In this document: positions 1 through 64,000 of the stretch, one piece after another
Layout of the letters: the number at the start of each line of letters is the position of its first letter
How positions within the stretch are numbered: the first letter of the stretch is position 1
DNA from: Cyanophora paradoxa CCMP329
Taxonomy: Eukaryota > Plantae > Glaucophyta
DNA: 64,000 bases
Assembly (NCBI GenBank): GCA_004431415.1
Contig: QPMI01000093.1
Location: 124,001-188,000, forward strand
Reading direction: 5' to 3'
Position numbers and translations under genes: made by a program
Notes under the pieces: generated by a model
What the model was told of the DNA's origin: nothing
What the model saw: only the letters and a program-made list of their open reading frames with translations
Databases searched by the model: none

Positions 1-589
1 GCTCGATTCCACGAACAGTCACCAAGGCGATGAGCTCAAAATTTTGACGCGGTTACTATGGCAACCGCGTCAGGGGCCCAACGACCGAAGCGACCAAGTG
101 CCAAAAAAATGATGTCATGGCCCTTTCGGTCGTTAACAAGTACCAGCTCTTTTGCATTGAGGGACTTGAGAAAGTACCGTCTCTAGCGTATCCGGTTTTC
201 GGCCTGAGTACCCGCTCCGCACTGCGGCAGGCTGCGCATGCAGGCTCACTGAGTCAGGAAGTGGCTGCCAGTGCATGCACATGCGTTGTACTACAGTACC
301 TAGATCTGCCGCAGACTGGCCGCACGCGGCAGTATCGTAGTACTAGTAGTAGTCTAGTACTATTAGTACTACGTACTACGGTATATTATATAACGTCCTA
401 CGTATACGCCGTGTGACGGGCGTACGGCAGGCTGCAGCTGCCCAGTGCCCGCGGCCGGTCCCAGAAAGCGCTGCACTACTGTGCTAGCGCTGTCTGCTTG
501 CCTCGCCTGGGCTCAGCGGTACTAGCTATAGTCTTCTTCGGCGCCGGGGCACGACCCACGGCCCGGCGGTTTAACGTTGCCGGTCAACG

Positions 590-3500
590 ATGGTGAAGTT
601 TAGGTGGCATCGCAGCAAAGAAGAACGCAAGAAGAATGCTTCGCATCCGACCGCGATCGATGAACAGCTATCGGTACCGGTGCGCTCGCGCTCGCGCATT
701 TTCACGCGCATATGTATGCACGCCGGAGGGCATATTATAGATCTGCCGTAGATCAGGGCACGTCTCGATCGATCTCATGGCCTCTAAAAATGCTCGCTTG
801 CGCAGGAGTTTCAGCAGCGCCCACGGGATCGGGACGCTGGCGAACCGCAGGCCACGGCCGTGGCTGGGGAGAGCGGCCTCGTTGTGGTGACAATCAACGA
901 TCCACCCGTACACGCTACACGGGACGAAAAGGCGCTGGACCCCGAAGCCATGCAAATGCCCGTGCAAATGCACACATCTTCGGATATGGTATCAGCTTCA
1001 GCGCTCAGCGAGCTCGAGCCGAAAGCTCGCGGCAAGAGACGGGATTATTCCAGTGCACCGCTTCCCGATCCCCGCCCTGAAAAGCAAATCCAGTTCCACG
1101 ACGCGTGCGTCCACGATTTTCTTTATGTATGGTCGTCTTCGACAACATATATATCACTATATATCTTGACCTTCGGTTGGCCACAGTGCCGTCAGCTACG
1201 CCCGATCCTTCACCAGCGGGAAAGTGGCGACGCCCTCCGTTACAAATGCGCCCTTTGCCGCAACCCTCGCTCAAGGCCTTCAACGCTTCGGGTTGAGAGT
1301 GTGTATAATTTCATTTTATCAACGTCCATGCGCGCACATGGAAACTGAATCGACTTATAGACATGGTACGACAAAAAGAAGAAGGCCGATCATGGAGGAG
1401 GTATTGCGAGTGTGCAGCACCAGAAGCGGATCTCAGCAGCTATTGAGGGATGTGAATGTTTCATCGTTGTCGCGACAAAAGGTGCCCATTACCGTATCTG
1501 CATTTTATGACCTCGAAAGACGCAACATTTCACTGACCTTCGCCTCGAATAGAATGGTTCCGGTCACCGTGCGTTTCGCTTTTATCTCGCATGCTCGACT
1601 ACAACTCCCCCCCTCCCCCCTAACCCCAACTCCAATCCCTTGCTTTGTATGCTGGCCTGATCAGAAGGGGTGTTGACAGGGCTTGCCTCGTCGAGCTCGA
1701 CCACGCGGTTTGGCTCGGGCGCAAGATTGTCGCACTGTCAATTGGAACAAGTGTCCGCACGGCAGCGTCAGCCATTGGCACGGCCGAGGCGCGGGCTGCT
1801 GCTGCTATTCTGTCGAAGCACATGCAGATCAGCGTGAAGGAGTTGAGAGGAGCTGACCTTGCCCGAGTTCTGGATCGCCTAGCAGTGACGATTCGGGTCA
1901 GCCTTCAATGCTCTACTTGCACTCAATATATATATTATATACAGCGGACATCACGACGGATCTGATGCTGATTTCAACCGCAGCCCCAGGGAGCGTCAGT
2001 GGTTGAGCCAGGTGATTGCAATGTACACTTTATTACAGCGCGGGTTGCGCGCTTTGAATTTCAGCATCATGATCAGCATTGATATTGCGATCGATATCTT
2101 CAGAGGCGATATATATATTGTCGCTAAACGAACCTGCTTCGCAGATGCAAACGTCCCGATCAAGCCGTACGACGTCATGGTCTCGTGAGCATCCTTAAGC
2201 CTGCACATGAGCGTCAGCGTATCGCAAGTCTAATATCAATACCGCTCCTCTGCGATATACAGGTATCGCCGAAAGCAGACAGCAGAAATGCAGGTGTGCA
2301 CGAATATTAATCACGACTCTTCTTCAAAATAAACCAGTCACGTGCCACAGGTCATCTGTCATATCTTGAAGGAGCGGGCGATCTCGCACTGGGTTGATGT
2401 GGACAGAGAAAATGGTGAACACTGCTTATCGTTTCCGTACTGATTGCGAAATGCTACTTATTCATTGAGATCGTGGGCCTGCAAACTAAAAGGAATCCTG
2501 AAAGGAGTGCAATGGTTCGTACATGGTTGTTCGTTTAGTTCAAGTGCATATCTTTTTTCGTTCCTGGCTTTTTTGAATTCTTGAATTTGCGCAGGGGCAA
2601 GTCTATTGCAGCCGCTATTAAGGGAGCCTCGGTTGTACTCATCCTTCTCACAAACGATTGGCTTCAATCTCAGTACTGGTGTGTACGTATATACTTGTGC
2701 TAGAGCACTCGCTTTCGAGAGCTCATTCCCGATTTGATTTGGCATTGCGCAGCGTTGACGGTGTGCACACTCTCTATGATCAAATGTCGCGATTGGACAA
2801 TCCTATTACCTCTGACGATGCATAACCCCCCATTTCTGCATCTGGTCTTATTCCGTGTATGATCTTTTCCCGCAGAATTCGAATACGCCCAGGCGCAGAA
2901 CAAGCGCGTTGTGTACGTGTAACAGATAACTTTGCTTTCTTTGAATTAATTTTTTATCTCACTTATATATCACGATCGTTGTCTGATTTATGCACGTTTC
3001 GCTCTTTTGCATGCGTGGCAGGGTGCTCCAGCTGGAGGATATTGCTCCGCTGCCAGAGGAACTCGACGACGATGCGTCGGATTTCGCGCGCAGCTTCCTT
3101 CGGTGCGTTGACCTTTTGGCTTTTGGCTGCCGCTGATCATGAGTTGCCGTCACTCAATTGCAAACTCCGTACAGCCGGCAGCAGATGTGTATCGATGTGA
3201 GTCTTTTTTCATAGAGTCATGCATTTCTTTATTATTACTTGGCTTATTGATGTCCGGCAGGCGATAACCAAGTGGTAGGCCCTGCAAATGATAAAGAAGG
3301 ATATCAATCTGATCAAGATCCGAAGCTTGGCAGCACAATTTTGCAACCGCTGATTTGCTCCCACAGGCAGAAAGTTCGGTTCACTGCGCTCCTAGGAAAG
3401 AAGACGGCTGACCTCGAAGTGGTTGCCAACGACCCTGTGTTCTGCGAATCTGTCAAAGAAATGGAGGAGGCCATCATGGTACGTAAACTATATAGCTATT

Positions 3501-6500
3501 GTTTAATTCGCTCACCGTGAACATGGCTCACGCATCCGCATGCAGGTTGATGCAGATAACTCGCGGTGAGAGCGATATCTACGTATATACACAGCTTATC
3601 GCGATCGATGCGAGCTCGAGCATCGCAGGCTGCACACGCAGCTGACCCTGCGGGCGGACAAGTACAAAGAGGGTGCTCAAGCAAGCATGCGCTCAGATGC
3701 GCTTGATTAATTTGGCGTAATGCGCTCCTCTCAGCCCTGGGCTTCTCCCCGTCGACCCGTTGGACTGGTATCGACAGCGTCAGGCTCAAAACAATTGCAA
3801 AGAAGAAGCGCGAAAGAGCATCGGCATTTCTTCTTCATGGTCTTGCACTGGAGGAGGCCAACGAGGTTTGCTCTCGTAACTACCTTCTCGATACATGTAC
3901 GGCTCAAGAGTCATTTTCAACTTAGTGGCTGGACAAAACTGGACATGCCGTGCCTCAGAGGGCTTTCTTCTGGCTTCTTCCCGAGAGTGTGCAAGCGAAT
4001 CTGGATGCATACTTTGCGAGGTTCAATAAAAAGAAGGTGCAAATATACTGCTGTCTCTTTGAACATCTGTGAGCATGTCTTGATTTGTTTTTGCTTGGTC
4101 ACAGGAGAAAAAGCAGTGGAGTGGAACTTCGTTCTTGTGCTTCAAAAGCCCAATGGTGATTAATGCCGGGCTAGGGGCACCGAGCCCATCTTTTGATGAT
4201 ATATGTGTAATTGCGCACTGCCAGTATGCAAGCGAGCAAGCGGAGAGAATTAAATCGAGTGGATCGATGTTCTGCTGCTTCAAGAGCCCAATGGTGAGAC
4301 CCTGCTCCATGGTTCATTCCCACATGCGTGTGTGAATCTGCACGGTCAGTTCGCCCGCAAGCAACCGGAGAGCGAGAAACTCGACAATAAAAAGGTAAAT
4401 TACTGCCTATGCCTGCACACACACACGCATAGCTCTTACATTGACAATATTGTGTACGATTGCACGCGGTCAGGGCGCCCGGCAGGAACACATTGGAGCG
4501 ACGCGCGAGATGAAATCGAGTGGAACGCCATTCTGCTGCTTCAAGAGTCCCATGGTAAGACACCGCTGTAAATATAACCATGGGATGGCTCGACCGTGAC
4601 TGCGTGACTGTGCACTACCAGTACACCGACGACCACAAGGAGACTCAATCGCGACCAAAATCCTTGCATGTGGCCGAGGAAAGGCCAGCGCCCAAGATGG
4701 GTACGCCGTTCTTGTGCTTCAAGAGCCCGATGGTGCTAAGCTGCCACACTCTGCATCTCTTTATATACAATATGAAGCCTGACGATCCGTATTTCATCGT
4801 GTGCGTCCAGTACGACCGCAAGCAAGAGGAGACCGGGCCTGAGCGAGCGACCGATCGCGATCGCGAGGTCACAAAATCGATGGGAACGCCATTCTTGTGC
4901 TTCAAGAGCCCGATGGTGACAAACATCTCCCGCTGCAAGCAGCATGCCCACAGTCTCTAACCGTTTCTTAATACCTTGGCGCGTTCATGACCAGTACGAC
5001 CATGAGGATGAAGAGGAGAGCTCGAGCAAGAAATCGAGCGGATCAGTATTCTCCTGCTTCAAGCGGAAGGTGAAACGTTATTACGGATGTGAATATGTAT
5101 CTCAATGCATGTCTGTAACAAATTGATAGAAGGCGTTTCGGCAACCGGAGGATGTTGACTCGGAGGACGTGCAAGCGGGTGGAAAGGCGTTTCTGGAGCC
5201 GACGCCCGAGCATGTCGTAAGCGCACTGAGATTTAATTATTTCTTCCGCATTAGATTTCTTGAGTTGCAACGCCAAGGCTCAAACCACGTGCGCATGAGC
5301 AGGTGCTTGTACGTCACAGTGTTCGCCAAGCACTCAGCGAGAAACGGCGCCTCGCGAGCTACACCTGTATTTTCATTGCAGGTGCACTGGCATCAGAAAC
5401 CATGCACGGAGTTTCGCCACTTGCCTGTCTCACACTTCAATTTTCCCGTGCAGTTGTGACTGCCCTACTCGTTATTGCCGCCAGTTTTCTCATTGATGCT
5501 GAAATCAACAAGGCAAGGGCTCAAAATACAGCGGCTCAGCACAGCGACTTCCTCGGGGAATTGGGAACGATTGAAACCCAGCTCTACTTGGAGATCAAGA
5601 CCTTGCAGGAGGAGCTTAAAAGCCTTGATCTGGATTTAGACATTGTTGCGAACAAGATACTCAAGATACAACCCGTTACTTTGCAAAATTTGACTGCCAC
5701 GCACAACCTTACGGACGTTGATGAGCTCATCAAATTCTTCAAATCTCCACCCGCAACTGCAGCAGCAGCGTTGAATGCAACTTTAGCAGCAGCCTTGAAT
5801 GCAACTGGTGCAGGAGCCTTGAATTCAACTGCAGCAGCGGCCTTGAAATCGACTGCAGCAGCTGCCTTGAAGTCGACTGCAGCGTTCAACAATGAAACTG
5901 TGGTGACTACGAGCAATTCGACTGCGGCGGTTAACCGCACCCTACTGCAACTTCGATTGGATTTGTCTCGGCGGGCAAGGGACCTCGATCTTCAGCGTCA
6001 GCAGTGGGCTCAGGGGCAGGTTAAAAACGCTAAGACGCGGCTTGAAAACGAACTACGGAGCAAAGCGGACATGCGCAATGTAACTGCGGAGCAGCGCAAT
6101 GTAACTGTGGATCGACGCAATGTCACTGCAGAGCAACGCAATGTAACTGCGGAGCAACGTAACAGAACGAGCCTGCACATCGTAATTGCAGAGCTATGCA
6201 ACATAGCGACACTGCGCATTGCATCTGCGGAGCAACTCGCTGAATATGCTGGGAAACTCGACAAGACCGCGGCGCTCGTCGAGGAAACGGGGCGAGTCAA
6301 CTGCAACGACCTTCGAGTGTATTTCAGAGCGAGCCTGCACACCGTATTTGCGGAGACATGCGATATAGCGACACTGCGCATTGCATCTGCGGAGCAACTC
6401 TATGCTGGGAAACTCACCGCGACCGCGGCGCTCGTTAACGAAACGGGGCAAGTCAACTGCAACGACCTTCGAGTGTCTTTCAGAGCGAGCCTGCACACCG

Positions 6501-9500
6501 TATTTGCGGAGACATGCGATATAGCGACACTGCGCAATGCATCAGCGGAGCAACTCGCTAAATATGATGTGAAACTCACCACGACCGCGGCGCTCGTAGA
6601 GGAAACGGGGCAAGTCGACTGCAACGACCTTCGATTATACTTTATAGACCTGGAGGTGCGGCGCGCGCTAATCTTGGCTTCCCCTCCGCTTATTTATTAT
6701 TCACCTATTTGAACCGGAACAGCTGCAGAACAACGTTAACGCGGTCGCGTACTACTCCTATTTGAATTCGACAAAAAGCGTCGAGGCACTACTTCGCGCC
6801 GTAAACGCCACGTGCTACACGGAAATCGATTCTTTTTACAGGATGATACTGGATATTCGGAATTACAACAATTATGACTGCGCAAACTGGGGTTCAATTC
6901 AAGACAAAACTGAGAGGGGAAAGTGGAGATCTAGCATGACTCCTTCTGAACTTGTTGCCTTGGTCGTCGATGACGCGTTCGGTTCTGTGTCGACGCCTGC
7001 AAATATCACGGTGTGCAACTGCCGCAGGGGGCTATATCCTGCGCTTGCGTGTGCCCGCCTGCAGCTTGAAGCTCATGAAATGCAATATATCAGGTGCCTA
7101 AGCCGACATTCGAGAGATTCACGCACAGCGTGACATACGAGTGCGTGTTTTCTTGATTTAACCCTAACTCTAAGTTCGATTTGGAATGTGTGATAATCTG
7201 TCGCAGGTTTTTCACTAATTCTTATGCTGGCTGGCCGGGTTGCTCAAATTACGATCGTATCTCTGAATACAGTGCGAATTTTTACGGCCTGTCATATGCG
7301 GTGCGTTGGGACTCGAGTGCAGAAGCCTCGGACAATTTTTAGCATAACCACGTTTGACCGGCGATGGCAACAGCCGTATACAGCAAAGATCGGAAACGGC
7401 GAGTGCATCAAAACCGAGTCCGTTACGGTGCACCTAAAGCCTCGAATTCAGATACATGCCACGGATATTCAATTTACTTCGGATTTCATATAACAGTTCA
7501 ACGACTCATCAAATTCCCGAGAAGTAAACCTGCGTACCTACAATGTGTTGGGTGAACTTTCCAACGAATACAGTGCACCTTACGTCAGGGTACCTGAGAT
7601 TTTTGAGGCTGAAGCTTTCAGCCTCAATTGCAAGCTCACTTTTGCTTCGAATTTGCGATTTCCGTAGGTTCGGTGCTCTCTCGATGGCAGTTTCAATGTG
7701 GACGGCTTCATGGACGCTCAGTGCACTCGGCCTGCTTCTTATGGATCATCCTACTAGTGAGTGCTGTAGATATGCTCATGTGAAATAAGGACTCCCATAA
7801 CGCATCCCCGCACGCACAAAAAGCTCTGGAGGTGCTAGCTATTGCAAGAAAGCCCAGACTTACACTCTCAATGTACATGCACGTGGCGTCTACTTCGCTT
7901 ACAAGGCATTCTGCAAGTCCTTAACAAGCTCTGGCCATGGCTCAGGATCCGTATGTGCTTGCCCCGCCGTTCTGTCCTCACAATCGTGCTCAAGGCTTTT
8001 ATCTAGAGCGGATCGGAGAGCGGATCCTCTACGACTACGCCGATTGATGAAACAACGACGTCGACTATGCCGGAACCGGCGCCGGCGCCTCCGACGAACG
8101 CCAGCTCCAGACCCGTATGCGCCCCGGCCCGCCCACAAACTCGGGCAACTCAATTCTAATCCAATCCTTTGCTATTCAAGACTCCAACACCTACTCCCAA
8201 ACCTAGCCCTACGCCTTTGCCGAGCTTGGTCGTAGATTTCTTGTGCGTTGGTGACATTGATTTCTATCAAGATATACAGTGATAGCTTTTTTCCATCATT
8301 GGCATCATGGAGATTAATATTTCCGTTGCAGATTCAATAATGCAGACTGCAGCGGACGCGATGGTGCTTACGGAAAGTACACGATTGAGATCCCAGACAG
8401 AAGATGCATAGATCCCCTTACAATTCGGGTGCCTCTACAGCGTCACTCAAATTCCTCTTTAGATCTGATCGAAATCGCGCGATCAGTTTATTGAGGACAA
8501 TGGAAATGCAGCGTCAGCGTTCACATCCAGTTATTTGCGAAACGCTATAAGCCCTTTGGGTCGGGGTTACATCACGGTATCTGACAATATTCACCCAAAT
8601 AGAGAAGCGAATCTTCCATCGTATCGTACTAACATTCACTTCTTTGTAGGCGAAATGCGATGAGGACCGGTTCTACACGTATGCGTACACGTCGTCGAGT
8701 TGCCCTTCGTGGAGTTCGGTAGCGTCGTCCACCTTCAGGTGAGTGAAAGACGAATAACACTCCCGGCTCTTTTATAATATATTTATAAAGCCTCACACCT
8801 TTCTCGAACTCAGCTCTTTCGGCACTCAAAAATGCATGACATCCACATACTTAGGAAGTACCAACACCTACAAAGTTGCTTGCAGGGCGAAGACAACGCC
8901 TACGCCGACTCCCACGCCTAAAGTGCCATCAAGGGCGAACGTGACTTTCAAGTGCGTCTTTCCTGGTTTATTCAGCGACCGACCATGAAGTAAAGTTTAA
9001 GCTTGTTATAATTACGTTCACCGCAGGGTTTTCAGAAGGGCTTCGGACACTTTAGCCACGTGCGATCCGGCGACTGCCATCTCAGCTAGCGACGCAGCGT
9101 TTTACGGGTTTTCCACTCCAGTGCGCTATGATCCGCCTCAAACTCAACTGAATTGCAATTGGAGCTTAAGCACTGTCGACAGCCATTCACCGCGGAGTTT
9201 CCAGTCGATGAATGCATGAATGCAAATTCAATTCGGGTACTTTTTTTAGATCTCAAATTTGCGACTAGTTATTCGTAGTGACTCGCGTGGCTTGTAGTTC
9301 AAGGAGGCGTCGAACGAGACAATTGCGACTGCTCGAGAAGTGAACGAGAACACGCACACTGTCTTGCGTGACATTGTAGCAGGAGGAGCACCTTACGTCA
9401 AGGTACATGAAAATCGCTTCCAACATTAAATTTTGTGCTTGATTTTAAGTTAATATCGTGATCGCCCATCCTTCCAGGCGAGGTGCGAGATAGGCCAAAA

Positions 9501-9725
9501 CGGGAACCGTTACGTTGTGGAGGAGCACACGGACTCTCAGTGCACGGCGGCGACTGCGACAACCTTTCAGTAAGTGCTCTAAATCTGTAGTCCCTTGAAT
9601 ATATCTATATATCATGTTCACATCTTTTCCTCAGCTCGCCTACTGCATGCATCTGGAAACAACTAGCGCAAGTGCAGGCCGATGGCCACGAAGTCGATTA
9701 CCAGGTTATCTGCAGCAAACTATAG
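590..9725 (+). CDS. Multi-exon gene (>30 exons): tandem-TIR type-II transmembrane protein with a long N-glycosylated ectodomain
   Basis: Hand-spliced with GT-AG introns. TIR1: FHDAAVSYARS...FAATLAQGLQRFGLRTWYD...ISAAIEGCECFIVVATKEWFRSPACLVELDHAVWLGRKIVAL. TIR2: YDVMVSYRRK...LKERAISHWVD...WGKSIAAAIKGASVVLILLTNDWLQSQYCVDEFEYAQAQNKRVV. Linker: LHTQLTLRADKY...FLLHGLALEEANEWL...LEPTPEHVVLVRHSVRQALSEKRR. TM: LASYTCIFIAVVTALLVIAASFLI (~5350-5495). Many NxS/T sequons follow. The last exon ends ...DYQVICSKL-TAG at 9725. Continuity of the exons at 7.1-9.6 kb is less certain. Confidence 0.8.
1090..3105 (+). other. Two TIR (TIR_2-like) domains, split over about 13 exons
   Basis: The canonical TIR motif order (D-x-x-V-S-Y, W-x-D, I-x-x-A-I, hydrophobic strand, S-x-x-C-x-x-E, then K/R-I/V-V) is recovered twice after splicing. 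Confidence 0.85.
4105..5069 (+). repeat. Array of short phase-0 exons, six carrying a G[TS]xFxCFK motif (five end CFKSPM, one CFKRK)
   Basis: Exons 4105-4155, 4225-4293, 4350-4394 (spacer without the motif), 4474-4554, 4622-4732, 4811-4915 and 4995-5069. All lengths are multiples of 3 and all are bounded by AG/GT. Confidence 0.85.
5755..6650 (+). repeat. Coding repeats in the ectodomain: AAAL[NK][AS]T heptads, RNVTAEQ heptads and three ~52-54-aa Cys-containing repeats
   Basis: Visible in ORF 5303..6712. The unit SLHTVFAETCDIATLRIASAEQL..GKL..TAALVxETGxVNCNDLRVYFRA occurs three times. Confidence 0.9.
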
Positions 9726-10189
9726 TTCAAACCCCTCACACGACGGCTGGACGAGTCTTCACCTCTGACTTCGATTTCGAGATCTTCCACGTCTTCGAAT
9801 TCAGCAAAATCAGTTACATGATCTGGAGTCTGGCCGGCTATAGCTAGCGATACACTGTGATCAAGCAGATAGTTAATGTTTGAAAGTGCGCCCTTCTCGC
9901 AAGCAGGCGAGTGCAGTGCGGGTGCCCACACTAGTGAATCAGGGCCCGGGGGGCTGTTCCTATGGGGTATCCGTCACGCCGCGCTGTGCCGCGCCTGCGC
10001 TCTAGGGCCAAGTCCCCCCCCCCTCTTTCCCCCACCCCCCCACCCCCCAACCGCCCTCTTGGCCTGCACCCCTAGGCCTGGCGCCCATGCCCACGCCTCC
10101 CGTGCGCGCATCGCCGCCCCGCCACCCCTGCACCCCTGCCCCCCAGCCCCGTGTCCCAGCGCCCCTGCCCCCCGCGGCCCTCCACCCTC

Positions 10190-11540
10190 GCAAGTCGGGC
10201 TCCCTGCGCCCGCCCCGTCGCGCGAGACGTGGGTCTGAAGGGGGGAGAGGCGCGCACCAAGCGAGAGAAGGGTCGCCGCTGCGCCCCTGCCGACGCCGCG
10301 AGGGCGCCGCGAGTCGGGCTCCCTGCACACCCCGGGGCCCGCCCCGTCGCGCGAGGCGCAGCGCCGAAGCGTGGGGAGGCCGCCAGGCGCTCACCAAGCG
10401 AGAAAAGGGCCGCCGCTGCGCTCCGGCCACCCCTGCCGCGAGGGCGCCGCGAGTCGGGCTCCCTGCGCCCGCCCCGTCACGCGAGGCGCGGCGCCGAAGG
10501 GCGGGAGGCCCGCACCAAGCGTGAGAAGGGCTGCCGCTGCGCCCCGGCCACCCCCGCCGCGAGGGCGCCGCGAGTCGGGCTCCCTGCACCCGCCCCGTCG
10601 CGCGAGGCGCGGCGCCGAAGGGCGGGAAGCGCGCACCGAGCGAGAGAAGGGCCGCCGCTGCGCCCTGGCCACCTTCGCCGCGAGGGCGCCACGAGTCGGG
10701 CTCCCTGCACCCGCCCCGTCGCGCGAGGTGCGGCGCCGAAGGACTGGGAAGCGTGCACCGAGCGAGAGAAGGGCCGCCGCTGCGCCCCGGCCCCCCGGCG
10801 CCGCGATTCGGGCTCCCTGCGCCCGCCCCGTCACGGCGTCACGCGAGGCGCGGCGCCGAAGGGCGGGGAGGCGCGCAACAAGCGAGAGAAGGGCCACCAC
10901 TGCGCCCCGGCCCGGCGGCCGCCCCCACCCACGGCCGGGCCCCGAAGGCGCGCGAGGTTGCCGCGAGTTGGGCTCCCTGCACCAGCCCCGTCGCGCGGGG
11001 CGCAGCGCCGAAGGGCGGGGAGGCGTGCACCAAGCGAGAGAAGGGCCGCCGCTGCGCCCCGGCCGCCGGGCGCCCCCCGCCGCGAAGGGCGGCGAGGCGC
11101 GCACCGAGCGAGAGAAGGGCCGCCGCTGCGCCCCGGCCGCCCGGCCGCCCCTGCCGCGAGGGCGCCGCGAGTCGGGCTCCCTGCGCCCGCCCCGTCACGC
11201 GAGGCCGCGCGCCGCCGGGCGCGGCGCCGAATGACTGGGAGGCGCGCACCGAGCGAGAGAAGGGCCGCCGCTGCGCCCCGGCCGCCTGGCGCCCCCGCCG
11301 CGAGGGCGCTGCGAGTCGGGCTCCCTGCACCCGCCCGTCGACGTCGCGCGAGGCGCGGCGCCGAATGACTGGGAGGCGCGCACCGAGCGAGAGAAGGGTC
11401 GCCGCTGCGCCCCGCGGGCCGGCCAGCCCCACCGGTACCGTGAGGGCGCCGCGAGTCGGGCTCCCTGCGCCCGGCCCGCCCCGTCGCGCGAGGCGCGGCG
11501 CTGATCATGAGGGTCGGGGAGGCGCGCGCCAACCGAGAGA
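10190..11540. repeat. GC-rich tandem repeat (minisatellite/satellite), about 10 units of ~110-200 bp
   Basis: The anchor GAGTCGGGCTCCCTGC or a close variant occurs at ~10193, 10311, 10451, 10572, 10693, 10805, 10965, 11169, 11313 and 11453. Each unit also contains CACCGAGCGAGAGAAGGGCCGCCGCTGCG or a variant. Confidence 0.95.
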
Positions 11541-12379
11541 AATTCGAACGCCGGGCGTAAGCAAGGAGGCGGAGTCGTCAGGGGCGAGCAGCCGCTGGGA
11601 GCAGCTAAGTCCTGCGAGCGCTAGCGCAAGTCATGATCAGCCGCGGCCGGCGCCGGCACATTGGACGAGGTGCAGCGACGAATTCGAACGCGTTCCAGAT
11701 CGGTGTTAGGGCGCATCCGACGGTCAGGAGAGCTTCGGGCGCACTGATCATGAGTCGGCTGCAGGCCTTCGGGGCAGCGTCCGCGGCCCGGCGGCCGCCG
11801 GGCCGGCGCACGCGACCACGTGCACGATCCGCGCGGCTGCGGTCACCGGCCCGGGTGCCGCTGTCTAGACATCGACGCCATCGCGACTCGGCGATCCGAC
11901 TCGGCGATGATCGTGAGTCTACCGTAGTACATGCCGCCGGGCCGCTGGCGTCCGGATCGCGCCGGGCCCCGCGGGCGCCGGAGACGCCCGGAAATTTTTT
12001 AATTGCCGGCTCGAGCTAGCAAACTTTTAAGGCTTGAAAAGCCCCACCGGCCCGGCTCTATCGAGCCGGCTCCGCGATGCCATCATGGCATGCATATGAT
12101 ATATATGATATATCGATATCGATGTGCCCCTCAATTGCAACTTGGCAAGCCGGCCCGGCGGCTTGCAATTGCTCACTGAGTCACTGAGTCAAGCCGGCTC
12201 GCGGCCGCGGGCCGGCCGGGCCGCCGGCCGGACTCGGAGCGCCGGCGCGGCCGCGCCGCCGGCGCCGCGGGCGTGCCGCGTGCCACGGTGCATGCCGCAG
12301 TGCCGGGCACTGCCGGCTGGACGGTCTCGACCGGGTCGAAAATCGAACTAATTTTTAATATCGTGCGAATTAATATTGT

Positions 12380-12533
12380 AAGGTCGTGCTACGACCTCCC
12401 GGATTCCCGGGTTCGGTTCCTGCTGTTTCCGCTACGTTGTACTTCGAATCCTTGTGATTCCCGATACCGTGACTTGTATCCTCGTTGTGTACTACGAGTG
12501 GGCACGCCCACCGTAGATCTTTAAAAAAAAAAA
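12380..12533 (+). mobile_element. Short poly(A)-tailed retroposed insertion (SINE or heavily 5'-truncated LINE)
   Basis: 13-bp exact target-site duplication GAATTAATATTGT at 12367-12379 and 12534-12546; A11 tail at 12523-12533. Confidence 0.85.
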
Positions 12534-13020
12534 GAATTAATATTGTGTTTTACGGTACCCAAAATCTGCGCATGGAGTACGTCGCGAGGCCCTAGCTGAT
12601 CATATGAGGCCCGGAGGCACGAATTCGTTAAAATTATTAATATTAACAAGCCTGGCAAGGCTCGATCGATCATCGGCCGCGGACTCGGATCGCCGCGGCG
12701 CGATCGGCTCGAGCGCTAGCCGCTGAGCCTCGAGCAAGTCGGACGACCGTCGGACTGTCGGAGCAACTCAAAGCAAGCCTTGAAGGCGCCGGCCACCGTG
12801 AGTGGCACTGAGTGCCCGGCCGGCCGGGCCCGGCGGCGCCGGCCTGCCCAGGCAGGGCCAGGCTGCACTGCGGCAGCTGGCGCCGGGCAGCCTGTCACTG
12901 CCTGTGGCAGGCTCGATCCTCAGGGCCTCCAGTCGCTGAACTTTAGCTGCTCTATCATACTATCACTGCGGCACTGCAGCTGCGGCAGCTGCTCACTAGT
13001 GCGGTACGATATCGATATCG

Positions 13021-16000
13021 ATGTGGTCGGGGGGATCCGCGGGCGCCGGCGACCCTCGCTGGTCTTCCAGCTCGGGCCAGTACATCAGCCAGCCGTCGCA
13101 ATACACGGCCTTCTACACGCCCCATACGGGCCCGCAGCCCGTCGAGTACCGGGCTGGGCCCCCCGCGGCCGCGTACGGCGGATACAGCAGCCCGCCGCCT
13201 GTAGGCGCGACGGAACGCGTTAGCCAGCCGCTCCTGGTCGATGCATATGCATATGATCGTCAAGATCGGAAGCTGTCGACAACGTCGACCGCCGGCGGCC
13301 GGCGGAACTCCCGCCGGGGCAGCCTTGGTTCGGCTGACACGGATGTCGCGGAGTACGAGCACCTCAAGGAGGCGATCAACGACCGCTTCGCGAACGCCAA
13401 GCTCGACGTGCGGTGCGTGCATATGCATATTCGTGTATATATATATATATGTGCACATGTGTCCCGGTTGCGAGCTGAACCCGCGATACGCATATGTATA
13501 CGGCAGGCGCGCGGAGATCTATCTTCGCGTGCAGAAGAAGACCCTGCAAGCGATGCAGCTTTACCGGTTCGTCCGTTCAATCGTCGCCTTAGGGCCTAGA
13601 CGCCGGATGCCATGATGCTCGATGCCACCGAGGCAGCGTTAGCTAAGCGCTATCTTCAATTGCAAATGCGCAGCGAGCTGCTCCTGTACCTCTTCTTCAT
13701 CGCATTGTTCTTCACGCTCGTTCTGGTTCGTTGCGATTGAGATCGCGTGTGATGCATGCTTCGTATTCGTGCTATCTTCGAGTAGGTCTGACCGGCCGGC
13801 CCTCGCCGCCGCGCAGCGCATCGTGCCGGTCAACACCAGGTTCGAATTCGGCGCCGCATACACCCGGCCCCGGCCCGCCGCGCGAGCGCTCTGCCGCCGG
13901 CCGGGCCGGCCTTCGAATTCCCCCACCAACGGCCCCGGCCCGCGGCCGGACGCGCGCCCGCAGCTACGAGCAGTTCTCCAGCCTCACGGGCCCCAGCTGG
14001 CTGAACATCAAGGAGGTGCGCCCTGCCCTGGATTCCGCCGCTCCTAACCCGCCGCGCCTGACCCTGTACATGTACCCCCGCGCAGGTCGGCAAGGACCCG
14101 ACTGCCTTCTCGTCCACCGACAACCCGGGTACCGCAGCTTCGAGCCCTCCGCTGTCGAGGCCGCCGGCTCGAACATTATCCACGCAGACGATTTCTTCGT
14201 CTGGATCAAGGGCCGCCTGCTGAAATTCCTGGACGGGACCGACCCCGGCAATTCCATGTTCCTTTGGTACCGCAAGCAGGTAATTATATATGTATATAAT
14301 TTACTTGTGAAGCGTAAACAAAATCATATGTTCGGATTGCCATGGCCGTAACTTATATTCGCGGCAGATTGGAGCCATTCGAGTGCGCCAGATCCGCAGC
14401 GTTCCCTCCACCTGCGAGGCGTTCAACCCGACCGGCCTCACGAAGATGCCCTACAAGTAGGCCCCTCGCGATCGAGCTCGAGCCCCCGACCCCCTCTCTG
14501 AAAAAATAATTTCGTACCATTGCGCTGACCAGCTCGGGGCCAGGTGCTACGAATCGTTCCCGGACACTATCGAGGACCGCGGCATGCTCAACGGGCTGTG
14601 CGTGCTCGTTACTTTCATAAGAATTAAATAGATCGCTTTGGCGGCGCGCGCTCATGATTACTTCCGGGGGTACAGGTTCCGCTGGGAGAATGAGTTTGCG
14701 GATTTCGTCCCATCCAAAGGCTCCATGCGCGACTCGCTCTCCTGGAGCTACGGTCCGAGCATTAATTCTGGAATTCCTTCTTGAGCTGAATAACACGCAA
14801 ATGATGATTACAATTGTGATCGGAGTCTGACGCGCGTACGCCCCGGAAACCCCCAGGCAGAGGAGGGTACACAGTCGACATTCCGGCCGGCTCACTCGCG
14901 CAGACCGCTGCCGCCATCGACGCCCTCCAGGTGCCTGCGAGCGTCCATTGGCGTCGGCCGCTTTAACATAATGTTATTTAATTATTTCCCTTCTCCGTTC
15001 ATCAGGCGGCGAACTTCGTGTCGGAGGCGACGCGCGCCGTCCGAGTGTCCGTCAACCTCCAGAACCCGCACACCAGTACGTTGATTCGTTCCATCATCCG
15101 AAGACGTACCCCCGGTCTGATTATATATATCCCCCCAGACACTTTCATCACCGGCCAGTTCAGCGTCGAGTTCCCGTCTACGGTACCCCCCACCCCACCC
15201 CGCCCCCTTCCGCCCCGGGCGCCACCCCGCAACTTAAATTGCTCGAACCCGCCCCCTTCGCCTTCGACCAGGGCGCCTCGGTCCCCTCCACGACTGTCGA
15301 GACCCTGCAGCTCCGCCCGCTCAGGTGCGCGCCGCCCTAATTACTAGAAAGCATACGCGATGAGGCCCAAGCCTAGCCGTATGCCGCCACGCCGGCCTAG
15401 CCGCATGCCGCAGGCCTAGACCTTGGCCAACGTTATACGAAATTATACGCAACGAGGCCTAGAAGGCACAGGGGCTCCCGGCCCTTTCCCGACTGCGCTG
15501 AGGCCTTTGAATTCCTCCGCAGCCGCCCGAGCACTGTCGTCCTCGCCATCGTCGTCGCGATCGCCGCCGTCGGTGCGCGCGCGTCGCTACAATTTTCAGC
15601 GCTGAAATTTGACTGACGCCCGGCGCCACGGCGCCGGCCTGCAGTGTACCTCGCGTACGAGTTCAAGCAGATGTGGGACGCCGGCCTCGTGGACTACGTT
15701 TTCGGTGCGGTTTTCGATATAAGTCAAAATCGGCAAAGGTCTCAGATATCTCTCTATATATTTTAAATATAGTAGCTGATATTTTTATATCAGTTATATA
15801 TTTCGACTACGTTTACGATGCGATGTATGTTAAGATCGGCAAAGGCCTAGATCTAGGTCTCGACGAGTGAGTAATATAAGGTGAACATTTGCGGGCGCAG
15901 AGGACAAGTGGAACACGTGGGACATGGCCAACCTCTCGCTCATCATCGCCATGCTCGCCTACACGACCTACTTCCGTGCGCCCGGGCGGCCGCGGCGCCG

Positions 16001-19000
16001 CGCTGTCGCGCAACCGCCCGCTCAGCGTCTGCTCTTTGATTTAGTTTCTGCCTGATCGTGAGCCGCTTCTCTTTGAATTCCCCAGATTTCTGGTCGGACG
16101 GCATCGCAAAGCAATTCGCCAACGGGGCAGATCCGGCGGTGCCCCTCCGCCCCCGCCCCTCTACAAATTCGAATGCGCCCTCCGTTTAATTTCAGTCGTC
16201 ACCGTTGTTAGGTCTTCTACCGCCTCGACGAGGGCGTGACGACGATGCGGACGATCGTGCAGCTCACCGGCCTCGCCATCCTACTCTGCTGCATCCGCGT
16301 CTACAAGGCCCGCCCGCCCGCTAGAACTCGGCTTGATTTTTATACCGTCGAGTTGACCCGAATCCGACGCCTCCCGCAGTTCTTCGAGCTGAACCCGCGC
16401 CTCTCGGTGCTGACGAACACGGTCGGCAAGGCCGTCCCCGACCTCGCCGCCTTCCTCATCATCTTCGGTGCGAAACCCGCACCGCAATCTCGCATGCTCC
16501 ATCGCATTTAGCGTCTTATTGCCATGGCCTCGTCGCGCAGTGATTCTCTTCGCCGGCTACGCCTTCATGGCCTGGATCATCCTCGGGCACCGCATGGAGA
16601 GTGCGCCTCCTCCCCCCCTAGGCCTCCCCTATCCTCTTCTCGCGCCCGTTCGAGCGATATCGATGTTTCGTCCGCGCCGCCACTGGGCCACAGTGTTCCA
16701 CAGCTTCTACGCGTCCTTCGCGAACCTGTTCGGGAGTCTCGGAGGACTCGAGGGCCTCGCGGGGGAAATCATCGAGGCCTCCCCCGGCGTCGGCATGGTG
16801 CGCGCGCCCCGGCAGCCGGCCCCGCGGGCGGCCGCGGCTAGCCGATTCCAAGTGGCGGGATCGATTCCAAGCTATAGGATATAAGGAGACATGCGCCTAC
16901 TTGCGCGTGCATTCCAAGTCGCGGGACCCGGGGAGATAGGGAGGGGCCCGGGTCGGATCCAAGGGCAGATCGATCCTGCCGCCGCTGATCCGCCGCGTCC
17001 GCCCTCCCCCCGCAGTTCTTCTACTTCACGTTCGTCATCTCCGTCTCTTTCATCCTCGTCAACATCTTCATCGGTCCGGCGCCGCTATTTTCGTGTTCTT
17101 AAAAAATAGATTTCTATGCAATCGATTGCACATGCGGTCTTAAATTTTATAAGCTTTAATCTCGCACCTTGAATATTCGATCCCGCGTTTTTGCGCGATA
17201 CCTGACGCGCCTCCGTCCATCTTTGCACTTGCAGCCATCGTCGGCAAGTACTACACTGAGGCGGGGTGCGCGCGCCGTCAGAGGCTGAGGCGCCGACCGC
17301 TGGCGCCATATCTAGTCATTGAGTCGCTAGTCACTAGTCACTATCTAGGCCTAAGCATCGCCCGTCGGGTCTAGCCGAGCCGCGACCGGCGTCCTGACCA
17401 TATGATCGCTCGCCCCCTGTCTTCTCGCAGAGACGACGCGGTGAAGCGCGAGGAGGAATTTAACGAGCTCATCTCCGCCGAGGACCGCCTGACGCCCCTC
17501 GACAAGCTCAACCGCGCCCGCTGCGACGTGCGCCCCGCCCCCCTCACATCTGCGCCTCTTCGAAGTAATGTTCCCCCGAGCGGCTTCGGCAACTAAATTT
17601 CGGCGACTTTAGCGGCTTAAGCTTGTGCTATTTTATATGATTTTAGAATTGACTTTCTATACGACCGATTGCGATTTTAAGCGAAACTTCCCCCGAGCGG
17701 CGCGCACGTGGGCCGGCAACTAAACCCGATATCCTCCTTCCATTCAGCTCAAGCCTCTCGACAACGGCCGTCCCTTCATCGTGAAACCGGACGAAACTCT
17801 GCGCGTGCGCGCCCTGACCGCTGCGGTCCTCATGCTGGGTATTTTATTCGTCAACCTGACGGCTGCGGCCGCGGCCGCGGACCGGGCAGGTCTGGGTACA
17901 CCTTGAAATGCGCGGGCTCATCGACGAGGCGCGTCCCCCTGTTCATCCCCCTCCCCTCCCCCCCCCCCCCCCCCCCCCCCCCATCCCCTTCCCTGGCTGA
18001 GGCCGGCTGGCTCCCGTGGCGCAGTCCCGTGGGTTGGGGTCTACTATGGCCAGGCCAGGCACAAACCGGCGCCTCTCGACTTCTGGCTTGAACGTCGTTG
18101 CGAACCACGAAGCAGAGTGCGCATGAGCGCCTCGAACACCCGCGGCCGCGGCAGCGGCGGTCGGCATCCATCCATCCATCTACGCGAGCTCACTACGGGC
18201 CGGGGCGCAGAACCACTGGGAGCCGCATTACCGCGCGCTGCATGATGGACATTCTTACGGCACGCCATCCGATAATCCGCCCCCGCCGCGGCCGCCGCGG
18301 GCCGCCTTGGCCCGATCTCGAAAAATTAGCCGGTGGCAACGCGTACGGCTGATCATGATGTCGTAAACGCCGCAGCCCAATGCGGAGGTGCAGATGAGCG
18401 GAGTGAAGCTGGATTCGGGCCTTATCGCATACGTTGGTACCTTCAGGGTGGAGCAGGCGAGTCTAAATCTTTAAGCTTTAATTTGTTCTTTCGATTCTAA
18501 TGGGGCCTTGAACTTCTTTTTTAATGTTAACGAGGACACAGGTTTTCTCGGGCTTCATTGACCTGAAGATGAAAAGCAGCACGGGCCAATACAAGCAAGG
18601 CATCGAGATTGGCGACGGATGCTACTTCGAACTCACCTGGCGGTGTGCCCCAGCTGCCTTTGCGAGCGAATTCGATCCGCTAAGCTCGAATCGCTCGCGA
18701 TTCCAACTGCAGGACGTACCTGCGTTCGCTGGTAGACCTGTACCTGCTTGACCCGAAGACCGTGCAGCAGCACCGCGTCGACAAGATTTTCAAGGACTAC
18801 CAGCTGGACCAGCCCGAGGAGAGCTGTGTCGAGGAGGCCGACGTGCGTACCCCCTTTTCTCCCCCGCCCCCCCCCCCCCCCCACGCCCCCGCTGCTTGCA
18901 CCCCTCCGTTCTTGAGCGGCGTGGGCGCTCGCTCGCAGTTGGAGCGTGCTATCGTCCAGATTTCGGAGCGCAACAACGAGCTGCAGGGGTGAGGCCACTT

Positions 19001-22000
19001 GTTTTTCCTGCGCCGCGGCCGCCCCCCCGCCCGCCCCCCCGCACCAAGCTTTCGGAGCCGACACGGGCCCGGCCCCTCCAAACGCGCAGGAAGGTTCAGC
19101 TGGGCCAGGACGTCGTTCAGGTGAGCTGAGATCGGATGAGATCGGATCAGATCAGATTCTGAAGGCCGCGCGCGCGCCTCGCTGCTGGGGGGTACAGGTC
19201 GCTACGCCGAAATGGCTCAGGCGCAAGTCCTACCACCTCGATGACATGTTGGCGGTGCGGAAAGGAATTCGAACATATAATAATATTAATATAACGCCCC
19301 GGAGCCCGCTGGAGCTGTAGCTGTAGCTGCCTTCTCACTCTCGCACCGCCGCCGCCCCGCTCACAGATCATCCGCAAGCTCGAGCGCTTCGCCGAGGCCC
19401 ACAATGGCAATCTGGTGCTGCACACTTAAGCTTTATAAGCTTTCCACGCTTTTAAGATTTAAAGCTTGTAAGCTTTTAAGCGCACGCCGTCATATGCGTG
19501 CCAGCTTCCCCGTCCTAATAACTTCAGTTTCGAATCCGCACGAGGCCCCGGCCCGCATCCGCGCGCGCCCCCATGCCAGCCTCCCCGTCCGACGGTCCTT
19601 ATATATACTCGCTCGCTCCCGCAGCTGGATCGGCGCAACCACCTGAAGCCCCTCGTACACGAGGCCGTCAACATCGACGCCCTGTACCGCGCGGTCCGCG
19701 TACCCCCCCCCACCCCTTTGTCCAGATCTCTGCATTCCTCCTCCTACCCCTCCTACCGCCTGACCCTGAGCTCGCCTCAGGTCATTTCTGAGGGCAAGGC
19801 GCAAGTGAGCCGAATGCTCGACGGCATGAAGGTCAGTCCACCCGATTCTCGCCCTCCTCAACAAAACAAAGGCCTTCTAAATGAATTTCGCCGAGTCGCG
19901 TCTAGATTTAGATACATATATATCAATCTCACGCCTGATTATGAGCTTGCTTTGCGGCAGACGGCGGCCTCCGAGAGCCTTGCGAAGGCGGGGTCCTCGG
20001 GCGCGGCTGCCCGGGGCCTCCCGAGGGCCGGCTCCACCCGGATGAGCGTCTCCGCCATCGAGTCGGCAGGCTCCGCCAAGACCATCACCGCCCGCATCGT
20101 CGACCTCCGTAAGGCGCGTAATTATATAAGCGCGCCCCTCTATTCAAACCGCATCGAAATTTAATTAGTTAGCATCGAAATTAGTTGGGAAATTTACTAA
20201 GTTAGTACCTTAGAAGAAGCTTTAAAAGTATCTTACCTAAGTTAGAAGAAGCTTTAAACCGCATCCGGACTCTCGCATCGTCGACCTCCGAAAGGCGCGC
20301 GCGCGCGCCCCCCTTATATAGATATTGGAACCGCATCGGCGCCCTGCGCGCGCGTGGAGTGCGCGCGCGGGCGTCCACACCGGAACCGCCCCCGCCTCCG
20401 GGCCCTTCTAAATATGCGATCGCCGGCGATCTTCTAATAAGTCGGGCACCTAGCCCTGAGAAGATAAATTTTTAAGCCGCATCGGCACCCTGCGCGCGCG
20501 TGGAGTGCGCGCGCGGGCGTCCACACCGGAACCGCCCCCGCCTCCAGGCCCTTCTAAATATGCGATCGCCGGCGATCTTCTAATAATTCGGCACCTAGCC
20601 CTGAGAACCTAGGCCTGAGAAGATAAATTTTTAGGCCGCATCGGCGCCCTGCGCGTGAAGCGCGCATCCACACCGGACCGGCCCGCCTCCGGATCTGGGC
20701 CCCTCTGGATATGTGATCCCTGACGAGCCTTCGAATTTATATGTCCCATCGCGATCGATTCTTTAATTTGCCGCCCGCCCGCGGCCGCCTCTGTCAGCTC
20801 GCCTCGCCGCCCTAGACCGCTCCCCCCGCCCCACGTGCACCCCACCTCGTTGCTCTACGTAAGTTGTCGATACTGATTCGACGCCCCGGCCGGGCCCGTG
20901 CATGCGCATGCGCAGGCGCAGAAAATGCAGCCGCAGCAGAAGGACGGCGAGGAGACGGACATGCGCTACGAGGAGATCTACGGGCTCCTTATGGAGGCCG
21001 CCGAGGAGGTGCGTGCGGGGGCTGCATGGTGGGACCCGCGGCTGGCGGGGCCGGTCGGGCCCCTTGCTATATGCCTCTAGATCTAGACCGCGGAAGAGGT
21101 ACCGGTGTGGGAGCTGTGCATGCGGGGCCGACCCATGCCACACAAGCACCTGTATGCGCCCAGTGCCTTCTGAAGATCCGAGCGGCGCGCAGTTCGACCG
21201 CCGCTGCGAGGAGCTCTACCTGACCATCATCGCCGACGACGAGGCGCGCTTTAATTTAGCTTCATAAGCTTCGCGTAAACACGTTGACTAAATAAGCGAA
21301 TTTCGGCGCAGAACACCGCCGACCGGGACGGGGACGGCGACCCCGACATCAACTACATCCGCCGCTCCCTCCGCTTCGACCAGGTCCCCCCCTTCGCCCC
21401 TCTCTGTCACGTCGATGTTGCTGAGTGGCGGGGTACGCAGGTGGCCGACGTCATCCGCAAGCTCGCGATCGGCTCGGGCGCCTCCGAGGTCGATATCAAG
21501 AAGCAGGTACGAGCGCCCCTCCCGCCTCTTCGGCCCTTTAATTTCCTCCCGCTTGACGCGCTGTACCCCCAGACCCTGCTTTTCCTCGCTTCGTTCCCCG
21601 CCAGCTGCTTCGACACTCTCGACAAGGTATCCTCGTCCCCTCCCCTTGCTCCCCCCTGGAAGCTTTTAAACCCGTCTTGCAGGAGCGCGAGAAGCTGGAG
21701 ATCTTCATCCCGCACCCGTATGACACCAAGGCCATCATCGGCACGGAGGAGTGCGAGCCCCCCCCTCCCCCCCCTTCCCCCCCCCCCCTCCCCCCCCCCC
21801 CGCCCCTCTGATTTCTCGCGCCCTTCCGCAGCGACCCGGTGGTCCGCCTGCGCAAGGCGAAGGTCAAGATCCCCGTCGCCGCATCCGCCGTCGGCTCCTC
21901 CCCGAGCCTCTACGGGGTACGTCCCCCGGCCACGTTTCCGTCCCATGTCGCCGCGCATGCCCGCCCGACTCGGCGATCGCGAACAGAGCGGGGCCGGCGC

Positions 22001-23293
22001 GTGGGCGGTCGGCGCCGGCGTGCAGGAGCGCGAGGTGGACATGGTCGAGCTGATCGGGATCCTGAACCAGGACACCTGGGCCATGAGTGCGCTTACCCGG
22101 CCCGGCCCGTCCGGCCCAAATAGATCGCCTCGCCGCAGGCAAGGTCAAGGGCGGCTGGAAGTTCACTCCAGGAATGCGCAACGACAACAACAAGGAGCAT
22201 CCTCTCCTGAAGGTGCAGCGCCTGAGGTTCCCCGCCCCTCGTGCTGGGCTCGCTCTGACGCCGGTACCTCCTCTCTAGCCGTATTTGCAGCTCGAAAAGA
22301 AAGACCAGGATGGAAACACGAAGCAGGGTCTTGAGATCCTCCGCGCCGCCGTCTGCTGCGGGTTCGATCCTGTCCTGGACCTTTTCGGTTTCCAGCTCAG
22401 CACTCACCGCCGTCGGCCCTAGATACGTGTTCACCCCCCCCGCGCCCGGCGCCGTGCTCCCGCGCATCGTGGAGCCCGCCACCGGCTGGGAGCAGTACCG
22501 CAGCCAGCTCGCTCCGGTACCCCCCTTTTGCTCGCTGCCCCCTCTTCTCGCGCGCCCGATCCGACGGCCGGTCTCCGCCAGGGGTATATGCCGCTCCACT
22601 GCGTCGGGGCCAGCAAGATGGACGACCCCGTCGTGCGTACCCGCCTCAAAGATCTCCACGAAGCGTACCCCCTCAATCGTTCCCCCCCTCCAGATCCGGG
22701 AGCTGGTCGACCTGCTTGCCCGCAACGCGCACGACCACTGGGCCAAGGCCAAGAAGCACGCGGGGTACACCTTCGGGCACGAGAACAACGACAAGCTCCT
22801 CACGCACAAGGCGCGTCCACGTACCCCCCGCGCAGCTTACTTGTGTCATCAGTGGTCCCCGGGGGCCTCCCCCTAGCCCCAGCTCTCTGCTTGAGCCCGG
22901 CGGCGGCCTGACACCGGCGCCCTGGGGCTCTGCAGGATTTGATCCCGTACGAGTGCCTGAGCTCCGAGCAGAAGAAGAGCAACCTGGAGGCCGCCGAGAG
23001 TGAGCCGCGGCCGACCCGTTGACGCTATAGACAGATTCAGAGCTCGAGCCGGTCGGCCGCGGGCCGGCCGCGGGGCCCTGATCATGACTGCGCGCCCCCG
23101 CGCGCGCCGCGCAGCGACGCTGCGCCTGATCCTGGCGTGCGGGTGGGAGATCAAGCCGTCGCAGTCGAACATGGCCACCGGCTTCTTCCAGAAGTCCTGG
23201 AAGCAGGTGCACTCGGCCCGTCTTGTGCCTCTTATATATATGCGTACTGAGCCCGGGCGGTGCGCGCAGATTAAAGGACTCATCCCGAATTAG
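13021..23293 (+). CDS. Polycystin-2/TRPP-like cation channel with two C-terminal RyR repeats (PKDRR-like); about 45 exons
   Basis: S1 ELLLYLFFIALFFTLVL. Polycystin-domain motifs IGAIRVRQIR, GRGGYTVDI and FVSEATRAVRVSVNLQNPHT..FITGQFSVEFPSTG. S3 KWNTWD. S4-S5 IRVYKFFELNPRLSVLTNTVGKAVPDLAAF. Pore/S6 FHSFYASFANLFGSLGG...FFYFTFVISVSFILVNIFIAIV. RyR repeats ELIGILNQDTWAMSKVKGGWKF...KEHPLLKPYLQL and DLLARNAHDHWAKAKKHAGYTFG..NDKLLTHKDLIPYECLSSEQKKSN...TLRLILACGWEI. Confidence 0.88.
20330..20760. repeat. Intronic tandem repeat, ~147-160 bp unit; two close copies and one diverged copy
   Basis: CCGCATCGGC[G/A]CCCTGCGCG...CCACACCGGA at ~20331, ~20477 and ~20636, inside the long intron starting at 20114. 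Confidence 0.85.
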
Positions 23294-23548
23294 AGAGTAG
23301 CGGGTAATTTGCGGCGCTGGGCCTACGCCTGCTCCGTCTTGCACCTTCACGCCGTGATGCTTGCGTTTGCAATGCGCTCGCGCAGATTTTCGACGTACGC
23401 GTCGTCCCTGTCAATTTTGAAGCGGAGTTGAAGCGGCCGTCCCCCGACAGTCTTCAAATCACTGAATAGTCTTTTCAAAATGTCAAACTGATTTGTCTTA
23501 TATTATTGGTAGATGTCTCTGCGCCCCCTGGGCCCCGCCCCCTGCTGG

Positions 23549-23625
23549 CCCCTGGGCAGCCCCCGCAGTACTAGCTATAGTGCGCATGCTGGTGTCTAGA
23601 GACTGTTGCCGGCGCCGGTAATTCA
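23549..23625 (+). repeat. Dispersed repeat fragment; inverted homologue at 42574-42628
   Basis: CCCCTGGGCAGCCCCCGCAGT...GCTGGTGTCTAGAG.CTGT.GCCGG..TAATTCA matches the reverse complement of 42574-42628, with two short insertions. Confidence 0.75.
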
Positions 23626-24059
23626 ACTGAAACAATGAAATTAGTGCGGTCTCAAATTAGTCCGCGCGCCAATTAGTGATTTAGTAATTTAGTAATTTAG
23701 TGAGCTGGAGCGCTGCGGCACTCCATCCCGGCCAGGCTCCAGGGGGGGGGGGGGGGGGGGGGGGGGGGGGGCTAGGGGGGAGGGGAGCTAGGGGGGGGGA
23801 GGGGGAGGGGATCGGGAGGCCTAGCTATAGGCCTAGGGGGGTGGGGGGGTGTCAACGTCTGATCATGACGCGGACTTGCAAAATTTTATTGCGGACTGGA
23901 CCGGGGCCCGCGCGCACACCGACCGACTGGGGCGCCGGCCCGCCGGCCGGGGGGGCCGGGGGGGTCGGTAGACTTCAATTATCAACGGTTATGTAGCCTA
24001 AAGCTAGGACTAGGCCCTCATGTAGTAACTACGTAACTACGTATACCGTACCCCGGTAG

Positions 24060-24770
24060 GCCCTCATGATCAGGTCCTCAGGTTGCAGGGCCATGCAGTG
24101 TGCAGGCTGCAGCTATACTATGATAGCCTATAGCTAGCCTGCACTGGCCCTGCCAGCTGCCAGGGCTGCAGGCTGCAGACTGCAGACTGCAGCCAGTGCC
24201 AGGCTGCGCGCAGCATGCGCAGACTCAGGCAGCGCAGTGCAGCCTGCAGCCTGCAGACTGCAGTGCCCTGCACTCAGTCTGCCAGCCAGTGCCAGCCGGC
24301 GCCTGCAGCTGGCAGCCGGCGGCCCGGCGCCACTCCGTGTGACTGGCACTGACTGCTAGCTATAGGCTGGCTCTGCCGCTGCGGGAGTCTGCGCCAGCTG
24401 CACTGCGGCAGCCTGCAGGCTGCAGCCTGCAGCCTGCAGGGCCGTGCAGGCTGCAGGCTGCAGCCTGGCAGACTCTGTGGCTCGGAGCCTCGGACCCGGG
24501 AGTCTCTGCAACTTAGACTGCAAGCTCAGTGAGACTGCGCATCATGGGCCTAGATTCATGGCATGCAGGCTGCTGCACTGCGGCAGCCTGGCTGAGCCTG
24601 CACTGGCCCTGCAGTCACTGGGTGCCCTGCACTGCGGCGCCGGCAGGCTGCAGGCTGCAGGCTAGCCGCTAGCGGCTAGCGGCTAGCCGGCAGCTAGCGG
24701 CTAGCCTGCAGCCTGCAGCTGCAGCCTGCTGAGTCAGTGCAGACTGCAGACTGCAGGCTGCAGGTGCATA
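24060..24770. repeat. Low-complexity CTGCAG/GCAGCCTG/GCTAGC-rich tract
   Basis: Dozens of CTGCAG and related palindromic hexamers; no coherent protein. Similar tracts at ~215-500, ~12780-13000 and ~28300-28620. Confidence 0.85.
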
Positions 24771-25165
24771 TGAGAAGAAACGTTTCGAAAAGAACAACTT
24801 CCGAAGTTCGCAAATCAAGTTGGCCAATCGTACTACCAAGTTCTGGGCCAATCATGAACATCTCGAACAGACGAAGCTCTTCGATACCAACAACTTCAAA
24901 ACGCCTTTCATCTCGCAACTTAGAGTCGCAAGCTTCCCTTCACACCATCAACCGTTAATGGCCAATCGCGAACCGCGGCCCGGCGGCCCCGTATGAATCG
25001 GTATGATAGACTTTTCTCTGACTTTGATAGTACGTATGATAGATAGACTAAGCGCGAAACCACGCGGTTCTGGTGCTAAACACTCTTATATAAGCTGCCT
25101 GAGCATTGCGAGTGCCCTCTATATCTGTTGGGGGTCGAATAATAGGGTCAATGTGCCACCAAGGG

Positions 25166-27003
25166 TTTTTTTTTTGCAAAAGTGGACGTCGCATTGATAC
25201 ACCACGGCACATGTATCAATGTTCTACGTGACGTGCCCTTCCGACCGGTCATCTATCTAGCCGAGGGTGCTAGCTAGGTGCCGGCCATGGGTCGCTCAAT
25301 ATGGGAGGTTCGCCTGAGTGGGGGAGCCATGGTTTTCGGTGATAGCCGTAACCAGACCCACGCGCCCACCCCTTGATCAACTCCTCCATCCCTCATGAGC
25401 CCTGGAAGTGAAGTGTCTCGCAGTCCGCCGCCCTCCCTTGCCGCCGCTCCGCCACGCCTCCTCCTCCCCACTCCGCCTCCTCCCTCCTCCTCACCTGCGC
25501 CCCAGGACCCCGATTAATCGGTGTCCCGTTTTGTCGAGGTGAAGAAGGTGGTAGGAGGAAGATATGAGGAAGGAGAGGGAGTGGGCGGAGGCAGCAGCTT
25601 GGGCGGGCAGCGGATGCGGGGCAAGGCAGGGAGAGGTGCCGGGACGGCAGAGTGGAGAGAGCGTGGGCACTGACAGGCGACGCAGAGAGCTGGAGTGCGG
25701 AGACGAGGCGGGCCGCGAGGGGTCGGGAGGGGTCGACCGGGTTAGAGGGAGGGGCCGAGGCCAGGGGGTGGCCGAAGCCATGGGGTTGGCCGAAGCCAGG
25801 GGGTGGCCGAAGCCGATGGGGTGGCCGAAGCCAAAGGGGGGCCGGGGCCATTGGGGGGCCGAAGCCATAGGGGTGGCCGGAGCCAGCGGGGGTCTGACAC
25901 TTGAGGGCCGGTTGGGCCGGGGGGAGACCGTAGGGGCCGAGGGGCAGCGTCTTGCGAGGTCCGAGCGGGGGGTCAGCTGAAGCGAGGGGGGGAGGGGGAG
26001 TTGGCTGCTTGCAGCGTCGTAAGTGGTTTGTACACTCCGGGTGCAAAGAGGGACGTGATTGTGGGTTGCCCCGTGGGTATCGGCACCGTTCGCGCTTTTT
26101 TTATCATGCGCCTGGGAGTCTTGCGGCCGGTTGCCTTTCTTTTCGCCGTAGGTACGGGCGGGGCGGGTGTAGAGGCGGGAGGGGGAGGGGTCGCGGGGCG
26201 CGGGCATTTGGGTGCCGGGGCGGAGGGGTATCGGCTGTCCGTTTACGTGAGGCAGGCGACGGGCGTGTTCGTTTCGGGGAGGGGCCAGGGGGGCCCCGGA
26301 GCGGGGCGTTTGGAAGGTTGGGTAGTGTTCGTAGGACCCGCGGGCGAAGCGGGCAGGATGCCAGTGTCGGAGTTCTCGTGTGACTGTCGTGCTGGGGTAC
26401 CGCAGGTGGGGAGGCAGGGCAGGAGGTGATCTCAGGGCGGGCGGGGCATTTTCCCCGTCTGGCGTCGGAGTGGGCCTGGAGGGCAGATGCAGAGGCGAAC
26501 CGAGTGCCGCAGGTGCAGGAGAAGTCAGACGTCCGGCGGCGGGTCCTGCATCGGGCAGCTGGGGGAGGGGGGGCCTGGGGTGAGGGGCGACGGGGAGTCG
26601 TGCAATTGCTTGGCGGAAGTTTTCCAAGAGAATCCATGGTTGGCCTTCCGAGCCCAATTCGCAGCAGAAGTCGGTGATGGAGATGGTATCATGGAGGGAG
26701 GGGGCGGGGGGAGGACGGGGGGGAGGGGGGGGACTGGGCGGCTGCACTAGAGGCGAGCGGGAGGGTTTGGAGTCTGCATGTTTGCGGTACCGACGTTTGG
26801 TTCTGTCATTGATGCCGTGTCGGAGCTCCCAGGCGTGGTTGCGGGCGCAGCGGTCTCTCCAGATCGCACGGAGGTGTTGGTCGAGGAGCAGCGCTAGGTC
26901 TTTTTGGATTGACGATGAGGTGGTCTTGTTGATGCCCAGAGCTGTGCAGAGGGCAGGCAGTCCTGCCGGGGTACCGAGGCGCAGGAGAGCGAGGGCGGGG
27001 AAG
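25166..27003 (-). mobile_element. 5'-truncated non-LTR retrotransposon (LINE) 3' end
   Basis: 17-bp exact TSD CAATGTGCCACCAAGGG at 25149-25165 and 27004-27020. T10 at 25166-25175 is a minus-strand poly(A). The minus ORF contains IWRDRCARNHAWELRHGINDRTKRR, resembling LINE ORF2 C-termini. ~18-bp GGGGTGGCCGAAGCCA repeats at ~25755-25885. Confidence 0.88.
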
Positions 27004-27460
27004 CAATGTGCCACCAAGGGGGTACTGGATGGTCTGGAGCTGCCGTCTGATCAGCTTATGGGCATCATATCAAGCTGCAGAAGTGCCCAGAAGGTCTCTA
27101 GACGTGTATAGAACTGCATTATATCGCTCTAGCATGAACAGATTCGTCCTAGCTATATAGAGTGCAAGAAATGCCATGATGGTGTGTCTACGGGTACCCC
27201 CCCAAACTAATAAACGTTATTAATAAGAATGGCTGTTCCGCGACCTTACTAATAACGTATTATTAATACGTTATTAATAAAATATAATGAGTACTCATTA
27301 ATAAAGTGCCCATCACTGCGTTTAAGTACGTTACCTTTCACTGCAAATTCTACAATCATTCCTTCGATCATGTTAAACGAAATGCCCATGAATGCCCGGA
27401 ATTATTTCATGAATGCCCGGATCCCGGAACTCTAAGTCGCGAATCGCGATCGACATCGAG

Positions 27461-28096
27461 TAGGCCTGCGGCTTGCCGTCAAGCGCTTGAGCCAAAGCTC
27501 AAGCCGGGCTGGGCGGTCAAGCGCTTGACCGGCTTTTGGCCGGCTCAAGCCGGCTCAAGCCCTGGCCCGGGGGGGTGCAGGGGAGGGGGGATCGGCGCGC
27601 GGGGGGTACTTCGACGCAGCTGCAGCGAATTCGAATTCGAAGCCGGCGCGGCGCGCGCGCGCGCGCCTGCATGCGCAATCGATGGCATCGCGACCGTCGG
27701 ACCGAATGTCGATCTAGAGGTCTGAAGAGCGTGCAGGTATGATCGATATATATACATATCGAGGCGCGCACGGCGCGCGTGCGCACGGCCGGCGCCGACG
27801 TCGCGAGCTCCGAGCTTGCCGAGTCGATATATTAGCAGCTCATGATCAGTGTTTAGATGTGTTTCTTTAGAATTCAAAGCAAAATAAGCGCTAGCTCTAG
27901 CATTTCGCTGCGGCGCTGAGGGCTTGCGGAAGTGTACCCCCCCTTCGGCTTGCCTCAAGCCGGGCCAAGCGCTTGACCCGGCCAAGTGGCCAAGCGCTTG
28001 TCCGGGCCGGCCGGCCGGCTTGGCTTGGCTTGGCCGCGAGCGCCCCGGGCTTGGCTTGACTTGAGCCGACTTTCTGGCGGTCAAGCCGCACCCCTA
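27461..28096. mobile_element. Non-autonomous hAT-like DNA transposon (MITE-like)
   Basis: Imperfect TIRs TAGGCCTGCGGCTTG... and ...CAAGCCGCACCCCTA. (A)CATCGAG is duplicated on both sides (27453-27460; 28096/7-28103). Dense subterminal CAAGC/GCTTG motifs at both ends. Confidence 0.75.
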
Positions 28097-28964
28097 CATC
28101 GAGGCTGATGATGATCGAGCCTGCGAGCTCGGCGGCGATCGAGCGCTATAGCTAGCGCTAGCTATTCTAACTTCTAAGCTATAGCCTATAGCCTAGTAGC
28201 TATAGGATAGCCTATCATATACTATGATATATAGTCGGATGAGCGATGAGTATCGGATGTGGGCCCATCATGTGGCCCGCATCCCGATTCCCGAGCTATC
28301 ATAGTATAGCCTAGGAGGCTATAGCCGCTGACTCAGTGAGCCTACTAGTATAGCCTGCACAGGCTGCACTGCGGGCCTGCGGCACTGCAGCTGCGGCCGG
28401 GCAGGCTGCAGCCTGCCAGTGCAGCATCGATATCGAATCATTATCGATATCGCAGGCTTTCGCCGAGTCGCAGGCTCGCAGACTGGCAGCTGCCACTGCC
28501 TGCCAGACTGTGCCAGTTCAAAGTTGCAGTGCAGCCTGACTGCCTGCCAGACTGAGCCAGTTCAGACTGTGCCTGCGCAGCTGCAGCCTGCCGCACTGCG
28601 GCAGTGGCACTCACATCGTAGTAGGGTAGCACCGACTGTACCGTACTACGGTAGTACGCGACTACGTATATTACGGTATATACTACGCGTCAGCCTGGCA
28701 GGGGGCCGCTCACCGTGACACGCCGCGGCCGTGACGCGGAGGCCGCTGAGCTCGAGCTTGAGCATTACGGACGGCCGCGGCAAATCAAGGCCTTGGGCTT
28801 CAGAGCTTCAGAGCTCCGGATCTTTCATGGGGGCGGAGCCGCAAGCTGCGCTTCTTTGCGGCGGAGCCATTCGATCGCGAAGCGCGACATCGACAATGAC
28901 GAAGCCCAAGCCGGCACGCACGCCCGCGGGCCGGCGCCGCGGACTTGCGATCGGCCTCTACGCT

Positions 28965-31900
28965 ATGCGATCGATGCCAGGTCTTAAATCACAACGTCTC
29001 GCATGCAAGACTCTGCTGACCGCGAGCACATTGATGGTCCTTTGCGGCGGCTTCCTTCTTCTTGCGTTGCGGGCTGTGCCGACGAGCGCGACCGGTTCCG
29101 CAGTAGGTGAGGTACCGGCGCCGCCTGCTGCTCATTCCAGCTCGTTGCTCGAGATTCTCATTCAAATCGTGCAGGGAATCTCCGGAAGATTCACATGGTC
29201 AAACAGCTCTCGCCGCTTGGGGGGGACGCCCCGGAGTCGGCCGAGCTCCGCCTCGCCATTCTCGGTACAGCAGACACGGGCGAAATGCAGTTATGCGGTG
29301 AGCTGAAAAGCTCATTCTGTGACCTTCAAGGCTTGCGTCGATGATCTCGGCAGAGTGGGATTTCGTCAACAGCATTTGCATGACCACTGTTGACCTGACA
29401 AAAACAGCGAATCCCGTGTGCCTCAGTTGCACTGCTGTTTGAAATTTATGCTGCAACTGGCAAACTGATCGAAACTGTCTAGAATAATGACGGAGAGTTT
29501 CGCGGCGCCACGGATTTCTCATTCTCCTCGTTTTCACCCTTCCCCGGACGCCACGTACGTCGCCTGCGGCGCGTGCTTGCAATTGATCATGATTCGTACG
29601 CGTATCACGGCAGAACCCGGATGACATTGGCCGCTGGGTTGGAGACATCGCCTATCTCTTTAACGAGGACAACTTCCTAACAGATAGGACGACAGTTTGG
29701 TCGACTTATGATGCATCCAGTTCAGAACTTCCTCCAAATGATCTGCCATATCTGATGGGCTATGGCATGATCTGGAACTTTTCATGCTCGTATGAGACAG
29801 AAAAATTGCTTAGTCCTTTCGCTTTAGAAGCAAACGAAGACGACTCATTCTGTTTCTTGTATGCCGCCTATAACTGGCTCGGCCATGCATTCGCCAATCG
29901 GAGTCGACTCCGAGAGCTCGGGCCCTCTAATGTGCGTTGATGGATCCATGCACATATGCATGCATATGGATCTATGCTAAGCAGTTTTCGCATGCGCAGT
30001 GCAGTCAGGAGTTTTTTGATTGGATTAAAAACGAGTTTCAACATGATAACGAATGGCCATGGACGAGAGAAGAAGGCTGTGGCAAAACTGTGGCCGACCA
30101 AGGAAGGAGTATCTTTGAGTATCTGGACATCTTGAACACATGTGATCCCGACAGCGGTAGCAACCCTAGCGACACACTTTGTGATCCTTACGCCACAGAA
30201 GAAACCAGCGGCGCATGGTGCTGAAAAATTACATACGAATCACCATACGACCTACATACTTGTTAACACTGCGCGCGCACCGTGGCACAGGTGGCGCGAG
30301 ACCCTCTTTGCGATTGTGGCGTACATCACAACAACTCCGCCAAACGATGCTGATGTGGATGAGCGACTGTTGACACCCTGGGACACTATGTCTGTCAATT
30401 GTTACGGCTGTCGATCGCAATAGTATCCCCGTGTATGCATATTTAGCTTGCGTGTGCAGGTACCGGCTTTTCGGCGCAATCGATACAATGTTCGTTCTCG
30501 ACACGAGGCCAACTGGGTCTTTGGGGTGGATGATACACGTGCGAGATTTAGTAACGCACAGATCTTGAGTGACTCTGACGAATACATGTGACACGCCAAG
30601 GCAAATTTGTTTGGCGTGATGAAACGGAGGAAAGGGTCGCGTGTTGAGGCCGCATCGTCGAATCTTGCAAACTTCACCAGGGATTTGCTCGATGTGACCG
30701 GAGGCCCATTCTCCACGGGCGACGAGCTTGCCTGTCCAATCTGTAAGTTTTGACACGCGCGGCATACGGCAGTGCATACGCACTCGACGGCGCAGCTGCA
30801 GGCTAAACCTTTTCGCACGTTGCAGGGGAAGATGAAAATGTCGCTCCTGATGGGGAAGGTCCGTCTACGGAGGGTGAAACCGTAAGGCTTGTTCTAGAGC
30901 TTGCACACTTCACATTCTGGCAGCGCGGTGCGAAACGCAATCGAAGCAACTCTAGTCTGCAGCTAATCTGCGGCTTTTCAGGGGTGGCGTATTTTGCATC
31001 GTACCTAGATCTGGCACCAATAATCCCAGATTTAAATTCGGAGGATACGTACGAGTTCAGTGAGCTGAGACCAGTGCTGCGGCTCTGCCGTCTTCGGCGT
31101 GACTCCACTCGACAATTAGACCTGGATTTTAAAGAGGGAATCACGCTTCTGCGGAAGGAGATCGGAGAGGAATACTACCTTGTGCCAAAATTAGTTCACT
31201 CGACTAACAAGATCCTCGGAAAGCAAGAGAAACTCGGATACGAATTCGAACTCTTCTCGCACACCCTTCCACTGCCTGCCGTGATGCATGCAATGGCGTG
31301 TGACGGCCGAACTAGTAAGAACGGCCCGATCCGCTACCACGGCATCATGAGGCTGCCATTCTTCAAAGCTGAACATCGTGATGATTTAGAATACCGGGAA
31401 GTGCGACACGTCGTAGCGGGTTAGCACAGATTGTTCCCTTATGCCCTTACACCCTTATGCTGCGGACTCGGCTAACGCGTCCTGATCAGCCTGGAGCTGG
31501 GATGTCTACGACGATGGCCGTGCTGAGCTCATGCGTCCTCCCAAAATTCTCGTCAGCCTTCCGGCGCCTTACATCAACAAAACACTCTCCTCCAACTTCG
31601 ATAACACTGTGGCACCTCAATTCATCGCCCAAAACGCTTGGTCGGGTAACGGCAAAGCGGGCACAGGGGTTTGTCCAGTTTTTCTACAAAGGTCCTATAT
31701 CTAGCAAATTAAAAAATGTATATTGCAGGCGGGCGAAGGGCATTGGGTGGAAGGCATTGACAAGTTCTATTCTTTCTACGTCTTCCCTCATGTGGTCGTG
31801 CGGATGAGGTCGGCACTGATAATCCGCTTCGTGCTTATCGGAAATGAAATTAAGTTTTTTCTGCAGGCGGCCTTCGTTGCATCAATCTGGAATGGGGGGA

Positions 31901-34900
31901 GAGCTGGCAGGGAACATGTCGCTAGGAGGGGATCCCGACTACGAAGGGGTCTTTCCCGGGGTAGTGAAGTGGTCCTCAGTGTCAGCGGCGGTCTACATGA
32001 ACGGAAACCTGTACATCGTGAGAGAGAGGTAGGCCTAGGGATCTATATATAGTTAGACCTTCTTACTCCTCCTTGCGCTTGCGCGTCGAAACGGAGATTG
32101 GCAGACACACTCGGGAGAATACTCCGTTCGCAGTCCAGTATCACGACTTAAGACTGCGTTTGTCGAAGACTGCAGCCCGCTCCCGCGATCCTACGAGCGA
32201 GTTGATTGTCGTTCGTGGCTTTCCAATTTCTTCGTGGCTATGCAACTCAATGTCAATCGACTTCCTGCGGTGTTGGCTAGATCCGCAATGTGGACGAGAA
32301 CGTGTTTTCTAATGCAGTTTTAAAAGCGCACACCGTTATTGCGCAAGGCAATCTGCCGCATCCGATTGGGTATGTGCACATTGGTGAATCTATAACGGTA
32401 CGAATCGCTTAGAGCCATTAATATTATACGCAGCGGAGGGCTTGCTCTTGTCGACTACGAGTGACCGCTTTTGATCATGATGATGTGGAACAACATAATT
32501 TCTTTCCAATTCCGAATACGATTGCGCAGTAAATCTGGAGTCTACTCTCTCATGAAACAAGTCATTCCAATGGAAAAAAAGTATCCCGTTTTCGACCCCC
32601 AAAGTCTTTCCTTGAGAATGAGTCGCTACGTTGTATTGTATTCGACAAGGTGCGTAAAACACAACAAATCAGCTAAATTAGTAATGAGACGCCATGATCG
32701 ACGTCGACGTCAAGATTGTCTTCTCGCCCATGGCGCTAATAAGTTTTGCATTCGAATTCAGTGGCTCTATCTACCGCGTCCATTCTGAATGCAAGAGGGG
32801 AACGGTGTGTACGGCGCTATATATATGCTTGCAAATCTGTCTGGGTGAGACAGAGCGCTGACTCGACAATATCAATAGTACTTCAACTCGGAAACGCTCT
32901 TCGGCCGAGGAGAGGAGTGCATTCCCATTCCGCCAGGTGCATTCTCACATTCGATTCAATTATCGATATCTGCAGGAGTCCTCGCAGTATTGATTCGATA
33001 AACTTGAAGGATGGGCCGGCAACATTACTGGAATGTTGAACTACACGCTTGAGGGGCACGAGTGCCTTCCTGGGCAATATTCGGAGGGCGGAGCGACCGA
33101 ATGTGAGTCGACTCATTTTCCGTTTGCGTGCGGCCTGGTGCTGGCTGAGCCTTCTTGATTAGGTTTTCTGTGCGAGAAAGGCACGTCAAGTAATTCTCGA
33201 GCTGGTTCTTGCTATGGTTCAGTATTGTTTCGCATACTTTTAGTTTGAATTCTTCGAAATTCGCGCTCATGATGTTGCACGTCCGAAGATTGTCCGGTCA
33301 ACACTTACAACAATGAAACGGGGGGGGGCTGTAAAACTTGCTACAATAACGAGTACACGCCAAGCCCTCGCTGGGGATCTCCATGCCTAGGCAAGCTGCT
33401 ATCTATCTTTCTATCTATATAGCTATATTTACTATGATATGTGTGCATCGCCGTACATGTACATTTGGTATCTCGCGCAGGGCGTGGATTTTCATCGTGT
33501 CACTCACATAGCGTTTTTCTTCAGTCTGCGAAGCAGGGTTCTACCTTCCATTTGAAGGCGCCATTGGTGAATTCACAACACAAAATTCGTGATTCTTCTG
33601 CAAACTGATTCGTACAAATGCATTCAAAGCCTGCTTGCCGTGTCCAGCAATGACATTTTCCAAACAAGGTATGCACACGAATGTATTCTTGAAATCTCTC
33701 GATTGGCTTGCTTTCTCATCGCACTCTGTGCAGGGGCACTGAGTCTCACCGATTGCAAGGAATGTGCGAACAAACTTCCATTCGCTTTATTTCTTCTTTC
33801 CAGCTAGGCCGAGCAAACCTGCTCGTGGCAGGTTCTTTGGGGCAGGTTTCCACAGGCCAGTCGACCACTTGTAAGTATACCACCTGTGACTAGCGATCGC
33901 GCATTTACTCCTTGAGCTGCTATCGATATCGATGCTGCTCGATTCGGATTCATGCTGCCGCGGTTTAATTTCTTTCCAGGCACTCCTTGTCTGCCGGGCA
34001 CGTACCAGAAGGAGATAGGGCTTCCATGTCAGCCTTGTCCAATCAATACAATCCGTCCCAGCTCCGAAACTATAGACTGCAGAAGGTGCTCATTCGTGCT
34101 CGCGACATGCGTTCGAGTTGGACCGATATCGATAAACCTGTTTTGCAACTAATCCAATACTACTCAGCTGTATCAATGGGACATACGCATCTGCAGACGG
34201 ACAGAATTGCCTCGGTAATTGTCTCCGCTCGCAATTTCCGTGTCGGTATCGTATTTATCGTTTATACTCCGTGTACCCAGATTGTCCTGCCGGGACCTAC
34301 CGGCACAACAAAATGGCTGTATGTGAAACAGTCCCGTTCGGAAGCGTCGCGCCTGTCCGCAGTGCAAACTATACAAACTGCCCTGCGGGAACAGTTCCCA
34401 ACCCAGAACGCTCATCCTGCGTTGGCTGCGGCAAGGGAAACTTTGAGACCAACAAGGAGTGCCGCCCCTGCCTCGGCAACACCTACTCGACGGTGCAAGA
34501 CGCCACGGCATGCGACACGTGCAAGCCTGGCTTTGTGGCCGCCGCAGACCACCAGGGCTGCGAGGTATGACTGGAGTCGAATGATCGCCCCCTGTACACG
34601 CGTACGCATGGGGCCTAGCACGTGCTGAACATGCGTTGTTTTCGCCTGCAGCCGTGCTCCCCCGGGACGTTCCGGAGCCAGAACGCATCAGAGTGCCTCC
34701 CGTGCCCATGGGGTACGCACCCACGCTCGTGACCTTGCTTGCATTGCAATTGACCGGCCGGCGGGCCTGCTCCACACAGGAACTTACAGCATCGGGAGTG
34801 CTCCGAACTGCACATCGTGTGCAATCGGTTCAATCTCGACGGCCGACCGGATATCTTGCGAGCTATGCCGGCCTGGATTCTACCAGAAGGGTCTCTACTG

Positions 34901-37900
34901 CCTCGAGTGCGTTCGCCATACATTTTTACCGCTTCTGCTGCAATCGTCGACGACTAACGGAAGCGAACCCCGCGCCGCGGCGCCGTCCAGGTGCCCGGCC
35001 AACTCTGTCACGCCGCAGGCTGGAGCGACCTTCTGCGACGCGTGCAGGCCAGGCTACTTCGCCTCTGCCGATCGCCAGAACTGCCTAGTGCGCTAATGCT
35101 CATGAGCCAGACTTCGGTTTATGATTGTTTTGGCGTTTGATACGCTTTGCCGCCGGGCCGGCTATGTCGAGTTGCGATTGCTGATTGCATTTCTGGCTTC
35201 AATTTCGGCCAGGCTTGTCCGGCTGGAACGTACCAGCCCAAGAACAAGACGCAGTGCGAGCGGTAAGCGCGGCCGGTTTGGCCAGCCAATGCGCTCAGCA
35301 GCTCATACAAAGTGTCGTCGCTAATGCGTGCGAACCTCAATCGGATGCGAAGCTGCCCCCACAATACGATTTCTAGCACGGAGGGAAGCTCGAACTGTAC
35401 GGCATGCGTGGCAGGAGAGTATGCCTCTGGCGACAGCCAGACCTGTCTCAGTGCGCGCTTTTCCCCGCTCTAGAAACGAGTTTTGAATTAACGTCAAATC
35501 CGCACACGTAGAGTGTCCAGCGGGCACCTTCCGAGACGACACAATGTCGGGCTGTGGGCCGGTCCCCTTTGACGCCGTTGCACCCGCCGGCAGCACGAAC
35601 TTCACGCGGTGCAGAGCTGGAACCGTTCCAAATCCCGAGCGCACATTCTGCGTTGGCTGCGGCAAGGGAAACTTTGAGACCAACAAGGAGTGCCGCCCCT
35701 GCCTCGGCAACACCTACTCGACGGTGCAAGACGCCACGGCATGCGACACGTGCAAGCCTGGCTTTGTGGCCGCCGCAGACCACCAGGGCTGCGAGGTATG
35801 ACTGGAGTCGAATGATCGCCCCCTGTACACGCGTACGCATGGGGCCTAGCACGTGCTGAACATGCGTTGTTTTCGCCTGCAGCCGTGCTCCCCCGGGACG
35901 TTCCGGAGCCAGAACGCATCAGAGTGCCTCCCGTGCCCATGGGGTACGCACCCACGCTCGTGACCTTGCTTGCATTGCAATTGACCGGCCGGCGGGCCTG
36001 CTCCACACAGGAACTTACAGCATCGGGAGTGCTCCGAACTGCACATCGTGTGCAATCGGTTCAATCTCGACGGCCGACCGGATATCTTGCGAGCTATGCC
36101 GGCCTGGATTCTACCAGAAGGGTCTCTACTGCCTCGAGTGCGTTCGCCATACATTTTTACCGCTTCTGCTGCAATCGTCGACGACTAACGGAAGCGAACC
36201 CCGCGCCGCGGCGCCGTCCAGGTGCCCGGCCAACTCTGTCACGCCGCAGGCTGGAGCGACCTTCTGCGACGCGTGCAGGCCAGGCTACTTCGCCTCTGCC
36301 GATCGCCAGAACTGCCTAGTGCGCTAATGCTCATGAGCCAGACTTCGGTTTATGATTGTTTTGACGTTTGATACGCTTTGCCGCCGGGCCGGCTATGTCG
36401 AGTTGCGATTGCTGATTGCATTTCTGGCTTCAATTTCGGCCAGGCTTGTCCGGCTGGAACGTACCAGCCCAAGAACAAGACGCAGTGCGAGCGGTAAGCG
36501 CGGCCGGTTTGGCCAGCCAATGCGCTCAGCAGCTCATACAAAGTGTCGTCGCTAATGCGTGCGAACCTCAATCGGATGCGAAGCTGCCCCCACAATACGA
36601 TTTCTAGCACGGAGGGAAGCTCGAACTGTACGGCATGCGTGGCAGGAGAGTATGCCTCTGGCGACAGCCAGACCTGTCTCAGTGCGCGCTTTTCCCCGCT
36701 CTAGAAACGAGTTTTGAATTAACGTCAAATCCGCACACGTAGAGTGTCCAGCGGGCACCTTCCGAGACGACACAATGTCGGGCTGTGGGCCGGTCCCCTT
36801 TGGCGCCGTTGCGCTTGCCGGCAGCACGAACTTTACGCAGTGCAAAGCCGGAACCGTTCCAAATTCCGAGCGCACATCCTGCGTTGGCTGCGGCAAGGGA
36901 AATTTTGAGACCAACAAGGAGTGCCGCCCCTGCCTCGGCAACACCTACTCGACGGTGCAAGACGCCACGGCATGCGACACGTGCAAGCCTGGCTTTGTGG
37001 CCGCCGCAGACCACCAGGGCTGCGAGGTATGACTGGAGTCGAATGATCGCCCCCTGTACACGCGTACGCATGGGGCCTAGCACGTGCTGAACATGCGTTG
37101 TTTTCGCCTGCAGCCGTGCTCCCCCGGGACGTTCCGGAGCCAGAACGCATCAGAGTGCCTCCCGTGCCCATGGGGTACGCACCCACGCTCGTGACCTTGC
37201 TTGCACTGCTTGCATCCACTGCATGCGTATTGCAAACCCCGTCAGAATTTAGGTTCAATTGAGATTTGATTACAGACCGCAGGAATGTACAGTATCGGAG
37301 GGGCAAACACATGCACGCCATGCTTGAATGGAACGGTCTCGCAGGAGGACAGGACACGCTGTCTGCCTTGTCGCGCTGGCTGGTTCGAGAGCAACAAGAC
37401 GTGCATTGAGTGCGATATTTTACTTTGGGATAGAGGCTTCTTAAACTATCAAGTGCCTAATCAGCAGCCTGCACACGTTTGCGTGGTGCAATGCAGATGT
37501 CCGATGAACTCGATTACCCCTGAGGCAGGGGCAACAAGCTGTCGAGCGTGTCCAGCGGGCAGCATAGCGTCGATGGATCGGCAAAATTGCTTGGTGCGCA
37601 TGCACATGTGATTTTTCTAGCCAATTGAAATGTGTCCAAGTACGTACGAATACATTCTGATACGAACGTGCACGTGCGCATGCAGCCATGCCCCCAGGGA
37701 ACCGTCCGAGCTGAAGGAGATGCAAGCTGTCAATTGGTGTGATCTCTATATATATATATATCTTGCAAGAAATTGGGAAAGCAATTCTTTATTGTTAACG
37801 CTTGGGTCTGCTTTTTTATGCCCAATTGCACAGTGCCCGTTCTCCTTCTACACTCCCGCAGCTGGCGCGTCCACGTGCACGAAATGGTGCGCGTGCCGCA

Positions 37901-40900
37901 TCTTCAGCTCGGAAGTGGAAGCCTTCAAGCTGAAGTTCTTACGAGAATGCGTGTGCAGCCCGCAAGGATCCCAGAGCTCCGACGACCGAACGGAGTGCAA
38001 ACGTGAGCTTGCGTACGCCGAAGTAAAGAAGTACTGTATACATATAGATGAAATTAACCGAGATGCCATGATGCATGAGATCTAGAGACACGGGTACGCC
38101 TCTTCTTAACTAATATGCAAATGGCGCAGTTTGCCCCGCCGGCAGCTTTGAAAATAACGGAACATGCGCACCCTGCTCCGTGGCGCGCAACGGTTTTGTA
38201 ACCATGAATGTAATCCTTCAAAGATTCAATCTTAACTCGATTTGGAGCAGGGCTCAATAACCAGGCTGTCCGGATTAACGGCTTGTACCAAGTGCGAAGA
38301 GGTGCGCGAATAGATTTAAGAAATTCATGATCATATTCTCTGTAGGCTGAGAAGCCTTTACAGGGAACAATCTCAAATGATAAAGGAACAGAGTGCCTCG
38401 ACTGCCCAGCAGGAACTTACCAACCTCCGGACCAAAACGTTTGCGTGCCCTGCACGCCCATTCGAATCCGGGAGACAGCAGTGTACCTGTACTCCCCAGG
38501 CAAGCTTTTCGGCAACTGCATCTTCTGCCCGAAGGGCAAGTACGCGAGCGCGATGGGCACGCAGTGCATTGAGTGCGTTTGATCCTGTTATCTTCGTCGA
38601 TACAACGGTAGCATTACTCCCTCCATGCGCGCAGCTGTGATAGAGGATTCTACATGCGTAACGAGAGCTACACCTGCGAGCAGGTGCGATGACGGACATT
38701 AATATTGTATACGTATCACGCCTCTTTCACGCAGCTAACGGGGCACTCTGCCTCTCGATCAGTGCCCAGCCAATACATACTCTGCAAATCCAGGACAGGG
38801 CTACGCCTGTACCTCTTGCCAAGAGGGGTACGTGAACGCACCGGACTTCTCCAGCTGTACCCAGTGTCCACCGGGGACCTGGAGGAATGCATCCATGACC
38901 GTCTGCTTGCCCTGCCCTGAGGTCTGCAAAGCAGTGTCTGCACATACTTTGGCCATCGATATCCCTTGGCAAGCTGGCACTAATTTCAGTCCCAGAATCT
39001 TCACACGTCCACCCCAGGCAGCTCGAAATGTCTCCCTTGGTGCGTAAGCGACATAAGCCCCTGAGCCTCTGAGCATGCGCGCCATGCTGATGCTAAGGTT
39101 CGGTTTCACATTCGAAGTACCCCTGGAAGCATACCACGAGACGACAGGTGACCGTGAACTTTGTATTGAGCTTCTTGCTTGGGGCTCTAACCAAGGTATT
39201 GCGCTGCAGGATTTCCTGCACCGTGTGCCCGGTGGGACGCGTGCCCGGCAGGGGTGGAGCGGTCTGTGAACTCTGTCCTAAAAACTCGACGGCCCCTGCT
39301 CCAGGCTCCGCCATGTGTGAGGCATGCATTACGCATCGGGATAATATCATAATCAATTCGAAACGTTAAGTTTTCGCCGTTACAGCTATGCCCAGCCGGC
39401 CACGTCGCGGATGCGGCACGCGAAACATGCGTGCGCAGTTACATCCGGTTGGCATCAACCGGCAAGCAATATCGCTGACAGTTATACAACAGGAAGCTTG
39501 CCAGGCGGGATTCTTCGCGTCTCTGGGGGCACTCAGCTGCGCGAAATGCGAGAATAACACTATTTCGACCGTCGGATCCAGCAATTGTACGTCGTGCACG
39601 CCGGGACACGTCAGCACAGACGGCCTCGCGTGCACTGCCTGCCCTCCTGGCACGTATCGAAACTCAAGCATGACCGCCTGCACTCCTTGGTTCGTTACAC
39701 GTATATATTTAATCGTAACAGCTTTTTGATGCGCTGTTCATTGCGGGATTGACGGCAGCCCATTTGGGTCGTACGCGAGTTCATCTGGAATGTCTCAGTG
39801 CGTAGAATGTCAAAGCGGAAAGTTGTGCCCTATTGGTGCGTCGCACTTGCACGCGACTTTTTTGTAGCAGCGATTAGTTTTCGACAATCGCTGATTGCAC
39901 ATATCACTGACTGCGCATATCTCTGACTGCGCAGGTTCGTCTGCCCCAATCGATACATCTCTTCGGGAGCGTCAGTCGGACGTGGACCTGTCCGCGAGCC
40001 TCTCGACCTTCCGGCGCGGGCGCCTCCGAAAGCTCCTCGATCTCGGCAGGCGGATGCTAGGAATAGTGAGCAGCGAGGACGACATACAGTTTGACGTGGA
40101 GCTGCAATGGCAGGAGCGGAGCCTCGAGTACAATACCGTCAACCTGACTCAGGCCGTCATTAAGACCGAGGAATCAACCACTCAAGAAATGAATCGCGTG
40201 CGCAACCGGTAGCGGTCGCTCTCTTTATGCTTGGTCTTTTTGCTTAATGATTGCTCTTGATGCAGCGATTTATGATCATTGGGTCCGCCCTGGCTGCGGG
40301 GCTCGCCCTCTTTGCACTGGTCCTGGTGTTCTTCTTGTGGCTTATGCCAGCGACGCCGGAGAAAAGGGAATGGCGCTTCCGTTTCGTCCATCGCTTCCAT
40401 CTTCTGTACAAAGGTAACCCGCATCATTCAATTGCAATAATAGAATATTGAACGAGCTTAAAGCTTGATCTCACGACGCCGGATACACGCTTGCAGAGGA
40501 GGCCACCGAGGAGCACGACGAGATCAAAGAAACCGCCGAAAAGGGCGACATGTCTGGAGAGCCTCTGGATGAGCAGGGGCGGACTTCGTCTGGTGCCTTC
40601 TTCACGGTGCTCGGCGTGTTGGCGATCGCAATCGCAGGTGCGAAAATTTTAAGAACGTCGCATCAAACTCGCGTCACTTAACGTAATTTCGCCGTTCGAA
40701 GTGTCCTTTGTCGTGGTGCAGTACACCACAGCAAATTTTACAGTGCGTGAACGCCCCCGCATGCGCCTCTGTACATGTATACCTGGATTTGACATGCTGG
40801 TTTGATGATCGCTCAGATCATCGAAACGCTGCAGCTGGGCACCTCGCCTTCGGCCGCGGAGATCAACGGCTTCTTTCGCATCGTCGCCATCTTCAGGGGG

Positions 40901-42074
40901 TACTCGGGCCGCTGCGACTCAGCCGAAGCTGTCTTTTTGTCCAACGGCATCTCTGGCAATGGAATACTGACTGCCACCAAGACGGATGCCGGACAATCTT
41001 GTAGGTATTCTTGAACTGCAGCTGCTTTTTGCGCGGGCCCTTTGCTGGTGCATAACTTTCTGTCTGCAGGCTGCAGTGGATCTGTGACAACTGCAAGTGC
41101 GCCCTGTCGATTCCATCGCAATCAATCGCGAGTTTCGGAATCTGATTGCGTGCAATTACAACGCAGAGTCACCGCCGTGGACGGCGTCTTTGCAGAGCTG
41201 AAGCTTGTATCCCGAATGGCGTTCGCTGTCGCTATCCCGTACAGGATCGAGGTGCGCCCTTCAGCAGCATTTATCCATCCTTTTATTTCATGAATGCACA
41301 GGTGCCCGAGTTCGTGAGGGCGGATGGGCTTATCCAGACCTCAAGCGCCACGACAGTCTTCCGCGGAATTGAATCTGTGAAACTACCAGTCGATCTGACC
41401 CCAATGCACTTCTCGGATCCCAGGGACGGTCGACAGCGCTACTTCGTCGACATATCGCCCTCCAACACGGCCGTCAGCGAGAAGGACGAGACTGCGTTTG
41501 TGCGTCTCTATATTGAGCGCTCGAGTGTGCCTGGACCTGAATTATGCGACCAATATTAATCGTTGCCGGCGCAGGCTGTGTGCTCGCCGGCGAGCCCGCT
41601 CTCCGCGTGTCCGCAAGACGCCGTCTCTTTCCGCGTCAACTTCCGAATGATGGGCCTCTTTGTAAACATCGAGCGCGTCATCCGCTCGTCACTGTTAGAC
41701 ATGATCTCGGATTTATTCTCGCTTGCCGCCGCGGCGTTCGGGTTCGGCGGCCAGGCGTTCGTCGTGTACATTATGACCAAGAAGTTCCTGAAGGTAGACC
41801 CCGTCTATGTCGATTGCGCATGCCTTTCAACCGGTATTCAAATCATTTGTTGCAGAAAGTACCGGAGCACACGCGGGCCCTTGACCTCGGACTCGGGTCT
41901 GAGAGGGCGCTGGAGATGGCTCCTAAGAGGCCGCCGGAGGACAAGACTCTGTTTGTCGTGCTCCCGATGGAGGGCGCCGGCGGTAGCCAAGCTGGCGCTG
42001 CAAAGCCCGCGGAGCCAATGGCGACTCACCAGCGCGATCCAGAAAAGAACGTGCACGTTGTGCTGACGTATTAA
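28965..42074 (+). CDS. Very large multi-exon surface protein: signal peptide, unique N-terminal region, many Cys-rich GCC2/GCC3 (Ephrin_rec_like) repeats, three-TM C-terminal module
   Basis: Hydrophobic leader LLTASTLMVLCGGFLLLAL. Repeated CxxCPxG[TY][YF]-type exons at ~33.0-39.8 kb (e.g. CTACPPGTYRNSSMTAC). TM1 FMIIGSALAAGLALFALVLVFFLWL, TM2 RTSSGAFFTVLGVLAIAIAVSFVVVQY, TM3 SLLDMISDLFSLAAAAFGFGGQAFVVYIM. Stop at 42074. Could be two genes, because splicing at 30.4-33.0 kb is not fully resolved. Confidence 0.7.
34400..37205 (+). repeat. Near-identical intragenic tandem duplication, 1231-bp unit, ~2.3 copies (exons and introns)
   Basis: TGCGTTGGCTGCGGCAAGGG at 34418, 35649 and 36880. Identical ORF pairs offset by 1231 (34636/35867; 34615/35846). 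Confidence 0.97.
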
Positions 42075-43969
42075 CAAGTACAAGCTGTAGTCTTGGAGGA
42101 TGGTGGAATCATGGATTGTTTAGAGTTGACAGAACTCAACAATGGATACCGCATCTCACATTGAATGATATATATATAATTATAATGCTAGTGAGAAATT
42201 TTCATTCAATTAGTTAGAAAATCGCAAACCGGTAGGCATAGGTATAGATGGAAATTCGGCGCATACCGTATACGTAGTACATACACGCACATTTATACGC
42301 GCTTGCCCACACGCCAACACTCGTAATACTTGACGTGGTGGATCCGATCGCGAGCGTATACGTATACGTAATCGTTATTTCTCATCATTGATATTGTTTG
42401 AATCGCAAATGGTAGGCCTAATTATATATAATTATATAAGGTTTCCGGTATCTGAATATCGCTTGATGCGTTGCAAGGGGAGGCAGTATGCTGTTATTGC
42501 TTGCTTTGCTCCCCTTATGCTTGCTTTTATTTCCGGCACATAATTGTTGCTCTTTTTTAAGCTTTTTGTTTGGTGAATTACCGGCCACAGCCTCTAGACA
42601 CCAGCACTGCGGGGGCTGCCCAGGGGGCATATACAACAAAGAGAACGACTGAAACAAGAAAACTAAGGCAAGAGCACTAACAGCAACAAGACAAAGAGCC
42701 AAAATCGACAGCAGAGGAAGAGAGTCCGAGAAGAGACGACGGACTTGCTCTCTTGCTCTCTGTACGTACTTTCTGTGTTAGCAAGTTTTGTTAGATGCGG
42801 TTCTTTGCATGAGCTCTTGGACGTGTCCCCGACGTGTCCCCGATTTTTCTGCACCCGAGTTTCAAATCGTGCCCTGGGGCTCCCCCCAGATCATAAACGT
42901 GCCGGTCCCGCACAAAGGGGTCGCATGCACAGGGATGCCGGAGAGGCCGGAGAGTGCAAATAGATTGCTAGAGCGGATTCCATCGGTCAGGCTTTGATCT
43001 AAAACGAATCAAGGCCGCAGAAAAAGGGGGCCCCCTGAGCCCGCTGCCGCCGCCCCGCGCTCTAACCCTCTGGGCAAAGTAATACAGAGGCCTGGGTAGG
43101 CTACACGACATGGGTCTCCTCAAAGGTTTTTGGAGAAGTAGTGCTTGGGCGAGACCGCGCGCGGCCGTGCCGGCAGCCGCCTTGACTTGGTCCACGAGAG
43201 CGAAACCGCCTGCTGCGGCGTCGCACAGGCGAGTGCTCCGCACGCGGCGGGGGGAGGGGGGGCGCGGGCGGGGGAGGGGGGGGGGGAAAGCGGGGAGGGG
43301 AGCGGGGAGTGGGAGCGGGGGGGGGGGGGGGGGGGGTTGCGGCCAGGGAGGACCAGCTGGGGGCGCCGACAGCGATGCAGCTACTTTCATGATCACCCCT
43401 ACCGCCGGCCTCCTCCTCGTCCTCCCCGGCGTACCCTCACTCCCTCCCCTCCCCCCCCCCCCCCCCCCCCCCCTCCCCCCGTATACGTACCGCAGGCTAG
43501 GTGGGAGCAGGAGTGGTCGCACTGCCATGGGCCCTGTTGTACACGCCCCCTTACGATACTAGAGCGAGTGGGCGTGCAGTGGCCGGGCGCTAGAAAGCAC
43601 TAGGCGGAGCTCGGCGGGCAGTTCTAAAGATCTAGAGGCGGTGGCGGAGCTAGGAGGCGATACCTGCGAGCCATCTAGGCCCTAGAGATCGCTATAGCTA
43701 GCGCACGCCCCGGCGGAGCTCAGGCACAGTACTTGACCGGAGGAGATGAGCAGCGGCTAATCCTGTACTCCAGAAGACGTCGACATACCCACGTAGGTCT
43801 AGAGAGGCTAACCAAACCGTGAGTCTAAACTCGAGTGGCGATCAAATCTAATGCCGACTACAACTATAAGCAGCTCGAAGACTGCAGCTATCAAACCATG
43901 CATACGTCAGGTAAAGCTTTAAGGTTAAGCATAGCTAGGCTAATATGCTGCTATATACAGAATACAACA

Positions 43970-44079
43970 GATTTAAGCCTCAATCAGCCTGATCCAAGCC
44001 TGGTTCAGCCTGTTTCAAATCAGGCTCAGTCCTCCAAAATTAGGCTGAGCCTGTTTCGCCAGGCTCCGGCGACCCCCTA
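43970..44079. mobile_element. Possible solitary right end of a hAT-like element
   Basis: Clustered AGCCTG/CAGGCT subterminal motifs ending in GGCGACCCCCTA. No matching left TIR found. Confidence 0.3.
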
Positions 44080-44309
44080 CTAGTGTTCACACCCACCCTG
44101 TAAAAGTTAAAGTGCTGCCAAACTTGCCAGTGGCATCAGGCCCGAGCTCGAACGGCCCGCGTCGCAGCGCCAGCGCTAGCGCTAGCGGGCCAGTATATAT
44201 ATATATACCATATATATGTAGCGGCCCGGCGGCCGCGCGCAAGGACTTCAAGTCAAGGCTTCATTGGAATGAAAACCGCTGCAGCTGCAGCTGCAGACTT
44301 GAATGAATC

Positions 44310-45040
44310 CAGTTCCACTAGAAATCCAGGCCTAGGGCGCCCAAGCTCTTTAAGCTGGCCCAGTGGCCAAGCAAAGACGCCCAAGCAAAGCGAAGTGGAC
44401 GTTCTATAGATAGATCTCGACAAAGACCATGCAATCGCAAGCGCAGCGGCAGAAAGCTCAGCGGCTGCGTAGCTGCAGTCCAACGATGTTCGATTCCGCT
44501 AGAAATCCAGGGCGCCCGCCGTGTTGGGGGCCGCGCAGAACAAGCCCCCCCGCCTCCGGCACCCGAGCCCCCGCCGCCGCCCCCGCCGGTGCCGGCGGCC
44601 GCCTTGGAGATCTAGACCTCTGCATTCAGAACGCTCAGCGACTGCATTCCTAGGATTCGATTCCGCTAGAAATCGAGGGCGCTGGCCTTGTTGGGGGCCC
44701 CGCAGAGCAGCCCCCCGCCGCCCCCTCCCCCGGGCACGCCCGCGCCCCCGCCGGTACCGGCGCCGGCGGCCGCCTTGGAGATCTAGACCTCTGCATTCAG
44801 AACGCTCAGCGACTGCATTCCTAGGATTCGATTCCGCTAGAAATCGAGGGCGCTGGCCTTGTTTGGGGCGGCGCAGAGCAAGCCCCCGCCCCCGCCCCCG
44901 CCGGTGCCGGCGGCCGCCTAGCTACAGTCCAACGATGTTCGATTCCGCTAGAAATCGAGGGCGCTGGCCTTGTTTGGGGCGGCGCAGAGCAAGCCCCCGC
45001 CCCCGCCCCCGCCGGTGCCGGCGGCCGCCTTGGAGACCTC
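44310..45040 (-). repeat. Tandem copies of the ELP4 C-terminal coding end and stop codon
   Basis: GATTCCGCTAGAAATC at 44492, 44659, 44830 and 44941 (the real end), plus a degenerate copy at ~44312. Each reads like ...C.APN.A.ALDF* on the minus strand. Confidence 0.9.
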
Positions 45041-46635
45041 GGCGCCCTGCGCCCTCGCCTCTCCCGTGGCGTCCGGGGGCGGGTGCAGCCGCTCGATCCG
45101 GAGCCGCCTGCGAGCGAAGTGAATTACTCGAGGGGAACGTTCTTCTACTTCGTCAGGAGCAGCCGCACGCACCGGCGCTTGAGGGCGAATCCGAAGGAGA
45201 GTGTGTCGGGGAGGGCGGGGCAGAGGAGGCGGTGGCCGGGGAGCCGCGTGGCCCGCACGAGCCCGTGGAATTCCCGGAAATCGGGCGGCGGCGCCGACTC
45301 GCCGGCGTGGAGGCCGCCCGAGAAGGACTCGAGGGACAGCGCCGCGTCGGCGAGGTGGAGGAGGCCGCGGGAGGTTCGGGGGGGGAGAAGGTGGGAGGGT
45401 ACAGTCGCCGCGAGGGCCACGGGGGAGGGCGAGCGCCTCAGGAGGCCCCGGGCTGCGTGGAGGAAGCGGAGGAGCGGGCGGGCCTGCGAACGAAGGGTTG
45501 GGGGGGAGGTGGGCGGGAGGGGGGTACAGGCGCACGTCGTTTGGGGAGGAGGGGTCGAGCCCCCAGGCGGGGGATCCGAGGGAGTGGATGGCGATTCGGC
45601 CGACGCGGCGGGCCGGCTCCTGCTGGGCCGCGAGGCCCTCGACGAAACTGCGTACCCGGGGGAACAGGGACTCGTAGGGCCCTCCCCCCCCGCGGGCGGC
45701 GCCGAAGCTCGCGGGGGGGTACACGGATTCCAGCGCGGCGGCGCGGCGGGCGGCGCCGAGGGAGGCGGGGTCCATTGGGGCGCTCAGGTCGAAGTCGTGG
45801 CAGAAGACGGGGGCGCCCGCAGCCAGAGACAGGCTCCCTGCGCCCCCGCCCTCAGCGGGGCGCGGGGGGCGGGGTGGCCGGCCGGCGCACCTGCGGCGAC
45901 CGCGAAGGAAGCGACCTCTCCGTCGTCCTCGCCGGCGCCGGCGGGCCCCGCGGCCGCCGCGTCGCCGGCGAGGTAGCGCCTGTACCGCCACGCGATGCGA
46001 AGGCCCGCGGCGTCCTCCGCGGACCCGCCCTGCGCCCCGCGCCCCGCGCCACCGCTCAGCATGCGCGAGGAGGGCGCGAGGGTGGGCGCGCATTTGCGCC
46101 CGGGGTCGCCGCGGTTGAAGAGGCTGGGCGTTCCGCGGGGCTGGCGCCGGCGCCGGCCGCGGGGCCGCCGACGCATGCGGGAAGCGCGGCAAGGAGGGCA
46201 TCGGGCGGGGCGTCCGCCGAGATGACCTGCACGCTGTGCCCGCACGCGAAGCCCTCCGCCATAAAGTACTGTGCGCGAGCACAGCCGCGGCGTCGTTGGA
46301 CGCGAATTTGATCTCGGCGGCAGGGGGGGCGAACGCACGCGCAGCAGGATCGCGTGGAAGTTCGTGTTGCGGTCCTCCTCGATGAGGAAGATGCCGCCCG
46401 CGGGAATGCCGCCGCTGAAGATCTCTGCGGCGCGCGGGAGGCGTGAGCGCGGCGCGGCGCTCGCGCGCGAGCCGCGAACGCGGCACGACGCACGGTCGAG
46501 CTCGAGCAGGCCCGTCGAGAGGAGCGGGAGGCCGTTCACCGCCGATGGTCGCACGCCGGGGAGCGGGCTGCGCGAGGCCGACCCGCCCGCGGCCGCGCTC
46601 GCCTCGGTCGGCGCGCGCCGTCGGAACGCTGACAT
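44948..46635 (-). CDS. ELP4: Elongator complex subunit 4 (copy A, apparently complete)
   Basis: MSAFRRR...PGVRPSAVNGLPLLSTGLLELD / EIFSGGIPAGGIFLIEED...ILLR / YFMAEG...LRIAWRY / FCHDFDLS...RIAIHSLGSPAW / DFREFHGLV...FALKRR / RLRIERLHPPP...C...ALDF*. Confidence 0.92.
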
Positions 46636-47359
46636 GCGGAACGCTGTAGCTAAGCCTTTGAAGCGATCGTGCGCAACGCAGCTGCGTCGCGTCCGTCTCC
46701 TCGCCGACAGAGCTCCGAAGGCAGAGGGAAAGCCGAGAATGCCCACAGATCAGGCAAGAACTCGCAAAGACGAGCGACGCCTGGAACGGGGCCGATCCGC
46801 CAGGCTGGGGCTTCGGTAGTTCTTGATTATGAGCCTGTACCCGTTACCGTGCCGAACCCTCCGCGGGGTTTCCCCAGCTCCAGCTCGCTTCCGACCCCTC
46901 GCCCTTTCCACCACCGAGTCCGGCTTCATCGGAGGCGGTGCGCTAGCCCCGCTTTGCACAGTCGATCTCAAGCTTAAAGCTTGCGCTCTCCGTCGACGTC
47001 GCAGGGCGATCGTCGGACTCGGCGAGCTCACTGCGACATCTCAGAGTTTAGGAGCACATCATGGACCTCACAGCCGATTGCTCGGAGGCGCCGACGGCGC
47101 CAGCGCCGTCCCCAGTTGCAACCGCGGCAACTGCAGATGCAGATATCGGTGGTGCGCGCGCGCTGACGCTTTCGCACGCGAATGAAACCGCTCGGACACG
47201 ATTGTTGTGGCCTGCCGGCCGCGCTGGCCGTGGCGCCGCGCCCGCATCATGATCAGTTGGCCATATGCATGCATATGGCTTTATAGCTAGATCTCCATGG
47301 GGCCGGCTGCGGGAGTCCCCATCGCCTATCTAACGAGCGCTTCGACTCGTTTCGATCAG

Positions 47360-49119
47360 GTGGCCGTGGGGAGCGTCTCGATCTTGTCCTCGTGGAGCCG
47401 CAAGACAAAGAACAGACGGAGCGGGCCGTGATCAATCAGTTGCTGCAGATTTCGAAGCAGATTGAGCAGCAGCAGCCCGAGGTGCGATACTTTCCGGGGC
47501 CCAGGGCGCGCTCTCGGGGAGCGTCTCCATCTTACTCGTGCAGCCGCAAGACAAAGAACAGATGGAGCTGGCCGTGATCAATCAGTTGCTGCAGATTTCG
47601 AAACAGATTGAGCAGGAGCGGCCCGAGGTGCGATGCTTTCCGGGGCCCAGGGCGCGCTCTCGGGGGTCCCCTCGAGCTCTCTAGGTCTAGATCTCTTCTC
47701 TTTGGTTTTCTTCCTTTCTCTCTCCCCACCTTTCTCTCTCGATCTCCTCCTATACGCCCTCGCCCTCTCTAGGTCTCCTCCCTGCCCCCCCCCCCCCCCC
47801 CCCCTCCCCTCCCCTGTCTCCTCCCGGCCCCGCGCATCCCCCCCTGCCCCCCCCCCCCCCCCCCCCTCCCGCCCACCCCCCCCCACCCACCCCCACCCCC
47901 TCCCGCCTCCCCTGCCCCTCCCCCTCCCCCGCCCCCCCCCCCCCCGCCCCCCTGAAATAAAGAGCCTGTGCCCTCCACTCTAATTTCTCCTCGCCGAGTC
48001 GCCCCAAATTAAAGCTTGCGCGGACCGGGGCCGCTCGCACCTAGCTCTCGCGATCGTATTACATATGTCAAGTTTTGATCTCGAGCTCTCCCGAGACTGA
48101 TTCCGGGCCGGCCACCGGCCGCCGGCCTTGCAGGTGTTCGAGGATATGGCGAACGCCGTGAACAACGTGACCGCCGGCCTGCACGCGCTGGGCGACAGCC
48201 TGAAAGCGCTCGCCGATTCGGTGAGCGACGGAGCGAAAGCGCTCTCCGGACCGGTGAGCGGCGTCGGCAACGGGACGAAAGTGCTCGCCGATTCAGTGAG
48301 CGGCGGGGCGGGAGCACTCGCCGCTGCGGTGAGCGACGTTGGCAACGGGACAAAAGCCCTGGCCGTTTCGGTGAGCGGCGGGGCGGACGCGCTCGCCAGT
48401 GCACTGGACAACTGCGGCCGGCGCATCGAGTCGGTATTTGTTTGCACGAATCCGAGCTGCGCGGAAGCCATGCATATGCAAGCACTGAATATTCCTTGCG
48501 CAGGCGATCAAGTTCGCTTCCGTGGTATCTTGATTCGGTTTAATTTCTTATATGCTCGTTTAATCCCAGCCACATAATCAACTCTTTTCCGCAGGTCGCG
48601 GTCTTCCTGGCTGCGATCCTGAGCTCGAACTCGCGCTAGAGGCGTGAGTGATCATGAGTGATCCATAGAGGTGCAAACCCTTAAGCTTCTGAAGTCGCGT
48701 CGAGACAATTGCAACAAGTTGATCGTTCATATGCATGATCATATGCAGATCGTCGATCGCGAAGATTGAATCAGCCTGGCAGTGATTATGCATATGGATT
48801 CGAAGGAGACACTATATCTTGTGGCCACAAGCATGCCATGATGGGCCCGGGGTTCAATAGGGCGGGTTCGGAGGGCGTGGCCATGGGGATGGGGCGGCAG
48901 GGCGGCTGGTGGGACGAGATGCACGTGGAATTCGAAATTAAATCCGGCCATGCCACGGTGCACTGCGCATGCGGCAGGAAGCTTAAGCGTGGGTCGAGCT
49001 CGGAGAGAGCACTTCGAGCTGCAGAGGGGGTACCGGTGCGGGTGCCGCAAGTGCGGGTCCGGTGCACCTCGAGCTCCGAGCTCGAGGCTCCGCCGCGGGA
49101 TTGGCGAAGAGGTACGTAG
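47360..49119 (+). CDS. Orphan multi-exon gene, copy A (Gln-rich exons, xxxLxxG-type heptad repeats); start uncertain, may be decaying
   Basis: AG/GT-bounded exons PQDKEQTERAVINQLLQISKQIEQQQPE (duplicated at 47398 and 47544) and VFEDMANAVNNVTAGLHALGDSLKALADSVSDGAKALSG...LDNCGRRIES. Paralogue in unit B. Confidence 0.5.
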
Positions 49120-49248
49120 AGGGCGCACGGGCCGCCGGGCCGCGGGCGGAGGGCGCGCCCGCCCGCCCCCTCGGCCCCTCGCAAACCAAGTGTACACGTA
49201 TTGAAACTATTATTATGCAATGCGGCAGTGCGATTCTGCGCTAGCTAG

Positions 49249-52200
49249 CTAGCGGGTGCGCGCCCGGGTACGCTCGTGAGACTCGAGGTCGATGTGCGTC
49301 AGGTCAGGCATCTCCGACTGCAGCTGCGCCTCCAGCCTGGGTACGTATACGGGTCAACCGCAAGCCGGGGGGGGGGGAAGAATGCAGGGCGGGATACCGG
49401 TTGATCTCGAGGGCCTGGAAGTCTGTGAGGCCCTCCCCAAAGTCCGCGAGGAAGTCCGCGATCTGCGGTCGGGGGTACGCGATTAGAACGAGGGGGTACA
49501 GAGGAATCCGGCGGTTAAATATAGCTCGCCTCGGCATCGGAGGCGCCCTGGCGGAGGGCCTCGGCGAGGGCGGCGGTGTGGCCGCGGGCGAGGCAGTAGC
49601 GCCGCGCGATCTCGCGCCCATCAAACTCCACCTCGGCCTGCTCGGGGCTCCGGGTGAGAAAGGCGGCGAGGCCCGATCGCGAGGGCGGGCGCGACGCCCG
49701 AGGCAACTGGCGAGCGAGCCTATCCCTCGCGCCCTCCGGGCCGGATTTTGGATCCCTCCCAACGCACGCCCGAGCGCTGGCCCCGCCCCGCCCCGCCCGC
49801 CCGCCCGGCCCTAGCCCAAGAAAGAAAGGGAACGGGCGGGCCTTGAAGCGGAGGGAGCGGGGCCCCAGCTGCTCGCCCTTCACGTCGAACACCTCCCGCA
49901 CGATCTGAGGGGGGGGGAAGGGGGGGTATGGGGTATCAGCAGTCGGCTACTGAGGTTCGGGGGCGCCCAGGGTAGGCGGGGGAGAGAAAGAGGGCGCCCA
50001 GGGTAAGGGCGAGGGGGGGGGGGGGGACGGGGCGTACCGGGTCGGCGCGGAGGATGCCGACGGCGCGGTCCTTGACCGACTCCGGGATGTTGGGCGAGAG
50101 CAGGAAGTACCTGGGGCGGGGCGGCGCGGGGCGAGGAGGAGGTCAGAGGGGCGCAGGCGGTGCACAAAGACTGAGAGCGCGGGCCGGGCCCGCTAGCTTA
50201 GGGCGAGGGCGAGGAGGAGGCGGCGGTCAGAGGGGCGCAGGCGGTCCCAAAACTCTGAGAGCGCGCTTAGAGGGGCTGGCTGGCCGCGCCCCCTGGCCGA
50301 GGGGGCTAGTAGACCCCCCTCGCCGGCCAGGAGGCTTTCTTTTGGCGCCGGGTAGCGCCATCCCGGCCCCCCCCCCCCCCCCCGGAGGGGGGGAAGGGGG
50401 TATGAGCCTCGAGGGGAGAGCCTCGAAGACGCTTCTTCTTAGGGCGTTTTCCCAGGAGGAGGGGGGGGGGGGGCGGGGGAAGGGGTATGAGCCTCGAGGC
50501 GAGCCTAGGGCGTCTTCCTAGGAGGAGGAGGGGGAGGGCGGGCCGGGCCGGGCGGGAGAGGCCGAGCGAGGCGGCGCGGGACGCTTAGGGGGGCGCCTCG
50601 AGCCTCGAGCCTCGAGGGGGGGGGGGCTTGAAGACGATTCCCCCCTTCTCCCCCCGGGGGAGGGTGGGGTACAGTACGGGTACCGATGCAGAAGGCGGCG
50701 ACGATGTTGCCGACGATGGCCGCCGAGTCCTCCAGCAGCACGGCCTGCGGAGCAGAAGGGGTTGGGAGCAAGGGTCTGAGTCGGGAGAAGGCTTGACGCG
50801 GGGGGCGCGGCGGCACGGGAGAACGGGGCGGCTCGGGGGGTGCCCATGAGGCAACCCGAGGCGAGGAGCGAGGGAGCGCAGGCGTAAGCCGGGAGGAGAT
50901 CTGAATAAAACGGAGTGCGCGGCGGCGCGGGGCGGCGCACGACGGGGGGGGGGGGCTGAGAAAGCCGAGGAAGCCAAGGGAGCTAAGTGCGGCGCGGCGG
51001 GCGGGCGGGCGCACGGCTGTGGCGCCCCGCACGGGCCTAAGTTTAAGTTTAAGCCGGGAGGCGATAAGCCTAAGCCGAGAGACCTTGGCGGGGGCAAGGC
51101 CCAGGAAGCGAGGAGATTTAAGGCGGGAGGCGCGGCGGGGCGCGGGCGGGCGCACGGCGGTGGTGTTGTCCTCGCCGCTGCGGATCGCCTCCCACGTGCT
51201 CTGGCCCTTCCGCCGCGCGTTCGCCCGCAGCGCCTGCGTTCGCCGCGCAAAGGGCCCTCAGCCGATTGGAGCTCTGAAGGCCAAAACCCAAGGCTAAATA
51301 GAAGCTCTAGAATAAGCAGATTGGAGGTAAATAGATGCTAAAGCAAAGCTTAGGGCCCTAGGGCTTAGGGCTAAGCTTAGGGGCTCCCGAGACTTGAACG
51401 AGTTGGAGCTCTATTAGAGGCTAAAGCCAAGCTCAGACCCGGGCGGCTCAGGCCAAGGGCTAGATTGAAACCCGGGGCCCAGGCCCGAGACGCGGGCGGG
51501 GGCGGGCTTTGGAGACGAGGAGGACGGCGAACGTTAAGCACAGGCTCTTGAATAAGCGGATTGGGGCTCTAGAAGCTAAAGCGAAGCTTAGCCAATTAAG
51601 GTTAAAAGCTCAGGCTGAAGCCCTAGAGGCTCTAGAGGCTAACGTAAAGGTTAGAGCCGGGCGGGGGGCGGGCGGGCCTTGAGGGCGACCCAGAAGGAGA
51701 AGCCCTCAAGGGCCGTGGAGACGAGGAGGACGGCGAAGGCGCTGAAGAGGTTCTCCACTTCCTCCGGGTGCCAGATCCCTGGGGGGGGGTCAGGCGGGGG
51801 TACAGGGAAGAACGGGGGCGGGCCCAAGGACGATCCGGGGTTGGGGCCGGGGAAAGAACAGAGGGAAGGACGGCTTCAGGAGGGGGTGAAGGGGAGGGGG
51901 GGGGAAGGAGGGTAGGAGGGGCGGGGGCGGGAAGGGGGGGGTTGGGGGGTGGGTGGGGGGAGGGGGGGGCGCGGGGGTGGGGGTACCGTGGAGCCCCCGC
52001 ATGATGGCGAACATTCCCCCGGCGGAGAAGACCGCCGAGGCCGAGACCAGCGCCCACAGATACCGCTCGCGGTAGTACCCGTCTGCGCGGGACTCAGGGG
52101 GGGGAGGACGGGGGGTAGGGGGAAAGAAAGGGGGAGTACAGGGGTGCTTGCTGTCGGCTTTCCTCTTGCTCTTTGCGATGCCGTACCAGAGCTGCGGGAC

Positions 52201-53229
52201 GGGTAGAGGCGTCGGGTCGGGCCGGGCCGGGTCGGGGCGCGGGTCGGGTCGGGGCGCAGGGGGGGGAGGCGAGGGGGCGAGCGGGCCGGGGTCTGACCAG
52301 GCCCTGCTGGAGGGCTGCGGGAAGGAAGGGACGGCACCGATCAGTTACGTGCGGGGTGGGGCGGGGGCGGGGGCGGGGCGGGGCGGGGCGGGGTACAGGG
52401 CGCGTGCGCACTGTCGCCGACGGAGTGGGCCGCCTCGCTGAGGACGGTGTGGCTACCCGTCCAGAACCCGATGACTGCGAACGAAGGGACCGTGGTACCC
52501 GTGAGCAAAAGCGGACACGGACCCCGCCGGGGGCGGCGAAGCGCCCGCCCGCAGCTACGGCTGGCCGACGCGAGGGGCCGTCCCGTCTCCGCTCACCAAT
52601 CTTGGCCGTGGCGATTCCGGCGTTCATAGTGAGCGCCGTCCGCACGGCAGTCACGTCTGCGCCGGACGCGTTAGCTGCGGCGGCGCGGAGCTCGCCGGCT
52701 GCGCCGGGGGCCCTCGCCTGGCTCCTGGTCCTCCCTGCGAGGCAGCACCGGTTGGCCGCGGCGGGCGGGCGCAGGGGGCGGCCGCTCGGCACTCACTTGA
52801 GATCGAAGCCTGCGCGGATGCGCTGGACAGGAGAGAGGGGGACGGGCGGCGAAGAGCTGGGTTGGCGGGCCCGGATGCGAGGGTCTGACGCAAGGCCGGC
52901 CGTGAGCGCGCGGGCGGCGGATACGCGCCAGGCGGACCGCAGGAGTGCTCATGAGTGGAGGAGGTGGGTGACGAGGCGGAGGCTGTGGAGGTGGGCGTGC
53001 GGCGCAACAGGAGATGGCTGAGCACGTAGATGTGCGGCGGAAGCGACGACGGAGCACCGCTGGCTCCTACAATGCTGCTGGGGCCGCATGCGAGCGCGCT
53101 CGGGGCCGAGGCGCCACTGCCGAGGGACGCGAACGCCCGCGCTCCCGCGCGGCTCCCGATAGAGGGCGGACGGCTGGCCCGGCAGCCGAGCACCGGCGGC
53201 CAGGGAAGCTGCCTCGCGGCAGCACTCAT
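49249..53229 (-). pseudogene. SLC30A9: SLC30A9/ZnT9 (MTP7-like) cation-efflux transporter, copy A, lacking one TM-encoding exon
   Basis: Same exons as copy B, but MSLLTGQLFWDPAGGVLVGALLCVVAAFLIKKNR (58331-58435 in B) is absent at ~50360-50400, where the flanking C and G runs are collapsed. Confidence 0.7.
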
Positions 53230-53321
53230 GCCGCGGCTCGACGCTCTCGACGACGCGCGACCTCACGTCTGGGTACAGGCTCTCCAGAACAGGGGGGGAG
53301 AAGTTATCGCGAGCGCCCGAG

Positions 53322-53388
53322 ATGAGCAAGCGCCGCGCAGGAGCGAAGGCCGCCGCGCCGGAGCCTCATAAGGACGCGCCGCTCGATC
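53322..53388 (+). pseudogene. BOP1: 5' stub of BOP1 at the duplication junction
   Basis: MSKRRAGAKAAAPEP..DAPLD matches the BOP1 start at 61099 (with a small deletion), then switches to antisense ELP4 sequence. Confidence 0.85.
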
Positions 53389-54915
53389 CGGAGCCGCCTG
53401 CGAACGAAATGAATGCTGAAAGGGAACGCTCTTCTACTTATAGACAGAGCAGCCGCATGCACCGGCGCTTGAGAGGGAAGTGTCGGGGAGGGCGGGGCAG
53501 AGGAGGCGGTGGCCGGGGAGCCGCGTGGCCCGCACAAGCCCGTGGAATTCCCGGAAATCGGGCGGCGGCGCCGACGCGCCGGCGTGCAGGCCCCCCGAGA
53601 AGGACTCGAGGGACAGCGCCGCGTCGGCTAGGTGGAGGAGGCCGCGGGCGGCCCGAAGGGGGGGGGGAGGAGGTGGGAGGGTACAGTCGCCGCGAGGGCC
53701 ACGGGGGAGGGCGAGCGCCTCAGGAGGCCACGGGCCGCGTGGAGGAAGCGGAGGAGCGGGCGGGCCTGCGAACGAAGGGTTGGGGGGGAGGTGGGCGGGA
53801 GGGGGGTACAGGCGCACGTCGTTTGGGGAGGAGGGGTCGAGCCCCCAGGCGGGGGATCCGAGGGAGTGGATGGCGATTCGGCCGACGCGGCGGGCCGGCT
53901 CCTGCTGGGCCGCGAGGCCCTCGACGAAACTGCGTACCCGGGGGAACAGGGACTCGTAGGGCCCTCCCCCCCCGCGGGCGGCGCCGAAGCTCGCGGGGGG
54001 GTACACGGATTCCAGCGCGGCGGCGCGGCGGGCGGCGCCGAGGGAGGCGGGGTCCATTGGGGCGCTCAGGTCGAAGTCGTGGCAGAAGACGGGGGCGCCA
54101 GCCGCCAGAGACAGGCTCCCTGCGCCTTCGCCCTCAGCGGGGCGCGGGCGCGGGGGGTGGGGCGGCCGGCGGGCGCGCCTGCGGCGACTGCCGGCGGGCG
54201 TGCCTGCGGCGGCCGGCGCCGGCGGGCCCCGCGGCCGCCGCGTCGCCGGCGAGGTAGCGCCTGTAGCGCCACGCGATGCGAAGGCCCGCAGCGTCCTCCG
54301 CGGCCCCGCCCTGCGCCCCGCGCCCCGCGCCACCGCTCAGCATGCACGAGGAGGGCGCAAGGTTGGGCGCGCATTTGCGCCCGGGGTCGCCGCGGTTGAA
54401 GAGGCTGGGCGTTCCGCGGGGCTGGCGCCGGCGCCGGCCGCGGGGCCGCCGACGCATGCGGGAAGCGCGGCGAGGAGGGCATCGGGCGGGGCGTCCGCTG
54501 AGATGACCTGCACGCTGTGCTCGCACGCGAAGCCCTCCGCCATAAAGTACTGTGCGCGAGCACAGCCGCGGCGTCGTTGGACGCGAATTTGATCTCGGCG
54601 GCAGGGGGGCGCACGCACGCGCAGTAGGATCGCGTGGAAGTGCGTGTTGCGATCCTCCTCGATGAGGAAGATGCCGCCCGCGGGAATGCCGCCGCTGAAG
54701 ATCTCTGCGGCGCGCGGGAGGCGTGAGCGCGGCGCGGCGCTCGCGCGCGAGCCGCGAACGCGGCACGACGCACGGTCGAGCTCGAGCAGGCCCGTCGAGA
54801 GGAGCGGGAGGCCGTTCACCGCCGATGGTCGCACGCCGGGGAGCGGGCTGCGCGAGGCCGACCCGCCCGCGGCCGCGCTCGCATCAACCGGCGCGCGCCG
54901 TCGGAACGCTGACAT
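53379..54915 (-). pseudogene. ELP4: ELP4 copy B, 3'-truncated
   Basis: Near-identical to copy A. Ends at RRRLRIER at the junction, with no HxPP...LDF tail, and has a deletion in the PDTLSFGFALK segment (~53470-53482). Confidence 0.85.
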
Positions 54916-55635
54916 GCGGTACGCTGAAGCTAACGCAGCTGCGTCGCGTCCGTCGTCCTCGCCGACATAACTCCGAAGGCGGAGTGATCGCCGGGACCGC
55001 CCACAGATCATGCAAGAACTCGCAAAGACGAGCGACGCCTGGAACGGGGCCGATCCGCCAGGCTGGGGCTTCGGTAGTTCTTGATTATGAGCCTGTACCC
55101 GTTACCGTGCAGAACCCTCCGCGGGGTTTCCCCAGCTCCAGCTCGCTTCCGACCCCTCGCCCTTTCCACCACCGAGTCCGGCTTCATCGGAGGCGGTGCG
55201 CTAACCCCGCTTTGCACTGTCGATCTCAAGCTTAAAGCTTGCGCTCTCCGTCGACGTCGCAGGGCGATCGTCGGACTCGGCGAGCTCACTGCGACATCTC
55301 AGAGTTTAGGAGCACATCATGGACCTCACAGCCGATTGCTCGGAGGCGCCTGCGGCCCCAACCGCAGCAACAGCAGGTGGTGCGCGCGCGCTAACGCTTC
55401 CGCAAGCGTCATCGACGTCCTAATTAGAACTTCGGAAACGCTTCCACGGTTGGGCTTGCAAATGAGATCGCTGATCGAGGGCCTGGCCGGCCCGGCTCGG
55501 CCACCGCGGCCGGCCGGCGGCTGCGGCGCGCGCGGAACGATGGCCATGGCCAGCGCCACGTTAGCTGCATGGGGATCCCTAAAGATCGAAGTCCCAATCG
55601 CCCGTCCTGTTTAACGGGTGCTTCGTCGTGATCAG

Positions 55636-56930
55636 GTGGCTATGGGGAGCGTCTTATCCATGTGGAGCCGCAAGGCATGGACAAAGAAGAGCAGAGGGAG
55701 CTGGTCGCGATCAATCAGTGGCTGCAGATGGCACAGCAGCAGCCTGAGGTGCGCTGCCCGCTCTCCTCTCGATCTCTCCTCTATCGCAATCGATCTCTCC
55801 CGGCTCTCAGAGAGTCTCCCCTCCCTCCCACTCTCCCATCAACCCCCGCCTTCTAATCATATAAGCTATACGTAGCCTATATATAACTTAGTAAGTCTCC
55901 CTTGATACGTATATATATACGCGCCGTCGCGACCTTAATTTGAATTTTTAATCTTTCTTCCATTAACAATTAATTAGCTCCTTCTTTCTCGAATTAATTC
56001 TCCCCTATAGCTCCCCTCCTTCACCCCCCCCCCTCCCCCCCCCAACACCCTCCTCTAATTTCTCCGCGTTCTTCGAATTCGGAGCAGCCCGCTCCCAGAC
56101 TTCGCGGTCTGCGGCCGCGCGGGACTGTCGTATATATATATATGGCATCTGTCGAGTGCTGCGGACTGATTCCGGGCGGCCTGCCTCGCAGATGTTCGAC
56201 GACACCGTCAATGCAGTGAATAACGTCGGCGACGGCATGAAAGCGCTCGCAGCAGCAGCAAACAACGTCAGCAATAGCATGAAAGCGATAGCCGTTTCGG
56301 CGAGCGGCGGGGCGGAAGCGCTCGCCGCTGGGCTGAGCGACGTTGGCAACGGGACGAAAGCCCTCGCAGTTTCGGTGAGCGGCGGAGCGGACGCGCTCGC
56401 CAGTGCACTGGACAACTTCGGCCAGCGCATCGAGTCGGTATTCTTTCGCGCGAATCTGAGCTGCACGAAAAGCCATGCATGCGCTGAATGTTCCGTGCAC
56501 AGGCGATCAAGTGTGCTGCCATGGTATCTCGATTCGGTTTTCTCGTTGTATGCTAGTTTTAAAAGTCCAGCCTCAACTCTTTTCCGCAGGCCGCGATCTT
56601 TGTGGCTACAATCCTGAGCTCAAACTCGCGCTCGAGGCGCGAGTGATGCAGAGAGGTGTGAACCCTTCACGACATCCGATGATCCATTGATTGCAATTGC
56701 ATTTGATGTGCAGATACGATGACCGTCCATCGCCAAGCTCGAGTTTGAAGGAGAAAATATACCTGCAGTCTGAAACGCTTGTGGGTTCAAAAGAACACGA
56801 CTGCAAATCACTCGTACAGTGGGCGGGAGATCTAGAGCGGTGGGACTCAGGGATGGAGCGGGAGGGGCGGCTGGTGGGGGTGGTGGTGGTGGTGGGGGGG
56901 GGGCGCCGGCTTGCACAAAGCTTAAGCTGA
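55636..56930 (+). CDS. Orphan multi-exon gene, copy B; start uncertain
   Basis: Exons VEPQGMDKEEQRELVAINQWLQMAQQQPE, MFDDTVNAVNNVGDGMKALAAAANN...LDNFGQRIES and GRDLCGYNPELKLALEARVMQR. Confidence 0.5.
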
Positions 56931-57196
56931 AGCGTGGCTCGGAGAGCACGCGGGTGACCGCGAGGCGCGCGTGCAAATTAAGGGGGCGCGGGCGCCGCAG
57001 TGCCGGTGCACCTTGAACTTCGGAATTCCGCCACGGGATATCGATTGGCAAAGAGGTACGCATGCGCAGAGGGCGCGCGCGCCGCGGGATGAGGGCGCGC
57101 CCGTCCGCCCCCTCGGCCCCTCGCAAACCAAGTGTACACGTATTGAAACTATTATTATGCAATGCGCATGCGGCAGTGCGATTCGGCGCTAGCTAG

Positions 57197-60100
57197 CTAG
57201 CGGGTGCGCGCCCGGGTACGCTCGTGCGACTCGAGGTCGATGTGCGTCAGGTCGGGCATCTCCGACTGCAGCTGCGCCTCGAGCCTGGGTACGTATACGG
57301 GTCAACCGCAAGCCGGGAAGGGGGGGAAGAATGCAGGGCGGGGTACCGGTTGATCTCGAGGGCCTGGAAGTCGGTGAGGCCCTCACCGAAATCCGCGAGG
57401 AAGTCCGCGATCTGCGGTCGGGGGTACGCGATTGGAACGAAGGGGGGTACAGAGGAATAATCCGGCGGCTAAATATAGCGCGCCTCGGCGTCGGAGGCGC
57501 CCTGGCGGAGGGCCTCGGCGAGGGCGGCGGTGTGGCCGCGGGCGAGGCAGTAGCGCCGCGCGATCTCGCGCCCGTCGAACTCGACCTCGGCCTGTGCTCA
57601 GGTGAGAAAGGCGGCAAGGTCCGATCGCAAGGGCGGGCGCGACGCCCGAGGCAACAGGCGAGCGAGCCTATCCCTCGCGAGCGCCCTGCCGGCCGGATTC
57701 GATGCCTCCTATAGCACGCCCGAGCGCTGGCGCCGCCCCGCCCGCCCGCCCGGCCCCAGCCAAGGAAAGAAAGGGAACGGGCGGGCCTTGAACCGGAGGG
57801 AGCGGGGCCCCAGCTGCTCGCCCTTCACGTCGAACACCTCCCGCACGATCTGAAGGGGGGGGGTTGAGAGAGGGGGGAGAGAGGGGAGGGGGGAGGAGGG
57901 GCTGAGAGAGGGGAGGAGAAGTGGGAGGGATATCAGCTGTCAGCTATTGAGGTTCGGGGGCGCCCAGGGTAGGCGGAGGATAGAAAGAGGGCGCCCAGGG
58001 TAAGGGCGGGGGGGGGAGGGGACGGGGGGTACCGGGTCGGCGCGGAGGATGCCGACGGCGCGGTCCTTGACCGACTCCGGTATGTTGGGCGAGAGCAGGA
58101 AGTACCTGGGGCGGGGCGGGGCGAAGAGGAGGAGGTCAGAGGGGCGCAGGCGGTGCACAAAGACTGAGAGCGCGCTTAGAGGGGCTGGCTGCCCGCGCCC
58201 CCTGCCCACCCAAGCCCAGGGCAGGCCCTAGTAGACCCCCCTCGCCGGCCAGGAGGCTTTCTTTTGGCGCCGGGTAGCGCCAACCCGGCCCCCCCCCCCC
58301 CCCCGCGGCCCCTCTCCATGTACCCCCACGGACCGGTTCTTCTTGATGAGGAAGGCGGCGACGACGCAGAGGAGGGCGCCGACGAGGACGCCCCCCGCCG
58401 GGTCCCAGAAGAGCTGCCCCGTCAGCAGGCTCATCCCTGCGGGGAGGGGGGGGGGGGGGGGGAGGGAAGGGGTATGAGCCTCGAGGCGAGCCTAGGGCGT
58501 CTTCCTAGGAGGAGGAGGGGGGAGGGCGGGGCGGGGCGGGCCGGGCGGGAGAGGCCGAGCGAGGCGGCGCGGGACGCTTAGGGGGGCGCCTCGAGCCTCG
58601 AGGGGGGCCTCGAAGACGATTCCCCCCTTCCCCCCCCCGGGGGAGGGTGGGGTACAGTACGGGTACCGATGCAGAAGGCGGCGACGATGTTGCCGACGAT
58701 GGCCGCCGAGTCCTCTAGCAGCACGGCCTGCGGTCGGGGGCAGGTTAGGTACGGGGCAGCGGATGTGGGAGCGCAAGGAGTAGGGGGGCCCTGAGCCTGA
58801 GCCTGGTTGCTAGAGGAGCTACGGAAGCGGCAGGGGCACGGCGGGGCCCTAAGGGAGCTAGTGAAGCGGCGGCGGGGGGCGCGCGAGCGCGCACGGCGGT
58901 GGTGTTGTCCTCGCCGCTGCGGATCGCCTCCCACGTGCTCTGGCCCTTCCGCCGCGCGTTCGCCCGCAGCGCCTGCGTTCGCCGCGCAAAGGGCCCTTAG
59001 CCAGTTGCAGCTCTTAAAGGCCAAAACCCAAGGCTAAATAGAGGCTCTAGAAGAAGCAGATTGGAGGTAAATAGATGCTAAAGCCAAGCTTAGGGCCCTC
59101 AGTCGGGCCGCGCACGCAAAGCAGAGGGGGCTCTGAGAATGAAGCGAGCGAGTTGAAGCTCTAGAGGCTAATTATAAAGCCAAGCTTAGACCCGGGCGGC
59201 TCAGGCCAAGGGCTAGATTAAAGTCCGGGGCCCGGGACGCGGGCGGGGGCGGGCTTTGCAGACGAGGAGGACGGCGAACGTTAAGCACAGGCTCTTGAAT
59301 AAGCGGATTGGGGCTCTAGAAGCTAAAGCGAAGCTTAGCCAATTAAGGTTAAAAGCTCAGGCTGAAGCCCTAGAGGCTCTAGAGGCTAACGCAAAGGTTA
59401 GAGCCGGGCGGGGGGCGGGCGGGCCTTGAGGGCGACCCAGAAGGAGAAGCCCTCGAGGGCCGTGGAGACGAGGAGGACGGCGAAGGCGCTGAAGAGGTTC
59501 TCCACTTCCTCCGGGTGCCAGATCCCTGGGGGGGGGGGGGGGGGGAAGTAAGGGGGGTACAGGGAAGAACGGGGGAGGGCCAAGGACGATCCGGGTTGGG
59601 GCCGGGGAAAGAACCGGGGAACAGAGGAACAGGGGGCTCAGGCGGGGGTAGGCCGGGCGGGGCCGGCTAGAAGGACTAGAAGGGGGGTGGGGGTGGGGGC
59701 CTCTAGGAGGGGGAGAAGTGGAGGTGGGGAGGACGGGACGGGGCGGGGGAGAGGGGTACGAGGGGGTGGGGCGGGGGTACCGTGGAGCCGCGCATGATGG
59801 CGAACATCCCCCGGCGGAGAAGACCGCCGAGGCCGAGACCAGCGCCCACAGGTACCGCTCGCGGTAGTACCCGTCTGCGCGGGACTCAGGGGGGGAGACG
59901 GGGGTAGGGGAAAGAAAGGGGGAGTACATGGGTGCTTGCTGTCGGCTTTCCTCTTGCTCTTTGCGATGCCGTACCAGAGCTGCGGGACGGTAGAGGCGTC
60001 GGGTCGGGCCGGGCCGGGTCGGGGGGCGCGCGGGGGGGGGGGGGGGGGGGGGGGGAGGGGGCGGGCGGGCCGGGTGCTGACCAGGCCCTGCTGGAGGGCT

Positions 60101-61006
60101 GCGAGAAGGAAGGGGCGGCAAAGATCAGTTACGTACGGGGCGGGGCGGGGGCGGGGGCGAAGCGGGGCGGGGTAGAGGGCGCGTGCGCACTGTCGCCGAC
60201 GGAGTGGGCCGCCTCGCTGAGGACGGTGTGGCTACCCGTCCAGAATCCGATGACTGCGAACGAAGGGATCGTGGTACCCGTGAGCAAGCGGACACGGACC
60301 CCGCCGGGGGCGGCGAAGCGCCCGCCCGCAGCTACGGCTGGCCGACGCGAGGGGCCGTCCCGTTACCGCTCACCAATCTTGGCCGTGGCGATTCCGGCAT
60401 TCATAGTGAGCGCCGTCCGCACGGCAGTCACGTCTGCGCCGGACGCGTTAGCTGCGGCGGCGCGGCGCTCGCCGGCTGCGCCGGAGGCTCTCGCCTGGCT
60501 CCTGGTCCTCCCTGCGAGGCAGCACCGGTTGGCCGCGGTGGGCGGGCGCAGGGGGCGGCCGCTCGGCACTCACTTGAGATCGAAGCCTGCGCGGATGCGC
60601 TGGACAGGAGAGAGGGGGACGGGCGGCGAAGAGCTGGGTTGGCGGGCCCGGATGCGAGGGTCTGACGCAAGGCCGGCCGTGAGCGCGCGGGCGGCGGATA
60701 CGCGCCAGGCGGACCGCAGGAGTGTTCATGAGTGGAGGAGGTGGGTGACGAGGCGGAGGCTGTGGAGGTGGGCGTGCGGCGCAACAGGAGATGGCTGAGC
60801 ACGTAGATGTGCGGCGGAAGCGCCGACGGAGCACCGCTGGCTCCTACAATGCTGCTGGGGCCGCATGCGAGCGCGCTCGGGGCCGAGGCGCCACTGCCGA
60901 GGGACGCGAACGCCCGTGCTCCCGCGCGGCTGCCGATAGAGGGCGGACGGCTGGCCCGGCAGCCCAGCACCGGCGGCCAGGGAAGCTGCCTCGCGGCAGC
61001 ACTCAT
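57197..61006 (-). CDS. SLC30A9: Cation diffusion facilitator, SLC30A9/ZnT9 (plant MTP7)-like; probable organellar transit peptide (copy B, apparently complete)
   Basis: AVRTALTMNAGIATAK; TGSHTVLSEAAHSVGD (HxxxD); ADSKHP..GYYRERYLWALVSA; ALEGFSFWVA; AVLLEDSAAIVG; FWDPAGGVLVG; DVKGEQLGP...RFKAEVEFDG; ...PDLTHIDLESH. The N-terminus is Ala/Ser/Arg-rich. Confidence 0.88.
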
Positions 61007-61098
61007 GCCGCAGCTCGACGCTCTCGACGACGCGCGACCTCACGTCTGGGTACAGGCTCTCCAGAACAGGGGGGAAGAAGTTATCGCGAGCGCCCGAG
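61007..61098. promoter_or_regulatory. Putative bidirectional promoter/UTR region between the divergent ZnT9 and BOP1 starts (92 bp); duplicated at 53230-53321
   Basis: Divergent ATGs at 61006 (-) and 61099 (+). No transcript data are available. Confidence 0.5.
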
Positions 61099-63619
61099 AT
61101 GAGCAAGCGCCGCGCAGGAGCGAAGGCTGCCGCGCCGGAGCCTCCGAAGCTGCTGGAGGATGAGGACGCACCGCTCGATCTGCCGCCGGATTCGGACGAG
61201 GAGCAGGAGGCCGCCGGCAGCGCCAGCAGCGGCGAGGCTGGAGACCTAGCGGACTTCGAGGACGAGAGCGGCGATGAGGCGGGCGATGAGGAGGCGGATG
61301 CGGGCTCTTCCGCATCCGAAGAGGTCTCCGGCGACGAAGAAGAGGAGGGCGAGAGCGACGACGAAGACGGCGATAGCGACGAGGCCGACGAGCGCGACAG
61401 CTTGGAGGACGGCTCGGACGAGGGGGATGAGGCGGGAGGCTCAACAGTCGCGTACACGTCAGGATCGGATGCGGCACGCGCGCGGCGAGGCAAGCCCGAG
61501 CGCTCCGCGGGGGCGGCCTCCTCGTCGGCGGAGCCGGCGGCGGCGGGGGAGGAGAGCGACTCGTCTGGAGACGAGGCGAGCCTCCAGCGCACGCCCCGCG
61601 CGCCGCGCGGGCCCTCACGGCGCGGGGCGGGGCGGCGCGGCGCGCAGGGCCCCAAGAACCGCGTGGGCAAGATTCCGATGAAGTGGTACGAGGAGATGCC
61701 TCACATCGGCTACGATGTGGAGGGAAAGAAGGCGCGCGCTTCCAATGCTGCACTGGGCCCCTCCCAGCTAGCGCTCGCGCGCTCGCCCTGCCGACTGGCC
61801 CGCCCCATGACCCGAGCGCCCGCGCCTGGCCCCGCAGATCATGAAGAAGGGAAAGAAGAAGAACGCTCTGGACAAGCTCATCGACCCGAACGCATGGCGC
61901 GCGCCTCGCCCGGCCCGCCGCGCCCCGCGGCGTATCCGATCGAAACTGATCTTAGCTGCGCAGGCGAACGATCTACGACGAGGTGAACGACGAGGAGATC
62001 GTTCTCTCGAAGAAGGAGATCGAAACGATCATGCGCCTCCGGAGGAACGAGTACCCCGACGCCGACTTCGACCCCTACCTGGTACCCCCGCCCCCGCCTC
62101 GCCCCGCCCTGCCCCGCCCTAACTGCAGCGGGCAGCCTATGCTGGACACGCCGTACGAGGACGGTATCCACCCCCTCTCCAGCGTACCTGAGCCCAAGCG
62201 CCGCTTCATCCCCTCCAAGTGGGAGGCCAAGAAGGCGCGTACCCCCCTCTCCTCCCGACACGTGTACCCCCCTGACCATTCATCCCCCGTCCCCAACAGA
62301 TCGTCAAGATGGTGCGGGCGATCCGGAACGGGTGCGCCTCGCTCCTCCCTCCCCCTCCCTCTCATCCCCCCCTTTTTTCTAAAATCGCTCTACCCCCCCA
62401 GGTGGGTCAAGGAGGCGCAGGAGCGGGAGGCGGCGCGGAAGAAGCCGGAGAGCTACATGCTCTGGGACGACTCCGAGCAGGCCCGCTTTTCCCCTTTCCT
62501 CTACCCCCCCTTTCCTCCTCTACGCCCCCTTCTTCCTCCGGGCCGCTGCCATTCGTCTATGGCTCTCTGTGCTCAGTCTCTGCCTGCCTGCCCCGCGCCT
62601 TCCTCCCTCCTCTCCTCCCTACCCTCCCTCCGCCCCGGCATCTTCTGACCTTCCCCCGCCCCCCCCCCCCCCCCCCCCCCCCCCTCCCACTCGCAGATGC
62701 CGGACAAGCTTGCGCAGCGCATGGCGCAGCACATCCCCGCCCCCAAGCCCAAGCTCCCCGGTCCGTGCCGTACCCCCGCTCTCCATCATCGCGTACCCCC
62801 GCTGCCCCCACTTTTTCTTCTCCTCACGCCGGGGCAGGGCACGCCGAGTCGTACAACCCGCCCGAGGAGTACATTCCCACGCCCGAGGAGCTGGTCCGGA
62901 CGCCCCCCTTTCCCTGTCCCGCCCAGAGCTTCCCGGCTTTCTTAGCTTAAGCCTTTCTTTGCTTCTAGTCGGATTCTCCTAGCTTCCCAAGCTCTGCAAG
63001 CTTCTAAGCTTATAAACTTCTAAGCTTATAAGCTTCTAAGCTTCTAAGCTTATAAAGCTTATAAGCTTCTAAGCTTCTAAGCTTATAAGCCTTCCAGGCT
63101 TTCTCCTAGCTCGAGCTTCCCGGCGCCCTGCGCTTCTCACCGGCCCGCCTCCTAGTCTGTCCGTCCGTCTGTAGCCCCGCCGTCTCACCTGAGCCGTCTC
63201 CTCCCCCCCCCCCCAGGCGGAGTGGGAGAAGATGGACCCGGAGGACCGGCCGTACAACTTCGTGCCTCGCAAGCACACTTCCATGCGCGCCGTGGGCGCC
63301 TACAAGGTCGGCGCCTCCGGCAGGCTTAGAAGCTTAGAAGCTTAGCAAGCAGCGCCAAGGTCCCCAAGCTTGAAGCTTAGAAAGCCTGGGAAGCTTAGGG
63401 CGCCTACAAGGTCAGCGAGCGCGGCCGGGCGCGCCTGGCGCCCTGTGACAGCCAGCCAGAGAGCAAGTGCCTTGGCTTGGAGCAGCACACGCTTTAGAGT
63501 CTGGCGTTTAGAGCAGCCTGCCGGCCATTCCCTCTCTCCGCACCAGGGAGCAGCCTGCGCTTCGAGCGGCGCGCCTAGCCTCTTCTCCTGGCGCCCCTCG
63601 CGGCCGGCCGCTCCTCCTC

Positions 63620-63650
<31 letters not shown>

Positions 63651-63921
63651 CCCTGGCTGGGGCCTTGCCCCGCCCGCCCGCCTCCCCCGCCCGCTTCGGC
63701 GCCCTCGCCTAATCGCTTAGCGCTCTCCGTCGCCCGCCTCTCTCTTACCCCGCGGCCTTGGCTGAAAACGACCTCCTCTCTCCCGCCCGCATCTCTTACC
63801 TTCGGTCTCGGCCCTGGCTGACCGGCTTTCTCTTCCCCGCCCGCCTCGGCAGGACTTCATCAAGGAGCGCTTCGAGCGGTGCCTCGACCTCTACCTCTGC
63901 CCCCGCGTCCGCCGCAACCGC
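61099..63921 (+). CDS. BOP1: Ribosome biogenesis protein BOP1/ERB1 (5' part; continues past the window end)
   Basis: Acidic N-terminus; [110 protein letters not shown]. Confidence 0.97.
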
Positions 63922-64000
63922 GTGCGCCCGCCCCGCCCCCCCCCCCCCGCCGAGCCGAGCCGAGACGAGCCGAGCCTCCCCGCCCCGCCCCTCCTTCCTT

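Follow-up and report, generated by a model that had tools for sequence, protein, structure and literature searches.

Immunity in bacteria, plants and animals makes common use of TIR domains. Among surface receptors, those known to bear a TIR, the animal Toll-like receptors (TLRs) and IL-1R, always carry it at the C-terminus. Animal TLRs are type I proteins: a signal peptide and an LRR or Ig ectodomain come first, and the single TIR, an adaptor whose catalytic Glu is not in use, lies at the C-terminus. The NAD+-cleaving TIR proteins, comprising SARM1, the plant TNLs (RPP1, ROQ1), bacterial Thoeris ThsB and Cat1, have in common the catalytic Glu of a (W)C-x-x-E motif; they reside in the cytosol and sense through ARM/SAM or NB-LRR domains or through separate proteins. 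We know of no TIR surface receptor that signals by NAD+ cleavage. A further relevant group is a bacterial protein family with at least 1,395 members, in which a TIR domain is followed by a linker, a transmembrane (TM) helix and a C-terminal WD40 beta-propeller. No study of this unnamed family was found in the literature, and the annotation of its members, for example L091:51-2498:- from an Anaerolineae MAG and P0005 from Leptothoe kymatousa, does not go beyond “TIR domain-containing” or “WD40 repeat” protein.

The window analyzed here is a 64,000-nt stretch of DNA of the glaucophyte Cyanophora paradoxa, in which one region most probably (at roughly 0.7) represents a single nuclear, intron-rich gene for a single-pass type II membrane protein with two TIR domains, predicted to act as an NADase upon receptor clustering. 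Like the animal Toll-like and IL-1 receptors, the product would be a single-pass surface receptor with cytosolic TIR and an extracellular, glycosylated sensor. In contrast to the type I layout, its TIRs are N-terminal, a signal peptide is lacking and the N-glycosylation sequons are C-terminal; no sequence relationship to animal TLR/IL-1R was found beyond the TIR fold. Unlike in SARM1, the TNLs, ThsB and Cat1, the TIR pair would be anchored at the membrane beneath an external sensor. A literature search found no paper on such a receptor family in C. paradoxa.

The splice model comprises 25 or 27 exons on the plus strand between 950 and at least 7300; it is free of stop codons and its introns are exclusively GT-AG (Table 1). 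Read from this model, the order of parts is TIR1, TIR2, a helical linker, one membrane helix of 24 residues and a glycosylated ectodomain, which reproduces the TIR-TIR-linker-TM-ectodomain arrangement proposed in an earlier note on this DNA. As to the span of 590-9725 given there, the first in-frame ATG of the first definable exon is located at 950, not at 590, and the model extends to at least 7300, with probable further exons as far as 9725. We infer that 950 is the start codon, and further 5′ exons are possible. The residues added from this ATG, 52 in number, are hydrophilic and the exon therefore does not encode a signal peptide. The final models contain no stop and no frameshift in more than 1,050 codons distributed over at least 25 exons. 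An in-frame path search that allows micro-exons is permissive, however, and forces a path through almost any sequence, so that the continuity of the model carries weight only where homology backs the exons. The contigs of run X1, whose behaviour is that of genomic DNA (the kind of library is not on record), are collinear with 1100-7099 without any indel, so that assembly errors do not account for the many frame changes. The depth of the DNA contigs doubles in the stretch that contains exon 1984..2011. The G + C content at third codon positions (GC3) is 0.615 in the linker exons and 0.622 in the confirmed exons, compared to 0.47 in introns. The micro-exons of 8 to 22 nt largely hide the gene from ORF scans, in agreement with the earlier remark that it is nearly invisible in the ORF track. 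Searches of positions 1-12000 against Rfam, of the exons against NCBIfam and of single exons against plasmids (tblastn) gave no matches, and no paralogous TIR exons were found elsewhere in the window.

Table 1. Features of the putative TIR receptor gene (positions within the window; P0001, paralogous protein described in the text; routes 1 and 2, the two splice routes between linker and membrane helix).
Feature	Position	Strand	Content or basis
First exon as defined	950..1104	+	First in-frame ATG 950 to donor GTGCGT at 1105; reading of frames
TIR1, four exons	1187-1298, 1361-1481, 1553-1568 (16-nt micro-exon), 1680-1896	+	P0001 order from exon 1361 onward, including EWF.SPACL across the micro-exon
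Inter-TIR short exon	1984..2011	+	PQGASVVEP; near-identical in P0001
TIR2, first five of nine exons	2145-2184, 2263-2293, 2351-2414, 2493-2514 (22 nt), 2595-2678	+	P0001 follows in order
TIR2, last four of nine exons	2753-2760 (8 nt), 2876-2912, 3022-3102, 3175-3196	+	P0001 follows in order
Linker exons	3261-3274, 3367-3478, 3556-3565 (10 nt, uncertain), 3595-3672, 3735-3865	+	In-frame GT-AG model
Last linker exon	3926-4020 (route 1) or 3926-4068 (route 2)	+	In-frame GT-AG model
Acidic low-complexity insert, route 2 only	Exons 4943-5069, 5130-5216	+	Ends in EPTPEHV; splice-site scores better than route 1
Pre-membrane exon, first helix half	5303..5381 (start 5320 in route 1, 5303 in route 2)	+	Encodes S-VRQALSEKRR, then LASYTCIFIA
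In-frame stop-free 72-nt intron	5382..5453	+	Donor GTGCAC, acceptor tttcccgtgcag
Ectodomain exon E1	5454..6655	+	Second helix half, predicted long helical stalk, repeats
Ectodomain exon E2	6723-7093	+	Cys-containing module, 3 sequons; in-frame GT-AG junctions
Ectodomain exon E3	7207 to about 7300	+	FYGLSYAVRWD; in-frame GT-AG junctions
Probable further ectodomain exons	7301..9725	+	Frames read; boundaries and stop codon provisional

The exons of the TIR region were assigned with the help of a paralogue, P0001 (C. paradoxa tig00000523_g1837.t1; EukProt EP00741_P001897), which was found using exon 1681-1896 as bait (E 2.3e-8) and is encoded at a separate locus with a public model of 304 residues. 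Over 298 residues, and with 2 gaps, it shares 64% identity with the local model, and it matches 16 consecutive exons of the window in order, including the micro-exons of 16, 22 and 8 nt; the residues encoded by 1984-2293 are near-identical. P0001 resembles the window gene in the C-terminal part of TIR1, TIR2, the first linker exons, the residues of the micro-exons and both Glu motifs (with YCLDEF in place of YCVDEF in TIR2), but its public model starts inside TIR1 and ends in the linker, and so shows no membrane helix or ectodomain. Guided by P0001, a supposed frameshift in TIR1 was resolved by a 16-nt micro-exon and a donor at 1482, the exon extension EHCLSFP was replaced by a 22-nt micro-exon, and the reading W-C-V-Q-F-E, in which TIR2 would have Gln in place of the catalytic residue, gave way to an 8-nt micro-exon yielding C-V-D-E. 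The TIR-like sequence FAFISHAR at about 1575-1600 was rejected as TIR start because it lies within an intron. P0001 matches Pfam TIR_2 with an E-value of 4.5e-21 (76 bits) and Pfam TIR with 7e-10, which supports the proposed TIR identity by way of the paralogue. Its best solved relatives are the plant TIR of RPP1, bacterial Cat1 and two further plant TIR chains, with YCLDEF aligned on WCLDEL. These two chains were deposited as ADP-ribosyl cyclase/cyclic ADP-ribose hydrolase and as NAD+ hydrolase, respectively, and RPP1 and Cat1 are NAD+-cleaving proteins as well. A single-sequence AF2 model of P0001 has beta-alpha alternation at residues 141-283 at a mean pLDDT of only 53; this model and that of E1 are too weak for fold searches. 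A search for homologous proteins with P0001 returned only P0001 itself, and a scan of genome contigs with its peptides revealed no bacterial relatives.

At the level of single exons, T1b of TIR1 had a ThsB TIR-like match (E 0.028) as the sole match in its library. Exon 2596-2685 (T2d) of TIR2 matched only Pfam TIR_2 (PF13676; profile positions 43-68 of 122) in its library, with 13.5 bits and E 0.1 at a gathering score of 28 bits, the window having been scored exon by exon only. Plant TIRs were the best PDB matches of this exon, and phmmer against PDB gave no match for the TIR1 exons. The HMM of the bacterial family scored TIR1 with 25.5 bits and TIR2 with 51.5 bits, and the alignment of TIR1 with TIR2 reached a z of 6.4, a score attained by none of 500 shuffles. 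In TIR1 the Glu motif is S-P-A-C-L-V-E-L, with ACLVEL contiguous at 1681-1698 and the Glu codon at 1693-1695. The motif of TIR2, S-Q-Y-C-V-D-E-F, is not contiguous and is formed by splicing of 2678 to the 8-nt micro-exon 2753-2760 and from there to 2876. Both TIRs (A-C-L-V-E and Y-C-V-D-E) have the Glu of the (W)C-x-x-E motif, which in NAD+-cleaving TIRs stands at the start of helix alpha-C, and both residues align on the conserved Glu of the bacterial family profile, which bears out the view that each TIR retains a Glu of the catalytic type. Via P0001, the Glu of TIR2 is also placed on that of WCLDEL in the RPP1 TIR, the catalytic residue of this domain.

The linker exons carry ELEHRRLHTQLTLRADKY and AFLLHGLALEEANEWL, motifs that the bacterial family has in the same order. 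A pattern search with the algal LLHG..L..A..WL retrieved 120 loci. At seven or eight of them the product is a TIR_2 + WD40 protein in which the motif follows the TIR domain by about 30-60 residues; in six of these the motif HT.L..RA..W was present too, although it was not part of the pattern. A TM-like stretch follows directly after the linker in 115 of the best 120 bacterial members. The profile of the bacterial TIR-linker-TM region, built from 135 sequences, scored the local model with 83.9 bits with all blocks in order; the LLxG-to-TM block alone gave 15.0 bits (i-Evalue 7e-7, profile positions 152-225). The block preceding the motif scored 12.5 bits (0 of 2,000 shuffles). Pairwise alignments spanned the whole bacterial TIR, linker and TM, with E-values down to 7e-14 at 21-25% identity. 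ESM Atlas had no match for a linker exon. Judged from these profiles and alignments, TIR2-linker-TM is homologous over its full length to the N-terminal half of the bacterial proteins, which makes a bacterial origin of this frame most likely.

The alga and the bacterial family have in common an N-terminal TIR_2-type domain with C-x-x-E, the succession of DL.hVR.HTRL.VRA.EW (core HT.L..RA..W), LL[HR]G..L..AE.WL (core LL[HR]G..L..A..WL) and P..L..EYI.ASR with a basic cluster, and a single membrane helix that adjoins this cluster, beyond which lies the sensor, in a probable N-in, C-out orientation. The bacterial-type linker postulated in the earlier note is thus matched by bacterial proteins that carry its first two motifs in order, a comparable pre-helix segment and a TM. 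Two of the three outcomes that this note would have accepted as refutation, the absence of any TIR match and a linker lacking bacterial homologues, did not come about. The algal gene differs from the family in being eukaryotic with at least 25 exons, in TIR1, which adjoins TIR2 directly and has no linker to itself, and in about 27 additional residues that separate the HT from the LLHG motif (36 vs. 9 residues); its ectodomain is helical, repeat-rich and glycosylated, has no detectable relatives and lacks the C-terminal propeller. Since no WD40 match was obtained in the ectodomain pieces 5264-9275 and E1 is predicted to be helical, the locus is a relative of the signalling half of the family rather than a full member. 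Several TIRs are also stacked in cyanobacterial members, which contain three TIR + linker modules.

Two parts of the linker model are less certain. P0001 covers the linker as far as 3478, and the junction from there to 3595 needs a 10-nt micro-exon plus a 29-nt intron or one of several alternatives (3478-3735). The junction of 4020/4068 to 5303/5320 may follow either of two routes: the bacterial profile favours route 1 (15.0 bits, compared to 8.9 and -0.2 bits for route 2), whereas splice-site scores favour route 2. The intron between linker and pre-membrane exon, 874 or 1,299 nt in length, is the longest and least certain of the model. Of the three linker motifs noted before, HTQLTLRA (3633), LLHG (3830) and VRHS (5309, followed by EKRR at 5339) were recovered at their places, but the combination PTP....VRHS belongs to just one of the two routes.

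Removal of intron 5382-5453 fuses two half-hydrophobic stretches to a 24-residue helix, RR-LASYTCIFIAVVTALLVIAASFLI-DAE, which is the sole stretch of the model with a Kyte-Doolittle hydropathy above 1.6. It is flanked by EKRR on the N-terminal and DAE on the C-terminal side, and the 18 N-glycosylation sequons are all C-terminal to it. A type II topology (N-in, C-out) fits the single helix, EKRR and the sequon distribution of 0 vs. 18, and the features cited for it earlier (no signal peptide, EKRR before the TM, sequons behind it) were all recovered. The same region offers a start codon for a rival reading with two genes, one for a soluble TIR-TIR protein ending in the linker and one, starting at ATG 5412 within the intron, for a glycoprotein that is secreted or anchored and uses its first 30 or so residues (MHGVSPLACL...VVTALLVIAASFLI) as signal peptide or anchor. 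This ATG with its hydrophobic stretch, the long and least certain intron between the halves, the lack of RNA joining them and the public model of P0001, which ends right after the equivalent of exon 3367-3478 (…EEAITPLN, stop) and whose annotation pipeline left TIRs and ectodomain apart, would agree with such a split. However, the end of P0001 may be mis-called, as it sits where the window model needs the 10-nt micro-exon or an alternative junction, and the linker exons past 3478 carry family motifs and a coding-like GC3. Moreover, the large ORF continues from exon 5303/5320-5381 without interruption and in frame, and retention of intron 5382-5453 would therefore not separate the TIR-linker part from the ectodomain. 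The bacterial linker leads directly into the membrane helix, and the algal model aligns with this block in order and as one domain (15.0 bits). Route 1 splits the bacterial unit EYI.ASR...RR-TM between exons 3926-4020 and 5320-5381, an arrangement that is sensible only within one mRNA. Two separate genes are thus quite improbable.

In the one-gene model, 15 of the 18 sequons are located within E1. Ala/Asn sequon repeats of 8 residues (unit of 24 nt) occur there along with RNVTAEQ, a heptad present five times (21 nt), and a 52-residue repeat in about three copies, each containing two Cys (156 nt); tandem repeats are situated at 5753-5883, 6074-6159 and 6163-6634. AF2 predicted E1 as almost entirely helical at a pLDDT of only 40. 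Pieces rich in Ser/Thr/Pro, which probably form stalks, follow at 8007-8156, about 8170-8230 and about 8880-8950, and a second copy of the motif C...FYG[LF]S..VR[WY]D...C.W is present at 9001-9216. The output of a small gene finder for 7300-10400 was discarded because it over-fits and chains implausible tiny exons. No homologues were found for the long exon 5264-6709, and the ORF pieces of 5264-9275 had no match to WD40, LRR, Ig or any other Pfam domain. Phmmer of the ectodomain exons against PDB was likewise negative, as were searches for relatives of E2 and E3 in Pfam, PDB and ESM Atlas (the last with E2) and of the pieces of 7301..9725 in Pfam and PDB.

No run on record as RNA contains the stretch, and three probable RNA runs from three studies had no contig on 1100-7099. 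These runs, together with an ectodomain without relatives and the extreme demands on splicing (micro-exons of 8, 10, 16 and 22 nt and possibly a 29-nt intron), would suit a silent or decaying, unexpressed or mis-spliced copy of an expanding receptor family. Yet silence is common for receptor genes as long as a culture is unchallenged, and rare transcripts are lost from contigs; decay is unlikely for a gene that has kept its reading frame over more than 1,050 codons and at least 25 exons, has retained both catalytic-type Glu residues and the family motifs, and whose micro-exons of 16, 22 and 8 nt have counterpart residues in P0001.

For an intact receptor gene, the following history and mechanism can be proposed. 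A bacterial TIR-linker-TM frame would have been acquired, broken up by introns and supplemented with a second TIR, and at the window locus another ectodomain would have replaced the WD40 propeller. The hydrophilic N-terminus, the tandem TIRs, the helical linker and the basic segment would be cytosolic, followed by the one membrane helix, and an N-glycosylated ectodomain of helical stalk, repeats, Cys modules and Ser/Thr/Pro stalks would reside outside. A ligand or surface change sensed by the ectodomain might bring receptor molecules together, whereupon the clustered TIR pairs could assemble into an active NADase that depletes NAD+ or makes a nucleotide signal, leading to defence or cell death. 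It is also conceivable, if rather doubtful, that the TIRs of this one receptor serve as adaptor or scaffold like those of animal TLRs, or that the protein functions in adhesion or environmental sensing rather than in NAD+-based immunity. The TIRs of animal receptors are established to signal via protein-protein contact, and the ectodomain, with its helical stalk and Ser/Thr/Pro-rich pieces, resembles a structural surface glycoprotein; against this, both TIRs keep the Glu that aligns with the bacterial family and, for TIR2, with RPP1, and the closest solved relatives are TIRs deposited or known as NAD+-cleaving and not those of TLR or MyD88.

The locus would represent a new eukaryotic layout, in which enzyme-type TIRs are positioned under the membrane on a bacterial frame with the sensor outside, and would offer a tangible route for the entry of an entire bacterial receptor half into a eukaryote and for its diversification by ectodomain exchange. 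More tentatively, it might belong to an undescribed surface immune system of glaucophytes, consisting of multigene N-in, C-out receptors on this frame whose ectodomains were swapped for different cues and which cleave NAD+ at the inner face of the plasma membrane. Transmembrane sensing with TIRs would then have arisen independently of the animal Toll-like receptors and in the opposite orientation. The bacterial TIR-linker-TM-WD40 family, with well over a thousand members, is a large subject for study in its own right. For genome annotation, the locus is a warning: micro-exons of 8 to 22 nt can largely hide a gene of this kind from ORF scans, and the public model of its paralogue stops within the linker.

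The splice model was built by reading the three forward frames of the + strand, and contains exclusively GT-AG introns and no stop codon. In the first exon that could be defined, the earliest in-frame ATG lies at position 950 and opens a hydrophilic N-terminus. The locus is intron-rich and of eukaryotic character, with 5303–6712 as nearly the sole long ORF. Its G + C content is approximately 48–55% versus 47–78% (mostly >55%) in the neighbouring 54 kb; the lower value could reflect a foreign origin or the region of a fast-evolving family. Contigs of X1, a sequencing run that behaves as genomic DNA (the library kind is not on record), are collinear with 1100–7099 with zero indels. The motifs ACLVEL (1681), HTQLTLRA (3633), LLHG (3830), and VRHS/EKRR (5309/5339) were recovered where the earlier note had located them. 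The gene finder over-fits in the 3′ part, and frame continuity is informative only where homology backs it. The main features are listed in the table.

Selected features of the candidate receptor gene (window positions)
Feature	Position	Strand	Remark
Micro-exon	1553-1568	+	16 nt; counterpart in P0001
Micro-exon	2493-2514	+	22 nt; counterpart in P0001
Micro-exon	2753-2760	+	8 nt; counterpart in P0001; yields C-V-D-E of TIR2
Possible micro-exon	3556-3565	+	10 nt; called for by the frame
Ectodomain exon E1	5454-6655	+	tandem repeats of 24, 21, 156 nt
Cys-containing ectodomain module	6723-7093	+	
Probable further ectodomain exons	downstream of 7093	+	Ser/Thr/Pro-rich stalk pieces; frame reading

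When the TIR1 exon 1681–1896 alone was compared with 1.84 billion representative proteins, a single match was obtained (E = 2.3e-8), namely P0001, a public paralogue encoded at another locus (EukProt EP00741 Cyanophora paradoxa tig00000523_g1837.t1). P0001 scores in Pfam with TIR_2 (E = 4.5e-21, two stretches) and TIR (E = 7e-10). The local model, i.e., the protein spliced in silico from the window, shares with P0001, after P0001-guided junction correction, 64% of 298 aligned residues, with two gaps and across 16 consecutive exons. Because it aligns with this TIR_2-scoring protein, the window gene has by transitivity the two TIR domains that had been claimed for it; TIR1 and TIR2 also align with each other (z = 6.4). 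At the level of sequence comparison, the TIR-TIR part is confirmed by P0001 from the second TIR1 exon onward. Searched singly, exon 2596–2685 matched TIR_2 (E = 0.1) and exon 1361–1492 ThsB TIR-like (E = 0.028), each the sole match in its library.

Three features of the first model were dropped during junction correction. P0001 places the donor of exon 1361 at 1482, followed by the 16-nt micro-exon, and supports the 22-nt micro-exon in place of the exon extension first read. The Gln at the catalytic position of TIR2 gave way to C-V-D-E encoded by the 8-nt micro-exon, and with it the YCVDEF reported from the first reading was obtained. Such micro-exons may also explain why the public model of P0001 stops within the linker.

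Among solved structures, P0001 is closest to the plant RPP1 TIR, bacterial Cat1, and two chains deposited as ADP-ribosyl cyclase/cyclic ADP-ribose hydrolase and as NAD+ hydrolase; its YCLDEF aligned onto WCLDEL of the RPP1 TIR. It is possible that the TIR domains act as a scaffold, but conservation of the Glu, together with the identity of the nearest relatives, argues for an enzyme.

Within 1890–2305, X1 contig depth is doubled (~70–100 vs. 42), and short collapsed contigs end loosely at 2139/2140 and differ at two bases (2214 and 2219). The residues encoded there are near-identical to P0001, whereas the flanking exons are only ~50–65% identical. The segment has the appearance of a tract of recent gene conversion between paralogues.

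Single linker exons had no match in Pfam, NCBIfam, PADLOC, plasmids, or the Atlas. Scanning one genome per bacterial species for the alga's L-L-H-G-x2-L-x2-A-x2-W-L, written as a degenerate DNA pattern, returned 120 loci, as expected mostly chance matches. Seven or eight of them align with the local model from the TIR start as far as the motif (best E-values between 5e-8 and 8e-10), and the five long ORFs scanned among these loci have an N-terminal TIR_2 and C-terminal WD40 propellers. The bacterial order is TIR, 'DTDL.hVR.HTRL.VRA.EW', 'gFLLHG.DL..AE.WL', 'P..L..EYI.ASR...R.R', membrane helix, coiled coil, and WD40. The HT motif, absent from the search pattern, occurs at the right distance in 6 of the 120 loci, and a profile of the pre-motif block gave the alga 12.5 bits, a score reached by none of 2,000 shuffles. 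With TIR, linker, and TM helix of one bacterial member as query, at least 1,395 proteins were retrieved from the protein collection (E ≤ 1e-3), named solely 'TIR domain-containing protein' or 'WD40 repeat protein'. The organism-named members belong to Chloroflexota, Cyanobacteria, Actinomycetota, and Bacteroidota, to which the pattern-matched loci add Acidobacteriota; a TM-like stretch directly follows the linker in 115 of the best 120 members. A profile of 135 sequences (TIR, linker, TM) matched the local model with 83.9 bits in total (TIR1 25.5, TIR2 51.5, HT motif 0.6, and LLxG-to-TM block 15.0 bits, the last with an i-Evalue of 7e-7), all segments in profile order, and pairwise alignments span the entire bacterial TIR, linker, and TM (E as low as 7e-14). 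The pattern-found TIR_2/WD40 loci, the HT motif, and the profile match bear out the bacterial-type linker inferred from the motifs at first reading. Three tandem TIR-linker modules precede helix and WD40 propellers in the cyanobacterial proteins P0004, P0005 (Leptothoe kymatousa), P0006, and P0011, and a further protein, P0007 (662 residues), has three such modules without a propeller; stacked TIRs are thus also a bacterial feature. An Acidobacteriaceae locus (L075:1255-3858:-) encodes TIR, both linker motifs, and WD40 without a membrane helix, and L104:4327-7845:- has a second TIR between first linker and helix.

Past TIR2 the frame runs on via small exons up to 5381. Keeping it from 3478 to 3595 takes a micro-exon of 10 nt together with a 29-nt intron; alternative in-frame solutions exist, and one retaining 3595–3672 is favoured because ELEHRRLHTQL matches bacterial DL.hVR.HTRL. 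Two routes lead from the linker to the pre-membrane exon. Route 1 joins 4020 straight to 5320 (...AYFA-S-VRQALSEKRR-TM); its product and the bacterial 'EYI.ASR...RR-TM' correspond one to one, at the 15.0 bits as a single block, but the route has weak splice sites and a 1,299-nt intron. Route 2 passes through 4943–5069 and 5130–5216 with better splice sites and adds an acidic insert of ~93 residues (1,162 vs. 1,069 residues), but scores more poorly on the bacterial profile (8.9 and −0.2 bits). The linker motif PTP....VRHS of the earlier note is contained in route 2. The long intron carries four copies of a dispersed repeat (4249–4306, 4510–4567, 4696–4735, and 4874–4917; 40–58 nt, 83–95% identity) with zero Rfam matches. 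Several of its frames yield ...GTPFLCFKSPMV... on translation, and the repeat is therefore non-coding.

Removal of a 72-nt in-frame intron (5382–5453) fuses two half-hydrophobic stretches into one helix of 24 residues, flanked by EKRR and DAE and the sole hydrophobic segment in >1,000 residues. N-x-S/T sequons number 0 ahead of the helix and 18 past it, so that the basic residues before the membrane and the sequons beyond are as first described. Under both routes the TIRs and the ectodomain lie in one frame. A single transcript is predicted from the reading frame, from base composition (a GC3 of 0.615 for linker exons vs. 0.47 for introns), and from collinearity with the bacterial family. Two genes, the second starting at ATG 5412, are possible but unlikely, as exon 5303/5320–5381 runs in frame into the large ORF and the putative gene boundary falls inside the bacterial unit. 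No run on record as RNA contains the stretch, and three probable RNA runs, each from a different study, yielded zero contigs on 1100–7099. A silent or decaying copy is possible; the >1,050 codons intact in the splice model argue against decay. Judged from sequence, the window gene is rated a TIR-domain receptor of inverted topology built on a bacterial frame.

The particular interest of the window paralogue lies in its replaced ectodomain. E1 is predicted, at low confidence, to be nearly all helical. Homologue, Pfam, PDB, and Atlas searches detected no relatives of E1, the Cys-containing module, or the later pieces, and literature searches turned up no paper on TIR receptors of Cyanophora or of glaucophytes, nor any on bacterial TIR-WD40 membrane proteins. 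The motif C...(A)FYG[LF]S..VR[WY]D...C.W is present twice (7207–7340 and 9001–9216) and resembles the start of a CUB domain, without support from Pfam and PDB searches on single exons. Just downstream of the gene, a block of 78% G + C (10189–11501) consists of tandem repeats with periods of 121, 74, and 134 nt and contains long spurious ORFs on both strands.

Follow-up and report, generated by a model that had tools for sequence, protein, structure and literature searches.

The present analysis confirmed at the sequence level that positions 13021-23293 of the window, the 64,000-nt stretch of Cyanophora paradoxa DNA analysed here, read as one open gene, which would encode a glaucophyte PKDRR-type channel ending in two RyR repeats. 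In PMC7399828 and PMC4820453, the combination of a PKD channel with two RyR repeats is described as oomycete-only, as an earlier sequence-only reading of this DNA had stated. The same reading had noted that the genome does not look oomycete, and an exact EukProt protein match (g24562) identified it as that of the glaucophyte C. paradoxa. Judged by domain architecture, PKDRRs are not oomycete-specific, contrary to their published distribution, because members from both Cyanophora and Gloeochaete have the channel and two RyR repeats. Since the algal and oomycete versions have a common middle domain, the family probably has an earlier origin and a wider distribution than has been assumed.

The coding model, in which the exons were placed by hand, runs from an ATG at 13021 to a TAG at 23291-23293 and comprises 4104 nt or 1367 aa without an internal stop (Table 1). 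In 54 of the 55 exons GC3 is higher in the chosen frame than in the other two, and GC3 of the complete model amounts to 0.88. The sequence-only reading had counted about 45 introns, many of them GC-AG; the hand-built model contains 54 (median 88.5 nt), of which 47 are GT-AG and 7 GC-AG, the latter being a minority of 13%. The GC donors are preceded by an exon-final G in all seven cases and by AG in six of them, which is the pattern expected of genuine GC donors. The longest intron, formerly placed at 20114-20920, probably ends at 20915, with a second in-frame AG 6 nt downstream; it owes its length to the tandem duplication with a period of about 146 nt and the copied end of exon 39, and the reading frame is kept on either side of it. 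The joined protein of the 55-exon model was used for frame, GC3 and hydropathy only, while all searches were done with single exons or database proteins. Scored singly, about 39 of the 55 exons are collinear on a profile built from seven glaucophyte proteins with channel and RyR repeats, and the paralogue g9306 is the best match for 17 of the 29 exons having a match.

Table 1. Features of the PKDRR-type channel gene in the C. paradoxa window.
Feature	Position	Strand	Basis or remark
Whole gene, PKDRR-type channel, 55 exons, 1367 aa	13021..23293	+	C. paradoxa; annotation tig00000382 g24562 covers the 3' half
Exons 1-2, low-complexity cytosolic N-terminus and pre-S1 helix	13021..13566	+	Exon 2 84% identical to paralogue g9306
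Exon 3, S1 helix	13674..13725	+	Hydropathy, glaucophyte profile
Exons 4-14, extracellular polycystin (TOP) domain	13817..15324	+	Exon 8 weak Pfam Polycystin_dom match
Exons 15-24, S2-S6 and pore loop, S6 gate motif conserved	15523..17265	+	Hydropathy, paralogue matches, profile
Selectivity-filter triad Gly-Gly-Leu	16741..16749	+	Mapped via paralogue g9306; equivalent of PKD2 Leu-Gly-Asp
Exons 26-31, presumed place of the pyruvate-kinase B-domain-like barrel	17748..18642	+	Position and length only; fold predicted in homologues
Exons 32-41, helical region of glaucophyte type	18713..21243	+	Exon 32 z=9 vs paralogues
Intron, 802 nt, GC-AG, longest of the gene	20114..20915	+	146-nt-period tandem duplication and 26-nt copy of the end of exon 39 with its donor
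Exons 42-45, pre-RyR helical motif (RFD-x-V ... F-P) and first strand of repeat 1	21312..21750	+	Common to oomycete PKDRR A and B
RyR repeat 1, exons 47-49	22026..22361	+	Trp, Trp+4 Lys and later Arg retained; His and K..D pair gone
RyR repeat 2, exons 51-54	22582..23150	+	His-x-x-Trp and Trp+4 Lys retained

A PKD/TRPP channel with a polycystin (TOP) domain was found by exon-wise profile and BLAST comparisons and by Pfam on the paralogues. On the glaucophyte profile, exons 19-23 (S4 to S6) scored 19-39 bits, compared with 4.6 at most after shuffling, and the TOP-domain exons 8 and 12 reached 11.5 and 15.4 bits. Regarding the complete 6-TM polycystin-type channel proposed earlier, five hydrophobic segments were recovered by hydropathy, whereas the sixth (S3) was placed through homology. 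The S1-TOP-S2-S6 layout is like that of polycystin-2/PKD2L1 (TRPP2, TRPP3), which among solved structures matches the paralogue's channel best (E 4e-38); however, PKD2 has neither barrel nor RyR repeats, and its tail consists of an EF-hand and a coiled coil. The Gly-Gly-Leu triad also lacks the acidic filter residue, a Glu standing one position later, and the missing filter Asp suggests a weak Ca2+ preference in this copy. The filter reads LGA in oomycete PKDRR A and AG(D/E) in oomycete PKDRR B.

The two tandem RyR repeats seen by the sequence-only reading are both real, with repeat 1 being degenerate. Pfam recognised two RyR (PF02026) stretches in the database model g24562 (E 2e-22), and exon 52 alone scored 30.7 bits on Pfam RyR (cut-off 27.4) and 40 bits on the glaucophyte profile (shuffled maximum 4.6). 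Among solved structures exon 52 matches RyR3 Repeat12, and the RyR pair of a homologue compared with nucleotide-bound RyR3 Repeat12 gave a TM of 0.89 by target. Repeat12 of the RyR binds AMP-PCP/ADP via Trp881, Arg885, Arg896 and Arg1019 (PMC12627627), and for a phage RyR repeat binding of gcADPR at 43 nM, and of gcADPR and cADPR at <1 uM, has been reported (bioRxiv 10.64898/2026.06.04.730250). Of the four pocket equivalents this copy retains three, all in repeat 1: the Trp, the equivalent of Arg896 and, at +4, a Lys. The Arg1019 equivalent is an Asp, and repeat 1 has lost its His and K..D pair. This His and the Asp of repeat 1 are retained in most other paralogues, and both Trp residues together with the basic residue at +4 are present in all eight glaucophyte RyR pairs compared or modelled. 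The clamp fold formed by the tandem repeats and the nucleotide pocket centred on Trp are like those of RyR Repeat12 and phage RyR Tad. In contrast to Repeat12, several pocket residues differ, nucleotide binding here is a prediction, and Pfam scans of g24562 and the paralogues found no other domains of the ITPR/RyR superfamily.

According to structure prediction, the linker of both glaucophyte and oomycete PKDRRs starts with a pyruvate-kinase B-domain barrel, a fold newly recognised for this linker; the accessible parts of PMC7399828 and PMC4820453 contain no description of it. In the predicted C-terminal half of a Gloeochaete protein (AlphaFold, pLDDT 77) the best match other than RyR is to the pyruvate kinase B-domain, residues 27-153 aligning over 89 residues with Z 10.7 and rmsd 2.1. 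The oomycete linker, from Aphanomyces, was modelled separately from an alignment without glaucophyte sequences, and its top three matches are again pyruvate kinases (Z 8.3-9.3, next match 5.7), the best one covering 83 residues with Z 9.3 and rmsd 2.0; the Atlas agrees weakly. In the models of both groups the domain directly after S6 hence resembles the pyruvate kinase B (lid) domain, PK beta-barrel (Z 9-11), whereas it is 11-17% identical in sequence and comes without the catalytic A domain, and a common fold proves no function. In this copy exons 26-31 gave no significant per-exon score for the barrel, and the glaucophyte and oomycete barrels compared as profiles did not align significantly (E 0.07). 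ESM Atlas feature searches were without result for the linker, and a whole protein retrieved generic PKD2 clusters only.

A further element common to the linkers is the pre-RyR motif, which lies in exons 42-44 of this gene. When the linker profiles were compared after cutting away the channel and the RyR repeats, glaucophyte and oomycete profiles matched mutually at this one motif before repeat 1 (8-16.5 bits; hhalign E 3e-5), compared with a best score of 6.0 bits among 1071 decoys. Among the proteins compared, animal RyRs lack the motif, as do the channels of CNG, BK and ankyrin-TRP type that carry RyR repeats. Exon 42 carries a DxDGDG stretch within the motif, which may suggest an EF-hand; Pfam detected no EF-hand in any PKDRR member, and the EF-hand structural matches of the modelled linker were weak (Z 4.5-4.8).

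The architecture is found repeatedly in glaucophytes. A PKD_channel and two RyR domains were detected by Pfam in Cyanophora g9306, g18323 and g13046, and they are also present in the Gloeochaete wittrockiana transcripts P0014, P0059 and P0092 as well as in the Gloeochaete-type P0028, the sister of P0059. The ORF of P0014 is complete on its 3.9-kb transcript, hence at least one glaucophyte expresses the channel-RyR fusion. The oomycete PKDRRs A and B (PMC7399828, PMC4820453) are of similar length, have the polycystin domain, PKD channel and two C-terminal RyR repeats, and have the barrel and the pre-RyR motif in common with the glaucophyte family, whereas the glaucophyte linker contains an extra helical block of about 200 aa and the gene is rich in introns. 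Outside the glaucophytes, all other named matches with the full architecture came from oomycetes, in word-indexed searches that are insensitive (1, 7 and 16 matches) and do not establish absence from other lineages. The matches listed in the metagenome scan were single bacterial RyR repeats, and the viral scan yielded two single RyR repeats and no channel-RyR fusion. No report of a glaucophyte PKDRR was found in the literature covered, which includes few subscription papers. The PKDRR fragment P0008 (JGI 3300031445) takes a basal position relative to oomycete subfamily B (97/87).

Separate trees of the channel and RyR parts against oomycete PKDRRs, as suggested by the sequence-only reading, clearly recovered the clades, whereas the mutual relation of these clades was neither grouped nor rejected. 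Glaucophytes, oomycete A and oomycete B each form a clade in both trees (96-100), and the glaucophyte clade is separate from A and B in both (98-100). With this separate position and its GGL filter, the gene belongs to neither PKDRR subfamily A nor B. In the RyR trees, the second of which was calculated with 20 long-branch, fragmentary or redundant rows omitted, it groups with g9306 and shows the longest glaucophyte branch. The RyR tree leaves the three PKDRR clades ungrouped, and a single PKDRR clade is not rejected (AU p 0.074). In the channel tree, which has few and mostly unlabelled outgroups and does not include this gene's own channel half, the group uniting the PKDRR clades (92/96) also takes in one long-branch channel without RyR repeats; here a single PKDRR clade is not rejected either (AU p 0.40).

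The public annotation splits the locus. The EukProt model g24562.t1 (P0005) starts at a Met in exon 31 and corresponds to exons 31-55, with 100% identity wherever the splice models agree, and it already spans the 802-nt intron. It misses the GC donor at 22811 (window 22763-22935), by which repeat 2 is corrupted, and it departs from the hand-built model at the GC donors 20114 and 21244, too. The start at exon 31 could be taken as the beginning of a separate soluble RyR-repeat gene next to a channel gene, and an RNA bridge is absent from the four RNA-type contig runs, in which the exons between 17000 and 22900 (5,901 letters) had no cover apart from spurious GC-rich matches of 17-24 nt. Such runs lose rare transcripts, and lack of cover does not prove that this copy is silent. 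Two adjacent genes are nevertheless very improbable, because exons 25-32 are joined in frame by introns of 70-220 nt with standard ends, too tight for a stop, a 3' end and a promoter, the paralogues and Gloeochaete transcripts run unbroken through the corresponding stretch, and the very annotation that splits the locus errs at GC donors. Oomycete contamination of the assembly, or a recent transfer from an oomycete, might be considered in view of an architecture previously known from oomycetes only. However, the 54 introns stand against two exons in PKDRR B of P. infestans, DNA of the locus was present in 20 runs of one species from 2012, 2019 and 2024, and the paralogues are spread over four contigs and occur in a second glaucophyte genus. 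Finally, the glaucophyte clade lies outside oomycete A and B, and since it is not nested in oomycetes, contamination or recent transfer drops out as next to impossible.

More weight has to be given to the alternative that RyR pairs joined TRPP channels separately in glaucophytes and oomycetes. Such pairs are mobile, being also found on CNG-type, Slo/BK-like and ankyrin-TRP channels, and PKDRR monophyly was not recovered in the RyR tree. Two fusions appear quite unlikely, however, when they have to account for four parts in identical order with the barrel fold straight after S6 in both groups, and for a helical motif at equal spacing before repeat 1; monophyly is, moreover, rejected by neither tree. 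Because the linker barrel and the pre-RyR motif are common to both groups, one origin is favoured, and we regard a common origin of glaucophyte and oomycete PKDRRs as likely. Hence, of the two possibilities that the sequence-only reading had put forward, the evidence speaks more for an extended family than for an independent fusion. The common origin may go back to ancient vertical descent with wide loss or to an old transfer.

TRPP channels are tetramers, permeable to cations and often ciliary. For the present locus we lean slightly towards the full reading of one gene for a glaucophyte PKDRR of common origin with the oomycete proteins, which would work as a tetrameric cation channel of TRPP type, with an adenine nucleotide in the RyR clamp tuning it; for the family in general, a nucleotide-tuned cation channel seems, by analogy, somewhat more probable. 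Extrapolating from TRPP biology, the tetramer would reside at the flagellum or the cell surface and conduct cations with weak selectivity. The RyR pair would, following Repeat12 and the phage protein, be a clamp binding an adenine nucleotide, be it a cyclic ADP-ribose-type signal or ATP/ADP; on closing, the clamp might act through the helical linker and the barrel on S6, thereby tuning gating. This copy may have an altered ligand affinity, be retuned or act as a modifier subunit, because it is the fastest-evolving paralogue and its repeat 1 is partly degenerate. The P. infestans PKDRR is a multimeric cell-surface protein that gave no Ca2+ signal in HEK cells, and according to PMC7399828 channel activity is not known for any PKDRR.

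With the same gene and ancestry, the RyR pair, at any rate that of this degenerate copy, could instead serve as a scaffold for protein interaction or assembly and not sense a ligand. An interaction role was proposed in PMC4820453; repeat 1 is devoid of the His and K..D that bind gcADPR in the phage protein, the Arg1019 equivalent is an Asp, and the long branch of this copy points in the same direction. The conservation of both Trp and the basic +4 residues in all eight glaucophyte pairs compared or modelled, and of His and Asp in most other paralogues, makes the scaffold unlikely, and the nucleotide-tuned channel remains our preferred reading. As a doubtful and far-reaching speculation, PKDRRs might be an ancient class of nucleotide-gated polycystins that predates the Archaeplastida/stramenopile split, whose RyR clamp senses a cyclic ADP-ribose-type messenger, possibly from Cyanophora TIR proteins as a Thoeris-like pair, with the co-opted pyruvate-kinase lid barrel as coupling element.

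Tandem RyR repeats were also observed on other channels. They occur in CNG-type channels with a cNMP domain (P0032, L085:8001-12029, and P0046), in a Slo/BK-like RCK protein (P0029, L086:850-3678, a weak match) and in ankyrin-TRP channels (P0026 from Cantina marsupialis and P0050); in the Cantina protein the RyR repeats and ankyrins precede the channel. Judged by such layouts the RyR pair seems to be a module that recurs among channels, and its presence on CNG, BK-like and ankyrin-TRP proteins is contrary to the published view that RyR domains in eukaryotes are confined to RyRs, PKDRRs and oomycete kinases. The oomycete-only claim, which is overturned here, underlay the case for PKDRRs as selective fungicide targets, and the glaucophyte members point to an old origin. 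Furthermore, a linker fold can now be named for the whole PKDRR family. A harmless, culturable alga with four paralogues and a small soluble RyR pair offers a test system for RyR repeats as nucleotide sensors; whether they act as such in channels is a question that also stands for the human ryanodine receptor.

Several other features were noted around the gene. About 3.3 kb separate the channel gene from the end of an upstream TIR gene (about 650-9700, forward strand), whose product carries a transmembrane segment and a long C-terminal portion; its TIR domain (2145-3102) is composed of eight short exons and retains the catalytic Glu position. This adjacency may be due to chance, because TIR genes are very common in the C. 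paradoxa genome. A GC-rich degenerate tandem array (10150-11540) lies between the two genes. Downstream, a Pro-rich ORF of 508 aa on the reverse strand (25393-27017) with Cys/His knuckle-like stretches and without a Pfam match is probably a retroelement remnant. It is followed on the forward strand by a large membrane-protein gene (about 28860-42080) that contains numerous Cys-rich repeats as well as a nearly exact internal duplication (about 1.3 kb), and by an ELP4-like and transporter-like block that, compared by eye, is present in two tandem copies of high identity (about 45050-52800 and 53350-59700+).
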